Assembly: GCF_000143415.4 (NCBI RefSeq)
Contig: NW_003314319.1
Span: 1,115,683 to 1,179,682, forward strand
Direction of reading: 5' to 3'
Length of the DNA stretch: 64,000 nucleotides
Source of the DNA: Selaginella moellendorffii
Lineage: Eukaryota > Plantae > Lycopodiophyta
The translations under genes and the position numbers were made by a program. Of the stretch, positions 1-64,000 are shown piece by piece (position 1 is the stretch's first letter; every line of letters starts with the position of its first letter). Under the pieces are notes generated by a model that ran no database searches, had not been told where the DNA came from, and was given only the letters and a program-made list of their open reading frames with translations.

Positions 1-39
1 CCTTTCTTTATCCTATTATCCTGACCTGGTGCTTAACAA

Positions 40-2318
40 TTTTGCTCTATCAGAAATGTATATTGCAACTTTCCATGCCAAGTATATGTGCTAAATGACA
101 ATCGTCCAAGGCTCAAAACTCCACTAAAACATAATTGCACTTCAAGACTATTGCTCAACTAATAAGAACCCTTCCAGACACAAGTATGCATAGAGGTGGA
201 TTGCTTGCTTACCACACTCATGCAACACGTACACACTGATCATCGTGTTTCATCCTGCTCAATCAAATGCATCTCAATGAGCCCACACTTTCCATACATA
301 TAAACTCAACTACTAGAAAGAATTCAAGCACAGATTTACTTGCCCTTGGAGAGAATCTCCCAGCACAGTGCAAACACCCATGGCCTTCAGAAGAGTGATC
401 TCATTGCCCTCCATGCCTCCAAGGGTGCGAACTCTTACTCCAAGTACGTTTCTCAGTGGTCGAGGCTTTTGAGAGGTAAAATCGAACCCTATCCTCCTTT
501 TGCCCTTTCTTTTGTCGATCTTCCAGCTCGTAAGTCCTCAAATCCCGAAACGATGATGAAAGAATCGCTTGGAACAGGTCCGGAAGTTTCGAATCAAAGA
601 AATGGCAAGGGCGATGGAACAACGAGCGCTGGGGCGTGGGCGATCCGATCGCGCAGCTCGCCGCCAAGCCCGCTTGCAACTACAAGTAGTGTCTATCTGG
701 AGCTGGAGGAGAGCTTGGCGAAGCACTTGGCTGGAGATCTCAGCGAAGAAACAGGCATCAACTTCGCGGACAGTCGTGTTTTCAGTCTCAGCCCTGCTCC
801 AAGTCGGGTGTTCGCGTCCTCCTCAGGCTCTCTTTTGCTGGCACACACAGCGAGCTTGATCTCGGCATCACTTGGACAGCCCCGGTGGATTGGTCTCCGG
901 CTCGGGCTCAGTTCTACACAAGCTGGTACTTGGCTGGCAGCGGGAATGCAAGGGGATCCATCGTGATTTCGTTTCGGGCAAATGATGGTTCTTCCTGGGA
1001 CTGTTACTCTCCAGGCATCGAGGCAGGCGAGGATGATACCGAGGTATGTTCGTTTGAATGGCCACACGCTACAGGTTTCGTTGGATTGCCGAAACGTGGA
1101 GTTTTGGGACTGATGAGATTCACACCAGCAGAAGATCGCAAAGCTCCTGTGGCTGTGGAGATTGCTCTGCGAGTTTCTATTGCAACCCAGGCCATAACTC
1201 TTGACGATCCATTACCACGATGATCGATTCACAACCCAAGAGGGGGCTTTGCCAAGGACGAAACGCCGAGCAGCACGAATGCGGGGGATAATCTCGTCTG
1301 GTGGGCGATCTAACAAAAACGCCATGGATTTCGCAAAGACCCCTGTCATATGGTTCAAGTACATGGTATGATTTTTTTAATACGGGAACCCGGTTGCCGA
1401 GATGATGGCTATCAGGTAAGTGTAGAGGTAAACCGTTGTAGAAGACCCGGGTTCGATGCCGAAGGGTCCACTCAACAAGGACTTTTATGCAAAAATTTTG
1501 CTAAATAAGGAGCCATTATTCTGGTTCGCCGGCTCACAAAAACAGCTTAGACCAGTCATTTAGGACATCGGTCTCCCAAAACAAACGTTTCGGGTTCGAT
1601 TCTCTTCCCGATATTTGTAAATACCAAATACTGAATCATCGTCGATCATCAATGCGGATGCTCTGGCATCGCGACGCTGGAGTTGCGCAGATTGACGTGG
1701 GCAAGCTGGAGACTGCGGCGGCTGTGATAATCCATTTCCTGGCCTATCGGCGCAGCGGCGGCTCCAGCCCTGGCAGCTGATTCTCTTGTCTCGTCTGATT
1801 CCATTGACAAGACATGATCGATCGCAGGCGCTCCTCCTGTCGCTCCTCCTCCTCCTCGCAGTGTAGCTTTCTCGACGCTGACCTTGTGTTTGGCGCCCTG
1901 GCGGCGGGATACGTTTTCAGGGACCAAGGTTGAGAGGTATGAACTTCCAGAGAAGTAGACTTTGTAAGCTTTCGGTGTGATCTTTCCAGGTTCAGGGCTG
2001 TGCTTGGAGCATCGACGCCACACATTCACCATCCATTCCTGTCACGAACAGGCAATTCCATCCTCAGGCAGCTCAAGTGGACGAAGTTCTCCATGTGCCT
2101 GGTGGGTTTGGGGGAATCAAACAAGCCCGCTTTTTCTCGGAGAGACTGCCGTCCTGCCCGAGCTTGATACTCCTCCCGATTTTAGCACCCAAAAATCACC
2201 CCGATTCTTGAGACGCATCAAGGATATTTACTAGCCAGACTTCCATGGTGCATTGATCTGCCACAGGAGAACTAAATCTCTCGTACCTCTTGATTATTGC
2301 TAGTGAGAGCAGCAGGAG
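40..2318. repeat. Arm 1 of a ~2.3-kb near-identical inverted duplication (partner 21003-23281)
   Basis: ORF tracks mirror each other with coordinate sum 23321 (340..966+ vs 22355..22981-; 1649..2032- vs 21289..21672+), with only scattered substitutions. Confidence 0.95.
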
Positions 2319-2549
2319 CTTGATGGTGCAGAACTACCACTTTCTGTTCTATCTGGAAGCGTCCCAGTTGTCACCGCACCAAATGCCACGAACTTTCAAT
2401 TGTTATCTAGGGCATAAAATGAGTAACTATCACAAATATTCTTTTGCATAGCTCGAACCAAGGCACCACTGGACTACTGATCTTTCATAACATTATTAAG
2501 AAAGGAAGGCTTTAATGTGAAAAAAGCCTGATCTTGTCCATAACCAATA

Positions 2550-4330
2550 AGAGGTGGGAGAGAGGATCAACAAGCAATCCCAAAGTGTATGCGACATTTC
2601 TACTTCCATACTTTTTATGCTAGAACCAGTGCATCTTAGATTCTTTGACAAGGAGAGGCATTAAAATAGCATCAAACTTGTAAATAGGTACTGTGAATCA
2701 CCTTGACCACATCAAAATAAAAAGTAATACTGTGTTGATCTCCAGAAATTGAAGAGTAGTATCAATTAAGGCTTTTCATAGATAACAAATTTTCTTGTGA
2801 TCTCTTTACTCTTTAGTGAAATTCCATAAAATTTTATTTTGCTAAACACTGGAAATATATATTGTGCCATAACATTAGAAAGATTAGTAATAACTCCTTG
2901 TTCTACTATTGAAAAATTATTCAAATATGCCAACAATTTCATAAATGTTATCACAACAATATAAATATTTATTAATATGAACATTCATATGAGCTTGTTT
3001 TTATTAATATAAGCATTGCTATGAGCTCCTTTTTATAATAAAAGGTCTCCTATTATTCTCTCCGTGTCACTTGGGGGGTTCTATGGCTGATGCTGATGCT
3101 ATTTCTCGAGCTCCTCTTCATTCTTCACTCTCTTCTCATGTTTTTGACGAGCCTATTCTTCTAGCATCTGTGGATTTTCTAGACGAGGAGGTTACACAAT
3201 AATGTTCCATATGCCCGCCTAAAATAGGAGAATCATGGTAACCATGGAGAAATTGTGGAATTAATATGGAAGGCACCACCAGATGTAAATGATCATCAGA
3301 ATTTGTCTTTACAAAATAAAGAAGGCCATCTTCATATTTAGGTTATAGTTTATAAAGTTTAGTTAGTTAATAACATCTTTTTATGCATTTTTTAGCATAA
3401 TTAGATAACAATTCCCTCATCCTAATTCAAATAGTTTTCTAAAAACTTGCAACATTGTTTAAACAAATAATAAAAACTAAAATCAACTCTCCAAGTAAAG
3501 CAGAAACACCAGCACTTGAACAAGAGAAGGAAAAACAATACTCACCTCCCTCCAGGAGTTACAGTGGAAAAAGTTGGCACTTGTGAAGGCAACATTACCC
3601 TTACTATTGTGGAACAGAAGTTCTCCACTTATACATCTTTTGCTTAAAGTTTCTCCTTATTGCTAGCTTTAGTAGCAAACACAAGAAAGTGTAGCATAGC
3701 TTGCAATGCAGCAACTTTGCTACTTCATTTTTGCCAGGATACATGAAAGATATAAGAGGTGGGATAGAGGATCAGCAAGCAATCCCAAAGTGTATGCGAC
3801 ATTTCTACTTCCATATTTTTTATGCTAGAACCAGTGCATCTTAGATTCTTTGACAAGGAGAGGCACTAAAATAGCATGGGCATCACTTTGACCACATCAA
3901 GATAAAAAGTAATACTGTGTTGATCTCCAGAAAATTGAACACTAGTATCAGCAAGGCTTCTCATAGTTCTTGTATTTCTGGGACATGTGTATAGTGCCAT
4001 TTATTAAGCTCAATGAGAATAGAATTAACACCTTTAGCCTCATAGAATTTTACATTGGTGATTCCACAATGGGTACTAGTATAGGCAAGTTTATCAATTG
4101 AACAAAATTTACTCAATTTCTTAGCATTCAAAATTGTTGAGTACATTGTCCTATTAAAAGGTGAGCCAAGAAATATATACTTATAGATGGTGTACGTCTT
4201 AGTCAAATATATGTTGTTAGTCTTAATATTTATGAATTTGAGATTTTATAGCCTAATTCAACTGTTTCTTTTTAGATCATTCCATTTAAGGAGGTTTATT
4301 TATCCTATGCAAAGATTCTTTTCATTTGGC
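2550..4330. repeat. AT-rich segmental repeats: 2550-2790 ~ 3750-3960 (direct); 2800-2990 and 3900-4330 inverted to 19220-20230
   Basis: Shared strings such as aagaggtggga..gaggatca..caagcaatcccaaagtgtatgcgac. ORF 3961..4206- and ORF 19914..20186+ give near-identical translations. Confidence 0.85.
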
Positions 4331-5754
4331 AAGTAAACATTGTGCCTTCAAAATGTTGAAAATGTGTGGTCTTGATATTGCACCAATTGTGGATATACTA
4401 TTTGGTTTATATCCCCTTCCATTTGGAATCTGTGTTGTTGACAAGAGGTGGTAGCTCGAAGAAAATATTGTTGTAGAAGGATAGAAATTCGCTCACAAGC
4501 CTATACAAAAACAAGTGCACGTCAAGTGAATTCGGCGCTGACACTAACATGACTTCTCCACTTGAACTAAAAGAGGACGAGAGAATAATGATTAACTCTT
4601 GCTTCACATTCACTTTAGCTAGAGCACATTTGGGCACTTTGACTGAAGATCCAAAAATTTGAATCTCCTTTAACTTAGAATTCTGTAAATCCTATTGTTA
4701 TCCACCCTTACTTACACCAGAAAGAAGAAACTCTGAGTTTGCAACTATACTGGTGCTGTTGTGAATCACAACCTTTAAAGAAATAGAGCCAAGACAAAGA
4801 TTAAAATGTTGACATAACAAACTTTTAGAAATAATATTCTGAGAGAATGAAAGAAGTGGGTGATCTCGAAAATGAAGAAGAAACCTCTCCATCCTTTTTA
4901 ATAGATTTTAGAGTTTTCTCTCTTTATGCTACTTGTAAAAATCTATAGTGAAACACAATTGAAATTTAAATAAAGCAATAAGAAAAATATCAACAATGTA
5001 CAAAATGAATTCAAATTCTATAGTAAATTTAACATGTACAAGTGTGACAATATTAATATTACTGTTATCTATTATGATATTTGATGCATGTTATACACAT
5101 AGATCCAAGGAAGGATTTTCAGCACATGAAGTTTGATAGTTAATAATGATACTAGTAATGATATTTTGCTATAGCATGTCAAATGAAGAGATCTAATTTG
5201 ATTGTGGGTATACGTGATATGTCAAGTTGTCAAATTTTAAGTGGTAGATGATAATAAATCTTGTTAAATCTTATTCTTCAATGACAGATTTGATTCGTAG
5301 TACAACTCAAGTTTTATCCATAATTGTGAACACTACTCAATGACATTTAAAGCACGTGCCTATTGTTTAGGATCTAATACAACACAAAATAAATTTCTGG
5401 ATGAGGATTCATCCATTCATAGATGGATATAGTACAACATATTTTAATGTGCCTTATTTATACTCTTTAAAGTTCTTGTAACAATTCCAAAATATGTACA
5501 AAATATTGATGAGAATGCATCCTTTGTAGATAATTTGTAAAAAAAAATCATATCTCTAATAACAGAAATGTTGATAGGTGCTAGTTATATCATCATTAAA
5601 ATATACAAAATAAAAAAGCATAATTCACATATAATAATAATGATAAGATAAAATAAGATCGAAGATATTGTGATGGTTGAGATTTAGGTTATTTGGAATG
5701 AACAGCTGGGATGAAAGATTGGTTAGGGTTAGGGGAGCTAGCTGCCATTGCACC

Positions 5755-5965
5755 ATAAGTGGAGCGCACAAGAGATCGAGGGATTGAGTGGGAAGGAGAT
5801 CGAGGGATTAAGCATGCAATAGATCGAGTGATTGAGCACACAAGAGATTGAGAGATTGAGCGTGGAGCGCACGAGTGTGAGAGATTGAGTGCGGGAGAGT
5901 GCAAGAGATGGAGCGCACCAGTATGAACACGAGTTGAGATTGAGAGTGAGAAAGTGTGAGAAATC
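5755..5965. repeat. Low-complexity GAGATTGAG/GAGATCGAG short repeats
   Basis: Repeated gagattgag/gagatcgag/gagcgcac words visible directly. Confidence 0.6.
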
Positions 5966-6074
5966 TAGCATGATCGAGATATCGGGAGGGAAAGATGCCA
6001 CCAAGGGTGAGTTTTGATTTGATTTCTTTCACTTCTATTTCTTTATTTTTGCTTGTTTCTTGATTGTTTCTTCA

Positions 6075-6495
6075 GGGCCAGCCACCTCAAGCACTTTGGC
6101 CACCCAAGGGGCCGAGGTTATTTGAATTACCTTAGCCCCTCGGGCAACCAAAGTGCTTGAGGTTGAGTCTGGGCCAGCCACCTCGGGCACTTTGGCTACC
6201 CAAGGGGCTGAGGTTATTCAAATAACCTCGGCTTGTCAGGCAGCCAAAGTGCCTGAGGTCAAGCCCAGGCTGGCCACTTCGGGCACTTTGGCTGCCCAAG
6301 GGGCTAAGGTTATTCAAATAACCTTGGCCTGTTGGGCAGCCAAAGTGCCTGAGGTCAAACCCAGGCTGGCCACTTTGGGCATTTCAGTTGCCCAAGGGGC
6401 TAAGGTTATTCAAACAACCTCAGCCCCTTGGGCAGCCAAAGTGCCTGAGGTTGAGCCCAGGCCGGCCACCTCGGGTGGCCAAAGTGCTTGAGGTG
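6075..6495. repeat. Tandem array of ~4 units (~98 bp), each an ~85-bp hairpin
   Basis: Unit cacctcgggcactttggctRcccaaggggctgaggttatt-caaataacctYggc..Ygggcagccaaagtgcctgagg; the two halves of each unit are reverse complements. Confidence 0.9.
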
Positions 6496-6584
6496 GGGTT
6501 TGGGCCCACTTGATTTTTTTTTTCTCTTTGACTATTTGAATTTCTTATTATCTTTATTTAGTTTGACTAACAAAATTTTTCCTC

Positions 6585-9500
6585 TTGCAAAAAAGAAAAA
6601 TTGTACCACACAAAACAGTTGTTGGAGCCAAGAAGGCACGAAAAGTTCAATTCAACACTGCTGACAACATCACGATCGATATATCCATTGGCACATTAAT
6701 GAAAACACATTTACTTAGAGATCCACCGCCTCCACCACCATCACCTCCACCATCACCACCTCCACCATCACCATTGCCACTTCCACCACCACCATCACCA
6801 CCTCCATCATCGTCATTGCTACCACCACTGCCACTATTGCCTCCACCTCCACCGCCACCACCACCAACCCCCACCATCACCACTACTACCTCCACTTTAC
6901 TCCTCACTAGCCCACCACCAGCACAAATCTCTGAAGTTGGGCAATCTAGTGGTGTTCACAATAGGGAACCTAAAGTACAACTTGGAGCTGAAAGAGTTGT
7001 AGACCTTCCTGACAACGTGGTGGAGGCGCACTTCCAAAAGATTGTTATACGAACAAGGGAAAAAGCAGTTCACCAAATACTTGAGGCGCTCAAGTGGCTA
7101 GGCCCTTGTGACTTGATCAAAGAGATCCCCCTTTGTCGTTTGTAGCAGACGAACTTTGTCCGCACTACATCAAAGTATATCAACTTGAATATATACAGCT
7201 TGTTCAAACAGAATGGCCATGCGATAAATATCAGTATGTTTCTAGTCTCGATTTGCAAGTCAGGAACAATGGAGATCATTACTATCACACAGTTAGATTG
7301 TGAATAGTTGGGATCTTATTTAGAGGAGGAAGTCCCTGAAATTTGATAACATGCTTATTAGACATCCTAAGGCTCGACAACTTGTGAGGACAATATTCCA
7401 AACTATTGATAGTAACCACTAATATAAGGCTTGGATGAAGTGTATCAAAGATCATTTTCTCAATGATCCCATCTACCATATCAACGTTCCAGTCAGCATG
7501 TCTATGCAAGGGGACCTTTGGATGTCAATAAACTTATCTTGTCCTGCCAAAAGATCAATGCGCAAGTTTTATAATTTTACCTCCAACTTGTAAATGACTA
7601 ATTTTTTTATTCTACTTTAGTCACTTAACCACACCTCTGACCACTTGGAGGAGTCTCATTCACAACCTCTATAAGTCCAATTTAGGATGTGGGGCTTGCT
7701 AGCCCCGAGAATGGCATTCATGCCACTCAACCATTGCACTAGGTCCAAGTGCTTCGCGTGTCTGATCCCATGACCGACACCCCAAGGTATCATTGACATA
7801 TCAACCCATTACTCTAAGGCCATACCCATTCACCTTGGTGACACCGGTGGTCCAACACCACCTACATCACAGTCCTGTCTCTCAAAGACTGGGGCATCCA
7901 TCCATGAGTGATCATCTTAGATTCCGCATCCTTAGGATGCCCACAAACATGGGGAATAGCCTTCCTAATATCCCTTTTACAGCCTTTGGGTGTTTTAGCC
8001 ATGGGCTTAGAGCGAGGTTTCATTGAGCCACGCTAGGTATCCAAGTAGGTAATGCCACCCATACTTGGATTGGGAGCATTGACCATTCGATCTCTCGGGG
8101 GAACTAGAGCCGACTTTTGAACACTTCACCAAGTTACCTCGCTTGTTGGTTCATATTCACTTTAGCCTTGGACTTCCCAATGGTTATCTCATCACCCAAT
8201 ACTTGGGTATAGCCTTCCTGGGCCAAATTAACCTTTTCTGGCCAAACTGGCTCCACTAGGGTTTAACCCCCATACTCTCCTTGTAGCCCCCCCCCTTAGG
8301 GGACAATCGCTTTGGGCTTTCACCCAACAGCCTATATTAGTATTTGGACTCGGACTGGGACTTGAACTCGGACTCGAACTCAGACTCGATCTCAATCTCG
8401 GACTTAGACTTGGACTCGGTCTCGGTCTCGGTCTCGGTTCCATCTCAGACTCCATCTCGAGTCCATCTCAGACTCCATCTTGGACTCCATCTCAAGTCCA
8501 TCTCGAACTCCATCTTAGACTCTGTCTCGAGTCTTCCATATATCATGTGTTGGTCCTTTTGTGTCCCTTCTCTAGAGACTCACTTACTGCTTGCTTCGTG
8601 CTCATTCCTCGAGCCCTTCGTTTAGGAGTTTCACTCCTGCTCTCAACTTTTCAAGTCGGAGCTTTTAGTCCAAACATGTTACGCTCATTTGGCTTTCATT
8701 TCGGCCACTACCACATGGCACCCACTTTGGGGCCTAAGGATTTTATGTTTAACATAACTCCACTTTAACTTGTTTTGTTGTGTTTAAATCCAGGCTTGGG
8801 CAGTTTGCTGTTCAAAAGTAAAACTTTATCCATGACATCGAGCAACTTCAATTTTTAGCAGACTTGAGTGAGGATGACATCTGCGAACATTATGATGATG
8901 ATCTTGCAACACTTCATCACTCACGCACTCAAAATGACGGTATAACTTTGTTCAACAACCCAATTAGTTTTATGCTCGCTATATGGTGCAAAGTATGTCT
9001 TTCCCTTTCATTTTATAAGGGCTTCTTTTAATTGTTTTGGTTTTTAACCTTTGGTGAAGGTCAAATAAGATGTTTATGAACTTGTATATCGGGAGAAGAG
9101 TCGGGAAGAGCTCTCAACTGAGTTCGTACAAATTGAGCATAAAATTCGACATGCAAATTCTTCAAAGTTGAAGAAATTAAGATACATTGCAGACAATCGT
9201 AGGCCGAAGGAGTGGCTAGAGACTATAGCTGAAATTTCTTCTCATGAATGTAAGTTTTTTTGTCACACTTCATTTTTCTCAATTATGCATATTTACTTTT
9301 GTAGTGAACAAAACTCCAGATGATATAATTTATAATATCGAAAAATTGAAGCTTCCGTATAAACGACAGATAGAAACTCTGGATTTCCTTAATGTCTGCT
9401 TGATGAACAAAGAGAAAGGACTACTAGAACTATTTGAGAACATGATGAGAAGGGCTATCTACATCATGCAAACTATAAGTGAAGGTGAGAAGGTATATGT

Positions 9501-9960
9501 CTGTAACTCATTCTTGAATCTATTGTACATCCACATATGCACATTTTCCAGACCCACCATTGGGCAATTCCTACAGTGCTCAAGAAAAGTTTGTAAACCC
9601 ATAAAGCCACTTGTCTAAGAAAAAGTAGTATATTAGACACCGAATGTAATAGTGTTTTGTGCTTTCAAGTAGTCCCGCTATGTCAGGAGCAAGATCTTGC
9701 AAAAACATGTGGCATTGCTTTTGAAGCATTGGAGGCAATCCCTATCTAATAATAAGATTCAGAATTTCATATATAAGGAGCTCTAGTTCAACTTCACTAA
9801 AGCCCTCAGTAGAAAAAGGATTATTATATGGAGGTGAAAGTAGAATGTTGGTAGAACTTGGGGATGGAGGTGGAGATTAATATAAAATGTTGGGGGGCTA
9901 AGTACAAGTAGTAGTGGCTTTCCTTCGAGCCATTTCAATACAAACTTCCAAGGAGCTCAA
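6585..9960 (+). pseudogene. Decayed gene for a Pro-rich, ParB/Srx-like domain protein, interrupted by a solo LTR
   Basis: Pro-rich ORF 6585-7145 ends EIPLCRL. Reading through stops gives ...FQTIDSNH*YKAWMKCIKDHF (~7395-7460), matching the ParB-type 'DGNHRxxA' motif. Fragmented coding-like sequence continues after the LTR to about 9960; the 3' limit is approximate. Confidence 0.6.
7589..8754 (-). mobile_element. Solo LTR of family B (internally deleted, older copy)
   Basis: Termini TGTAA...TAACA; colinear with 26933-28565; flanked by CAACT/TAACT (5-bp TSD with one C>T). Confidence 0.88.
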
Positions 9961-10549
9961 GAAGAACAAAAAAACTATAATGACTATAACTTTTCTAGAT
10001 AGTTTATATACTAAGTTTTAGTCTCGGGAATAAGGTTTATTTATTATAACACTGACGATACTCAGATTCTTTAAATGTCAATTTTGGAAATGGGGCTTCA
10101 TAATCATAGCTTGCTTATAAACATAAGAGCTTCTAGAATTTTAGATTATCGTGTATACACATGCTTTATCATTATAATGAAATCCTACTTTACTACACAT
10201 ATATTCTTTTCTACGCATGCCAAATGTTTAGAGAAATAGACTGTAGGAAAATATAGAACACATTATAGTGGCAGAGCACATTGGCACGCTACCATTCCCT
10301 TATATGAGATTGTTTTTCAGTCTTGGAAATGTAGATAAAGTTGATTCTTTGATGTGATATTACTTTTGAGTCTTTCGAAAGATTTCAATTTCTTTTATTA
10401 TTATTCACAAACAACTCTCGAAAACTTTTAATGAGGATTCACTACAAAATATATATCTTGGTCTTATCATATGAGAGGATTGTGATATAAGCAGGAAACA
10501 CAGTTTTTAATATGAATTAATATTTAAATTACAAATGTCATGGAAAGTG

Positions 10550-10875
10550 TTATGGAGTAGATTTCTTGGTGCTTTCTGCCATGCTGTTCATTTCTTCATT
10601 TCTTTTACTCTAAACTGTTGTTTCAGAAGTAACAGAAACATTTTTATCAATCATGATAGTGGTCTCCACATTTTCAAATGGGTAATAAAAACGTAAAAAC
10701 GAATAGGAGTGTAATATGGAGATTGTGGTAATGAAACAAAATTAGAATTCTCACATTCCTTTGCACTACAATTGTTACTCACACATATTGTATTTTCCTT
10801 GCTTCCCATCTTCTCAAGAACCCTCAAAAATCTTTTGAATGAAGGAATAGTATCTACAACTATAAAAATATTCAA
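10550..10875 (-). pseudogene. Ancient relic homologous to the right-end small ORF of the Sola-type element
   Basis: Minus strand reads FVSLPQSPYYTP and VTSETTV*SK..MAESTKK, versus YISLPNSPYYTP and VTSETTIQSK..TAESTKK at 62525-62884. Confidence 0.75.
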
Positions 10876-11154
10876 AATATTAAGTAGTCAAATCAAAATA
10901 TAACAACTGTAACAATAGTCATAATAAAATAATATAGCTTTATAAAAGATAGATTTTTCTGAACTTTGTCTTTTTTAAACAATTCAATCTTATAGAAACT
11001 TTTAACTCAAATATTTACGTATTTAAATATTTTAAAGTTTGTTAGAACCTTCATTTGTTCAATTTATATTTCCTTTGTAAGACTTCTAATTGATTATGTT
11101 GACTTGAGTTGACTTGTGTTGAATTGAGCTCAACTCAACTTTGGACTATCCCCA

Positions 11155-13530
11155 TAACTAGTATATATAAATACATTTTATGGACTTCTCAACACTAAAA
11201 TAAGATAGCTAATAGCAAGAGAAACTTTGAAAACTTTAAGCATGTAGTTGTTCTTACCTATTTTAGAAACAATTTAGTAGCACATTTATAAATACTGTCA
11301 AAAGAAAAGAGAACAACTATATCTTATACCCTTGTAGCACATATAAAATCTTTATTGCATTTATTTTATATTCCTATGTTTGTATTGCAAAAAGAAGTAT
11401 AATGCTTTCTTTAAAGTGTTTTTAGTAGTGATGGCCTGATTTGTGATCAATAAATTCTAATTTGGTGATTAGATAACAGTAGAACTGGAAGTGAAGACTA
11501 CATTATCCAATGATTGAAACTCATCCAAATGTTTTGCTTGTGCATTAGTTTATTTTGATTTAAAGACAACTTTATCACATATGAGACAATATTTCAGACA
11601 AATTGGCTTTCAAAATAAGATGACATGATATATAAATTACATAGGTAAAGTCACTCACCAGCTTGCAAATTTTTCTAAGAAAAACATAAATTATTTCTCT
11701 AGGATAATTTCACTATATTAGATATCTACATTCTTAAAAAAATATGTAGAAATGATGAAGATTTATAAGATGTGATTTTTCAAAATTTTTAATCAAATAC
11801 TAATCATAGCTAATAATTATAAACTATGGATTTTTGTCATTGCAATGAATAGTATAAAACATGTAGTAATAATAACAGGATCTTTTTATTGTTCCATAAG
11901 TTGATTAAAATTTCTTTCTTTACCAACAGATTCCATATTCATAATTGGTGAATTTATTTCTCTTATAGATACTTTCTATGATACAATTCAATTATGCATT
12001 GCTCCATTTTCATAAAAACTGACTTACAGTTTCCATTTACTATTTAACTTTCAATAGTATTAATATCATATAACCTAAATAAATATCATCTAAAACTTTG
12101 CAATTCTACTTTTCTTAGTAGAGCTCAGATCCTTGCTAGTTTCAACTAGCACCCACTAAATTGCAATCGAGGTAAGTTAAACCTTTCATTTGTAATTTTC
12201 GATACACAAGGGATATTGTAATTTGGATCTCATCATGCTCATTGGTGAAATATAACTCTATTCCCAATATAAAATTATCCATGGGCAATCCATGTAATAA
12301 ATTTTTTGTTCATTATAATTAATTTAAAAAGTTAGAACAAAGGATTAGCACTTTAAAAACAAAGGCAGCAAATTTTAGGAATTTGGCACAATCCTTGATA
12401 TGGAATCACTTTTCCTAGAAAACTCACATAGCTTAGTTCTATTTTATCTTTATTAACAAGGTGGTAGATACATTTGCTTAGTATATATTATTCTTTGTTA
12501 TTTGGTACAAAAAATTTAAATTTTTAATGGAGACAATAGAGTTCTAGAATCTATTAGGATTGTGTTCATCCTTATAATTGCAAATGTGGAATTTGTGCCA
12601 CTACTTTAAGATTGCACACCTTTGCATTGCTAGTGTATTTTGTAGCCAAAGACTCCCTTTGCTTTGAACTTAATCCTTGTAAATTAATAACTAGTACATC
12701 CATATATATATATATTCTATGGACTTCTCAGCACTAAATTCAAAATAACTAACAGAAGAAGAAACTTTGAAAGCTTTAACCATATTGTTGTTCTTGCTTT
12801 TATGAGAAATAACTTAGTAGCATATGAAACTTATCAATGGTCTCAAAGGAAAAGGGAAGATTCATATCTTGTGTCATTGTAGCACATATAAAATCTTTAT
12901 TAAATTTGTTGTACATTTCTATGTTTGTATTACAAAAACCAGCTAAAGGAATATGACAATGTATAACACTTTCTTTAGAGTGCTTTTCATGATGGCCTAA
13001 TTTGTGGTAAAGAAATTCTAATCCTTTAGTGATTAGGTAATGATAGAATTAGAAGTGAAAACTATAGTAGCCAATCATTGCAACTCATCTAATGTGCTAA
13101 TGTTTTGCTACTGCATTAGCTACTTTGATTTGAAGACAAACTTGCATATGAGACAATATTCCCAAAGTTGTGATTTCAAAATAAAATTACATGATTTATA
13201 GATTACATTAGGTAAAGTCACTCACCACCTTGCAAGTTTTTCTAAGAAAAACATAAACTATTTCTCTACAATGATTTCACTATACATGATACCTACATTG
13301 TTAAGAAAATACATATAAATGATAAAGATTTATAAGGTGTAATTTTAAAAAATAAATGAATCAAATAAATCATAGCTAATACTAATGATATATAGTGATA
13401 GGTATGAACTATGGATTTTTGTCATTGCAATGGATACTATAAAAATGTAGTAATACTAACGATCTTGTTATTTTTGTATAAGTTGATTAAATTTTTTTTC
13501 ATCCCAATAGCCTTAATATTCAAAATTGGA
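11155..13530. repeat. Diverged direct duplication of ~0.8 kb (11155-11950 ~ 12690-13530)
   Basis: Colinear blocks, e.g. tatggacttctca.cactaaa, gtagcacatataaaatctttatt, aggtaaagtcactcacca.cttgcaa. Confidence 0.85.
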
Positions 13531-13639
13531 TGTTAACCTTGACAGTTGTTTTGCAAAAGCTAGCAGTTTCAGAAGATCTGTCATCCAAGCTGCAAGGCTG
13601 GACACTCTCCAGGATGTTTCGCTCAAAGCTGGAAGGCAA

Positions 13640-14200
13640 GTGCCCGCTTGCAACTACAAGTAGTGTCTATCTAGAGCTGGAGGAGAGCTTGGCGAAGCAC
13701 TTGGCTAGAGATCTCAGTGAAGAAATAGGCATCAACTTCATGGACAATAGTCAGCTCTGCTCCAAGTCAGGTGCTTGCCTCCTCTTCAGGCTCTCTTTTA
13801 CTTGAGTATGAAGCTGGCATGAACAGCGAGCTTGATCTTGTAGTCACTTGGAAAGCCCGGGTGGATTGGTCTCGGTTCTACACAAGCCGGTATTTGGCTG
13901 GCAGCGGGAATGCAAGGGGATCCATCATCATTTCGTTTCGAGCAAATGATGGTTCTTCTCGAAACTGTTACTCTTCAGGTATCAAGGCAGTCGACTACGT
14001 TGACATTATGATCCTCCAGATAATACCATGGTTTGTTCATTTGTATGGCCACGCGCTAAAGGCTTTGTTGGATGGCCGAAATGTGGAGTTTTGATCCATG
14101 GTTAGATTGATGAGATTCACACCGGCAGAAGATTGCAAAGCTCCTGCTGCTGTGGAGGTTCCTTTGCAAGTTTCTATTGCAACCCATGCTGTAACTTTGA
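13640..14200 (+). repeat. Third, diverged partial copy of 670-1205
   Basis: cccgcttgcaactacaagtagtgtctatct... is shared; ORFs 13530 and 13771 resemble ORFs 340 and 885. Confidence 0.85.
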
Positions 14201-14377
14201 CAAGGTTTGTGATATTGCTGGTTGCTTTGGAAGGGATCTTGATGATGCTGTTCCATTCATGTAGGGATTTCTTCACATCGACGATCATCCTCTAAATGCA
14301 AACCGTGGATTTGATCTGCCGTCCACAGTTATCACTTATCATTTATAAACATTTTAATAATAATAAAGTTGCTAAAT

Positions 14378-17300
14378 TGTGAGTGCATGGAATATGGAAA
14401 GAGAATACAGAAAATATGCATATCAATTAACCCAAAAACCCTAACTTATATACAAGAGTGAATGGTCCAAATTGAAACCAATCTGACGGGTACCAAAATC
14501 CCACTACGTTAATATTAGTATATGGCATCATAGCCATACACTTGGCCCTCACATCATCCCCTCCTCTCAGAATAATGGAAGATCATTAGGGTTCTCTTGT
14601 AGATGGGCTGGGATCTAGAGGAACATTAGGAGGAGGCATTGGCAGATGTATAGATGGTATTAACTGCTCCTGATCTCTTTGTATAAAGCGTTTCAACCTT
14701 TGCACATGTATAATCTCTGGAGGATCAACCTGCTAGATGTCATGCCGAACCTCATAAACTTGTGGTTCAACTTGCCACAACACCCGATACGGTCCTTTCC
14801 ACTGTGCAAGGAGCCCCTTAGATAAACCATGTACCGTAAGATGGGGAAAACAAATTAACACTAAATCATCCACTTTGTACTCCACAAGTGGACAATGATG
14901 GGAGTGTTAGCGCTGTTATTGTCCCACTTGTATGCGGCCTAAGTGTTCAGCAAACTCTACTCAGACAAGTGGAAGAATGCTTATCAAATACTGATCCCAC
15001 GACCTAGCATCGGTAGCTCGTGGCAATTGCGACAGTAAACCCAGCTCCATTGGTAATACTAGATCATGACCATATAAGAGTTTATATGGTGAAGCACCAA
15101 TAGAACTCTGCACCCCTGTGACATATGTATACCGAAGAGACGGCAAATAACCATCCCAATCCGAATGCTAAAAGTTCATATACTTTGCAATCATCCTTTT
15201 GAATGTCCGAACAAGCCGTTCCTCTAAAACATCTGATTATGGATGATAAGCACTCGTGAAAGTGTGATATATCCCCAATTGAGACGTCAGAACATGAAAT
15301 GCCTCAACTATAAATGTGCAACCATTATCCGAAAGAATCTGCTCTAGACAAGAATGCTGGAACACCACTTGATTGAGGAGGAAGTATCCAACAACAGTTG
15401 CAAAGGTGCTAGCAAGAGCACCAACTTCCACCCAACGAGTCGAGTAGTCAAAAACAATAATAACATACTCATTGCCAGCAATCGACTATGGAAAGGTCCC
15501 ATAAGATCAAATTCCACCAACTCAAATGGACGGGAAATTGTAATTGACTCCAACCGTCCTTCCACAACACGAGGGGGAATATTACGAGTTTGGCACCAAA
15601 TGCAGCTATGCACATACCGGATAACATCATGTCACATCTTCGGCCAATAGAAAACCTGTGCAGCTTCTTAGTTACACGATGATGTCCCATATGCCCACCT
15701 AGCAGTACGACTAACGAAGTTCTTCCATTTCACTAATGAAGTGACGGCAACATGGTCACCTTCAAGTAATGTCCAAGAACCATGTAGATATGCCTGAAGT
15801 TTCTCAAAACCCCAGAGTGTTGCTAAACACTCCTTCTCTATTGTGGAGTAGTTCATCTTCGCTGGTTGTAATGTATGGCTTATATACACAATGGGATGGC
15901 ACTGACAAAGCACACTCAAGCTTTCTTGCATCAACACTTCTCCAACACTAATGTCAAAAGCATCCATGTGCAAAATAAAAGGTCGAGTATAGTCAGGATA
16001 TGCCAAAACTGGAGGAGTCGTCAATAGCTCTTTGAGATCCATGAATGCCTGCTGACAATCCGGAGACCAGATGAAAGATGATGTTGATGACTCCAGCAAC
16101 GCTTGCAATGGTGCAGTGCGATCAAAAAGATGATCCACAAAGCGACTGAGATACTGCACCTTGCCCAAAAAGCACTACACATCATTTACACACTTCAGAG
16201 TAGGGAACTTTAGAACAACCACAAGTTTGTCAAGATCAATTTGCAAACCCTCACGAGAAATATAGTACCCAAGATAAGTTGTGTCCTTGGAACCAAATAC
16301 GTACTTTGACCACTTCAACTTTAAACCAACGTCACGAACCAAACGGCATCACCAAGAACTCATACAATCTAAATGGTATACGAAAAGCAGTCTAAGGAAT
16401 ATCTTCTTCAGCTATTGGTACTTGCCAGTACCCAGAAGCAAGATCTAGCTTGGTGAACTAATGACTTCGCCTTAGACAATCCAAAAGATCAGCAGTGTGA
16501 AGAAGAGGGTACACATCTGGGAACGTCACTTCGTTTAACGGATGATAGTCGATGCATAAACGAATACTCCCATCAGGCTTCGTCACAAGATAAGGTTCAC
16601 ATACCCAAGGACATTGCGACTTCCGAATAACACCCTTCTCTAACATTTCTTTAATATTTGCGTGTAAAATCTTGATCTCTTTGGGTGACCGACAACGAAC
16701 AGGAACCTTGATTAAACGAGCATCCCTATTTGGAATTGGATGACGTGTGGCAATCTTGGCCCCAGACGATGTGTCAAAGTCAAAGAGATCAGAATACTCC
16801 TTCATAAGCTAGTCAACCGCTGCAACACAAAGATTGTTGAAGGGACTGGAAAAGGGAAGAGAAGAACAAGACGGAAACATAGAAGGAAATAATAGGGGAA
16901 CAAAAGTAATGGAAGCAGAAGTAGAAATAGAGGGACGAAGAAGTACAAAAGTGAGAGGAATGGATGAAACATAAGAAAGTATGAAACAAGGGGGAGAAGC
17001 CTCAAAGTCACATTTAGCATGATTGCACTGCAACTAATCCATACCAAGGATGAGGTCGAAAGCTTGACTCGGCACCACCCGCAAGGATTGCAACTCAAGC
17101 TCAAGATCACCCACACACACAACTAGGTCCGCCTCATCCCATGCACATGCATGTGTACGGCTATTGCCATAAAGAATGAAAACTGGTTATGCCGCATGAC
17201 GCAAGTGTAAACGGCAACTTGTGGCAATAGGTTGAGCAATAGAAGATAAACTCGAATCTGTATCAACCAATATAGAGAGAATAATAGGAGACCTCTTGTT

Positions 17301-19060
17301 ATAAAAACGATTTTGGAAAATAAACACTGAATGAACCAATGCCGAGTGAACCCCTTGATGATACTCCCAAAAGAAAGATGGAGGGGTCATTGAATTATTT
17401 GCGCAAGGTCCCTCCATTACTAGCGCAACTTTTCGTTTCCCGGATGCATTGTAGTGTCTAGACCTTCCACTACAGCAACACCAACAGGATGTTGTTGATG
17501 CCAAAGTCTCCACCCAGGAAATGGAGGTTGCCAATCCGAAAAACGCTAACAATGCCAATAGGTATGCCCAACTTCATCATATGCCCAACAACAAACGTCA
17601 TGGCCATGACCACATCCTTGCCCTTGTCCTTGGACTCGAGCAGCAGCACCACCAACCTCCATTGGAACAGAACCATTGCCTACAGGAAGAGGAGTAGAAG
17701 GATGGCCAACAAGAAGTGGACGAGGCGACATCTCATAATGTTGTGCCAAGCGAAAAACATCGTCAAGAGTTGCTGGAGCAAGTGCATGCATAAGTCCAAC
17801 AAGATCTTGATGAAGTGCTGGCCACAACATTCCTAGCTTAATCCGCTCCGACATATTTGGCTCCGCACAAAGCAAAAGACTTCGGAAACGAAAGCTAAAT
17901 TGCATCACTGACTCAAATGGCCCTTGGCGAAGATGATGTAATTGTTGGAAGGCATCATCACAATCGTCGGCATGTCCAAATGTGCATTTGAAGATGTCCG
18001 GGAGAACACTCCAATCCCCACAAGTGGCTGCACTCAAACCATTGTACCACTGCAACGCCGTCCCTTGGAGACATGTGGGAAACTCATGCAAATGTTGAGT
18101 ATCATCCCAAGAATGATATGTGGCAATCACTGTGAAGTGATTGAACCAATAGTACACAAGGAGCTTACATTTGGTATCGGAGCGGTCTCGGGTCTGACTC
18201 TGTTGGTTGGTTTAGGGGAAGATTCCCCACCACATATTGATTGACATCTAGCTGGTCTAGTTTGCTCTTGCTAGGCTCGACCTGAGGGGTAGGGTGTCAA
18301 GAGAGCGGGGCTCTCGAGAGAGCTGCGGCTCTCAGCTTCCGTTCACGAGGGCATGAACTTGTAGGGAAGCGTGGTGGATTGTAAGCAACCAAAGGGAACG
18401 ACTCGAGAGACGATCTATGGGGTTCAAATATAAAGGGAAAGGGCCCATGAACAAGAGTGCACCCCTTTTTCCAATCGGTTAAGGGTCTTGGGATAGTTGG
18501 AGTTAAGCGTCCTTGGGTTTGAATAGTATTGGGCTGGGTGACCTCCCGGGAAGTCCAATCTCAGGAGCTTACAGATTCCCACGAAAAAACTCCAACTAAA
18601 TGCGAGGATTGGCACCAAGAGCAGGAGAAGTTGTACCACGTGCCATGAATGCCGCTATCAACTGAGTTTGGTTGTTCAATTGTAAACACATAGCATTAAG
18701 CAATTGTACTAACTCAAAGGAGGAGATTGCTGATTTGCTATGAAGATGAACAAAAAGGAAAGAGTGAAAGAAGAGGAATGACAAAAGCTAGAAGGAAATG
18801 GAGATCTAGATAATGCAAAAAGCTAAATCTAAACCAAAATCCTGAAGGGAAAAAACAAATGGAAAAACCTAGATGTAAACCAAAATCCCAAATCCAAACA
18901 ATCCTCAAGGATAATCAAAAGATTACATATCAATTAACCCATAAACCCTAGTTTATATATAAGAGCGAGTGATCTGGATTGAAATCAATCTAACAGCTAC
19001 TAAAATCCTACTATGCTAATATTATTATATAGCATCATAGCCGTACACTTGGCCCTCACA
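14378..19060 (-). mobile_element. Degenerate Ty3/Gypsy LTR retrotransposon (element C)
   Basis: Minus-strand order: gag (17546-18157, QGTALQWY..LRQGPFESV), protease (ILVDTDSS), RT (KPDGSIRLCIDY), RNase H (FILHMDA..NYSTIEKECLA), integrase (ILSDNG, AYHP). LTR-derived direct repeat 14420-14553 ~ 18926-19060 ending ggccctcaca; PPT at 14554-14570. Many stops and frameshifts; no convincing TSD. Confidence 0.88.
18159..18573 (+). mobile_element. Cassandra-like TRIM (5S rRNA-derived LTR), 5' LTR nearly all deleted
   Basis: LTR remnant aggagcttaca, then PBS TGGTATCGGAGC (18172-18183, tRNA-iMet type), ~190-bp non-coding interior and a 214-bp LTR TGTAG...TTACA (18360-18573). The LTR contains gagttaagcgtccttgggtttgaatagtattgggctgggtgacctcccgggaagtcc, which matches the internal control region of plant 5S rRNA. 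Confidence 0.85.
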
Positions 19061-20552
19061 AAAAATATTTAATATTAAATTTTAACTTAATAACAATATA
19101 TACAAGAATTATATTTATATATCTAATATTGAATGTATATATATAAATTTTTTTAATAAAATCTTTCTCAATTGAAGATATGCATAATATAAAAAATTAA
19201 AAAATAATCTTGAAAGCTTATATTATTAAATGTTTATATTGTTGTGATAACATTTATGATATTTTTAGCATATTTGAGTGGTTTTTCAACAGTAGAATAA
19301 GGAGTTATTACCTATCTTTATAATGTTATAACACAATATATGTTTTCAGTGTTTATGAAATTTCACTAAAGAGTAAAAATTGATATATTCTTACTGCTTT
19401 TTCTAAATGCCACACCATTAAAACTTCATTGGAGTACCTAAATAAAATTTTATAAACTTTAAATTTATTATATAAAATAAATAAATTTATGATATAATTG
19501 TTATGTTTACAATTATCTAAAGCAAAAATAAATTATAAAATTTAAATATATATATAAAATTTCCTTTTAAAATGAATATAATAGTTAATCCTTGTTCTAA
19601 CTTTTTAAATTAATTGTAATCTAAAATAGAAAATGAGTAAATATATAGAGTTTCTAGTTTAACAACTACAACAAAGTCAATTGTCTTAGAAGACAATTGC
19701 AATGACATTGTTGTAAACAATAAAGTCAAACTACTTGTTAAATAGGAGGAATCTTTGCATAGGATAAATAAACCTCCTTAAATGGTATAATCTAGAAAGA
19801 GTTAAGCCATAAAATCTCAAATTCACAAATATTAGAACTAATAACATATACTTGATTAAGGCTTACACCATCTAGAAGTATATATATTTATTGGCTCACC
19901 CTTCAATAGGACAATGTATTCAATAATTTTGAATGTCAAGAAATTAAGTAAATTTTGTTCAATTGGTAGACTTGCCTACACCAGTACCCATTGTGGAGTC
20001 ATTAATGCAAAATTCTATGAGGCTAAAGGTGTTGGTTCTATTCTCATTGAGCTTAACAAATGGCACTATACGCATGTCCCAGAAATGCAAGAAAATTTGT
20101 TATCTATGAAAAGCCTTTTTTATCTTACTCTTCAATTTCCAGAGATCAACACAGTATTACTTTTTATTTTGATGTGGTCAAGGTGATGCACAGTACTTAT
20201 TTACAAGTTTGATGCTATTTTAGTGCCTCTCGTATTTATAATTTATAAACATGTTTATAATTTATAAACTTTCTTAAACCTTTTCTAGTATATTCTTTTT
20301 TATTCTACCATCTAATGGTTGATATGCAATAAAATTAATCTTGTATATATAAATTACAAACATGCTTATAATTATAAACTTTATTTGATCAATTGGATTA
20401 ATAAGTAATAATAAAACTAGTATTAAGCAAACCAAGCGTTGCTACATGCAACGCGTAGCAATTTATTTATACTACTCTTCAATTTCCGGAAATCAACACA
20501 GTATTACTTTTTATTTTGATGTGGTCAAGGTGATGCACAGTACCTATTTACA

Positions 20553-23500
20553 NNNNNNNNNNNNNNNNNNNNNNNNNNNNNNNNNNNNNNNNNNNNNNNN
20601 NNNNNNNNNNNNNNNNNNNNNNNNNNNNNNNNNNNNNNNNNNNNNNNNNNNNNNNNNNNNNNNNNNNNNNNNNNNNNNNNNNNNNNNNNNNNNNNNNNNN
20701 NNNNNNNNNNNNNNNNNNNNNNNNNNNNNNNNNNNNNNNNNNNNNNNNNNNNNNNNNNNNNNNNNNNNNNNNNNNNNNNNNNNNNNNNNNNNNNNNNNNN
20801 NNNNNNNNNNNNNNNNNNNNNNNNNNNNNNNNNNNNNNNNNNNNNNNNNNNNNNNNNNNNNNNNNNNNNNNNNNNNNNNNNNNNNNNNNNNNNNNNNNNN
20901 NNNNNNNNNNNNNNNNNNNNNNNNNNNNNNNNNNNNNNNNNNNNNNNNNNNNNNNNNNNNNNNNNNNNNNNNNNNNNNNNNTTGGCGCTTGTCAAAAGCA
21001 CGCTCCTGCGGCTCTCACTAGCAATAATCAAGAGGTACGAGAGATTTAGTTCTCCTGTGGCAGATCAACTCACCATGGAAGTCTGGCTAGTAAATATCCT
21101 TGATGCGTCTCAAGAATCGGGGTGATTTTTGGGTGCTAAAATCGGGAGGAGTATCAAGCTCGGGCAGGACGGCAGTCTCTCCGAGAAAAAGCGGGCTTGT
21201 TTGATTCCCCCAAACCCACCAGGCACATGGAGAACTTCGTCCACTTGAGCTGCCTGAGGATGGAATTGCCTGTTCGTGACAGGAATGGATGGTGAATGTG
21301 TGGCGTCGATGCTCCAAGCACAGCCCTGAACCTGGAAAGATCACACCGAAAGCTTACAAAGTCTACTTCTCTGGAAGTTCATACCTCTCAACCTTGGTCC
21401 CTGAAAACGTATCCCGCCGCCAGGGCGCCAAACACAAGGTCAGCGTCGAGAAAGCTACACTGCGAGGAGGAGGAGGAGCGACAGGAGGAGCGCCTGCGAT
21501 CGATCATGTCTTGTCAATGGAATCAGACGAGACAAGAGAATCAGCTGCCAGGGCTGGAGCCGCCGCTGCGCCGATAGGCCAGGAAATGGATTATCACAGC
21601 CGCCGCAGTCTCCAGCTTGCCCACGTCAATCTGCGCAACTCCAGCGTCGCGATGCCAGAGCATCCGCATTGATGATCGACGATGATTCAGTATTTGGTAT
21701 TTACAAATATCGGGAAGAGAATCGAACCCGAAACGTTTGTTTTGGAAGACCGATGTCCTAAATGACTGGTCTAAGCTGTTTTTGTGAGCCGGCGAACCAG
21801 AATAATGGCTCCTTATTTAGCAAAATTTTTGCATAAAAGTCCTTGTTGAGTGGACCCTTCGGCATCGAACCCGGGTCTTCTACAACGGTTTACCTCTACA
21901 CTTACCTGATAGCCATCATCTCGGCAACCGGGTTCCCGTATTAAAAAAATCATACCATGTACTTGAACCATATGACAGGGGTCTTTGCGAAATCCATGGC
22001 GTTTTTGTTAGATCGCCCACCAGACGAGATTATCCCCCGCATTCGTGCTGCTCGGCGTTTCGTCCTTGGCAAAGCCCCCTCTTGGGTTGTGAATCGATCA
22101 TCGTGGTAATGGATCGTCAAGAGTTATGGCCTGGGTTGCAATAGAAACTCGCAGAGCAATCTCCACAGCCACAGGAGCTTTGCGATCTTCTGCTGGTGTG
22201 AATCTCATCAGTCCCAAAACTCCACGTTTCGGCAATCCAACGAAACCTGTAGCGTGTGGCCATTCAAACGAACATACCTCGGTATCATCCTCGCCTGCCT
22301 CGATGCCTGGAGAGTAACAGTCCCAGGAAGAACCATCATTTGCCCGAAACGAAATCACGATGGATCCCCTTGCATTCCCGCTGCCAGCCAAGTACCAGCT
22401 TGTGTAGAACTGAGCCCGAGCCGGAGACCAATCCACCGGGGCTGTCCAAGTGATGCCGAGATCAAGCTCGCTGTGTGTGCCAGCAAAAGAGAGCCTGAGG
22501 AGGACGCGAACACCCGACTTGGAGCAGGGCTGAGACTGAAAACACGACTGTCCGCGAAGTTGATGCCTGTTTCTTCGCTGAGATCTCCAGCCAAGTGCTT
22601 CGCCAAGCTCTCCTCCAGCTCCAGATAGACACTACTTGTAGTTGCAAGCGGGCTTGGCGGCGAGCTGCGCGATCGGATCGGCCACGCCCCAGCGCTCGTT
22701 GTTCCATCGCCCTTGCCATTTCTTTGATTCGAAACTTCCGGACCTGTTCCAAGCGATTCTTTCATCATCGTTTCGGGATTTGAGGACTTACGAGCTGGAA
22801 GATCGACAAAAGAAAGGGCAAAAGGAGGATAGGGTTCGATTTTACCTCTCAAAAGCCTCGACCACTGAGAAACGTACTTGGAGTAAGAGTTCGCACCCTT
22901 GGAGGCATGGAGGGCAATGAGATCACTCTTCTGAAGGCCATGGGTGTTTGCACTGTGCTGGGAGATTCTCTCCAAGGGCAAGTAAATCTGTGCTTGAATT
23001 CTTTCTAGTAGTTGAGTTTATATGTATGGAAAGTGTGGGCTCATTGAGATGCATTTGATTGAGCGGGATGAAACACGATGATCACTGTCTATGTGTCGCA
23101 TGAGTGTGGTAAGCAAGCAATCCACCTCTATGCATACTTGTGTCTGGAAGGGTTCTTATTAGTTGAGCAATAGTCTTGAAGTGCAATTATGTTTTAGTGG
23201 AGTTTTGAGCCTTGGACGATTGTCATTTAGCACATATACTTGGCATGGAAAGTTGCAATATACATTTCTGATAGAGCAAAATGCAGGCCTAAGGTAAAAA
23301 AAGATCACCTTCTCATGGCTTTAGATGCTTGTTTTTCTCTTGAAGTTCTTTGAACTGATAATCACAGTTGGTTATGGGTTGGATTTTTCTCTTTAAGTGG
23401 AAAATTTATGGAAAATGCAGGGATGCATACAATGTGTTTGACAACATGTGCTATAAAATAAAGGTGATCATTTGAATTGTCATGGTTACTGGACATGCTC

Positions 23501-24647
23501 AATGTGAACATTATTTACAGCAAGGTGAAGGAAAATAAAGGAATGAATTGCATAGTCTATGCAAAAATTTCATAATGAATTGATTCAAGTCTTTTAACCA
23601 CAAAAGAGATCAGAACCTCTTGGTAAAATTGATAGTAGCCTGAAAAGATATTACTAAATAATAAGAAAATTTATTATAACTAGGAATGCCCTTAGTGAAG
23701 TTGGGAATTTTGCTTACCATTCTCATATATTTAAAGCCAAAGAGCCCATTAGCAAATAAGTTTTGAATTTTCTTACAATGCCCTAACACTAAATGCAATG
23801 TGATTTTAGCCCTCTTAACACACACATTTTTTCTGTTTTTGNNNNNNNNNNNNNNNNNNNNNNNNNNNNNNNNNNNNNNNNNNNNNNNNNNNNNNNNNNN
23901 NNNNNNNNNNNNNNNNNNNNNNNNNNNNNNNNNNNNNNNNNNNNNNNNNNNNNNNNNNNNNNNNNNNNNNNNNNNNNNNNNNNNNNNNNNNNNNNNNNNN
24001 NNNNNNNNNNNNNNNNNNNNNNNNNNNNNNNNNNNNNNNNNNNNNNNNNNNNNNNNNNNNNNNNNNNNNNNNNNNNNNNNNNNNNNNNNNNNNNNNNNNN
24101 NNNNNNNNNNNNNNNNNNNNNNNNNNNNNNNNNNNNNNNNNNNNNNNNNNNNNNNNNNNNNNNNNNNNNNNNNNNNNNNNNNNNNNNNNNNNNNNNNNNN
24201 NNNNNNNNNNNNNNNNNNNNNNNNNNNNNNNNNNNNNNNNNNNNNNNNNNNNNNNNNNNNNNNNNNNNNNNNNNNNNNNNNNNNNNNNNNNNNNNNNNNN
24301 NNNNNNNNNNNNNNNNNNNNNNNNNNNNNNNNNNNNNNNNNNNNNNNNNNNNNNNNNNNNNNNNNNNNNNNNNNNNNNNNNNNNNNNNNNNNNNNNNNNN
24401 NNNNNNNNNNNNNNNNNNNNNNNNNNNNNNNNNNNNNNNNNNNNNNNNNNNNNNNNNNNNNNNNNNNNNNNNNNNNNNNNNNNNNNNNNNNNNNNNNNNN
24501 NNNNNNNNNNNNNNNNNNNNNNNNNNNNNNNNNNNNNNNNNNNNNNNNNNNNNNNNNNNNNNNNNNNNNNNNNNNNNNNNNNNNNNNNNNNNNNNNNNNN
24601 NNNNNNNNNNNNNNNNNNNNNNNNNNNNNNNNNNNNNNNNNNNNNNN
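20553..24647. other. Assembly gaps (N runs 20553-20981 and 23842-24647; another at 62123-62331)
   Basis: Runs of n in the sequence. Confidence 1.
21003..23281. repeat. Arm 2 of the inverted duplication, abutting an N gap
   Basis: Reverse complement of 40-2318; starts about 20 bp after the 20553-20981 gap. Confidence 0.95.
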
Positions 24648-24861
24648 GCAGGGAAGCGTGGTGGATTGTAAGCAACCAAAGAGAACGACTCGAAAGACGA
24701 TCCATAGGGGTTCAAATATAGAGGGAAAGGGCTCATGAACAAGAGTGCACCCCCTTTTCCAATCGGTCAAGGGTCTTGGGATAGTTGGAGTTAAGCGTCC
24801 TTGGGTTTGAATAGTACTGGGCTGGATGACCTCCCGAGAAGTCCAAACTCAGGACCTTACA
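24648..24861 (+). mobile_element. Cassandra-like LTR (5S-containing), 5' side in N gap
   Basis: Closely similar to 18360-18573; ends ...ccttaca. Confidence 0.85.
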
Positions 24862-24879
24862 GAAGTATAGTAAATTATA

Positions 24880-26149
24880 AGTAATTAAAAAGAATGAATT
24901 GAGAGACAATCTATAGTTCAAATATAGAGGGAAATAACAAAAGTACACCCTTTTTTCCAATTAGTTTGGGTTAAAACGTGTTAGGTTTGAGTATTGGGAT
25001 ATTTGGGGGTTAAGTCTCCTTATGTTTGAGTAATACTGGGCTGGGTGGCCTCTCAAAAAATCTAAATTCAAGAAATGGTATATTTCTCACTCATCTATAT
25101 AGCATGATTTTAAATTTAGTTCTCTTAAATATATTGAGCATAACAATTTTAGATCTGATTCTCTTAAATACATTGACCATGACACAATTGAGAAATGAAA
25201 CTATGGTTATTTCCTCCTACTACATTAGCACAAAATTATTTTTCTTTTTATAAAGCTTTGTGATTTTTTTTCAATTTATCAATACTCTAGATTTTAGATG
25301 TGATTCTGAGGAAAAGGAGAAAGCCATCCTTTGAGGGAGGACAAAAATTTGGCACTTCTTTATATTAAATATCTATAAATCCATTTAGTAAATTCTTATG
25401 AAATATGATTGTCTAACAACCTTTTTATTTATAATTTCTAATATATGAGAGACATTGTAATTTGAATTTCTATAATAAATCCACTAAAAACTATTAGTGA
25501 AATATAACTTTATATAAATTCCTGAGTTTGGAGTTTTTAAGAGGTCACCCAACTCAGTATTATTTAAACCCATGGATATTTCACTTTAAATATCCTAAGA
25601 TATTGGGAAACGAGGTGCATTTTTATTCATAAGCCCTTTCCTCTTATATTTATACCCCATGGATCATCTTTGAAGTTGTTTTCTTTAGTTAGTTATAATT
25701 CATTACACTTCTTTGCAAATCACGCCCTTGTAAATGGAAGTTAAGAGCCATAGCTCTCTTGAGAGCCTAGCTCTTTTGACACCTTATCTCTCGAGTTAAG
25801 CCCAACCAGAGGCAAACTAAACCTTCCAATGTCAATCGCAATATATGGCATGATTTTTTAACTAATCAATAATGTCAGATCCAAGAACTTTTGAATACCA
25901 TGAACTCCTAAATTCGAACTTCCTAAGAGGTTATTTAACCTAGTACTATTTAAACCCATAGATGCTTAATCACAAATATCCCAAAACCTTTTATAACAAA
26001 AGGTCTTCTATTATTCTCTCTGTGTCAGTTGATATATGTTCAAGTTTATCTGAAAAAGGGATGCACTCTGATATATAAGCCTTTTCCCTTTATATTTAAA
26101 CTCTATGAATTGGCTTTCAAGTTGTTTTCTTTAGTTGTTTACACTCTAC
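24880..26149. mobile_element. Older degenerate Cassandra-like copies: LTR relic 24880-25070 (+) and LTR-internal-LTR copy ~25515-26149 (-)
   Basis: Degenerate 5S-like blocks (gaggtcacccaactcagtattatttaaaccc; gaggttatttaacctagtactatttaaaccc). Interior matches 18185-18355 in reverse; PBS relic ...gaatacca at ~25900. Confidence 0.7.
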
Positions 26150-26349
26150 TATGAGACATAAAATCCCTAGGCCCCAAAGTGGAGTCGAAAGGGTGCCACG
26201 TGGTAGTAGCCAAAGTGAAAGCTAAATGAGCATAACTCGTTTGGACTAAAAGCTCTAACTTGAAAAGTCGAGAGGGGGAGTGGAACTCCAATGAAGGGCT
26301 CAAGGAACAAGCATGAAGCGAGCCATGAATGAGTCTCTAAAAAAGGGGA

Positions 26350-28330
26350 CACAAGAGGACTCGAGATGGACCTGAGATGGAGTTCAAGATGGAGTCCGAA
26401 ATGGACCCGAAATGGACCTAAGATGGAATCTGAGATGGAGTTTGAGATGGACCCGAGATAGACTCGAGATGGAGTCTGAGATGGACCAGATATGGACCTG
26501 AGATGGAGTCCGAGATGGACTTGAGATGGACCCAAGATGGATTCCAAGATGGAGTTTGTGATGGACTTGAGATGGACTTGAGATGGAGTCCGAGATGGAC
26601 CCGAGATGGACCTGAGATGGAGTCCAAGATGGAGTCCGAGATGGACCCGAGATGGAGTCCGAGATGGATCCGAGATGGACCCGAGATGGAGTCTGAGATG
26701 GAGTCCGAGATGGACCTAAGATGGACCCGACATGGAGTCCGAGATGGAGTCTGAGATGGATCAGAGATGGACCTGAGATGGAGTCCGAGATGGACCCGAG
26801 ATGGAGTCTGAGATGGAGTCCAAGATGGAGTCTGAGATGAACTTGAGATGGACTTGAGATGTAGTCCGAGATGGACCCAAGATGGACCTGAGATGGAGTT
26901 CGAGATGGAGTCTGAGCTGGACCCGAGATGGATGTAAGAGACTAATTTTTCCCTTCTACTTTAGTCACTTAACCCCACCTTCGACCACTTGGAGGAGTCT
27001 CATTCACAACCTCCATAAGTCCCATTCAAGACTTGGGGCTTGCTAGCCCCAAGAATGGCATCCATGCCACTCAACCTTAGCACTTGGTCCAGGTGCTCCA
27101 CGTGTCCGATCCTATGATCGACACCCCAAGGTACCATTGACGTATCGGCCCGTTACGCTAAGGCCATGCCCATTTACCTTGGTCACATCGGTGGTCCAAC
27201 TCCATCTGCATTCCAATCCTGTCTCTCAAAGACTGGGTCATCCGTCCATGAGTGATCATCCCAGATCCACTCCTTAACATCCTTAGGATGCCTACAGACA
27301 TGGGGAATAGCCTTCCCCAATATCTCTGTTCCGGTCCTCACCAAGTCCCTTTTTGTCCTTGGCTGTGTTCGCCAACACCACCACTGGATCAAGGCCCACC
27401 GGCCCGACCACTAAGTCCCACTATCCTCTAGGACTTCCTCACCGTGTGACTGTGTCCTTGGTCACCACACCAAAGGGCTACTCCTCTTCCTTTCCATAGT
27501 TTGGGACTTTGGGACACCATTTCAGAACACTGTGGCCCTACGCGGGCCTCATGGGTACTCTCCCCGCCTTCTGCTTTTGGGTGCTCTAGCCATGGGCTTA
27601 GAGCGAGGTTCCGTTGAGCCACGCCTGGTATCCAAGTAGGTAGTGCCACCCACACTTGGACTGGGAGCATCGACCATTCGATCTCCCGGGGGAACTGGAG
27701 CCGGCTCTTGAACACTTCACCAAGCTACCCCGCTTGTCGGTCCATATTCACTCTAGTCTTGGACTTCCCAGTGGTCAGTTCATCACCCAACACTGGGTAT
27801 GGTCTTCCCAGACCAAACTGGCCTTTCTTGGGCCCAACTGGCCTTTCCTGGCCAAACTGGCTCCACTGGGCTCCAAGCCCTACACTCTCCCTACTATACT
27901 TTTGGAACCCCCCGCAGGCCCCCCCCCCCCCGGGGGGACAATCGCTTTGGGCTTTCACCCAACTGCCTGTATTAGTATTCGGACTTGGACTCGGACTCGG
28001 TCGCGGTCCCGGTTTCGGACTCGAACTTAGTCTCAGTCTCGGTCTCGGTCCCAGTTCCATCTCGGACTCCATCTCGGGTCCATCTCGGGTCCATCTCGGA
28101 CTCCATCTCAGGTCCATTTCGGACTCCATCTCGGGTCCATCTCGGGTCCATCTTGGACTCCATCTCGGATCCATCTCGAATCCATCTCGGACTCCATCTC
28201 GGACTCCATCTCGGACTCCATCTCGGGTCCTTCTTGGACTCCACTTTGGACTCCACTTCGGACTCCAACTCGGGTCCATCTCGGACTCCACTTCGGACTC
28301 CACTTCGGACCCCAACTTGGGTCCATCTCG
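26350..28330. repeat. 12-bp-period minisatellite inside family-B LTRs (GAGATGGAGTCC/GAGATGGACCC and its reverse complement)
   Basis: Tandem arrays at 26350-26932 (+) and 28055-28330 (-); they produce the spurious MESEMD.../WSPRW... ORFs. Confidence 0.9.
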
Positions 28331-30403
28331 GACACTTCCACGTGTCATGTGTTGGTCCTTTTTGGGTCCCTTTTTGGAGCCTCGCTTATTGCTTGCTTCG
28401 TGCTCATTCCTCGAGCACTTGGTTGGGAGTTCCACTCCCGCTCTTAACATTTCAAGTCGGAGCTTTTGGTACAAATGTGTTACGCTTGTTTTGCTCTCGC
28501 TTCGGCCACTACCACGTGGCACCCTTCTGGCTCCACTTTGGGGCCTAGGGATTTTGTGTCTCACAACTCCACCACCCATAGACGAAGTTTGATGTCCTCA
28601 TCGAATGGTAAACCATTTTGTAAAGTAACACTCGCATGTGTTACCATTTCCATCCTTGGCACTCAGCCAATATTTGTCTATGGTTTGACATTGAAGGCTC
28701 ACCATGCCTTATCCATCCTCTAAGGAGTATATGTAAGGAACCAACTCGCCAAGGTGTCGTAGGCTAAAGGAACCCCGAAAGCATGACCAAAATGATAAAG
28801 AGTTCATCGGATGGGACCGAGTCTGAGATCGAGTCCAAGACCGACTTTGAGATCGAGTTCGAGATAGAGTCCGGAATCGAGCCCGAGGCCGACTCGGAGA
28901 CCGAGTTCGAGACGGAGTCCGAGATCCGAAATCGGGTCCGAGACCGAGTCCGAGGTCGAGTCCGAGGTCGGGTCCAAGATCGGGTCCAAGATCGAGTCCG
29001 AGATCAAGTCCGAGACCGAATCCGAAGTCGGATCCGAGATCAAGTCCGAGATCGAGCCAGAAACTAAGTCCGAGTACTAATACGGGTCAAGGGGTGAAAG
29101 CCCAAAGCGTGTGTTTCCCGGGCGGGGGGGGGGGGGGGGGGGGGGGTTCCAAAAGTATAGTAGGGATAGTGAGGTCCAGGAAGTAGGAACCAATTTTGAG
29201 GGAACTCTCCAGTGGGGCTTCCAAACTGACTTGAGGTTGGGACTGGGACCGAGGGGCATTGGGTGGGAGTGAGCATGGACTTGGTTGGTGCCGGAGGGGC
29301 CATCCAAGGAAGTGCTTAAGAGCAGCTCCCACTCCTAAAAGGGAAACCGATTGCGGTGCTCCCGGCTCAGGTGGAGTGGTGCCCCACTTGAGTACCATGT
29401 GGCTCATTGGTCCTTGCCCTTCCTATGGGCTTGGGCCTTCCTTCGGGATGGAAGTGGGGGGGTAGAGGTACCCATACGGGGCCGTTAGGCCACAGTGTTT
29501 TGCCCTGGCGTCCCGAAGCAAGTGTTGCACCCAAGACTTGGGATTTAGAGGGTCCCATGATCAAGTTTTGTGGTACCAAGGGATGTTATGGGAGATGGCA
29601 AAGGCGGGGCATAAACGAACCAAGGCGGAGACGGAAACTCTGCCAGAGCTGGAGCCTTCGGTTGACAAAAGGCTATGGATGAGGAATCCTTGCATGAGGA
29701 GGACTCCAGTGAGGAAACTTCCAAATAGGAATCCGGTGGCGAGGTGCGGTCGTCCAAGGCTCGATTGATGTTCTAGAAGGACAATTGGCACAGACCAATG
29801 CCCTGCTAGAGACTCTCGTACGCAAGCTAAAGCATGACGAGAAGCGGAAGAAAAAGCGAAAGACTGCGGATGCTGGCAGCGCAGAAGGTGCGGACCCTTC
29901 GGTAGGGACTGAGGCAGAACCAAACAAGGTTGAACAGACCGAAGTGGAATTAGTCCCTCAAAAGCTCTATTTCGTTAAAGTGGGAATTGTCATTATCCCA
30001 CTTGTAAAATAAGGTTTCCAAACCTTTATATAGTATATAAATATAACAAAATTCAACTGCATTGAGGCACATGCCATTTTGTTTTAAATAAGGAAATGTC
30101 TACTCAATCACTTCTCCTCCCCCTGCCACTGCTTCACCTCTCTCTTCTCCTTGTCATCGTCGTCCAATTTCTTTCCATCCTTTTAATATTGGCTCAGTTG
30201 CTCCGAGTCTAGGTGGAGCCCAAGTCCCCATTCAATCTTTACTTTCCCCTTATTAATAAAACAACTTTGTAGACTTCCAATAACATGCTGTAACACTTCT
30301 AGTATAATGCAAATCCTCTCAAAGAATTGTCTTTTAATATTAATACAATGGCATGGAACCCCATGCCATAATAAGTTACATTTTTAAATAAATACATGCC
30401 ATC

Positions 30404-31288
30404 TCAGACTGTTATTTTTTGCCTCCAACGCCTATACAATAATCTTGGAATTTCATCACTCTCCACACTATCAGGATTTAAACCCAATAGTAATGCCATC
30501 TCTTCTCTAATACGTCCATGCTCATGTTCAGTGGTCGAAGAACCCATCCAGTTGAGCAGATTATGGAGATGCGGATAGTGCTTGGCTAGACAATATACAT
30601 GCCATAAATGATGACTGGTGTCTGTCCAATCAAATGGCTTCTGATATACCATTCCATCTGCCATTTGGTTGATTTCTGCAGCCACCTCCTGGACTGGCCG
30701 GTTCTCTATCACCATCGCTCCAAGCCGTTTTGCAAGGTCCCCCAGAACATACGGTTTCTTCTCCCTAGTTTCCATACTGCAAGAGATGGGGTGCACTGCA
30801 TATGTGTGCGTGTTTGCTGCAGTTTTAATCGGCGAGTCATCGATGATGAGGATTTCACTTGACCTAGCAGTCCGGTTCATCACTACAGCCTCTAGCTTGA
30901 CGAAGATGGGCTTGCTACCCCTCACATGGACCATAGTCAAGCAATCCTCTTGCGTTAGGAGAAAGTCAAATGGTAATATTACTCGCGTCTGATCGTGCAT
31001 CATCTGTAGCAACGTTAATGCATTGTGGCGCATCATGGATGTCCAAACTCCCAATTGCAAATTGAACCCGGCCCTTTGTTTTAAGTGTCGCATGGTCATT
31101 ATTAGATCCCGCAGTTTCTCCCCTGTGATTAATGTGAATCTGTCTCTTTTGACCAACTTGCGACCGCAGGCTTTGGAGGGTGCAGTGACATTCGAGGACG
31201 AGCCACGCTCATGGGAGAAAAGGACACCGTTCAGATCAAAAACGATACAGTACCTTCGCCGTGACTCTGAAATGAAATGCGTCAGCAT
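30404..31288 (-). CDS. FCP1/NIF-like HAD-superfamily phosphatase domain protein (transposon cargo, copy 1)
   Basis: CIVFDLNGVLF (plant NIF-type DLNG variant of motif I), LGVWTSMMRHN, ILIIDDSPIK; 294-aa open frame. Confidence 0.72.
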   Translation of the reverse strand: MLTHFISESRRRYCIVFDLNGVLFSHERGSSSNVTAPSKACGRKLVKRDRFTLITGEKLRDLIMTMRHLKQRAGFNLQLGVWTSMMRHNALTLLQMMHDQTRVILPFDFLLTQEDCLTMVHVRGSKPIFVKLEAVVMNRTARSSEILIIDDSPIKTAANTHTYAVHPISCSMETREKKPYVLGDLAKRLGAMVIENRPVQEVAAEINQMADGMVYQKPFDWTDTSHHLWHVYCLAKHYPHLHNLLNWMGSSTTEHEHGRIREEMALLLGLNPDSVESDEIPRLLYRRWRQKITV

Positions 31289-31899
31289 AAAAAATGGTAC
31301 AAGTCAATTTTACCATCTACAATATTAGCGAATGGTGCTCCCGATAGTCGTTGAGAGGGTTTTGGTCGAGGAAACGTGAAGGGCGGAAATACTCTCCTCT
31401 GCAATGTGGGGTCAATCGCATCCGATGGCGTGTGGGCACATGCCATTTCAGCTGTAGACTCTAGTATAACTGGCTCAATAGTGGCATGGGGCGGTTCCGA
31501 TGGCGTGTGATCACATGCCATTTCAGCTGGTGCCTCCATTGGCAAAGTGGACATGACCGAACAGGCAGCAGAGGCGGTGTAGGGAGGTTCCAACGGCGCG
31601 TAGTCAGACGATTGGGCACACGTTGAATCCATTGGAAATGAGGATACGACCGGCTCGGCGGCTGGGGCGGCCTCATGCGGGTCCAATGGCGCCTGGTCAC
31701 CGTCAGTTGGATACGTGGACAAGATTGACTCAGTGGTATAGGCAGCATCAAGTGGAGCATGGTCAGCTTGCTTGGCGTTGATATGGATAGTAGCCTCCAC
31801 TAGCTTTGATGACTCTTGCAGGCAAGTAGAGTCCACTGGCGGATTCATATGCATGTCCAAATATCTCCCTTCGATTGAGATGGTATCCTCCCTACTGGC

Positions 31900-33180
31900 T
31901 ACTAAAAACAAACTCATTAGCACATTGAATCGACTATACTGTATTTACCATCAACTGCTATTGAGGAACTAGGACCGATATCACTTGGGCGCACTGCTGA
32001 TTCTGAAGGATTGGACATACGTTTCGACCCTTGCTTGGCACTATCCTTCCTCGACACTAAAGGCTAGAGTTTGTATCTTAATTCAACTGAATAATCTCTA
32101 CTTACCATTTGCTCTGCGACCTACATGGACAATGTTAGAAATGGTAAAAGGTTAGGAATGGATGTACTATTATTTACCTGATGGTTTGTCTTGTATGACC
32201 TTCCTCCGCTGCTCTTTGGCCACCTCAGGCTGGCCATCGTCGTCATCATCGTCGTCGTTGTTATTCTGATCGTCACCATTGTGAGGACCATCCAAGTCCT
32301 CTTCGTCCTCCTCTTCTTTGTCCTCCTCTTTGTCCTTCTGCTCTTCCTGCTCATTATCTTTCTCTGGCTCCTCATCCCCCTCCTGCATTTCTTCCATAGG
32401 CTGCTCAGGCTGGATGGCTTGTTCTTCCAGGACCATCTTGGAAAAATCATCTGGCCGAGTCTCCATCTCAAAATACAAGACATCCATAGCCTGTTTTAGT
32501 GCGTGACCTAGGACCGTATCCTCACCCGACTGTCTTAACATGGTTTCTGCATGTTCTTGCACCCTTCGAAGACGACGAGATGAGAAAAACGTGGCTCTGA
32601 CTTGAAAAGCATCCCTCATCCATTGTACCTCTCCATTGAGATTGGGGAAGGGGAGTCCGCCATAGGAATCTGAGTCAGGAGGTGGTGATTGGCTGCTTTC
32701 ACTCAGCCCTTGATCTGCAATGAATGGCATGAGCACACATGCCATAACCGCGAAGCATTACCTATCATCTTTTCGTTGCCCTTCTTCCTTTTCGAATCAA
32801 ACGCCTCTGATCCCGACGACTGTCCAACGTGCTTTCGCTTTTTATGACCACTGTCAGTTTGAGCTTGGCTGGTGCTTGCCTGTTTTGCCTTTGAAGAAGT
32901 GTCTCCTGCAAGGAATGGCATGAGACCACACGCCATTGCAAATATAATTTGTACCTCCTTTTTTTCTATTGCTTGTCTGTTTGTCCTTCTTCGACGCGCC
33001 ACCAATGCACTTTTCAGTCCTCGTGTCTGAATATTCACAACGATCTATAATCAAAATGGCGTGAGGCCTCACGTGACCTTACCTTGTGCAGGTTGTGAGC
33101 TCGGCCCAACATGGGTATCTTCAACAGTAGCTGTTAACGCCGTTTCAGCATCTGGGGGTGGCCACGCTCCTGCATACAGA
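31900..33180 (-). CDS. Multi-exon acidic/low-complexity segment with short GT-AG introns (may join the ParB-like and NIF parts)
   Basis: Introns at 33027-33082, 32906-32954, 32715-32761 and others; D/E-rich exon at 32178-32714. Exon joining was not fully verified. Confidence 0.5.
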
Positions 33181-33218
33181 GCTTGTGAGATAACATTTAA
33201 ACTTAAAGTGCGTACTCA

Positions 33219-35792
33219 CCAGGTTCGTAGAGAAGATACTGTTTTTCTTTGGCAACTATAATTATATGCTCCATTGAAGTCACCTCTTCAATGGAGTTTG
33301 TCACCACAACACACGGGACACCCTTGAGTAGTGCGGCTCGAAAGAATAGTCTGCCGCAGTTGTACTTGACAACGCATTTGCCCTTGGAGTCGGAAGCAGG
33401 TGACCCACCCGCTATTGCGTTGAAGACCCAGCTGAGCATTTCCCATGCTGCACCTAGAGCTTTCTCTGGATTCGAAAGCTCCATAGCCGTCTTCAGTTCC
33501 TCAGGCACGGGTAAATTGACCTCCCTTAGATCAATTCGATCGGCCTTGTTGAACGAAGCTAGGAAGTCACTCCAGTCCCACTCTGCTGCAGGACCAATAA
33601 CAAGGGCGAGTGTGAAGATGTCGACATTCGTCGGTATCTTCTTCTTAGCCATTATCCCATGGATCTCCCGCATCTCCTTGCCTTTCAACCGAGCCTTCAC
33701 CTCGTTCAAGGCCTTCCAGAACTTGTGATAGGATTCGGAGTCGTAGATCATATAGTGGACTGAAGATTCCACCTCCGCAAGTCCCACCATTAAGTCAATG
33801 ATGGAGCTGACTTCGTCTGCATGAGTGATCTCCTTGTTTGTGAAGTCCATCACACAAAAGATGTTCTTGACCTGCTCATCTCCGCGGGAAACGATGCTCC
33901 TCCACCTTTGATCCTCATCCAAATTCACGTATACCCGGTAAGGTTCTCGATAGGCCTCTGCTGCGGGGTCGAGCTGTTTCTGAAGCCGGCGGTCGACATC
34001 CCTCTTAATGAAATTTGGATACTGATCCAACTTCTCAGCTTTACTTTTCGTGGCATCCCGCAGCAGATCAATGAACTTGGGGGCCCCCTTCACGTAGTCG
34101 TCGATGTCTTCATTTGACAACTTCAGCTCTTCCATCATCTCTTGCGTGGTGTCGATGCTCACCCTCTCCACGGCCACTTGCTCGAAGATCCAATCCTTCA
34201 ATAGCGCACGAGCTCTCAGAGTCGTGCACAAGTCCTCGTATGTCACAATATGGCCGGGAGTCATTTTGGTCTTGTTGAAGACTACCTCACCACGTAGAAG
34301 AGCATTAGCCATTGTCAGAAGGTCGTCGTCGTCTAGAGACCGCGAGAAACGCAAGGCGTTGAGCTTCAAATCATTAAGCTTCCGGCCGTCCTCCACACCC
34401 ATTGAGTTTAGCAACTCCCCATCATGGTACCTCTTCAGCACATCTACCCATTTGTCAAAAACAACTTTTGTCACGAGTAGAATGTTATGGATGTTGAGTG
34501 TGTCATTGACCCCCAGTGTTTTCGAGAGAAGACTCGAGAATTCCTGCAATGGAAATGGCGTGAGGCCACATGCTATGCCACATGCAACGAGGCTTACCTG
34601 CCAGGCGCTAGTTGCTAGTGCACGTCCTTGTCCTGGTTTTTGTGGCTTCTTTAGTTGAACCCAGAGCTTCCGTGTTCGTGCCAATGTCTCATGCAGACCC
34701 GATTTGTAGCACGTTTCTTGCTTGACATTCTGCACGTGGGAGATGTATATGATAGATCAGAGGGGCGAGTTGCCTTTTATCAGGCGGACAACTCTTGTCT
34801 TGAAGACTTTCTTCACCTCCTCGCCCACCATAATATCCACAACTATCTCTTGCATCGCCAAGCTAGAATGCTGCCCGAAGACGGCATAGAACCGGATGTT
34901 CTGATCGTCCAACACCTTCCTATTGATCAAGTCTGGAAACCTCGTCTCGCCCTTCATTGTTCGGTAGTAGGGGATCACGTCTGCGATGTCGGGTGTTACT
35001 GGACTTGCCAGCATCTTCTGCTTCAGTTTCTCCACCCACTCATCAGATACTAGCATGTGGTTGTATTTGCTTTGGATGTCGATACGGCTCACGTCGATTG
35101 TATATACTTTGTTGGAATAGTAACAAGTACTATTATCTGCGACGATTTTTGCTGCCTCTTCTTGCTCTTTCTGCTCTTTGCAGCTCTTCTTTTTGGTGGG
35201 TGTAGTGTTCGAACCCGAGGCAATGGCATCACCGAGTAGCTTCTTTTTGGAGCAGCAGAGTCGGACGTCGGCTTGAGCTTGACCACCCTTTTCTGCTTCG
35301 GGGTAGTTTCCAAATCGACCCCCTTCCCCTTCGCTTCGCAAACTGGAGGCACTCTCAACGGCTCAATGTTGGAATATAGTTTTTGAACATCGCCGTAGGT
35401 GAGGTCCGTGGATTCCATGTGATCTTCATAGACCCGCAGCGTCTTTGAAATTGTGAGCCTCCTGGACAACCTCTCCCTAGCTCCCTCTAGGAATTCCTGC
35501 CGCTGCCCCCCTCTGGGAAGCCGCTAGGATGTGCAAGGTGGATCTTGAAGGCGGACGCTGTCTCTACCACAAGTGCCAATCCATATTCTTGCATGGAACT
35601 GTATGGAGTGTCTGTCACTTGGATGAGGATCCCCATGCATTCTTTTCTCCCACCATCTGTGTTGTACAGCCTCAGATCCTCGCCTTCCATCCCGAAAGTC
35701 CAACTGGTGAGCTCCTCCCCTTTCTCTGCATCCACATTGACAGTGGCTGGAAGAAGAACGCAATTCCTCGCCTGTTCAGAAATGCACAACAA
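33219..35792 (-). pseudogene. Cargo gene: putative ParB/Srx-like domain plus degenerate Rossmann/DNA-methyltransferase-like C-terminus (copy 1)
   Basis: Long ancestral frame (frameshifts near 35245 and 35497; TGA at 34757). Contains YTIDVSRIDI..VSDEWVEKLKQKM..FYAV(F/S)GQHSSLAMQEI (ParB-like) and CVV(K/E)YNCG(R/G)LFFRAALLKGVPCV (resembles the MTase SAM-binding region). Further short exons run down to ~31900. Confidence 0.5.
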
Positions 35793-37946
35793 TTAGAGCT
35801 GACAGATGAAAAGTTAGCAGCTGGAAATAACATGAGGCCACACGCCATTCACCACTGCATCAGATGTCTTGAGGCTGCATCCTAAGATGGCGTGAGGCTA
35901 CACGCCATCTGTAACCGGACTGCACTCGAGAGCCCAATCGGTGCATGCCAATGTTGCTACTGAATGGCATGTGGCCTCATGCCATTTTCTACTTGGCCTA
36001 AAAGACTTGCCATTTGAAGCCGAATGGAGGTGTGACAATCGAGGCCGGACTCGCTGGCGAATGTGCACTGTGTGTGCAGCGGATCGTAGCAACAAGGCTA
36101 CTCTGCCACTTACAGTTGGAGAGTGGCGCTGAAATCTCCCGGGACGCCAAGTGGGCTTCGTGTGAGTGGCGGAGTGGGCGGCGGAGTTGGCGGCAAAGTT
36201 ACAAACTGGGTGTGTCTTGAAGTGGATGCCGATGCACACGAGCGCGATGCGAGCGCGAGTGTGATGCAAGCGCGAGTGGACGCCGATGCACACGAGAAAC
36301 CTGTAGAGAAGGTAGATGAGCGGGAATGTGAGCGTGATCGCGAGTGGGAGCGCGATGTGAGCGCGAGTACAATGCAAAACCTAACCTCATATGCGCGAAA
36401 TGTCACGACGGTTGGTAATCCCGCAACGTCATCATTCCTCGGACTTGGGCGCCACCATTAATTTCTGGATCGCCGCGCGCATGCATGCACATGAAATCCA
36501 AAAGAAATCCGCAACGTCATCATTCCTCAGACTGCATGCACGCGAAATCCAAAAGAAAGATCATGATTGGGATATCATTTAATACCCTCGCTATATTTAT
36601 ACCATGCATGATTGGATATTCCAAAGCATCTTGTATTTCCAAAAATGCCAGATGTTCAGCTAAATAAAGAATGGTATACAATGTCCTTCTTGATGACCCT
36701 GCAAAGAAGCATCTCGATCGGACACCACATGAGACCACACGAGCCTTACAATGTTTCAGGGGCATTTGCCATAGATCCGACCGTTATTTTGCTCCAAGAT
36801 TCTACAGTTTGGTGTGCATTGACCTTTCCATCGACACTGCAAAGGGACATCAAAATCAGATGTGGGATCACAAGAAACCAACTTCACTAACTCTGGTTTC
36901 ACCAAGATCTACGTAAGGAGTTATGAAATGAAAGGACCCTCTCTATTAAAATGTGTTTATGGTCCTGACATATCAAAGGATTTTGCATCAAGTTCTGTAT
37001 TTGCATGTTTATCAAGCTACTGAATTGCTAAACCCTAAACCCTAAACATGTGGCAAATGCTGCGTGAAGAAAGATGCCCTTTCTGGGCAAATGCTGTAAG
37101 AGGCAGATGCCGAGCAGTTACACGGCGAATAATCTTGGCGCGGATCGCTGATATGGCATGGCAAAGTTCGAATCACTGACATGGCACAGCTGGATCGAGG
37201 CAAGGACATGATGTGACAAAGTTCAACCTCCGACAGCAAAGTCTAGAAGCTACTCAGTTTGAAATTTGTCAGAGGAATCATAAGATCTGGTTTGTCAGAG
37301 GATTTGATGTGACGTTCAAGCGTGTGTTATTTTTGAATTCTCGAACTCATTCCTAGGTCTATCATTTTTGTGCGCCGTGTTCTTGGTTCTGCTGAGCGCA
37401 GTGAGCGCTGCTTGTGTAAGCGGCGTTGTGGGCTGTGGTTTATGCGTCTACGAGCGGTTCCGGCATTGCGAGCGCCATTGCGAGCGGCAGTTTATGCGAG
37501 TGGCAGTTTGTGCGAGCGGCGCTACGAGCAGTTGCGGTGTTGCGAGCGGCGCTACGAGTAGTTGCGGTGTTGCGAGCGGCACTGTCTTTGGTGTGGCTAC
37601 CGCTTCCTCTTGATATTCGGCACTTGTGCTTCCTGGTATGTTCACCATGGAATGGCTTAGGACCACATTTAGAAATGGCATGAGGCCACATGCCATCTTG
37701 GGCCCTTGCAATTTCATGGCTAGCGTATTGTCATGTATGTTTTTATTTGCCTGCAGCTATGTGTATATCAAGATGGCATGAGGCCTCATGCCAATTTTGT
37801 AAATGCGAAATTTCACGTGGGTGTCAATAGCATGTTTGAATAATGGCATATGGCCTCATGCTATTGAGGTTGTTTGGTATGTTATGATTTAGGCCATTCT
37901 CCAATCATTTTTTGTATGGTCTTAACTTCTTTTCTGCACTTTCAGA

Positions 37947-40772
37947 ATGGCCTCCGCAAGTGCGACGCATGTTCCCTCCGTGGATCTTAAGAACCGTGCT
38001 ACATGGATTCAGGCAAAGGTGTTTCTAAACAACCCCAAGGGGGAGGTGGTAGCTGAGGGCTTAGCCATAGTTGTCGATCCAAGAGATGCGGTTGCTAATC
38101 AAGAATTGGGCTAGGATAATATTGGAGTTGCGATTTTAGAGGTTGTTGACACAGAAGAAAATAGTCTGACTATTGGAAGCATTGTGTGGTGGAAATTGAG
38201 GCACTTAGTGTTTGAGAATGTGAAGGATTCACAATCAAACACCACTACAACTGATGACAGAACATCTCTTCATGGGAAAAGAAAGTACACCTTCCTAAAG
38301 CGCAGCCAAAGGGATCTGAGCAACGAACCGAAAAGGCAGAAAATGGCGATGGAGGTTCGAATGGTCTCAACAGTTGCTTGTTGCAAGAGGAGGTGCTGTC
38401 AACATGCTGATTGGGATGCTATTGAAGAGGAGAGAGCAAGATACAAGACATTGTCCTGGAAGGCAGCTCGCAATTTTGTGTATGAGGCATTACGGTCATC
38501 TGTTGATGCTTCAGAACATCAGGTGGGGGGCATGGTCTTCTAGAGGGGTTTGGTCTGCATGAAGGCATAGAGAATCATTTATGGAGTCCCTCGAACCACA
38601 TTCTACAGAATCAAAACTGAGTTCAAGGAACAAAGGGTTCAACAGGCAGTCCATGGGAACGACGGTACGCACAAAACCAGGGGTCATGTTGTATATGGAG
38701 AGGCAATCTTCAAGAGGTTTGTTGAGACATGTAGCGAGCAGCAACCACATAAAACCCGCCTCTTGGAAGATGGAACACGAGACACCCAACGAGTTCTCCC
38801 TTCCATGTATACCAAGGGGGCCATATTGGAAGATGTGAATCGGGAACTCCAGAGTAATGGCTACAGGAAGCTGAGCCAATCTAGATTTAGTAGATTGTGG
38901 AGCAACAGGTTCAGGGATGTGAGTATAGGAAAGTACTCCAGCTTTTCAAAGTGTGACGAGTGCACTGCTATCAAAATGGCTTTGTCGAAGAATTTTTGCA
39001 GCGCTCAAGAGCGAGAGACGTTGGTTAGAAGGCGGCTCGACCACAACATCGAGCAGAGAAGCTGCAGGACTGCATATTATCATAACAGGATTCTCTCCAT
39101 GGAGAGACCTGACTCTTACCTCTGCATCATCCATGACAAAATGGACCAAAAAAAGACGTGCTTACCTCGACTCAATCCTGCCCCCAAGGCAATCTCTTCA
39201 TCCATGCAGCTGCCTGTGTCTCTGTTTGGCATAATCGCTCATGGGCATGGTGCCCATAACTATGGTAACTTCTTTGTACCTCTATGGGGTGGCGGGGGTG
39301 CAAACATGATGATTGCGTCCCTAGCAAAACACTTAAGGTCTCTGCAAAGTGCGCAGACTAAGCTGAACGGCCAACCCTTGCATAAGGCCCTTGTCGATCG
39401 AACCCCATACAGGGTTCAGCTGGAGGAGGAGCAAAGGCTTGCAGTATCGCGTGGGGCCCCATGCCATCCCAGTGAATATGTTGGCCGTCAGATTGTAGGG
39501 TTATCATGTGAGGCCTCATGCCATTCCGACGAGGCTGGTCGCCCGGTGAATGCACCGCCTCATCCAAACGAAGTAGAATCTCAAGGAAGTTCTTGTGGCC
39601 GATGTGGCCTTCCACCCCATTTTCTGCTCCAAACAAACAATGCTGGCAGTGAGAACAAAAACATGTACGTCTTTGCGTACTTGGCGATGCTTGTTGCCAA
39701 AGGCATATTTGAAACGGTTACACTTGGCTTTCTTATGGTTGGGCACACTCATGAAAACGTCGATGCCATGTTCAGTCACCTGGCAGAGTCCCTCCGGCGA
39801 TCCAATGTCCTCACCCTCCCACAACTCTACGATGAATTCCAAAATTGCATCAAAGGCACTGTTGAAGCTGCACTTGTGACAGAGGTTCCAGACTTTAAGG
39901 GGTTTGTAAGAGGCTACATCAGGGACGGATCTGAAACACTGATTGGCCACTCCAAGCCTCTTCAGTTTCATTTCAGCATGCGTGACGGTGCTCCAGTGAT
40001 GAGGTACAAGATGAGAGAATGGGACACAGTGTGGCTGCCAGTGGACGGCATTGAACTCTTCAAGAGAGATCCCATAACTGGGGAACCTATGATTCCTCAG
40101 GGTTCCCCACGGCCGATGCACCCGGATGGACTCAAAGACCAGGAAAGTATAGTGGCCGGGATTAGACAGCATATTGCCTTCTGGAAGAGGGGGTTGGTGT
40201 TTGGTGGAGAATCCTATTTTCAGAGGTGCAAGCCTTTGCTCGAATACTGGGAGAAGATTATATCTGCTATCCAAAATGGGCCGGTTGTATATGAAGAATT
40301 GGAAGAGTCCTTTTGGCCAGAACCCAGAGCACCAGATAGTAGCGGAACAATGTCCTCTGGAAATGCAGTGACAGATAATGATGTTGAGGATCACTATTGT
40401 GGGCAGAGGAACAAGAAGCCGGATTCAGCATTCAATCCAGTACAGGTCCGCAAAGGAATGGTCGTGCTTGTCAGACCCAGTAATAAAAAACAAATGATAT
40501 GGGTGGGGCGCTGCATCACGGATGCAGAGGAGGACGTGGAAACTAACTCCTTCAATGTAACTGTGGAGTGGTTCAAGCCAAGTTCCGGATATACGAAGGA
40601 TTGCCTAAAAAAGAGATAGGTGCTGAATCCAAGGGATCCCAGCATGAGCATATCGGTGGATAATGTTGTGCATGGTTGGATGCGGAAGCAGAGTGCCACC
40701 ATCACCTTGCCAGACCATGCAAGAGATGCAGCAAGAGCATTCATAACCCGGGTTCAAGGTGAGATTCATTAA
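37947..40772 (+). pseudogene. Sola-type transposase, copy 1 (one frame with premature TAG stops at 38112, 38541, 38568, 40617)
   Basis: ATG follows a ttcag acceptor. Motifs VCMKA*RIIYGV, CDEC, HDKMDQ, QT(N)NAGSENKN and FLMVGHTHE(N)VDAMFS are typical of Sola-like DDD transposases. Confidence 0.82.
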
Positions 40773-43700
40773 TATTCCTTTACTAAGTTTCTAATGTATT
40801 TTATTTCAAGGTGAACAATCCGAATCTAAATCAGAGGAGGCGTGATGGCATGTGGCCTTACACCATTCCTAGGTTAGATGATACAAATAACAAGTATAAA
40901 TTCTTAGTTGTTCTAGCAAATCTTACTTAAAGTTCAAGGTGAACAAGCCGAATATGAATTCATCGGATTGTTATAACAAATTGCGAGGTGATGGCATGAG
41001 GCGATACGCCATTTGAGAGTGGTAGCCATTCCTATATGAGGTGAGTGAAATATTTATTAGAAATACCTCATTCAATTGTGCACTTCTAAGTCTTGGTCCA
41101 CTCAGTACTGTTTGCATGTTTTTATTTTAATTCTTTCTCTAAAATGTTATTTAGCATGTGGCTTCATGCCATTGCTCTCCACAATCATGCATTGAATTTT
41201 TCTATCCTTGCATAATACTTCTCCATATATATAGCATGTGTACACATGTGATATGGTTCATTAGGCCTGATATAGTGTGTGAGGTAAAACAAAGATGATG
41301 TGACATATGCATTTACCAATCACACGTGCATAAATCTAATAATATGGCGTGTGGCCCATATTAATGGCACATAAACCCATATTGTGGGCTTACGTGCTTT
41401 ATGTACCATCATTCCCTTGCAGCGTGTGTGTTGGTTTCCTTTTATAACACAACAAACTCCATATTTTAGGGTGAAGAGCGTTCTCATGGCAAGCACAAAA
41501 TCTGTAAGTGAGGCAGAAAAGGAGATAGAGAAGGAAATAGGTGAAGATGTAGAATATATAAGTCTTCCAAACTCCCCGTACTATACTCCAAGTGATCATT
41601 TTTCTGAACAAACGGCAATATTAACAACTATTGAGAACGCCCCAGTAATACCAGTCTGAGAAATAGAATGGCATGTGCCCTCAGGCCTTTTACTAAATCA
41701 CCTTTGAAAGAAATGCAAGCCTCTATGTCGTAAAAAAAAGGTACTAGAGAAATTCCTTAATAATATGAATGTTATTTAGTTTCATGAAAATACACTAAGG
41801 GTCAAATGAGTTAAATGACTTCTCCAGACTAGCAATGCCTCTTGCTACACCTTCACAATTAGATTCGTTAGAAAAAGATAACATTGAATAATATCTAAAT
41901 GTTCTCACCATTAAGTTATATGTCTGGCTAATAGGAATGACGTTTATCTTGGAAAGCTCACCACACGCTCAATGAACAAACAAATAGTGTGTGTGCGCAT
42001 GCCATCGCTCTTCTTTAGCTTCAGATTCAGCTTGTTCACCTTGACAATGAGATTTATTATACAACCAGATGGACTCAGTCTAGACACAAAGTCACCGCGC
42101 TAGTCACCATGCCCCAGATATGTCTAGCCCCTGGACAAAAAACATATAATTTCACGTCATTTTCAAATACTTGAAAATTTGTATCTAGTCCCATTTTACT
42201 GAATAAATCCCACTTTAACGAAATAGAGCTTTCAGGCAGTTCCCAAGTACAAACCAAAACCCCCACCGGTCTTCAAGGGAGTGAACGACTATAAGGTGGT
42301 GGAGGATTGGTTTTATGATATGGAGGACTACTTCTGAGCGTTGCGATTACCAAGCTCGGAGAAGGTCCCATGTGCAAAACCATACTTGGCAGATAATGCC
42401 AAGTCTTGGTGGAAAACGACAGAGGCCAACGAAGGACCGGTGGCCACTTGGGACATGATGAAGGCGAGGATCCGCGTGACTTACGTTCCTCCGAATGCTA
42501 CTCTGCATCTAAGAGACGAGTTGAGTAGGCTGAAGCAGACCGGAACCATTCAGGAGTATGTGAATGGGTTTATGGCAAAGAGGATACGTGTCACGGACAT
42601 GGGAGATATGGATGCGTTCCATGCCTTCATATCGGGCTTGCACACCTGGGCTCGCGGCGAGGTGATGGTTTGGAACCTGACCAATTACAAAGAAGCGTTG
42701 GATGTAGCCATCAAGGTGCATTTCAACGATAATCTACGAAAGGGGAACACGACGGGGTCAGGGTCCACGTTTAGCAAAGAGGCCAAACCAAGGGGGACAT
42801 TTAGCAAGGGGAAATTCAAGAAGAGTTTCTCTAAGAATGAGTCCTCGGGGTTTCGGAAAGGCAAATCTGGTGGCCAGCAAGAAAATACGTGGGGGAGTCA
42901 AGCAAAAAGAGACAAACCCATGGATAAAAAGGTCAAGTCATATAGCAACGTGGGAAACAACATATGCTACAATTGCGGTGAAGCGGGACACTTCTCGAGA
43001 GAATGTCCCTACCCGAAGAAGGCCAGAGCCAATATGGCCATTAAGTCGGGTGAAGTCCAAAATAAGGTATGTGATCTAGTCCTTAACTCAAAGTTACTCA
43101 TTACACGAGCAACTTTGGTAGAGAGTCGTTCGCGACATCTACTAGCCCTTCGAGGGAAGCTCGGAAGTAGCTTTGTTAAGATCCTTATTGACACGGGTGC
43201 TTCAGATAATTTTGTGGCTGCAGACATAGTCCGGCAAGCCGGACTAACGGTGCAGCGGCTGGGCGAACCAAGGACTATAGAGTTTGTTCAAGGTAGCCAA
43301 CGCACTGATGAGGTACTTCGACAAGCGAGAGTCGAAGTAGGGACTTGGGAAGTGGACATGGATTTCACCGTGTTGGACATGGCGGGATTTGATGTGATCT
43401 TCGGGATGGATTGGTTCAATCGGTTCGTGGTAGCCCTACATGGACAAGGTAGGAACCTTGTGGTACTAGCGAATGCCCAAGGAAGAAGATCCAGGGTGGA
43501 GGCCCAGAATCTAAAGGTAGGGCAATGCAAGGCCAAAGACTCGTGCTTAAACTTGGTGTCCACAAGAGGACAACTCACTAAAGGGACTAAGGCTGCATTC
43601 TTGTGCTTACTCTCGGTAGGGAGTGACAAAAAGACAGGAACGGAAGAAGTACCTTTAGTGATCCAGCGGGTGTTGGACCAATTCCGGGATACCATGCCAG

Positions 43701-45129
43701 AGGAGCTACTAGCGGGGTTGGCCCCCGCACGACCGATAGAACATAAGATTGAGCTGGTCGAGGGTGCTGAGGCGGTGGTTCGTCCCCCCTATCGTTTGAA
43801 CGAAAAAGAACTCACGGAGCTCCAGCGCCAACTAGAGGAGTTGGTGGACAAACGGTATGTTAGGTTGAACAAGTCACCGTATGGGGCACTGGTGCTATTT
43901 GTGAAAAAGAAAGATGGATCTATGCGCATGTGCATAGACTACCAGTTGCTCAACAAGTATATAAAGAAGAACAAGTACCCTTTGCCAAGGATTGAGGACC
44001 TGTTCGATATGTTGGGAAAGGCAAAATACGTCTCGAGAATTGACCTAAGGTCAGGATACTACCAGATCAGGGTAGTGGAGGAAGATGTCGAGAAGACAAC
44101 CTGTCGAACGAGGTATGGGAGCTTTGAGTTTCTGGTGATGCCCTTCGGGCTATGCAATGCGCCGGCAACGTTTTTGGCATTGATGAACCATATCTTTGTA
44201 CCCTATCTGGATCACTTTGTTGTTGTCTATATTGACGACATCCTGATCTATAGCGAAACGCTAGAGGAGCATGCCAAACACTTGACGAAGGTGTTTGAGA
44301 AACTAAGGGAACACTAACTGTATGCTAAAGAGAGCAAATGTGACTTTGCTCAACAAGAGGTAAAGTTTCTCGGGCATGTGGTGGGCAAAGACGGGCTCAA
44401 GGTGGACCCTGAGAAGGTCCAAGTGATCCAGGATTGGGAGCGACCATCGAATGTACACGAGTTAAGGGCATTTCTTGGGGCTATGCAACTACTATCGAAA
44501 GTTTATCAGACACTATTCGAGAGTAGCCCTGCCCTTAACGGACCAAACGGGAAAAGGGAAGATGGTATGGACAGCGGAATGCGAGGCGGCATTCGTCCAC
44601 CTCAAGGGGAAGTTGAGGAAGGCTCCCGTGTTGGTGTTACCAGACTTTGGTAAGGACTTTGAGGTAGAAGCAGATGCTTCAGACTTTGCGTTGGGTGCAA
44701 TTTTGAAGCAAGACAACCATCCAGTAGCGTTCTTCTCGAAGAAGTTGGACAAGGCTCAACGGAAGTGGCCTGCCCATGAGAAGGAATTGTTTGCGGTGGT
44801 CAAGGCGCTCAAGGAGTGGCGACACTACCTTGGGAGACACTTCAAATTTTACATGGACAATGTGGCAATGAAACACTTCTTGTCACAGCCTGACCTAAGG
44901 GGAAAACAAGGTCGATTTTCGAAGATGGCACATTTCATACCCACCACAACGGAAGTGGATGCAGAAGGTGTGGTGAAGCTGTTCTTTGAACAAGTGGTTC
45001 GAGTGCGGGGAAGGCAGGAAGAGATTATCTCAGATCGAGATAAGATCTTCACCAGTAGGTTCTAGAGGACACTCCTAGAACAGTATCGCACCAAGTTGAA
45101 ATTCAGCACAGCTTATCACCCGCAGACAG

Positions 45130-45176
45130 GTAATGGGTATTAAGTCAAGATTGATGGCACTAACACTTCTTGACAG
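45130..45176 (+). other. 47-nt GT-AG intron in chromovirus integrase
   Basis: ACAG|GTAATG...CTAAC...TTGACAG|AC; removal gives AYHPQTDEQTERVN. Confidence 0.85.
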
Positions 45177-45594
45177 ACGAACAAACGGAAAGGGTGAATA
45201 GGCAGCTGGAGGATTATTTGCGATGCTATGTCTCGAGAGACCAAACCGACTGGGTAAGTCATTTGGGACTTGCGAAAATGTGTTATAACAACTCACCACA
45301 TTCGAGCATCGGGGTGAGTCCATGGGAAGTCATTAATGGGCGAGCTATTGAAGGTCCTGTGGAACTCAACGTGGCCGAGTATCATGGAGAGTTACCCGCA
45401 GTGGAGGCATTCACGATGAAAAGACTCAACATTTGGAATCTAGTGAGGGATTCCTTGGAACAAGCTCAACAAAGGCAAACTAAGTATGCGAACCAGAAGC
45501 GCCGGGATGTGGAGTTCCAAGCTGGGGAGAAGGTGTGGTTGAACACCAAGAACCTCAGGCTACCAAATGGGATCAGCCGGAAGTTGACCCAAAG

Positions 45595-45646
45595 GTAAAA
45601 ATGCATGTATTCCTGTAAATGAATTGATCTTGAGTTCCTTAAGCAG
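45595..45646 (+). other. 52-nt GT-AG intron in chromovirus integrase (GPY/F region)
   Basis: AAAG|GTAAAA...TAAGCAG|GTTC; removal gives KLTQRFTGPYKI. Confidence 0.85.
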
Positions 45647-48600
45647 GTTCACGGGGCCTTACAAGATTGAGGCTCGAATCGGTAAAGTGGCTTACCATCT
45701 CCGACTTTCTCGAGAGATGGGGAAGATGCATCCTATGTTCCACGTGAACTTACTCAAGCCGTATTTTGAGGATCCACTTCGCAAGGACCAAGTAAGACCT
45801 TTACCTGAGGTTATCCAAGGGGAGGAGGAATATGAAGTCGAGGCCATCCTCAATGCGCGCAAGAGCAAGCGACAAGGACGCGAGGTGAGAGAGTTCCATG
45901 TGAAGTGGAAAGGATTTCCACACTGCGAAGCAACATGGGAACCGGAGGAGAACCTAGCGAACGCGCGAGATCTAGTGGAGGAATTTCTGCAAGGCAGAAC
46001 TCTATGTACTTATGCAAAGTTCAATTAAAAGTATCAATTTGAGAAGTTGAGCAATGGCATATGTTGGGACCCGAAGGCGCGCCAAGGTGAGCTAATTAGC
46101 ATGGGTTAGCTAGGTCGACCAGGCATAGGGAACTACGCCCGACTCCCTGCGGGGATGTCGAATCCGTAGACGTATTCTACGGAGGTTGGGTTTGAGTCCC
46201 AACCCCCTAGTATTCGAGTCCCAACCCCCTAGTAAAGCAAGGCTGGGTTCAAGTCCCGACCCCATACTAGGGCGTGGTGAGGTGAGGAGTATAGGGACAC
46301 CTATATTCCGTTGTCATGGCTCTTGGCCGGGGAGGCTAACTTAGGCACACTGCTAAGTGGGGGGATGCCCCCGGAGACATGGTCAACAAGTCGTAGGATA
46401 AAATGAGACGTTCAATGTGAGCATCGAACTTCTTCTATGGGTGGTGGAGTTGTAAGGAACCAACTCGCCAAAGTGTCGTAGGCTAAAGGAACCCCGAAAG
46501 CATGACCAAAATGATAAAGAGTTCATCAGATGGAACTGAGTCTAAGATCGAGTCCAAGACCGACTCTGAAATCGAGTCCAAGACCGACTCTGAGATCGAG
46601 TTCGAGATAGAGTCCGGAATCGAGCCCGAGGCCGACTCGGAGACCGAGCTCAAGACCGAGTTCGAGATGGAGTCCGAGATCCGAAATCGGGTCCGAGACC
46701 GAGTCCGAGGTCAAGTCCGAGGTCGGGTCCAAGATCAGGTCTGAGATCGAGTCCGAGATCAAGTCCGAGACCGAATCCGAAGTCGGATCCAAGATGGAGT
46801 CTGAGATCGAGCCAGAGACTAAGTCCGAGTACTAATATGGGTCAAGGGGTGAAAGCCCAAAGCGTGTGTCTCCTAAGGGGGGGGGGGGGGGGGCTTCACG
46901 GGGGTTCCCAAAGTTTACTACGGATAGTGAGGTCCAGGAACCAGGAACCAGTTTTGAGGGAACTCTCCAGTGGGGCTTCCAAACTGACTTGAGGTTGGGA
47001 TTGGGACCGAGGGGCCTTGGGTGGGAGTGAGCATGGACTTGGTTGGTGCTGGAGGGGCCATCCAAGGAAGTGCTCAAGAGCAGTTCCCACTCCCGAAAGG
47101 TAAACCGATTGCGGTGCTCTCGGCTCAGGTGGAGTGGTGCCCCACTTGAGTACCATGTGGCTCATTGGTCCTCGCCCTTCCTTCGGGATGGAAGTGGGGG
47201 GGTAGAGGTACCCATACCGGGCCGTTAGGCCACGGTGTTTCGCCCCGGCGTCCCGAAGCAAGTGTTGCACCCAAGACTTGGGATTTAGAGGGTCCCATGA
47301 TCTAGTCTTGTGATACCAAGGGATGTTAGGAACCTGGAGGCTTGGTGTGTTTGGCTGCTTGTGCCTGCGGGGAGTGTAGCCGAACCTTAAGTCCAGTCTA
47401 ACCCGGGGAGGGGGATTGGGAGAGATTGGGAATCCGTGGATGGATGGCTAACGCTCCATTCTTGTGTAATGAGTAGCTGAAACCAAGTAGGACCAAATAG
47501 GAGTTGGTACCATAGGCAGGAACCTTGGCAAGGGAACTTAGCAAAAGCCAAGGCAGTGTTGGACGGATAGACGAGGTAAGCTGGCAAATTGGAAAGGAAA
47601 AATTTGTGGCTTACAGTATAGTCCCTCTAACATAGAGACTCATTCGGCCACCTGAGGTGGTTTGCTCCCTTTTATTGGTTCAGTTCTCACTAAACCCATT
47701 AGAGACACCTTCTCTAACTCAATTCCACTACTCATTCTCGAGTAATCTCAGATTCCATTGACATAACCTTTGCACTTTGGAACTTTTAATTTTGACTTCT
47801 CAGAGTCAATTTCCTAGGTGTCTCCAACACCTTATATTGCACATGGTGCAATTCCACTTCCCCATCCTAGGAAGTTCTTTACTTGAGGGCATCATCATCC
47901 TCTCTTCGATATAATGCCACCTTTGGCACTAAGTTCCAGTTATTATAATTTGTGCTAGGGCTGCCCACGGCCCTATTATTTGGCTACCTTACTCCCCCTT
48001 GGAGCTTCCACTCTCGCTAAATCGGAGCGGTTGGGAATCCAGCCTTGGGAAAATATTGCCTTTCCCACAATCCGTTAGCACCCAACACTTTAGTGTTCTC
48101 GGCCTAACTTTGACATTTGGATTCTTTCCCCTAATTCCGATGGCTCTTTTCTTAGCCACTAGTCTTTTACTCCTATCCTTGATTGTTACACTCAGCAACA
48201 TAGGATCGCTACCTCTATTTCTGAGGTATCCTTTCGGTTCCGTAGCTAAAACTCTTCTTTGCCAAGTCTGGAGGGTGTTCATCCTTAGTACGTCTCTTTA
48301 GCATCTTCTGTTGTGGGCTCTATCCACGGCCCAACTCTGTGACCCTCCCATGGGTCTCCTATAGAGACTACTTTCCTCAGACTCACTTTGCCATTGCATT
48401 GACATATCTCATTTCCCTAAGGTGTCCTTCTCACTTGGTCACCTTGACCAAGCCACATCATCATCAATAGTTCCAATCAATACTTTGAACTTGGAACTTT
48501 ATCCCTTAACCTCACAAGGACCTTGTCCTTGTTTTGGCCATAAGATCACCTAGTGATTTAACCTTGGCACCTTAACAGGTTTGCCAATACCCAATAGCTT

Positions 48601-51421
48601 AAGGAGTGGTTCCTCAATTTGGGCATGCTCACCTTATAATCCCACACACTGGGATTACTGTTGCTACTTATGGGCCTCCATATGTCCATCACTAGCCTTG
48701 CCAAAATTCCATTTTTGGCTTTGTCCAAATCGGGTAGACGGATTCCTCCTGTCTCCACAACCTTGGACGTTTGGATAGCACCTCCTATCCATCATTCGCT
48801 AGGGACTTTATCCCTTGGGCCTTATCTATTGCCCTCGTGACACTAAACACCACCTCTTGGTGTTCTAGAGTGTTTAGGTGTCCCAATGATGGCCTCCGTG
48901 ACAATAAGCATTTCCTTTTATGACATTGACTTACTATGTTGCAACATAAGCAATTTTTCCCTCATAAGGGTATATCTAACTTTTTTATCCCAATAAAAGG
49001 TTTTAGGTAGTTACCTTCTACCAATTTAACTAATTATTTTGCATCTTCTGCTTAGTTGCCTCATAGTCGTCAAGTCCTACAACTCATTGTTGTTGCTTCC
49101 ACACTCCATCATTATTTGGGTCACCACACTTTAATCACATGCCTTCTAACTTAGGCTATGCCATTCCCATTTCCATTAGGATTCCTTTGGAAGGGGTTCT
49201 CATAAACCCGCCAACTTAACCTCAAGGCAGCATGCCTTGGCACATTCGATGTCTCCACACCATCGACTCTACGAGCCTACCTATATGACACTTCTTACTT
49301 GTGTCTAAGTCTTTTTGCCAAGACTAATATGGTTGTCTCTTATGCCAATTATCCATTAGCATTGCACCATAGAGTCCACGCACAACTTTGTGTCAAAGTT
49401 GTTTTCTTCTGGGAAACCCTTTCCCACGACTTTAGCATGGCACCTTCTGCCATCAATGAGATACCTACTGTTTTCATACTTGGATCTTAAGATCCTCCCC
49501 ATCCTTCATGGGGCACCACACACCTCAATCTAAATGTTTTTACCAATCCTTTAGGATCATCCTTTGACTCTACTTGAGTCATCTAGCATTTTCGGACTTT
49601 GCCAATCCAATGACCCATAAGGTCCTATTTTTGAGGTGCCGCACATTGGAATACAACTTCATGTATTCATGTCCTTCTCCTAAGGACCATCTTTGCAAGT
49701 GTCACTCTAACACTTTATTATTTTCCGTTCTCTGTGGGCTACCTTTGCCCCTTTGTAAGCGACTAATTTTTCTATTCTACTTTAGTCACTTAACCACACC
49801 TCCGACCACTTGGAGGAGTCTCATTCACAACCTCCATAAGTCCAACTCAGGACTTGGGGCTTGCTAGCCCCGAGAATGGCATCCATGCCACTCAACCTTA
49901 GCACTTGGTCCAAGTGCTCCACGTGTCCGATCCCATGATCGACACCCCAAGGTACCACCGACGTATCAGCCCGTTACGCTAAGGCCATGCCCATTTACCT
50001 TGGTCACACTGGTGGTCCAACACCACATGCATTCCAATCCCGTCTCTCAAAGACTGGGTCATCCGTCCATGAGTGATCATCCTAAATCCACTCGTTAACA
50101 TCCTTAAGATGCCTATAGACATGGGGAATAGCCTTCCCCAATATCTCTGTTCCAGTCCCCACCAAGTCCCTTTCTGTCCTTGGCTGTGTTCGCCAACACT
50201 GCTACTGGATCAAGGCCCACTGGCCCGACCACTAAGTCCCACTATCCTCTAGGACTTCCTCACTGTGTGACTGTGTCCTTGGTCACCACACCAGAGGGCT
50301 ACCCCTCTTCCTTTCCACAGTCTGGGACTTCGGGACACCATTTCAGAACATCGTGGCCCTACGTGGGCCTTATGGTTACTCTCCCCACCTTCCGCCTTTG
50401 GGTGCTCTAGCCATGGGCTTAGAGCGAGGTTCCGTTGAGCCACGCCAGGTATCCAAGTAGGTAGTGCCACCCACACTTGGACTGGGAGCATCGGCCAGTC
50501 GATCTCCCGGGGGAACTAGAGCCGGCTCTTGAACACTTCACCAAGCTACCCCGCTTGTCGGTCCGTATTCACTCTAGTCTTGGACTTCCCAGTGGTCGGT
50601 TCATCACCCAACACTAGGTATGGCCTTCCTGGACCAAACTGGCCCTTCCTGGGCCAAACTGGCCCTTCCTGGCCAAACTGGCTCCACTGGGCTCCAACCC
50701 CCACACTCTCCCTACTATACTTTTGGAACCCCCCGCAGCCCCCCCCCCCTGGGGGACGATTGCTTTGGGCTTTCACCCAACTGCCTGTATTAGTATTCGG
50801 ACTCGGACTCGGGCTCGAACTCGGACTCGGACTCGGTCTCGGTCCCGGTTTCGGACTCAGACTCGGTCTCGGCCTTGGTCTCGGTCTCGGTTTCGGGTCC
50901 ATCTCGGACTCCATCTCGGGTCCATCTCGGACTCCATCTCGGGTTCATCTCGGACTCCATCTCGGACTCCATCTTGGACAAGCTCTATTTTGTTAAAGTG
51001 GGAATTGTCATTATCCCATTTGTAAAATAAGGTTTCCAAACCTTTATATAGTATATAAATATAACAAAATTCAACTGCATTGAGGCACATGCCATTTTAT
51101 TTTAAACAAGGAAATGTCTACTCAATCACTTCTCCTCCCCCTGCCACTGCTTCACCTCTCTCTTCTCCTTGTCATCGTCGTCCAATTTCTTTCCATCCTT
51201 TTAATATTGGCTCAGTTGCTCCGAGTCTAGGTGGAGCCCAAGTCCCCATTCAATCTTTACTTTCCCCTTATTAATAAAAAAACTTCGTAAACTTCCAATA
51301 ACATGCTGTAACACTTCTAGTATAATGCAAATCCTCTCAAAGAATTGTCTTTTAATATTAATACAATGGCATGGAACCCCATGCCATAATAAGTTACATT
51401 TTTAAATAAATACATGCCATC

Positions 51422-52306
51422 TTAGACTGTTATTTTTTGCCTCCAACGCCTATACAATAATCTTGGAATTTCATCACTCTCCACACTATCAGGATTTAAA
51501 CCCAATAGTAATGCCATCTCTTCTCTAATACGTCCACGCTCATGTTCAGTGGTCGAAGAACCCATCCGGTTGAGCAGATTATGGAGATGTGGATAGTGCT
51601 TGGCTAGACAATATACATGCCATAAATGATGATTGGTGTCTGTCCGATCAAATGGCTTCTGATATACCATTCCATCTGCCATTTGGTTGATTTCTGCAGC
51701 CACCTCCTGGACTGGCCGGTTCTCTATCACCATCGCTTCAAGCCGTTTTGCAAGGTCCCCCAGAACATACGGTTTCTTCTCCCTAGTTTTCATACTGCAA
51801 GAGATGGGGTGCACTGCATATGTGTGCGTGTTCGCTGCAGTTTTAATCAGCGAGTCATCGATGATGAGGATTTCACTTGACCTAGCAGTCCGGTTCATCA
51901 CTACAGCCTCTAGCTTGACGAAGATGGGCTTGCTACCCCTCACATGGACCATAGTCAAGCAATCCTCCTACGTTAGGAGAAAGTCAAATGGTAATATTAC
52001 TCGCGTCTGATCGTGCATCATCTGTAGCAACGTTAATGCATTGTGGCGCATCATGGATGTCCAAACTCCCAATTGCAAATTGAACCCGGCCCTCTGTTTT
52101 AAGTGTCGCATGGTCATTATTAGATCCCGCAGTTTCTCCCCTGTGATTAATGTGAATCTGTCTCTTTTGACCAACTTGCGACTGCAGGCTTTGGAGGGTG
52201 CAGTGAGATTCAAGGACGAGCCACGCTCATGGGAGAAAAGGACACCGTTCAGATCAAAAACGATACAGTACCTTCGCCGTGACTCTGAAATGAAATGTGT
52301 CAGCAT
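51422..52306 (-). pseudogene. FCP1/NIF-like phosphatase, copy 2 (premature TAG at 51968)
   Basis: Same sequence as copy 1, split into 112-aa and 178-aa ORFs by one stop. Confidence 0.72.
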
Positions 52307-54245
52307 AAAAAATGGTACAAGTCAATTTTACCATCTACAATATTAGCGAATGGTGCTCCTGATGGTCGTTCAGAGGGTTTTGGTCGAGGAAACGTGAAGG
52401 GTGGAAATACTCTCCTCTGCAATGTGGGGTCAATCGCATCCGATGGCGTGTGGGCACATGCCATTTCAGCTGTAGACTCTGGTACAACTGGCTCAACAGT
52501 GGCATGGGGTGGTTCCGATGGCGTGTGATCACACGCCATTTCAGCTGGTGCCTCCGTTGGCAAAGTGGACATGACCGAACAGGCAGCAGGGGCAGTGTAG
52601 GGAGGTTCCAACGGCGCGTAGTCAGACGATTGGGCACACGTTGGAAATGAGGATACGACCGGCTCGGCGGCTGGGGCGGCCTCATGCGGGTCCAATGGCG
52701 CCTGGTCACCGTCAGTTGGATACGTGGACAAGATTGACTCAGTGGTATGGGTAGCATCAAGTGGAGCGTGGTCAGCTTGCTTGGCGTTGATATGGATAGT
52801 AACCTCCACCAGCTCTGATGACTCTTGCAGGCAAGTAGAGTCCACTGGCGGATCCATATGCATGTCCAAATATCTCTCTTCGATTGAGATGGTATCCTCC
52901 CTACTGGCTACTAAAAACAAACTCATTAGCACATTGAATCGACTATACTGTATTTACCATCAACTGCTATTGAGGAACTAGGACTGATATCACTTGGGCG
53001 CACTGCTGATTCTGAAGGATTGGACATACGTTTCGACCCTTGCTTGGCACTATCCTTCCTCGACACTAAAGGCTAGAGTTTGTATCTTAATTCAATTGAA
53101 TAATCTCTACTTACCATTTCTTCTGCGACCTACATGGACAATGTTAGAAATGGTAAAAGGTTAGGAATGGATGTACTATTATTTACCTGATGGTTTGTCT
53201 TGTATGACCTTCCTCCGCTGCTCTTTGGCCACCTCAGGCTGGCCATCGTCGTCATCATCGTCATCGTCGTTATTGTGATCGTCACCATTGTGAGGACCAT
53301 CCAAGTCCTCTTTGTCCTCCTCTTCTTCGTCCTCCTCTTCTTCGTCCTCCTCTTCTTTGTCCTCCTCTTCGTCCTTCTGCTCTTCCTGCTCATTATCTTT
53401 CTCTGGCTCCTCATCCCCCTCCTGCATTTCTTCCATAGGCTGCTCAGGCTGGATGGCTTGTTTTTCCAGGACCATCTTGGGAAAATCATCTGGCCGAGTC
53501 TCCATTTCAAAATACAAGACATCCATAGCCTGTTTTAGTGCGTGACCTAGGACCGTATCCTCACCCGACTGTCTTAACATGGTTTCTGCATGTTCTTGCA
53601 CCCTTCGAAGACAACGAGATGAGAAAAATGTGGCCCTGACTTGAAAAGCATCCCTCATCCATTGTACCTCTCCATTGAGATTGGGGAAGGGGAGTCCGCC
53701 ATAGGAATCTGAGTAAGAAGGTGGTGACTGGCTCCTTTCACTCAGCCCTTGATCTGCAATGAATGGCATGAGCACACACGCCATAACCGCGAGGCATTAC
53801 CTATCATCTTTTCGTTGCCCTTCTTCCTTTTCGAATCAAACGCCTCTGATCCCGACGACTGTCCAACGTGCTTTCGCTTTTTATGACCACTGTCAGTTTG
53901 AGCTTGGCTGGTGCTTGCCTGTTTTGCCTTTGAAGAAGTGTCTCCTGCAAGGAATGGCATGAGACCACACGCCATTGCAAATATAATTTGTACCTCCTTT
54001 TTTCCTATTGCTTGTCTGTTTGTCCTTCTTCGACGCGCCACCAGTGCGCTTTTCAGTCCTCGTGTCTGAATATTCACAACGATCTATAATCAAAATGGCG
54101 TGAGGCCTCACGTGACCTTACCTTGTGCAGGTTGTGAGCTCGGCCTAACATCAGTAGCTGTTAACGCCGTTTCAGCATCTGGGGGTGGCCACGCTCCTGC
54201 ATACAAAGCTTGTGAGATAACATTTAAACTTAAAGTGCGTACTCA

Positions 54246-56803
54246 CCAGGTTCATAGAGAAGATACTGTTTTTCTTTGGCAACTGTAATTATATGCTCCA
54301 TTGAAGTCACCTCTTCAATGGAGTTTGTCACCGCAACACACGGGACACCCTTGAGTAGTGCGGCTCGAAAGAATAGTCCGCCACAGTTGTACTCGACAAC
54401 GCATTTGCCCTTGGAGTCACCCGCTATTGCGTTGAAGACCCAGCTGAGCATTTCCCATGCTGCACCTGGAGCTTTCTTTGGATTCGAAAGCTCCATAGCC
54501 GTCTTCAGTTCCTCAGGCACGGGTAAATTGATCTCCCTCAGATCAATTCGATCGGCCTTGTTGAACGAAGCTGGGAAGTCACTCCAGTCCCACTCTGTCA
54601 CAGGACCAATAACAAGGGCGAGTGTGAAGATGCGGACATTCGTCGGTATCTTCTTCTTAGCCATTATCCCATGGATCTCCCGCATCTCCTTGCCTTTCAA
54701 CCGAGCCTTCACCTCGTTCAAGGCCTTCCAGAACTTGTGATAGGATTCGGAGATCATATAGTGGACTGAAGATTCCACCTCCGCAAGTCCCACCATTAAG
54801 TCAATGATGGAGCTGACTTCGTCTGCATGAGTGATCTCCTTGTTTGTGAAGTCCATCACACAAAAGATGTTCTTGACCTGCTCATCTCCGCAGGAAACGA
54901 TGCTCCTCCACCTCTGATCCTCATCCGAATTCACGTATACCCGGTAAGGTTCTCGATAGGCCTCTGTTGCGGGGTCGAGCTGTTTCTGAAGCCGGCGGTC
55001 GACATCCCTCTTAATGAAATTTGGATACTAATCCAACTTCTCAGCTTTACTTTTCGTGGCATCCCACAGCAGATCGATGAACTTGGGGGCCCCCTTCACG
55101 TAGTCGTCGATGTCTTCATTTGACAACTTCAGCTCTTCCATCATCTCTTGCGTGGTGTCGATGCTCACCCTCTCCACGGCCACTTGCTCGAAGATCCAAT
55201 CCTTCAATAGCGCACGAGCTCTCAGAGTCGTGCACAAGTCCTCGTATGTCACAATATGGCCGGGAGTCATTTTGGTCTTGTTGAAGACTACCTCACCACG
55301 TAGAAGAGCATTAGCCACTGTCAGAAGGTCGTCGTCGTCTAGAGACCGCAAGAAACGCAAGGCCTTGAGCTTCAAATCATTGGGCTTCCGGCCGTCCTCC
55401 ACACCCATTGAGTTTAGCAACTCCCCATCATGGTACCTCCTCAGCACATCTACCCATTTGTCAAAAACAACTTTTGTCGCGAGTAGAATGTTATGGATGC
55501 TGAGTGTGTCATTGACCCCCAGTGTTTTCGAGAGAAGACTCGAGAATTCCTGCAATGGAAATGGCGTGAGGCCACATGCTATGCCACATGCAACAAGGCT
55601 TACCTGCCAGGCGCTAGTTGCTAGTGCACGTCCTTGTCCTGGTTTTTGTGGCTTCTTCAGTTGAACCCAGAGCTTCTGTGTTCGTGCCAATGTCTCATGC
55701 AGACCCGATTTGTAGCATGTTTCTTGCTTGACATTCTGCGCGTGGGAGATGTATATGATAGATCAGAGGGGCGAGTTGCCTTTTATCAGGCGGACAACTC
55801 TTGTCTTGAAGACTTTCTTCACCTCCTCGCCCACCATAATATCCACAACTATCTGTTGCATCGCCAAGCTAGAATGCTGCCCGGAGATGGCATAGAACCG
55901 GATGTTCTGATCGTCCAACACCTTCCTATTGATCAAGTCTGGAAACCTCGTCTCGCCCTTCATTGTTCGGTAGTAGGGGATCACGTCTGCGATGTCGGGT
56001 GTTACTGGACTTGCCAGCATCTTCTGCTTCAGTTTCTCCACCCACTCATCAGATACTAGCATGTGGTTGTATTTGCTTTGGATGTCGATACGGCTCACGT
56101 CGATTGTATATACTTTGTTGGAATAGTAACAAGTACTATTATCTGCGACGATTTTTGCTGCCTCTTCTTGCTCTTTCTGCTCTTTGCAGCTCTTCTTTTT
56201 GGTGGGTGTAGTGTTCGAACCCGAGGCAATGGCATCACCGAGTAGCTTCTTTTTTGGAGCAGCAGAGTCGGACGTCGGCTTGAGCTTGACCACCCTTTTC
56301 TGCTTCGGGGTAGTTTCCAAATCGACCCCCTTCCCCTTCGCTTCGCAAACTGGAGGCACTCTCAACGGCTCAATGTTGGAATATAGTTTTTGAACATCGC
56401 CATAGGTGAGGTCCGTGGATTCCATGTGATCTTCATAGACCCGCAGCGTCTTTGAAATTGTGGGCCTCCTGGACAACCTCTCCCTAGCTCCCTCTAGGAA
56501 TTCCTCATAGCCGCTGCCCTCCTCCGGGAAGCCGCTAGGATGTGCAAGGTGGATCTTGAAGGCGGACGCTGTCTCTACCACAAGTGCCAGTCCATATTCT
56601 TGCATGGAACTGCATGGAGTGTCTATCACTTGGATGAGGATCCCCATGCATTCTTTTCTCCCATTATCTGTGTTGTACAGCCTCAAATCCTCGCCTTCCA
56701 TCCCGAAAGTCCAACTGGTGAGCTCCTCCCCCTTCTCTGCATCCACATTGACAGTGGCTGGAAGAAGAACGCAATTCCTCGCCTGTTCAGAAATGCACAA
56801 CAA
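54246..56803 (-). pseudogene. Same ParB-like cargo gene, copy 2
   Basis: ORFs 55763-56803, 55028-55690 and 54230-54934 lie in one frame separated by point stops. Confidence 0.5.
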
Positions 56804-59392
56804 TTAAAGCTGACAGATGAAAAGCTAGCAGCTGGAAATAACGTGAGGCCACACGCCATTCACCACTGCATCAGATGTCTTGAGGCTGCATCCTAAGATG
56901 GCGTGAGGCTACACGCCATCTGTAACCGGACTGCACTCGAGAGCCCAATCGGTGCATGCCAATGTTGCTACTGAATGGCATGTGGCCTCATGCCATTTTC
57001 TACTTGGCCTAAAAGACTTACCATTTGAAGCCGAATGGAGGCCGTGACAATCGAGGCCGGACTCGTTGGCGAATGTGCACTATGTGTGCAGTAGATCGTA
57101 GCAGCAAGGCTACTCTGCCACTTACAGTTGGAGAGTGGTGCTGAAATCTCCCGGGACGCCAAGTGGGCTGCGTGTGGGTGGCAGAGTGGGCGGCGGAGTT
57201 GGCGGCGAAGTTACAAACTGGGTGTGTCTTGAAGTGGACGCCGATGCACATGAGCGCGATGCGAGCGCGAGTGTGATGCAAGCGCGAGTGGACGCCGATG
57301 CACACGAGAAACCTGTAGAGCGCGAATGTGAGCGTGATCGCGAGTGGGAGCGCGATGCGAGCGCGAGTGTGATGCGAGCGCGAGCGCGAGTGTGATGCGA
57401 GCGCGAGCGCGAGTACTCAGCAAAATGCAAAACCTAACCTCACACGCGCGAAATGTCACAACGGTTGGTAATCCCGCCGCATCATCATTCCTCGGACTTG
57501 GGCGCCACCATTAATTTCTGGATTGCCGCGCGCATGCAAGCACGCAAAATCCAAAAGAAATCCGCAACGTCATCATTCCTCGGACTGCATGCACGCGAAA
57601 TCCAAAAGAAAGATCATGATTGGGATATCATTTAATACCCTCGCTATATTTATACCATGCATGATTGGATATTCCAAAGCATCTTGTATTTCCAAAAATG
57701 GCAGATGTTCAGCTAAATAAAGAAATTCTATCTGTTTCTATTTTTCTCTCAAATCAATATTATAGCGTGTGGGCTCATGCAATTTTGAACCAAAGAAACC
57801 CAAAAAACGTTGGACCCAAAATATTTTGAAAAAACCTAAAAAACCCTAAACATTTTAAACCCAAAAATCCAGGCGTCCTGTGGCGTTATTCTTTGAATGG
57901 CGTGTGGGCGCATGCCATTTTCAGGGCCAAATGCTGAATGGAGAAAAATTCCCTTTCAGTGCAAATGCTGCAAGAGGCAGATGCCGAGCACAAAGGACTG
58001 TAACTACCTCACATGACACAGATAAACTTTTCTCTATTTGGCAAAGATAAACTTTATAGCGTGTGGGCTCATGCAATTTTGAACCCAAAAAATGCACCAA
58101 AAAATTCTCGGCGCCATCTGGCGTTATCTCTTGAATGGCGTGGGGCTGCATGCCATTTTCAGGGGCACATAGGAGTATATTCCTAGAATATTCTGATATG
58201 CGCGAGATTTTTTTGAGTTTTCTGGACCGTTATTTTGCTCCAAGATTCTACAGTTTGGTGTGCATTGACCTTTCCATCGACACTGCAAAGGGACATCAAA
58301 ATCAGATGTGGGATCACAAGAAACCAACTTCACTAACTCTGGTTTCACCAAGATCTACGTAAGGAGTTATGAAATGAAAGGACCCTCTCTATTAAAATGT
58401 GTTTATGGTCCTGACATATCAAAGGATTTTGCATCAAGTTCTGTATTTGCATGTTTATCAAGCTACTGAATTGCTAAACCCTAAACCCTAAACATGTGGC
58501 AAATGCTGCGTGAAGAAAGATGCCCTTTCTGGGCAAATGCTGTAAGAGGCAGATGCCGAGCAGTTACACGGCGAATAATCTTGGCGCGGATCGCTGATAT
58601 GGCATGGCAAAGTTCGAATCACTGACATGGCACAGCTGGATCGAGGCAAGGACATGATGTGACAAAGTTCAACCTCCGACAGCAAAGTCTAGAAGCTACT
58701 CAGTTTGAAATTTGTCAGAGGAATCATAAGATCTGGTTTGTCAGAGGATTTGATGTGACGTTCAAGCGTGTGTTATTTTTGAATTCTCGAACTCATTCCT
58801 AGGTCTATCATTTTTGTGCGCCGTGTTCTTGGTTCTGCTGAGCGCAGTGAGTGCTGCTTGTGTAAGCGGTGTTGTGGGCTGTGGTTTATGCGTCTACGAG
58901 CGGTTCCGGCATTGCGAGCGCCATTGCGAGCGGCAGTTTATGCGAGTGGTAGTTTGTGCGAGCGGCGCTACGAGCAATTGCGGTGTTGCGAGCGGCGCTA
59001 CGAGTAGTTGCGGTGTTGTGAGCGGCACTGTCTTTGGTGTGGCTACCGCTTCCTCTTGATATTCGGCACTTGTGCTTCCTGGTATGTTCACCATGGAATG
59101 GCTTAGGACCACATTTAGAAATGGCATGAGGCAACATGCCATCTTGGGCCCTTGCAATTTCATGGCTAGCGTATTGTCATGTATGTTTTTACTTGCCTGC
59201 AGCTGTGTGTATATCAAGATGGCATGAGGCCTCATGCCAATTTTGTAAATGCGAAATTTCACGTGGGTGTCAATAGCATGTTTGAATAATGGCATATGGC
59301 CTCATGCTATTGAGGTTGTTTGGTATGTTATGATTTAGGCCATTCTCCAATCATTTTTTGTATGGTCTTAACTTCTTTTCTGCACTTTCAGA

Positions 59393-61968
59393 ATGGCCTC
59401 CGCAAGTGCGACGCATGTTCCCTCCGTGGATCTTAAGAACCGTGCTACATGGATTCAGGCAAAGGTGTTTCTAAACAACCCCAAGGGGGAGGTGGTAGCT
59501 GAGGGCTTAGCCATAGTTGTCGATCCAAGAGATGCGGTTGCTAATCAAGAATTGGGCTAGGATAATATTGGAGTTGCGATTTTAGAGGTTGTTGACACAG
59601 AAGAAAATAGTCTGACTATTGGAAGCATTGTGTGGTGGAAATTGAGGCACTTAGTGTTTGAGAATGTGAAGGATTCACAATCAAACACCACTACAACTGA
59701 TGACAGAACATCTCTTCATGGGAAAAGAAAGTACACCTTCCTAAAGCGCAGCCAAAGGGATCTGAGCAACGAACCGAAAAGGCAGAAAATGGCGATGGAG
59801 GTTCGAATGGTCTCAACAGTTGCTTGTTGCAAGAGGAGGTGCTGTCAACATGCTGATTGGGATGCTATTGAAGAGGAGAGAGCAAGATACAAGACATTGT
59901 CCTGGAAGGCAGCTCGCAATTTTGTGTATGAGGCATTACGGTCATCTGTTGATGCTTCAGAACATCAGGTGGGGGGCATGGTCTTCTAGAGGGGTTTGGT
60001 CTGCATGAAGGCATAGAGAATCATTTATGGAGTCCCTCGAACCACATTCTACAGAATCAAAACTGAGTTCAAGGAACAAAGGGTTCAACAGGCAGTCCAT
60101 GGGAACGACGGTACGCACAAAACCAGGGGTCATGTTGTATATGGAGAGGCAATCTTCAAGAGGTTTGTCGAGACATGTAGCGAGCAGCAACCACATAAAA
60201 CCCGCCTCTTGGAAGATGGAACACGAGACACCCAACGAGTTCTCCCTTCCATGTATACCAAGGGGGCCATATTGGAAGATGTGAATCGGGAACTCCAGAG
60301 TAATGGCTACAGGAAGCTGAGCCAATCTAGATTTAGTAGATTGTGGAGCAACAGGTTCAGGGATGTGAGTATAGGAAAGTACTCCAGCTTTTCAAAGTGT
60401 GACGAGTGCACTGCTATCAAAATGGCTTTGTACCTCTATGGGGTGGCGGGGGTGCAAACATGATGATTGCGTCCCTAGCAAAACACTTAAGGTCTCTGCA
60501 AAGTGCGCAGACTGAGCTGAACAGCCAACCCTTGCATAAGGCCCTTGTCGATCGAACCCCATACAGGGTTCAGCTGGAGGAGGAGCAAAGGCTTGCAGTA
60601 TCGCGTGGGGCCCCATGCCATCCCAGTGAATATGTTGGCCATCAGATTGTAGGGTTATCACGTGAGGCCTCATGCCATTCCGACGAGGCTGGTCGCCCGG
60701 TGAATGCACAGCCTCATCCAAACGAAGTAGAATCTCAAGGAAGTTCTTGCGGCCGATGTGGCCTTCCACCCCATCTTCTGCTCCAAACAGACAATGCTGG
60801 CAGTGAGAACAAAAACATGTACGTCTTTGCGTACTTGGCGATGCTTGTTGCCAAAGGCATATTTGAAACGGTTACACTTGGCTTTCTCATGGTTGGGCAC
60901 ACTCATGAAGACGTCGATGCCATGTTCAGTCACCTGGCAGAGTCCCTCCGGCGATCCAATGTCCTCACCCTCCCACAACTCTACGATGAATTCCAAAATT
61001 GCATCAAAGGCACTGTTGAAGCTGCACTTGTGACAGAGGTTCCAGACTTTAAGGGGTTTGTAAGAGGCTACATCAGGGACGGATCCGAAACGCTGATTGG
61101 CCACTCCAAGCCTCTTCAGTTTCATTTCAGCATGTGTGACGGTGCTCCAGTGATGAGGTACAAGATGAGAGAATGGGACACAGTGTGGCTGCCAGTGGAC
61201 GGCATTGAACTCTTCAAGAGAGATCCCATAACTGGGGAACCTATGATTCCTCAGGGTTCCCCACGTCCGATACACCCGGATGGACTCAAAGACCAGGAAA
61301 GTATAGTGGCCGGGATTAGACAGCATATTGCCTTCTGGAAGAGGGGGTTGGTGTTTGGTGGAGAATCCTATTTTCAGAGGTGCAAGCCTTTGCTCGAATA
61401 CTGGGAGAAGATTATATCTGCTATCCAAAATGGGCCGGTTGTATATGAAGAATTGGAAGAGTCCTTTTGGCCAGAACCCAGAGCACCAGATAGTAGCGGA
61501 ACAATGTCCTCTAGAAATGCAGTGACAGATAACGATGTTGAGGATCACTATTGTGGGCCGAGGAACAAGAAGCCGGATTCAGCATTCAATCCAGTACAGG
61601 TCTACAAAGGAATGGTCGTGCTTGTCAGACCCAGTAATAAAAAACAAATGATATGGGTGGGGCGTTGCATCACTGATGCAGAGGAGGACGCAGAAACTAA
61701 CTCCTTTAATGTAACTGTGGAGTGGTTCAAGCCAAGTTCCGGATATACGAAGGATTGCCTAGAAAAGAGATGGGTGCTGAATCCAAGGGATCCCAGCATG
61801 AGCATATCGGTGGATAATGTTGTGCATGGTTGGATGCGGAAGCAGAGTGCCACCATCACCTTGCTAGACCATGCAAGAGATGCAGCAAAAGCATTCATAA
61901 CCCGGGTTCAAGGTGAGATTCATGAATATTCCTTTACTAAGTTTCTAATGTATTTTATTTCAAGGTGA
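59393..61968 (+). pseudogene. Sola-type transposase, copy 2 (292-bp internal deletion, shared stops)
   Basis: QTDNAGSENKN and GHTHEDVDAMFS are intact, but the segment equivalent to 38980-39271 is deleted between CTTTGT microhomologies. Confidence 0.82.
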
Positions 61969-62524
61969 ACAATCCGAATCTGAATCAGAGGAGGCGTGAT
62001 GGCATGTGGCCTTATGGTGAGATGATACAAATAACAAGTATAATTCTTAGTTGTTCTAGCAAATCTTACTTAAAGTTCAAGGTGAACAAGCCGAATATGA
62101 ATTCATCAAATTGTTATAACAANNNNNNNNNNNNNNNNNNNNNNNNNNNNNNNNNNNNNNNNNNNNNNNNNNNNNNNNNNNNNNNNNNNNNNNNNNNNNN
62201 NNNNNNNNNNNNNNNNNNNNNNNNNNNNNNNNNNNNNNNNNNNNNNNNNNNNNNNNNNNNNNNNNNNNNNNNNNNNNNNNNNNNNNNNNNNNNNNNNNNN
62301 NNNNNNNNNNNNNNNNNNNNNNNNNNNNNNNGCATTGAATTTCTATCCTTGCATAATACTTCTCCATATATATAGCATGTGCGCACATATGATATGGTTC
62401 ATTAGGCCTGATATAGTGTGTGAGGTAAAACAAAGATGATGTGACATATGCATTTACCAATCACACGTGCATAAATCTAATAATATGGCGTGTGGCCCAT
62501 ATTAATGGCACATAAACCCATATT

Positions 62525-62884
62525 GTGGGCTTACGTGCTTTATGTACCATCATTCCCTTGCAGCGTGTGTGTTGGTTTCCTTTTATAACACAACGAACTC
62601 CATATTTTAGGGTGAAGAGCGTTCTCATGGCAAGCACAAAATCTGTAAATGAGGCAGAAAAGGAGACGGAGAAGGAGATAGGTGAAGATGTAGAATATAT
62701 AAGTCTTCCAAACTCCCCGTACTATACTCCAGGTGATCATTTTTCTGAACAAACGGCAACATTAACAACTATCGAGAACGCCCCAGTAACGTCAGAGACA
62801 ACAATCCAAAGCAAAACAACTGACCCGGAGAAGGATGATAGTACCGCTGAGAGTACCAAAAAGGAGGTGTCCACTAGCGCTTAG
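62525..62884 (+). CDS. Small right-end ORF/exon of the Sola-like element, unknown function (truncated by deletion in copy 1, 41384-41659)
   Basis: Amino-acid-level conservation with the ancient relic at 10550-10875 supports past coding function. Confidence 0.45.
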   Translation: MGLRALCTIIPLQRVCWFPFITQRTPYFRVKSVLMASTKSVNEAEKETEKEIGEDVEYISLPNSPYYTPGDHFSEQTATLTTIENAPVTSETTIQSKTTDPEKDDSTAESTKKEVSTSA

Positions 62885-64000
62885 GCTTATAATGGCGTGT
62901 GCCCTCATGCCATTTACTTGATCACCAAATACCTTTTTCCCTTTGCACTAGTATATCTTAATACCGGTCTGAGAAATAGAATGGCATGTGCCCTCAGGCC
63001 TTTTACTAAATCACCTTTGAAAGAAATGCAAGCTTCTATGTCGTAAAAAAAAGGTACTAGAGAAATTCCTTAATAATATGAATGTTATTTAGTTTCATGA
63101 AAATACACTAAGGGTCAAATGAATTAAATGACTTCTCCAGACTAGCAATGCCTCTTGCTACACCTTCACAATTAGATTCGTTAGAAAAAGATAACATTGA
63201 ATAATATCTAAATGTTCTCACCATTAAGTTATATGTCTGGCTAATAGGAATGACGTTCATCTTGGAAAGCTCACCACACGCTCAATGAACAAACAAATAG
63301 TGTGTGCGCGCATGCCATCGCTCTTCTTTAGCTTCAGATTCGGCTTGTTCACCTTGACAATGAGATTTATTATACAACCAGATGGACTCAGTCTGGACAT
63401 AAAGTCACCGCGCTAGTCACCATGCCCCAGATATGTCTAGCCCCTGGACAAAAAACATATAATTTCACGTCATTTTCAAATACTTGAAAATTTGTACCTA
63501 GTCCCATTTTACTGAATAAATCCAACTTTAACGAAATAGAGCATGGACTCCATCTCGGGTCCTTCTCGGACTCCACTTCAGACTCCACTTTGGACTCCAA
63601 CTCGGGTCCATCTCAGACTCCACTTCGGACTCCACTTCGGACCCCAACTCGGGTCCATCTCGGACACATCCACGTGTCATGTGTTGGTCCTTTTTGGGTC
63701 CCCTTTTGGAGCCTCGCTTATTGCTCGCTTCGTGCTCATTCCTCGAGCACTTCATTGGGAGTTCCACTCCCGCTCTTGACTTTTCAAGTTAGAGCTTTTG
63801 GTCCAAACGTGTTACACTCGTTTGGCTCTCGCTTCAGCCACTACCATGTGGCGCCCTTCCAGCTCCACTTTGGGGCCTAGGGATTTTGTGTCTCACAATG
63901 GAGTCCGAGATGGACCTGAGATGGACCCAAGATGGACCCGAGATGGAGTCTGTGATGGACCAGAGATGGACCTGAGATGGAGTCCGAGATGGACCCAAGA

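What the first reader, a model, noticed from the sequence alone, without database searches (positions are those of the whole stretch)
29962..42231. Cargo-carrying Sola-like transposon studded with a 22-bp palindrome: candidate protein/cognate-site system
Seen: at least 20 copies of an imperfect palindrome (consensus ATGGCRTGWGGCCWCAYGCCAT; fixed 22-bp length, conserved arms, variable centre, often a GGCC core). They are spread across the whole 12.3-kb element, not just the subterminal regions, and occur in introns, UTR/intergenic DNA and coding sequence. Copy 2 has extra sites at 57897, 58135 and 62892. I saw no full-length site outside the two copies. The same element encodes a ParB-like/MTase-like protein and a NIF-like phosphatase, transcribed divergently from the transposase. 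Known: ParB dimers load at palindromic parS sites, and Arabidopsis VANDAL transposons encode VANC proteins that bind motifs dispersed through their own element to block silencing. Inference: a dimeric element-encoded protein binds these sites to mark, protect from silencing, or condense its own element. I know of no description of this for Sola elements.
Basis: partly seen in the sequence, partly recalled or inferred. Interest (0 to 1): 0.93.

Follow-up and report, generated by a model that had tools for sequence, protein, structure and literature searches.

The report
Transposon studded with its own palindrome
Two dead copies of a 12.3-kb plant cut-and-paste transposon carry about 22 copies each of a private 22-base palindrome in their non-coding DNA; related transposases sit beside different palindromes, so these look like the element's own protein docking sites, an idea already raised for algal and Arabidopsis transposons.

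Summary
The palindrome ATGGCRTGWGGCCWCAYGCCAT occurs 22 times in copy 1 (29962-42231) and 23 times in copy 2 (50980-63544). It does not occur in the other ~39 kb of the window, and chance predicts about 0.01 matches.

- **Element:** a TIR transposon with 24-bp ends, a 4-bp target duplication and a DUF7869 transposase. A large accessory gene is transcribed divergently from the transposase, and a NIF-like ORF lies on the accessory gene's strand.
- **State:** both copies are decayed and no transcription was seen in three RNA-seq runs.
- **Site placement:** none of the 22 sites lies in conserved coding sequence. They sit in promoter-proximal and 3' DNA, in tiny introns and in variable linkers. One palindrome-bearing intron is older than its palindrome.
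- **Relatives:** some related transposase genes are flanked by arrays of their own, different 20-26-bp palindromes (13 of 85 loci; 1 of 85 in a mirror-repeat control). No related locus has a detectable accessory gene, and the palindrome cores track the transposase clades.

I therefore read the sites as cognate sites of an element-encoded protein, more likely the transposase than the cargo protein. I could not confirm the ParB-like and MTase-like labels. The concept is already published for algal Sola1 and Plavaka elements and for Arabidopsis VANDAL. This scan has also met the same family repeatedly elsewhere in this genome.

The parts
29962..42231 (.). Copy 1 of the transposon (12,270 bp). Flanking 4-bp target duplication: TCAA (29958-29961) and TCAG (42232-42235), matching at 3 of 4 positions.
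   Evidence: Self-BLAST; termini read; right end confirmed by the independent deleted copy L005.
29962..29985 (+). Left 24-bp terminal inverted repeat, AAGCTCTATTTCGTTAAAGTGGGA. It contains no palindrome half-site.
   Evidence: perfect reverse complement of 42208-42231.
42208..42231 (-). Right 24-bp terminal inverted repeat.
50980..63544 (.). Copy 2, 92-99.6% identical to copy 1. It is flanked by a perfect 4-bp duplication, GGAC (50976-50979 and 63545-63548), and is inserted in a 12-bp satellite. It carries 23 sites. Relative to copy 1 it lacks 38980-39271 (copy-1 coordinates).
37947..40619 (+). Transposase gene. It is one reading frame of about 890 codons with a DUF7869 catalytic core. In copy 1 it has three in-frame stops, plus D-to-N changes at QTNNAG and HENVD where copy 2 keeps D.
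   Evidence: Pfam DUF7869 E 4e-40; homologues; alignment A1; frame reading.
33206..35792 (-). Accessory gene, main part: an N-terminal region with a putatively ParB-like piece (34760-35362), followed by a 517-codon region. The two parts share one frame and are separated by a TGA at 34757-34759 that both copies share. Contigs from another public run read G at 34759, which makes the codon CGA. Function unconfirmed.
   Evidence: table 3 (34759 A>G); weak homologues only.
34544..34597 (-). 54-nt phase-0 intron holding the palindrome at 34555. The homologue P0059 skips exactly these 18 codons. Its gene has a 69-nt intron without a palindrome at the same position.
32715..33083 (-). Three candidate tiny GT-AG introns, each built around one palindrome (sites 32724, 32915, 33056). 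They measure about 47, 49 and 38 nt, and the palindrome ends 9-11 nt before the end of the 3' AG (7-9 nt lie between).
   Evidence: from sequence and reading frames. There is no RNA evidence.
30407..31303 (-). NIF/FCP1-like (HAD) phosphatase-like ORF. Motif I reads DLNGV in both copies, so the second Asp is missing. Whether this ORF is spliced to the accessory gene is unknown.
   Evidence: Pfam NIF E 4e-5, 23.8 bits against a cutoff of 21.8; NCBIfam HAD-IIIC weak hit; motif.
35827..35985 (.). Three palindromes (35827, 35887, 35964) directly upstream of the accessory ORF.
37675..37864 (.). Three palindromes (37675, 37773, 37843) lying 272, 174 and 104 bp upstream of the transposase ATG.
39444..39533 (+). 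90-nt in-frame stretch holding two palindromes (39446, 39503) in the variable linker between the transposase core blocks. It is either linker or a GT-AG in-frame intron.
   Evidence: Alignment A1; sequence. Unresolved.
40845..42005 (.). Six palindromes downstream of the transposase stop codon (40845, 40991, 41151, 41231, 41668, 41984).
30056..30369 (.). Two palindromes (30056, degenerate in its left half, and 30348) between the left end and the NIF-like ORF.
31425..31521 (.). Two palindromes 75 bp apart in a Pro-rich, low-complexity ORF stretch upstream of the NIF-like ORF.

Best explanation
The stretch holds two decayed, silent copies of a 12.3-kb TIR DNA transposon. It has a DUF7869 transposase and a 4-bp target duplication, and its layout resembles published Sola1 elements. 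All of its non-coding DNA is seeded with a private 22-bp palindrome: both promoter-proximal regions, the 3' regions, tiny introns and variable linkers.

Most likely these palindromes are cognate sites for a dimer of an element-encoded, sequence-specific DNA-binding protein. The better candidate is the transposase, through its non-catalytic N-terminal part, or a product derived from it. The accessory protein is the weaker candidate.

The inferred role is self-recognition. Triplets of sites sit 100-300 bp upstream of both divergent genes, which fits autoregulation or anti-silencing of the element's own transcription, as for VANC or for Mutator/Spm transposase-derived regulators. The dispersed sites may also help to gather the element for transposition.

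What is shown: site counts, privacy to the element, placement, family-specific palindromes in some relatives, and the absence of a detectable accessory gene there. What is inferred: that a protein binds the sites, which protein it is, and what the binding does.
For: 1. Privacy and excess.
- 38 matches against 0.01 expected; 45 of 45 relaxed sites lie inside the two copies; 68 of 69 half-sites lie inside them.

2. Sequence, not just pairing, is conserved.
- This includes the GGCC centre.
- CpG decay in one arm is not compensated in the other. That argues for protein read-out over a hairpin.

3. Placement.
- None of the 22 sites falls in the ~56% of the element that I class as conserved coding sequence (0.44^22 is about 1e-8; about 3e-4 if the 10 clusters are counted as the independent units).

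4. Relatives.
- L001-L004 carry 9, 26, 7 and 22 copies of their own 23-26-bp palindromes beside the transposase gene. Shuffled sequences never give a recurrence above 1.
- Across 85 transposase-relative loci, an identical perfect dyad recurs at least 3 times near the gene in 13 loci. The mirror-repeat control gives 1 locus. At 4 or more recurrences the counts are 9 and 0.

5. Long-term constraint and co-divergence.
- Transposases 51-56% identical (L001-L003) keep 23-bp palindromes that share most positions.
- The window's clade (window, L004, L010) shares an ATGGC/GCCAT core. Several members of the other clade share CTCG(A/G).

6. No accessory homologue.
- None is found in any of these loci by tblastn or by a profile HMM.
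- L004 has 4.6 kb of palindrome arrays upstream of its transposase and no room for such a gene there.

7. Precedents.
- VANC (PMC5735166, PMC10398659).
- Transposases acting as sequence-specific activators of their own copies (bioRxiv 10.64898/2026.08.24.746577).
Against: - There is no binding, methylation or expression evidence.
- The element is silent in three RNA-seq runs.
- No DNA-binding domain could be identified in the transposase N-terminus.
- The 24-bp TIRs contain no half-site, so the transposase would need a second specificity.
- Most of the 85 relative loci show no clear palindrome array. Looser detectors were no better than the mirror-repeat control, so the trait is clade-limited or often out of reach on short contigs.
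- The accessory gene evolves fast (27% identity to its best homologue). It could therefore be missed in distant relatives, and the closest relatives (L010, L011) have under 2 kb of upstream DNA.
- Shared descent alone gives some correlation between transposase clade and palindrome.
- Between the two copies the sites evolve like neutral DNA.
Confidence: 0.55

Rival explanations
1. The accessory (ParB-like / MTase-like / phosphatase-like) protein is the binder. It would load on the palindromes as ParB loads on parS, then mark, protect or condense the element.
For: - The accessory gene is large, shared by both copies and divergent from the transposase.
- Language-model features place its N-terminal piece next to DUF3723 and ParB_N clusters.
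- The same layout, with a recognisable ParB-like plus DNA-methyltransferase gene, is published for an Ectocarpus Sola1 element and was proposed there to bind its own DNA (PMC12477816).
- Red-algal Plavaka PAG3 (ParB-like) genes sit next to inverted-repeat arrays (10.1101/2025.02.11.637652).
- Palindromes are densest in and around this gene, including its introns.
Against: - No HMM library, PDB sequence search or fold search supports a ParB or MTase domain here. The N-terminal model was unusable (pLDDT 33).
- Palindrome arrays occur beside transposase genes in relatives where no accessory homologue is detectable.
- The host-like homologue P0059 in L006 has no palindromes around it.
Confidence: 0.2
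2. The palindromes act in RNA. As hairpins in introns and UTRs of the element's transcripts they would affect splicing, stability or small-RNA production.
For: - Intact sites fold into an 8-bp hairpin of -10.4 kcal/mol.
- In four introns the palindrome ends 9-11 nt before the end of the 3' AG (7-9 nt lie between), and it supplies a CTCAY branch-point-like sequence.
- Most sites lie in regions that are probably transcribed.
Against: - The arms and the centre are conserved in sequence, with no compensatory changes.
- There is no Rfam match.
- The fold z-scores are modest (-2.1 to +0.45).
- An 8-bp stem is too short for Dicer substrates.
- In relatives the arrays lie upstream of the transposase gene, often as tandem arrays in what looks like promoter DNA.
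- The intron at 34544-34597 existed before it acquired the palindrome.
Confidence: 0.1
3. The palindromes have no function. They would be a by-product of a mutational or self-copying process, such as hairpin-prone repeats spreading by slippage, gene conversion or tiny insertions, tolerated only in non-coding DNA.
For: - Relatives often have the palindromes inside tandem repeat units of 26, 41, 54 or 153 bp.
- Copy 2 gained or kept extra sites in a duplicated segment.
- There is no constraint between the two copies.
- It is unexplained how 22 dispersed sites with unrelated flanks arise.
Against: - In the window the sites are dispersed with unrelated flanks and no target duplications.
- Palindromes of related sequence persist across transposases only 51-56% identical. 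Neutral DNA would be randomised at that distance.
- Mirror repeats do not show the same recurrence.
Confidence: 0.1
4. The sites are binding sites for a host transcription factor that the element has recruited as enhancer or promoter modules.
For: - Triplets of sites sit just upstream of both genes.
- The half-site ends in GCCAT(T), which from memory resembles a YY1-type core.
Against: - Different families carry different palindromes.
- The motif is absent from the other 39 kb of the window, which includes other genes and elements.
Confidence: 0.05

Closest known systems
Sola1-1_Ec32 of Ectocarpus, a giant Sola1 DNA transposon with an accessory gene (PMC12477816)
   Same: - A large TIR element.
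- An accessory gene transcribed on the strand opposite to the transposase and proposed to bind and modify its own element.
- A DUF7869-type transposase homologue exists in Ectocarpus (P0058).
   Different: - In Ectocarpus the ParB-like and N4/N6 methyltransferase domains are recognisable. Here no profile detects them.
- That paper does not use the word 'palindrome' (0 occurrences).
- The one Ectocarpus gene fragment I could read (L007) has no recurrent palindrome.
- A NIF-like ORF is present here.
Plavaka PAG3 of red algae: a ParB-like plus 2OG-oxygenase accessory gene with adjacent inverted-repeat arrays (bioRxiv 10.1101/2025.02.11.637652)
   Same: - Element-specific inverted repeats beside an accessory gene.
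- The authors propose that the protein binds its own transposon.
   Different: - A different superfamily (Plavaka/KDZ-type).
- Tandem arrays adjacent to the gene rather than sites dispersed over the whole element and its introns.
- A different enzymatic domain.
VANDAL21/VANC21 anti-silencing system of Arabidopsis (PMC5735166, PMC10398659)
   Same: - A family-specific short motif enriched in the non-coding regions of the element.
- Related families carry different motifs.
- An element-encoded sequence-specific binder.
   Different: - Mutator superfamily.
- The VANC motifs are short (the 2017 paper gives them; from memory ~9 bp, non-palindromic and often in tandem repeats).
- No VANC homologue was sought or found here.
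- Binding and hypomethylation are shown experimentally for VANC and not at all here.
Subterminal or internal transposase and TnpA sites (En/Spm TnpA 12-bp motifs, Ac subterminal hexamers) and transposases as activators of their own copies (bioRxiv 10.64898/2026.08.24.746577)
   Same: - Multiple copies of a short cognate motif, distinct from the TIR tip.
- The motif is bound by an element protein that regulates transcription and transposition.
   Different: - Those motifs are confined to subterminal regions (from memory).
- Here the 22-bp palindromes are spread through 12 kb, including introns.
Bacterial ParB/parS partition systems
   Same: - Palindromic sites of similar size in several copies.
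- The dimeric-binder logic.
   Different: - No confirmed ParB domain.
- No ParA partner found.
- A chromosomal eukaryotic transposon with no known need for partition.

Membership tests
Sola superfamily of DNA transposons | 4-bp target site duplication (from memory of Bao, Jurka & Kapitonov 2009; that paper is not held in the library) | tested here: met
   Copy 2 has GGAC on both sides. Copy 1 has TCAA and TCAG, matching at 3 of 4 positions.
Sola superfamily of DNA transposons | Terminal inverted repeats | tested here: met
   Perfect 24-bp TIRs in copy 1. The right end is confirmed by L005.
Sola superfamily of DNA transposons | Transposase homologous to reference Sola1, Sola2 or Sola3 DDD transposases | not testable with these tools
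   No Repbase or Sola profiles are available. The evidence is indirect: Pfam DUF7869 at E 4e-40; conserved acidic blocks HDKMDQ, QxDNCGSENKN and GHTHEDID; and a homologue in Ectocarpus, where Sola-1 and Sola-2 are annotated (PMC12477816). The subgroup (Sola1, 2 or 3) is not determined.
ParB/parS-like system | ParB/Srx N-terminal domain recognisable by profile or fold | tested here: inconclusive
   No hit in Pfam, NCBIfam, PHROGs, PADLOC or PDB sequences. The AlphaFold model had pLDDT 33. Only language-model similarity points that way: DUF3723 0.95 and ParB_N 0.89.
ParB/parS-like system | Several palindromic cognate sites on the same replicon or element | tested here: met
   22-23 palindromes of 22 bp per copy. 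This is a resemblance only.
ParB/parS-like system | ParA-type ATPase partner | tested here: not met
   No such ORF was found among the element's ORFs of at least 70 aa or in the Pfam scans of the main ORFs.
ParB-DNA methyltransferase accessory proteins of algal transposons | N6/N4 DNA methyltransferase domain | tested here: inconclusive
   No Pfam or NCBIfam hit. The 517-aa model had pLDDT 55, and the fold searches gave only noise: Foldseek E at least 0.09, TM at most 0.31, Z at most 5.7. By eye there is only a degenerate motif-I-like stretch near the C-terminus, clearer in P0059.
NIF/FCP1-like (HAD) phosphatases | Pfam NIF domain above the gathering score | tested here: met
   23.8 bits against a cutoff of 21.8, E 4e-5.
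NIF/FCP1-like (HAD) phosphatases | Catalytic motif I, DxDx(T/V) | tested here: not met
   Both copies read DLNGV, with Asn in place of the second Asp. I cannot tell whether this is ancestral or a decay shared by both copies.
VANC-type anti-silencing system | Family-specific motif enriched in the element's own non-coding DNA, differing between related families | tested here: met
VANC-type anti-silencing system | VANC-homologous protein; binding-dependent loss of DNA methylation | not testable with these tools
   No methylome or binding data are available, and no VANC reference sequence was at hand.

The most novel reading that the evidence does not exclude
A clade of DUF7869 (Sola-type) transposons in land plants and associated samples may carry a co-evolving protein-DNA recognition code. 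Each family would tag its whole body (promoters, introns, 3' DNA) with a private 20-26-bp palindrome read by its own transposase-derived DNA-binding module. That would give self/non-self discrimination between sister families, for example for transcriptional self-activation or escape from silencing. In some families an added cargo protein with degenerate enzyme-like domains would be recruited to the tagged DNA.
Probability: 0.3. Interest if true: 0.75.

Novelty: new variant of a known kind. Interest (0 to 1): 0.58.

Why it matters
If an element protein really reads these palindromes, this family would be a natural, easily testable case of a transposon that labels all of its own non-coding DNA. 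It would extend the VANDAL/VANC and Spm/Mutator 'controlling element' logic to another superfamily and to early-diverging land plants.

Specificity shifts can be read directly from the sequence, because clade-specific cores (ATGGC or CTCG) are combined with family-specific outer positions. It would also show that introns of transposon genes can be used as landing pads for such sites without destroying splicing signals.

Practically, the palindrome is a sharp diagnostic for annotating this family. If the sites are not bound by any element protein, the case reduces to an odd repeat pattern in a dead transposon.

Tried and rejected
**Transcription and splicing.** Three raw RNA-seq runs of the same species gave no real coverage of 30350-36340. 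The only signal was a 40-bp partial match at 36077-36116 with unrelated flanks, so there is no splice evidence. X1 looks like DNA.

**Homologues of the accessory protein.**
- The search for homologous proteins found nothing for the 510-aa or the 201-aa piece.
- The exhaustive representative search gave only five weak hits, one of them a spurious RTX protein.

**Fold tests.**
- The single-sequence model of the N-terminal/ParB-like piece was unusable.
- The 517-aa model, built on a 5-sequence alignment, was poor. Foldseek against the PDB, the ESM Atlas and VIA-align wide gave only noise.

**'Introner' idea.** I considered that the palindromes created the tiny introns. I rejected this for the one testable intron, because its position is shared with a palindrome-free intron in the distant homologue.

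**Constraint test between the two copies.** There was no difference: 10/435 against 251/11265 differences, Fisher p 0.87. This is uninformative for function, because both copies are dead insertions dominated by CpG transitions.

**Looser palindrome detectors on the 85 relative loci.** These were rejected as evidence, because a mirror-repeat control scored about as often owing to tandem and AT-rich repeats. Only the strict near-gene test is used.

**Other dead ends.**
- The Ectocarpus locus L007 holds only the transposase gene, so the published ParB-MTase gene could not be compared.
- The defining features of Sola subgroups could not be read, because the original papers are not held.
- No DNA-binding domain could be named in the transposase N-terminus.

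Full report
**1. Observation**

Shuffles predict 0.01 matches. A scan that fixes only the arms (ATGGCRTG-N6-CAYGCCAT, up to 3 mismatches) finds 45 sites: 22 in 29962-42231, 23 in 50980-63544, and none in the other ~39 kb. Of 69 exact half-sites, 68 lie in the two copies. The exact 22-mer has no match in the metagenome contig collection.

The sites were chosen on their arms, yet the centre is also conserved (G10 in 20/22, C13 in 19/22). The unit is therefore a full 22-bp palindrome, with a weak A/T extension to 24 bp. The R/Y positions are CpG/TpG alternatives. Several differ between the two copies, and a change in one arm is not matched in the other. The sites are dispersed with unrelated flanks and are not tandem.

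**2. The element**

Self-comparison shows two copies that are 92-99.6% identical.

- **Ends:** copy 1 has perfect 24-bp TIRs. The flanking 4-bp duplications are GGAC/GGAC for copy 2 and TCAA/TCAG for copy 1. A third copy from a public run (L005) is 97% identical and internally deleted, and it ends at the same right terminus.
- **Transposase:** a single frame, 37947-40619, with a DUF7869 core. In copy 1 it has three in-frame stops and two D-to-N changes in conserved acidic blocks. Copy 2 lacks 38980-39271.
- **Accessory gene:** a large gene runs divergently. The putatively ParB-like piece and the 517-codon piece share one frame. They are separated by a TGA that both copies share, and contigs of another run read it as CGA.
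- **NIF-like ORF:** further downstream on the same strand an ORF passes the Pfam threshold for NIF, but its motif I reads DLNGV.
- **Decay and silence:** 83% of the differences between the copies are transitions and 39% are at CpG. Three RNA-seq runs of the species show no transcription of the accessory side.

Both copies are dead.

**3. Where the sites lie**

None of the 22 sites of copy 1 falls in conserved coding sequence.

- Three sites lie 104-272 bp upstream of the transposase ATG, and three lie directly upstream of the accessory ORF.
- Six lie downstream of the transposase stop, and two lie between the left end and the NIF-like ORF.
- Four sit in candidate tiny GT-AG introns of 38-54 nt. 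In each, the palindrome ends 9-11 nt before the end of the 3' AG, with 7-9 nt between.
- Four lie in stretches that stay in frame but are low-complexity or variable in homologues (31425, 31500, 39446, 39503).

One intron can be checked. The annotated homologue P0059 skips exactly the 18 codons of 34544-34597. Its gene (L006) has a 69-nt phase-0 intron at that position with no palindrome. The intron is therefore older than the palindrome it now holds. The palindromes were placed into existing non-coding DNA and did not create it.

**4. Relatives**

The transposase has many homologues.

*First four loci.* The first four loci I could read each carry their own recurrent palindrome beside the gene. 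Shuffled sequences never give a recurrence above 1.

| Locus | Copies | Palindrome |
|---|---|---|
| L001 | 9 | ATTCAACTCGAnTCGAGTTGAAT |
| L002 | 26 | ATTTAGCTCACnGTGAGCTAAAT |
| L003 | 7 | ATTTAGCTCGAnTCGAGCTAAAT |
| L004 | 22 | ACCCTATGGC-N6-GCCATAGGGT |

*Eighty more loci.* I then fetched 80 more loci. Loose detectors were not discriminating, because a mirror-repeat control scored about as often. I discarded them. A strict test looked for the same perfect 7+7 dyad recurring within -4 kb to +1.5 kb of the gene.

| Recurrences | Palindromic dyads | Mirror-repeat control |
|---|---|---|
| 3 or more | 13 of 85 loci | 1 of 85 loci |
| 4 or more | 9 of 85 loci | 0 of 85 loci |

The trait is therefore real but not universal. 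Many negative loci are short contigs or distant partial matches.

*Clades.* The palindromes track the transposase clades.

- The window, L004 and L010 (transposases 36-59% identical) all use an ATGGC/GCCAT core in different arrangements.
- L001-L003, L020, L025 and L059 (44-56% identical) mostly share a CTCG(A/G) core with different outer arms.

Retaining related 23-bp palindromes at about 50% protein identity implies long-term constraint. The two-copy comparison could not show that (sites 2.3%, other DNA 2.2%).

*Accessory gene.* No locus shows a homologue of the accessory ORFs, either by tblastn or by a profile built from its few homologues. L004 has 4.6 kb of arrays upstream of the transposase with no such gene. 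The host-like homologue in L006 has no palindromes.

**5. The cargo protein**

I could not confirm the ParB-like and MTase-like labels.

- No profile library or PDB sequence search supports them.
- The exhaustive sequence search found only five weak relatives.
- The models were poor, and the fold searches returned noise.
- A language-model search puts the N-terminal piece next to DUF3723 clusters (0.95) and ParB_N (0.89). DUF3723 is a conserved accessory gene of fungal Starship elements (10.1101/2021.12.13.472469).

The labels remain plausible. One reason is that a published Ectocarpus Sola1 element has a divergently transcribed gene with recognisable ParB-like and DNA-methyltransferase domains (PMC12477816).

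**6. Reading**

The data fit a cognate-site array for an element-encoded dimeric DNA-binding protein. Arrays occur without any detectable accessory gene, and their cores follow the transposase clades. Because triplets of sites sit just upstream of both genes, I favour transcriptional self-regulation or anti-silencing as the main role.

The weak points are these:

- The TIRs hold no half-site.
- No DNA-binding domain could be named.
- It is unexplained how 22 dispersed sites with unrelated flanks are installed and kept alike.

An RNA-hairpin role, a neutral repeat process and host-factor sites are less likely, but none is excluded.

**7. Novelty**

The idea is already in print for algal transposons (PMC12477816; 10.1101/2025.02.11.637652). 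It has been shown experimentally for VANDAL/VANC (PMC5735166, PMC10398659) and for Mutator/Spm products (10.64898/2026.08.24.746577). I found no paper describing palindrome arrays in Sola-type or DUF7869 elements, or in their introns.

Earlier notes of this scan describe the same family on other pieces of this genome and call the organism Selaginella. I did not verify the organism. From memory, the assembly that holds P0059 is Selaginella moellendorffii.

My verdict is a new variant of a known kind: well documented at the sequence level and untested at the bench.

Noticed in passing
window 26152-28566, 50797-50979, 63545-64000: Arrays of a ~12-bp satellite (TCCATCTCGGAC and variants). Copy 2 is inserted inside one such array. 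26933-28566 is a paralogous array resembling the uninterrupted site.
   Followed up: partly
window 39-2322 and 20999-23282: A 2.3-kb inverted duplication at 99.5% identity enclosing about 18.7 kb. It may be the two ends of another large element or a recent inverted duplication.
   Followed up: no
window 36077-36116: A 40-bp stretch in the intergenic region is matched by 100-250 RNA-seq reads per run whose flanks are unrelated to the element. It is a short fragment shared with an abundant RNA made elsewhere, not transcription of the element.
   Followed up: partly
window 34760-35362 (-) and copy 2 55763-56803 (-): Language-model features place the accessory protein's N-terminal piece closest to DUF3723 clusters. 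DUF3723 is a conserved accessory gene of fungal Starship giant transposons. This may link accessory genes of unrelated giant elements.
   Followed up: partly
L006 10001-11425: P0059 is a 451-aa annotated gene 27% identical to the accessory protein's 510-aa region. It lies among ordinary host genes (ArfGap, VQ, SCAR). It has no palindromes and no transposase nearby, so it may be a domesticated or ancestral host copy.
   Followed up: partly
window 57722-58195 and 62787-62958 (copy 2 only): Segments absent from copy 1 carry five further sites. Two of them (57762 and 58056) are identical and lie 294 bp apart, which suggests that site number changes by local duplication or deletion.
   Followed up: partly
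L002 8600-8834 and 13580-13850; L004 3085-3934: In relatives the palindromes often sit in regular tandem units of 26, 54 and ~153 bp. In the window's family they are dispersed.
   Followed up: no
window 28732-29588 and 46451-47328: Another repeat pair at 88.6% identity, flanking copy 1 on the left and lying in the region between the two copies. It belongs to some other repeated element.
   Followed up: no
L032, L058, L062, L063, L071-L073: Telomere-like AAACCCTAA-type repeat arrays lie a few kb from distant DUF7869 genes in moss-associated metagenome contigs.
   Followed up: no
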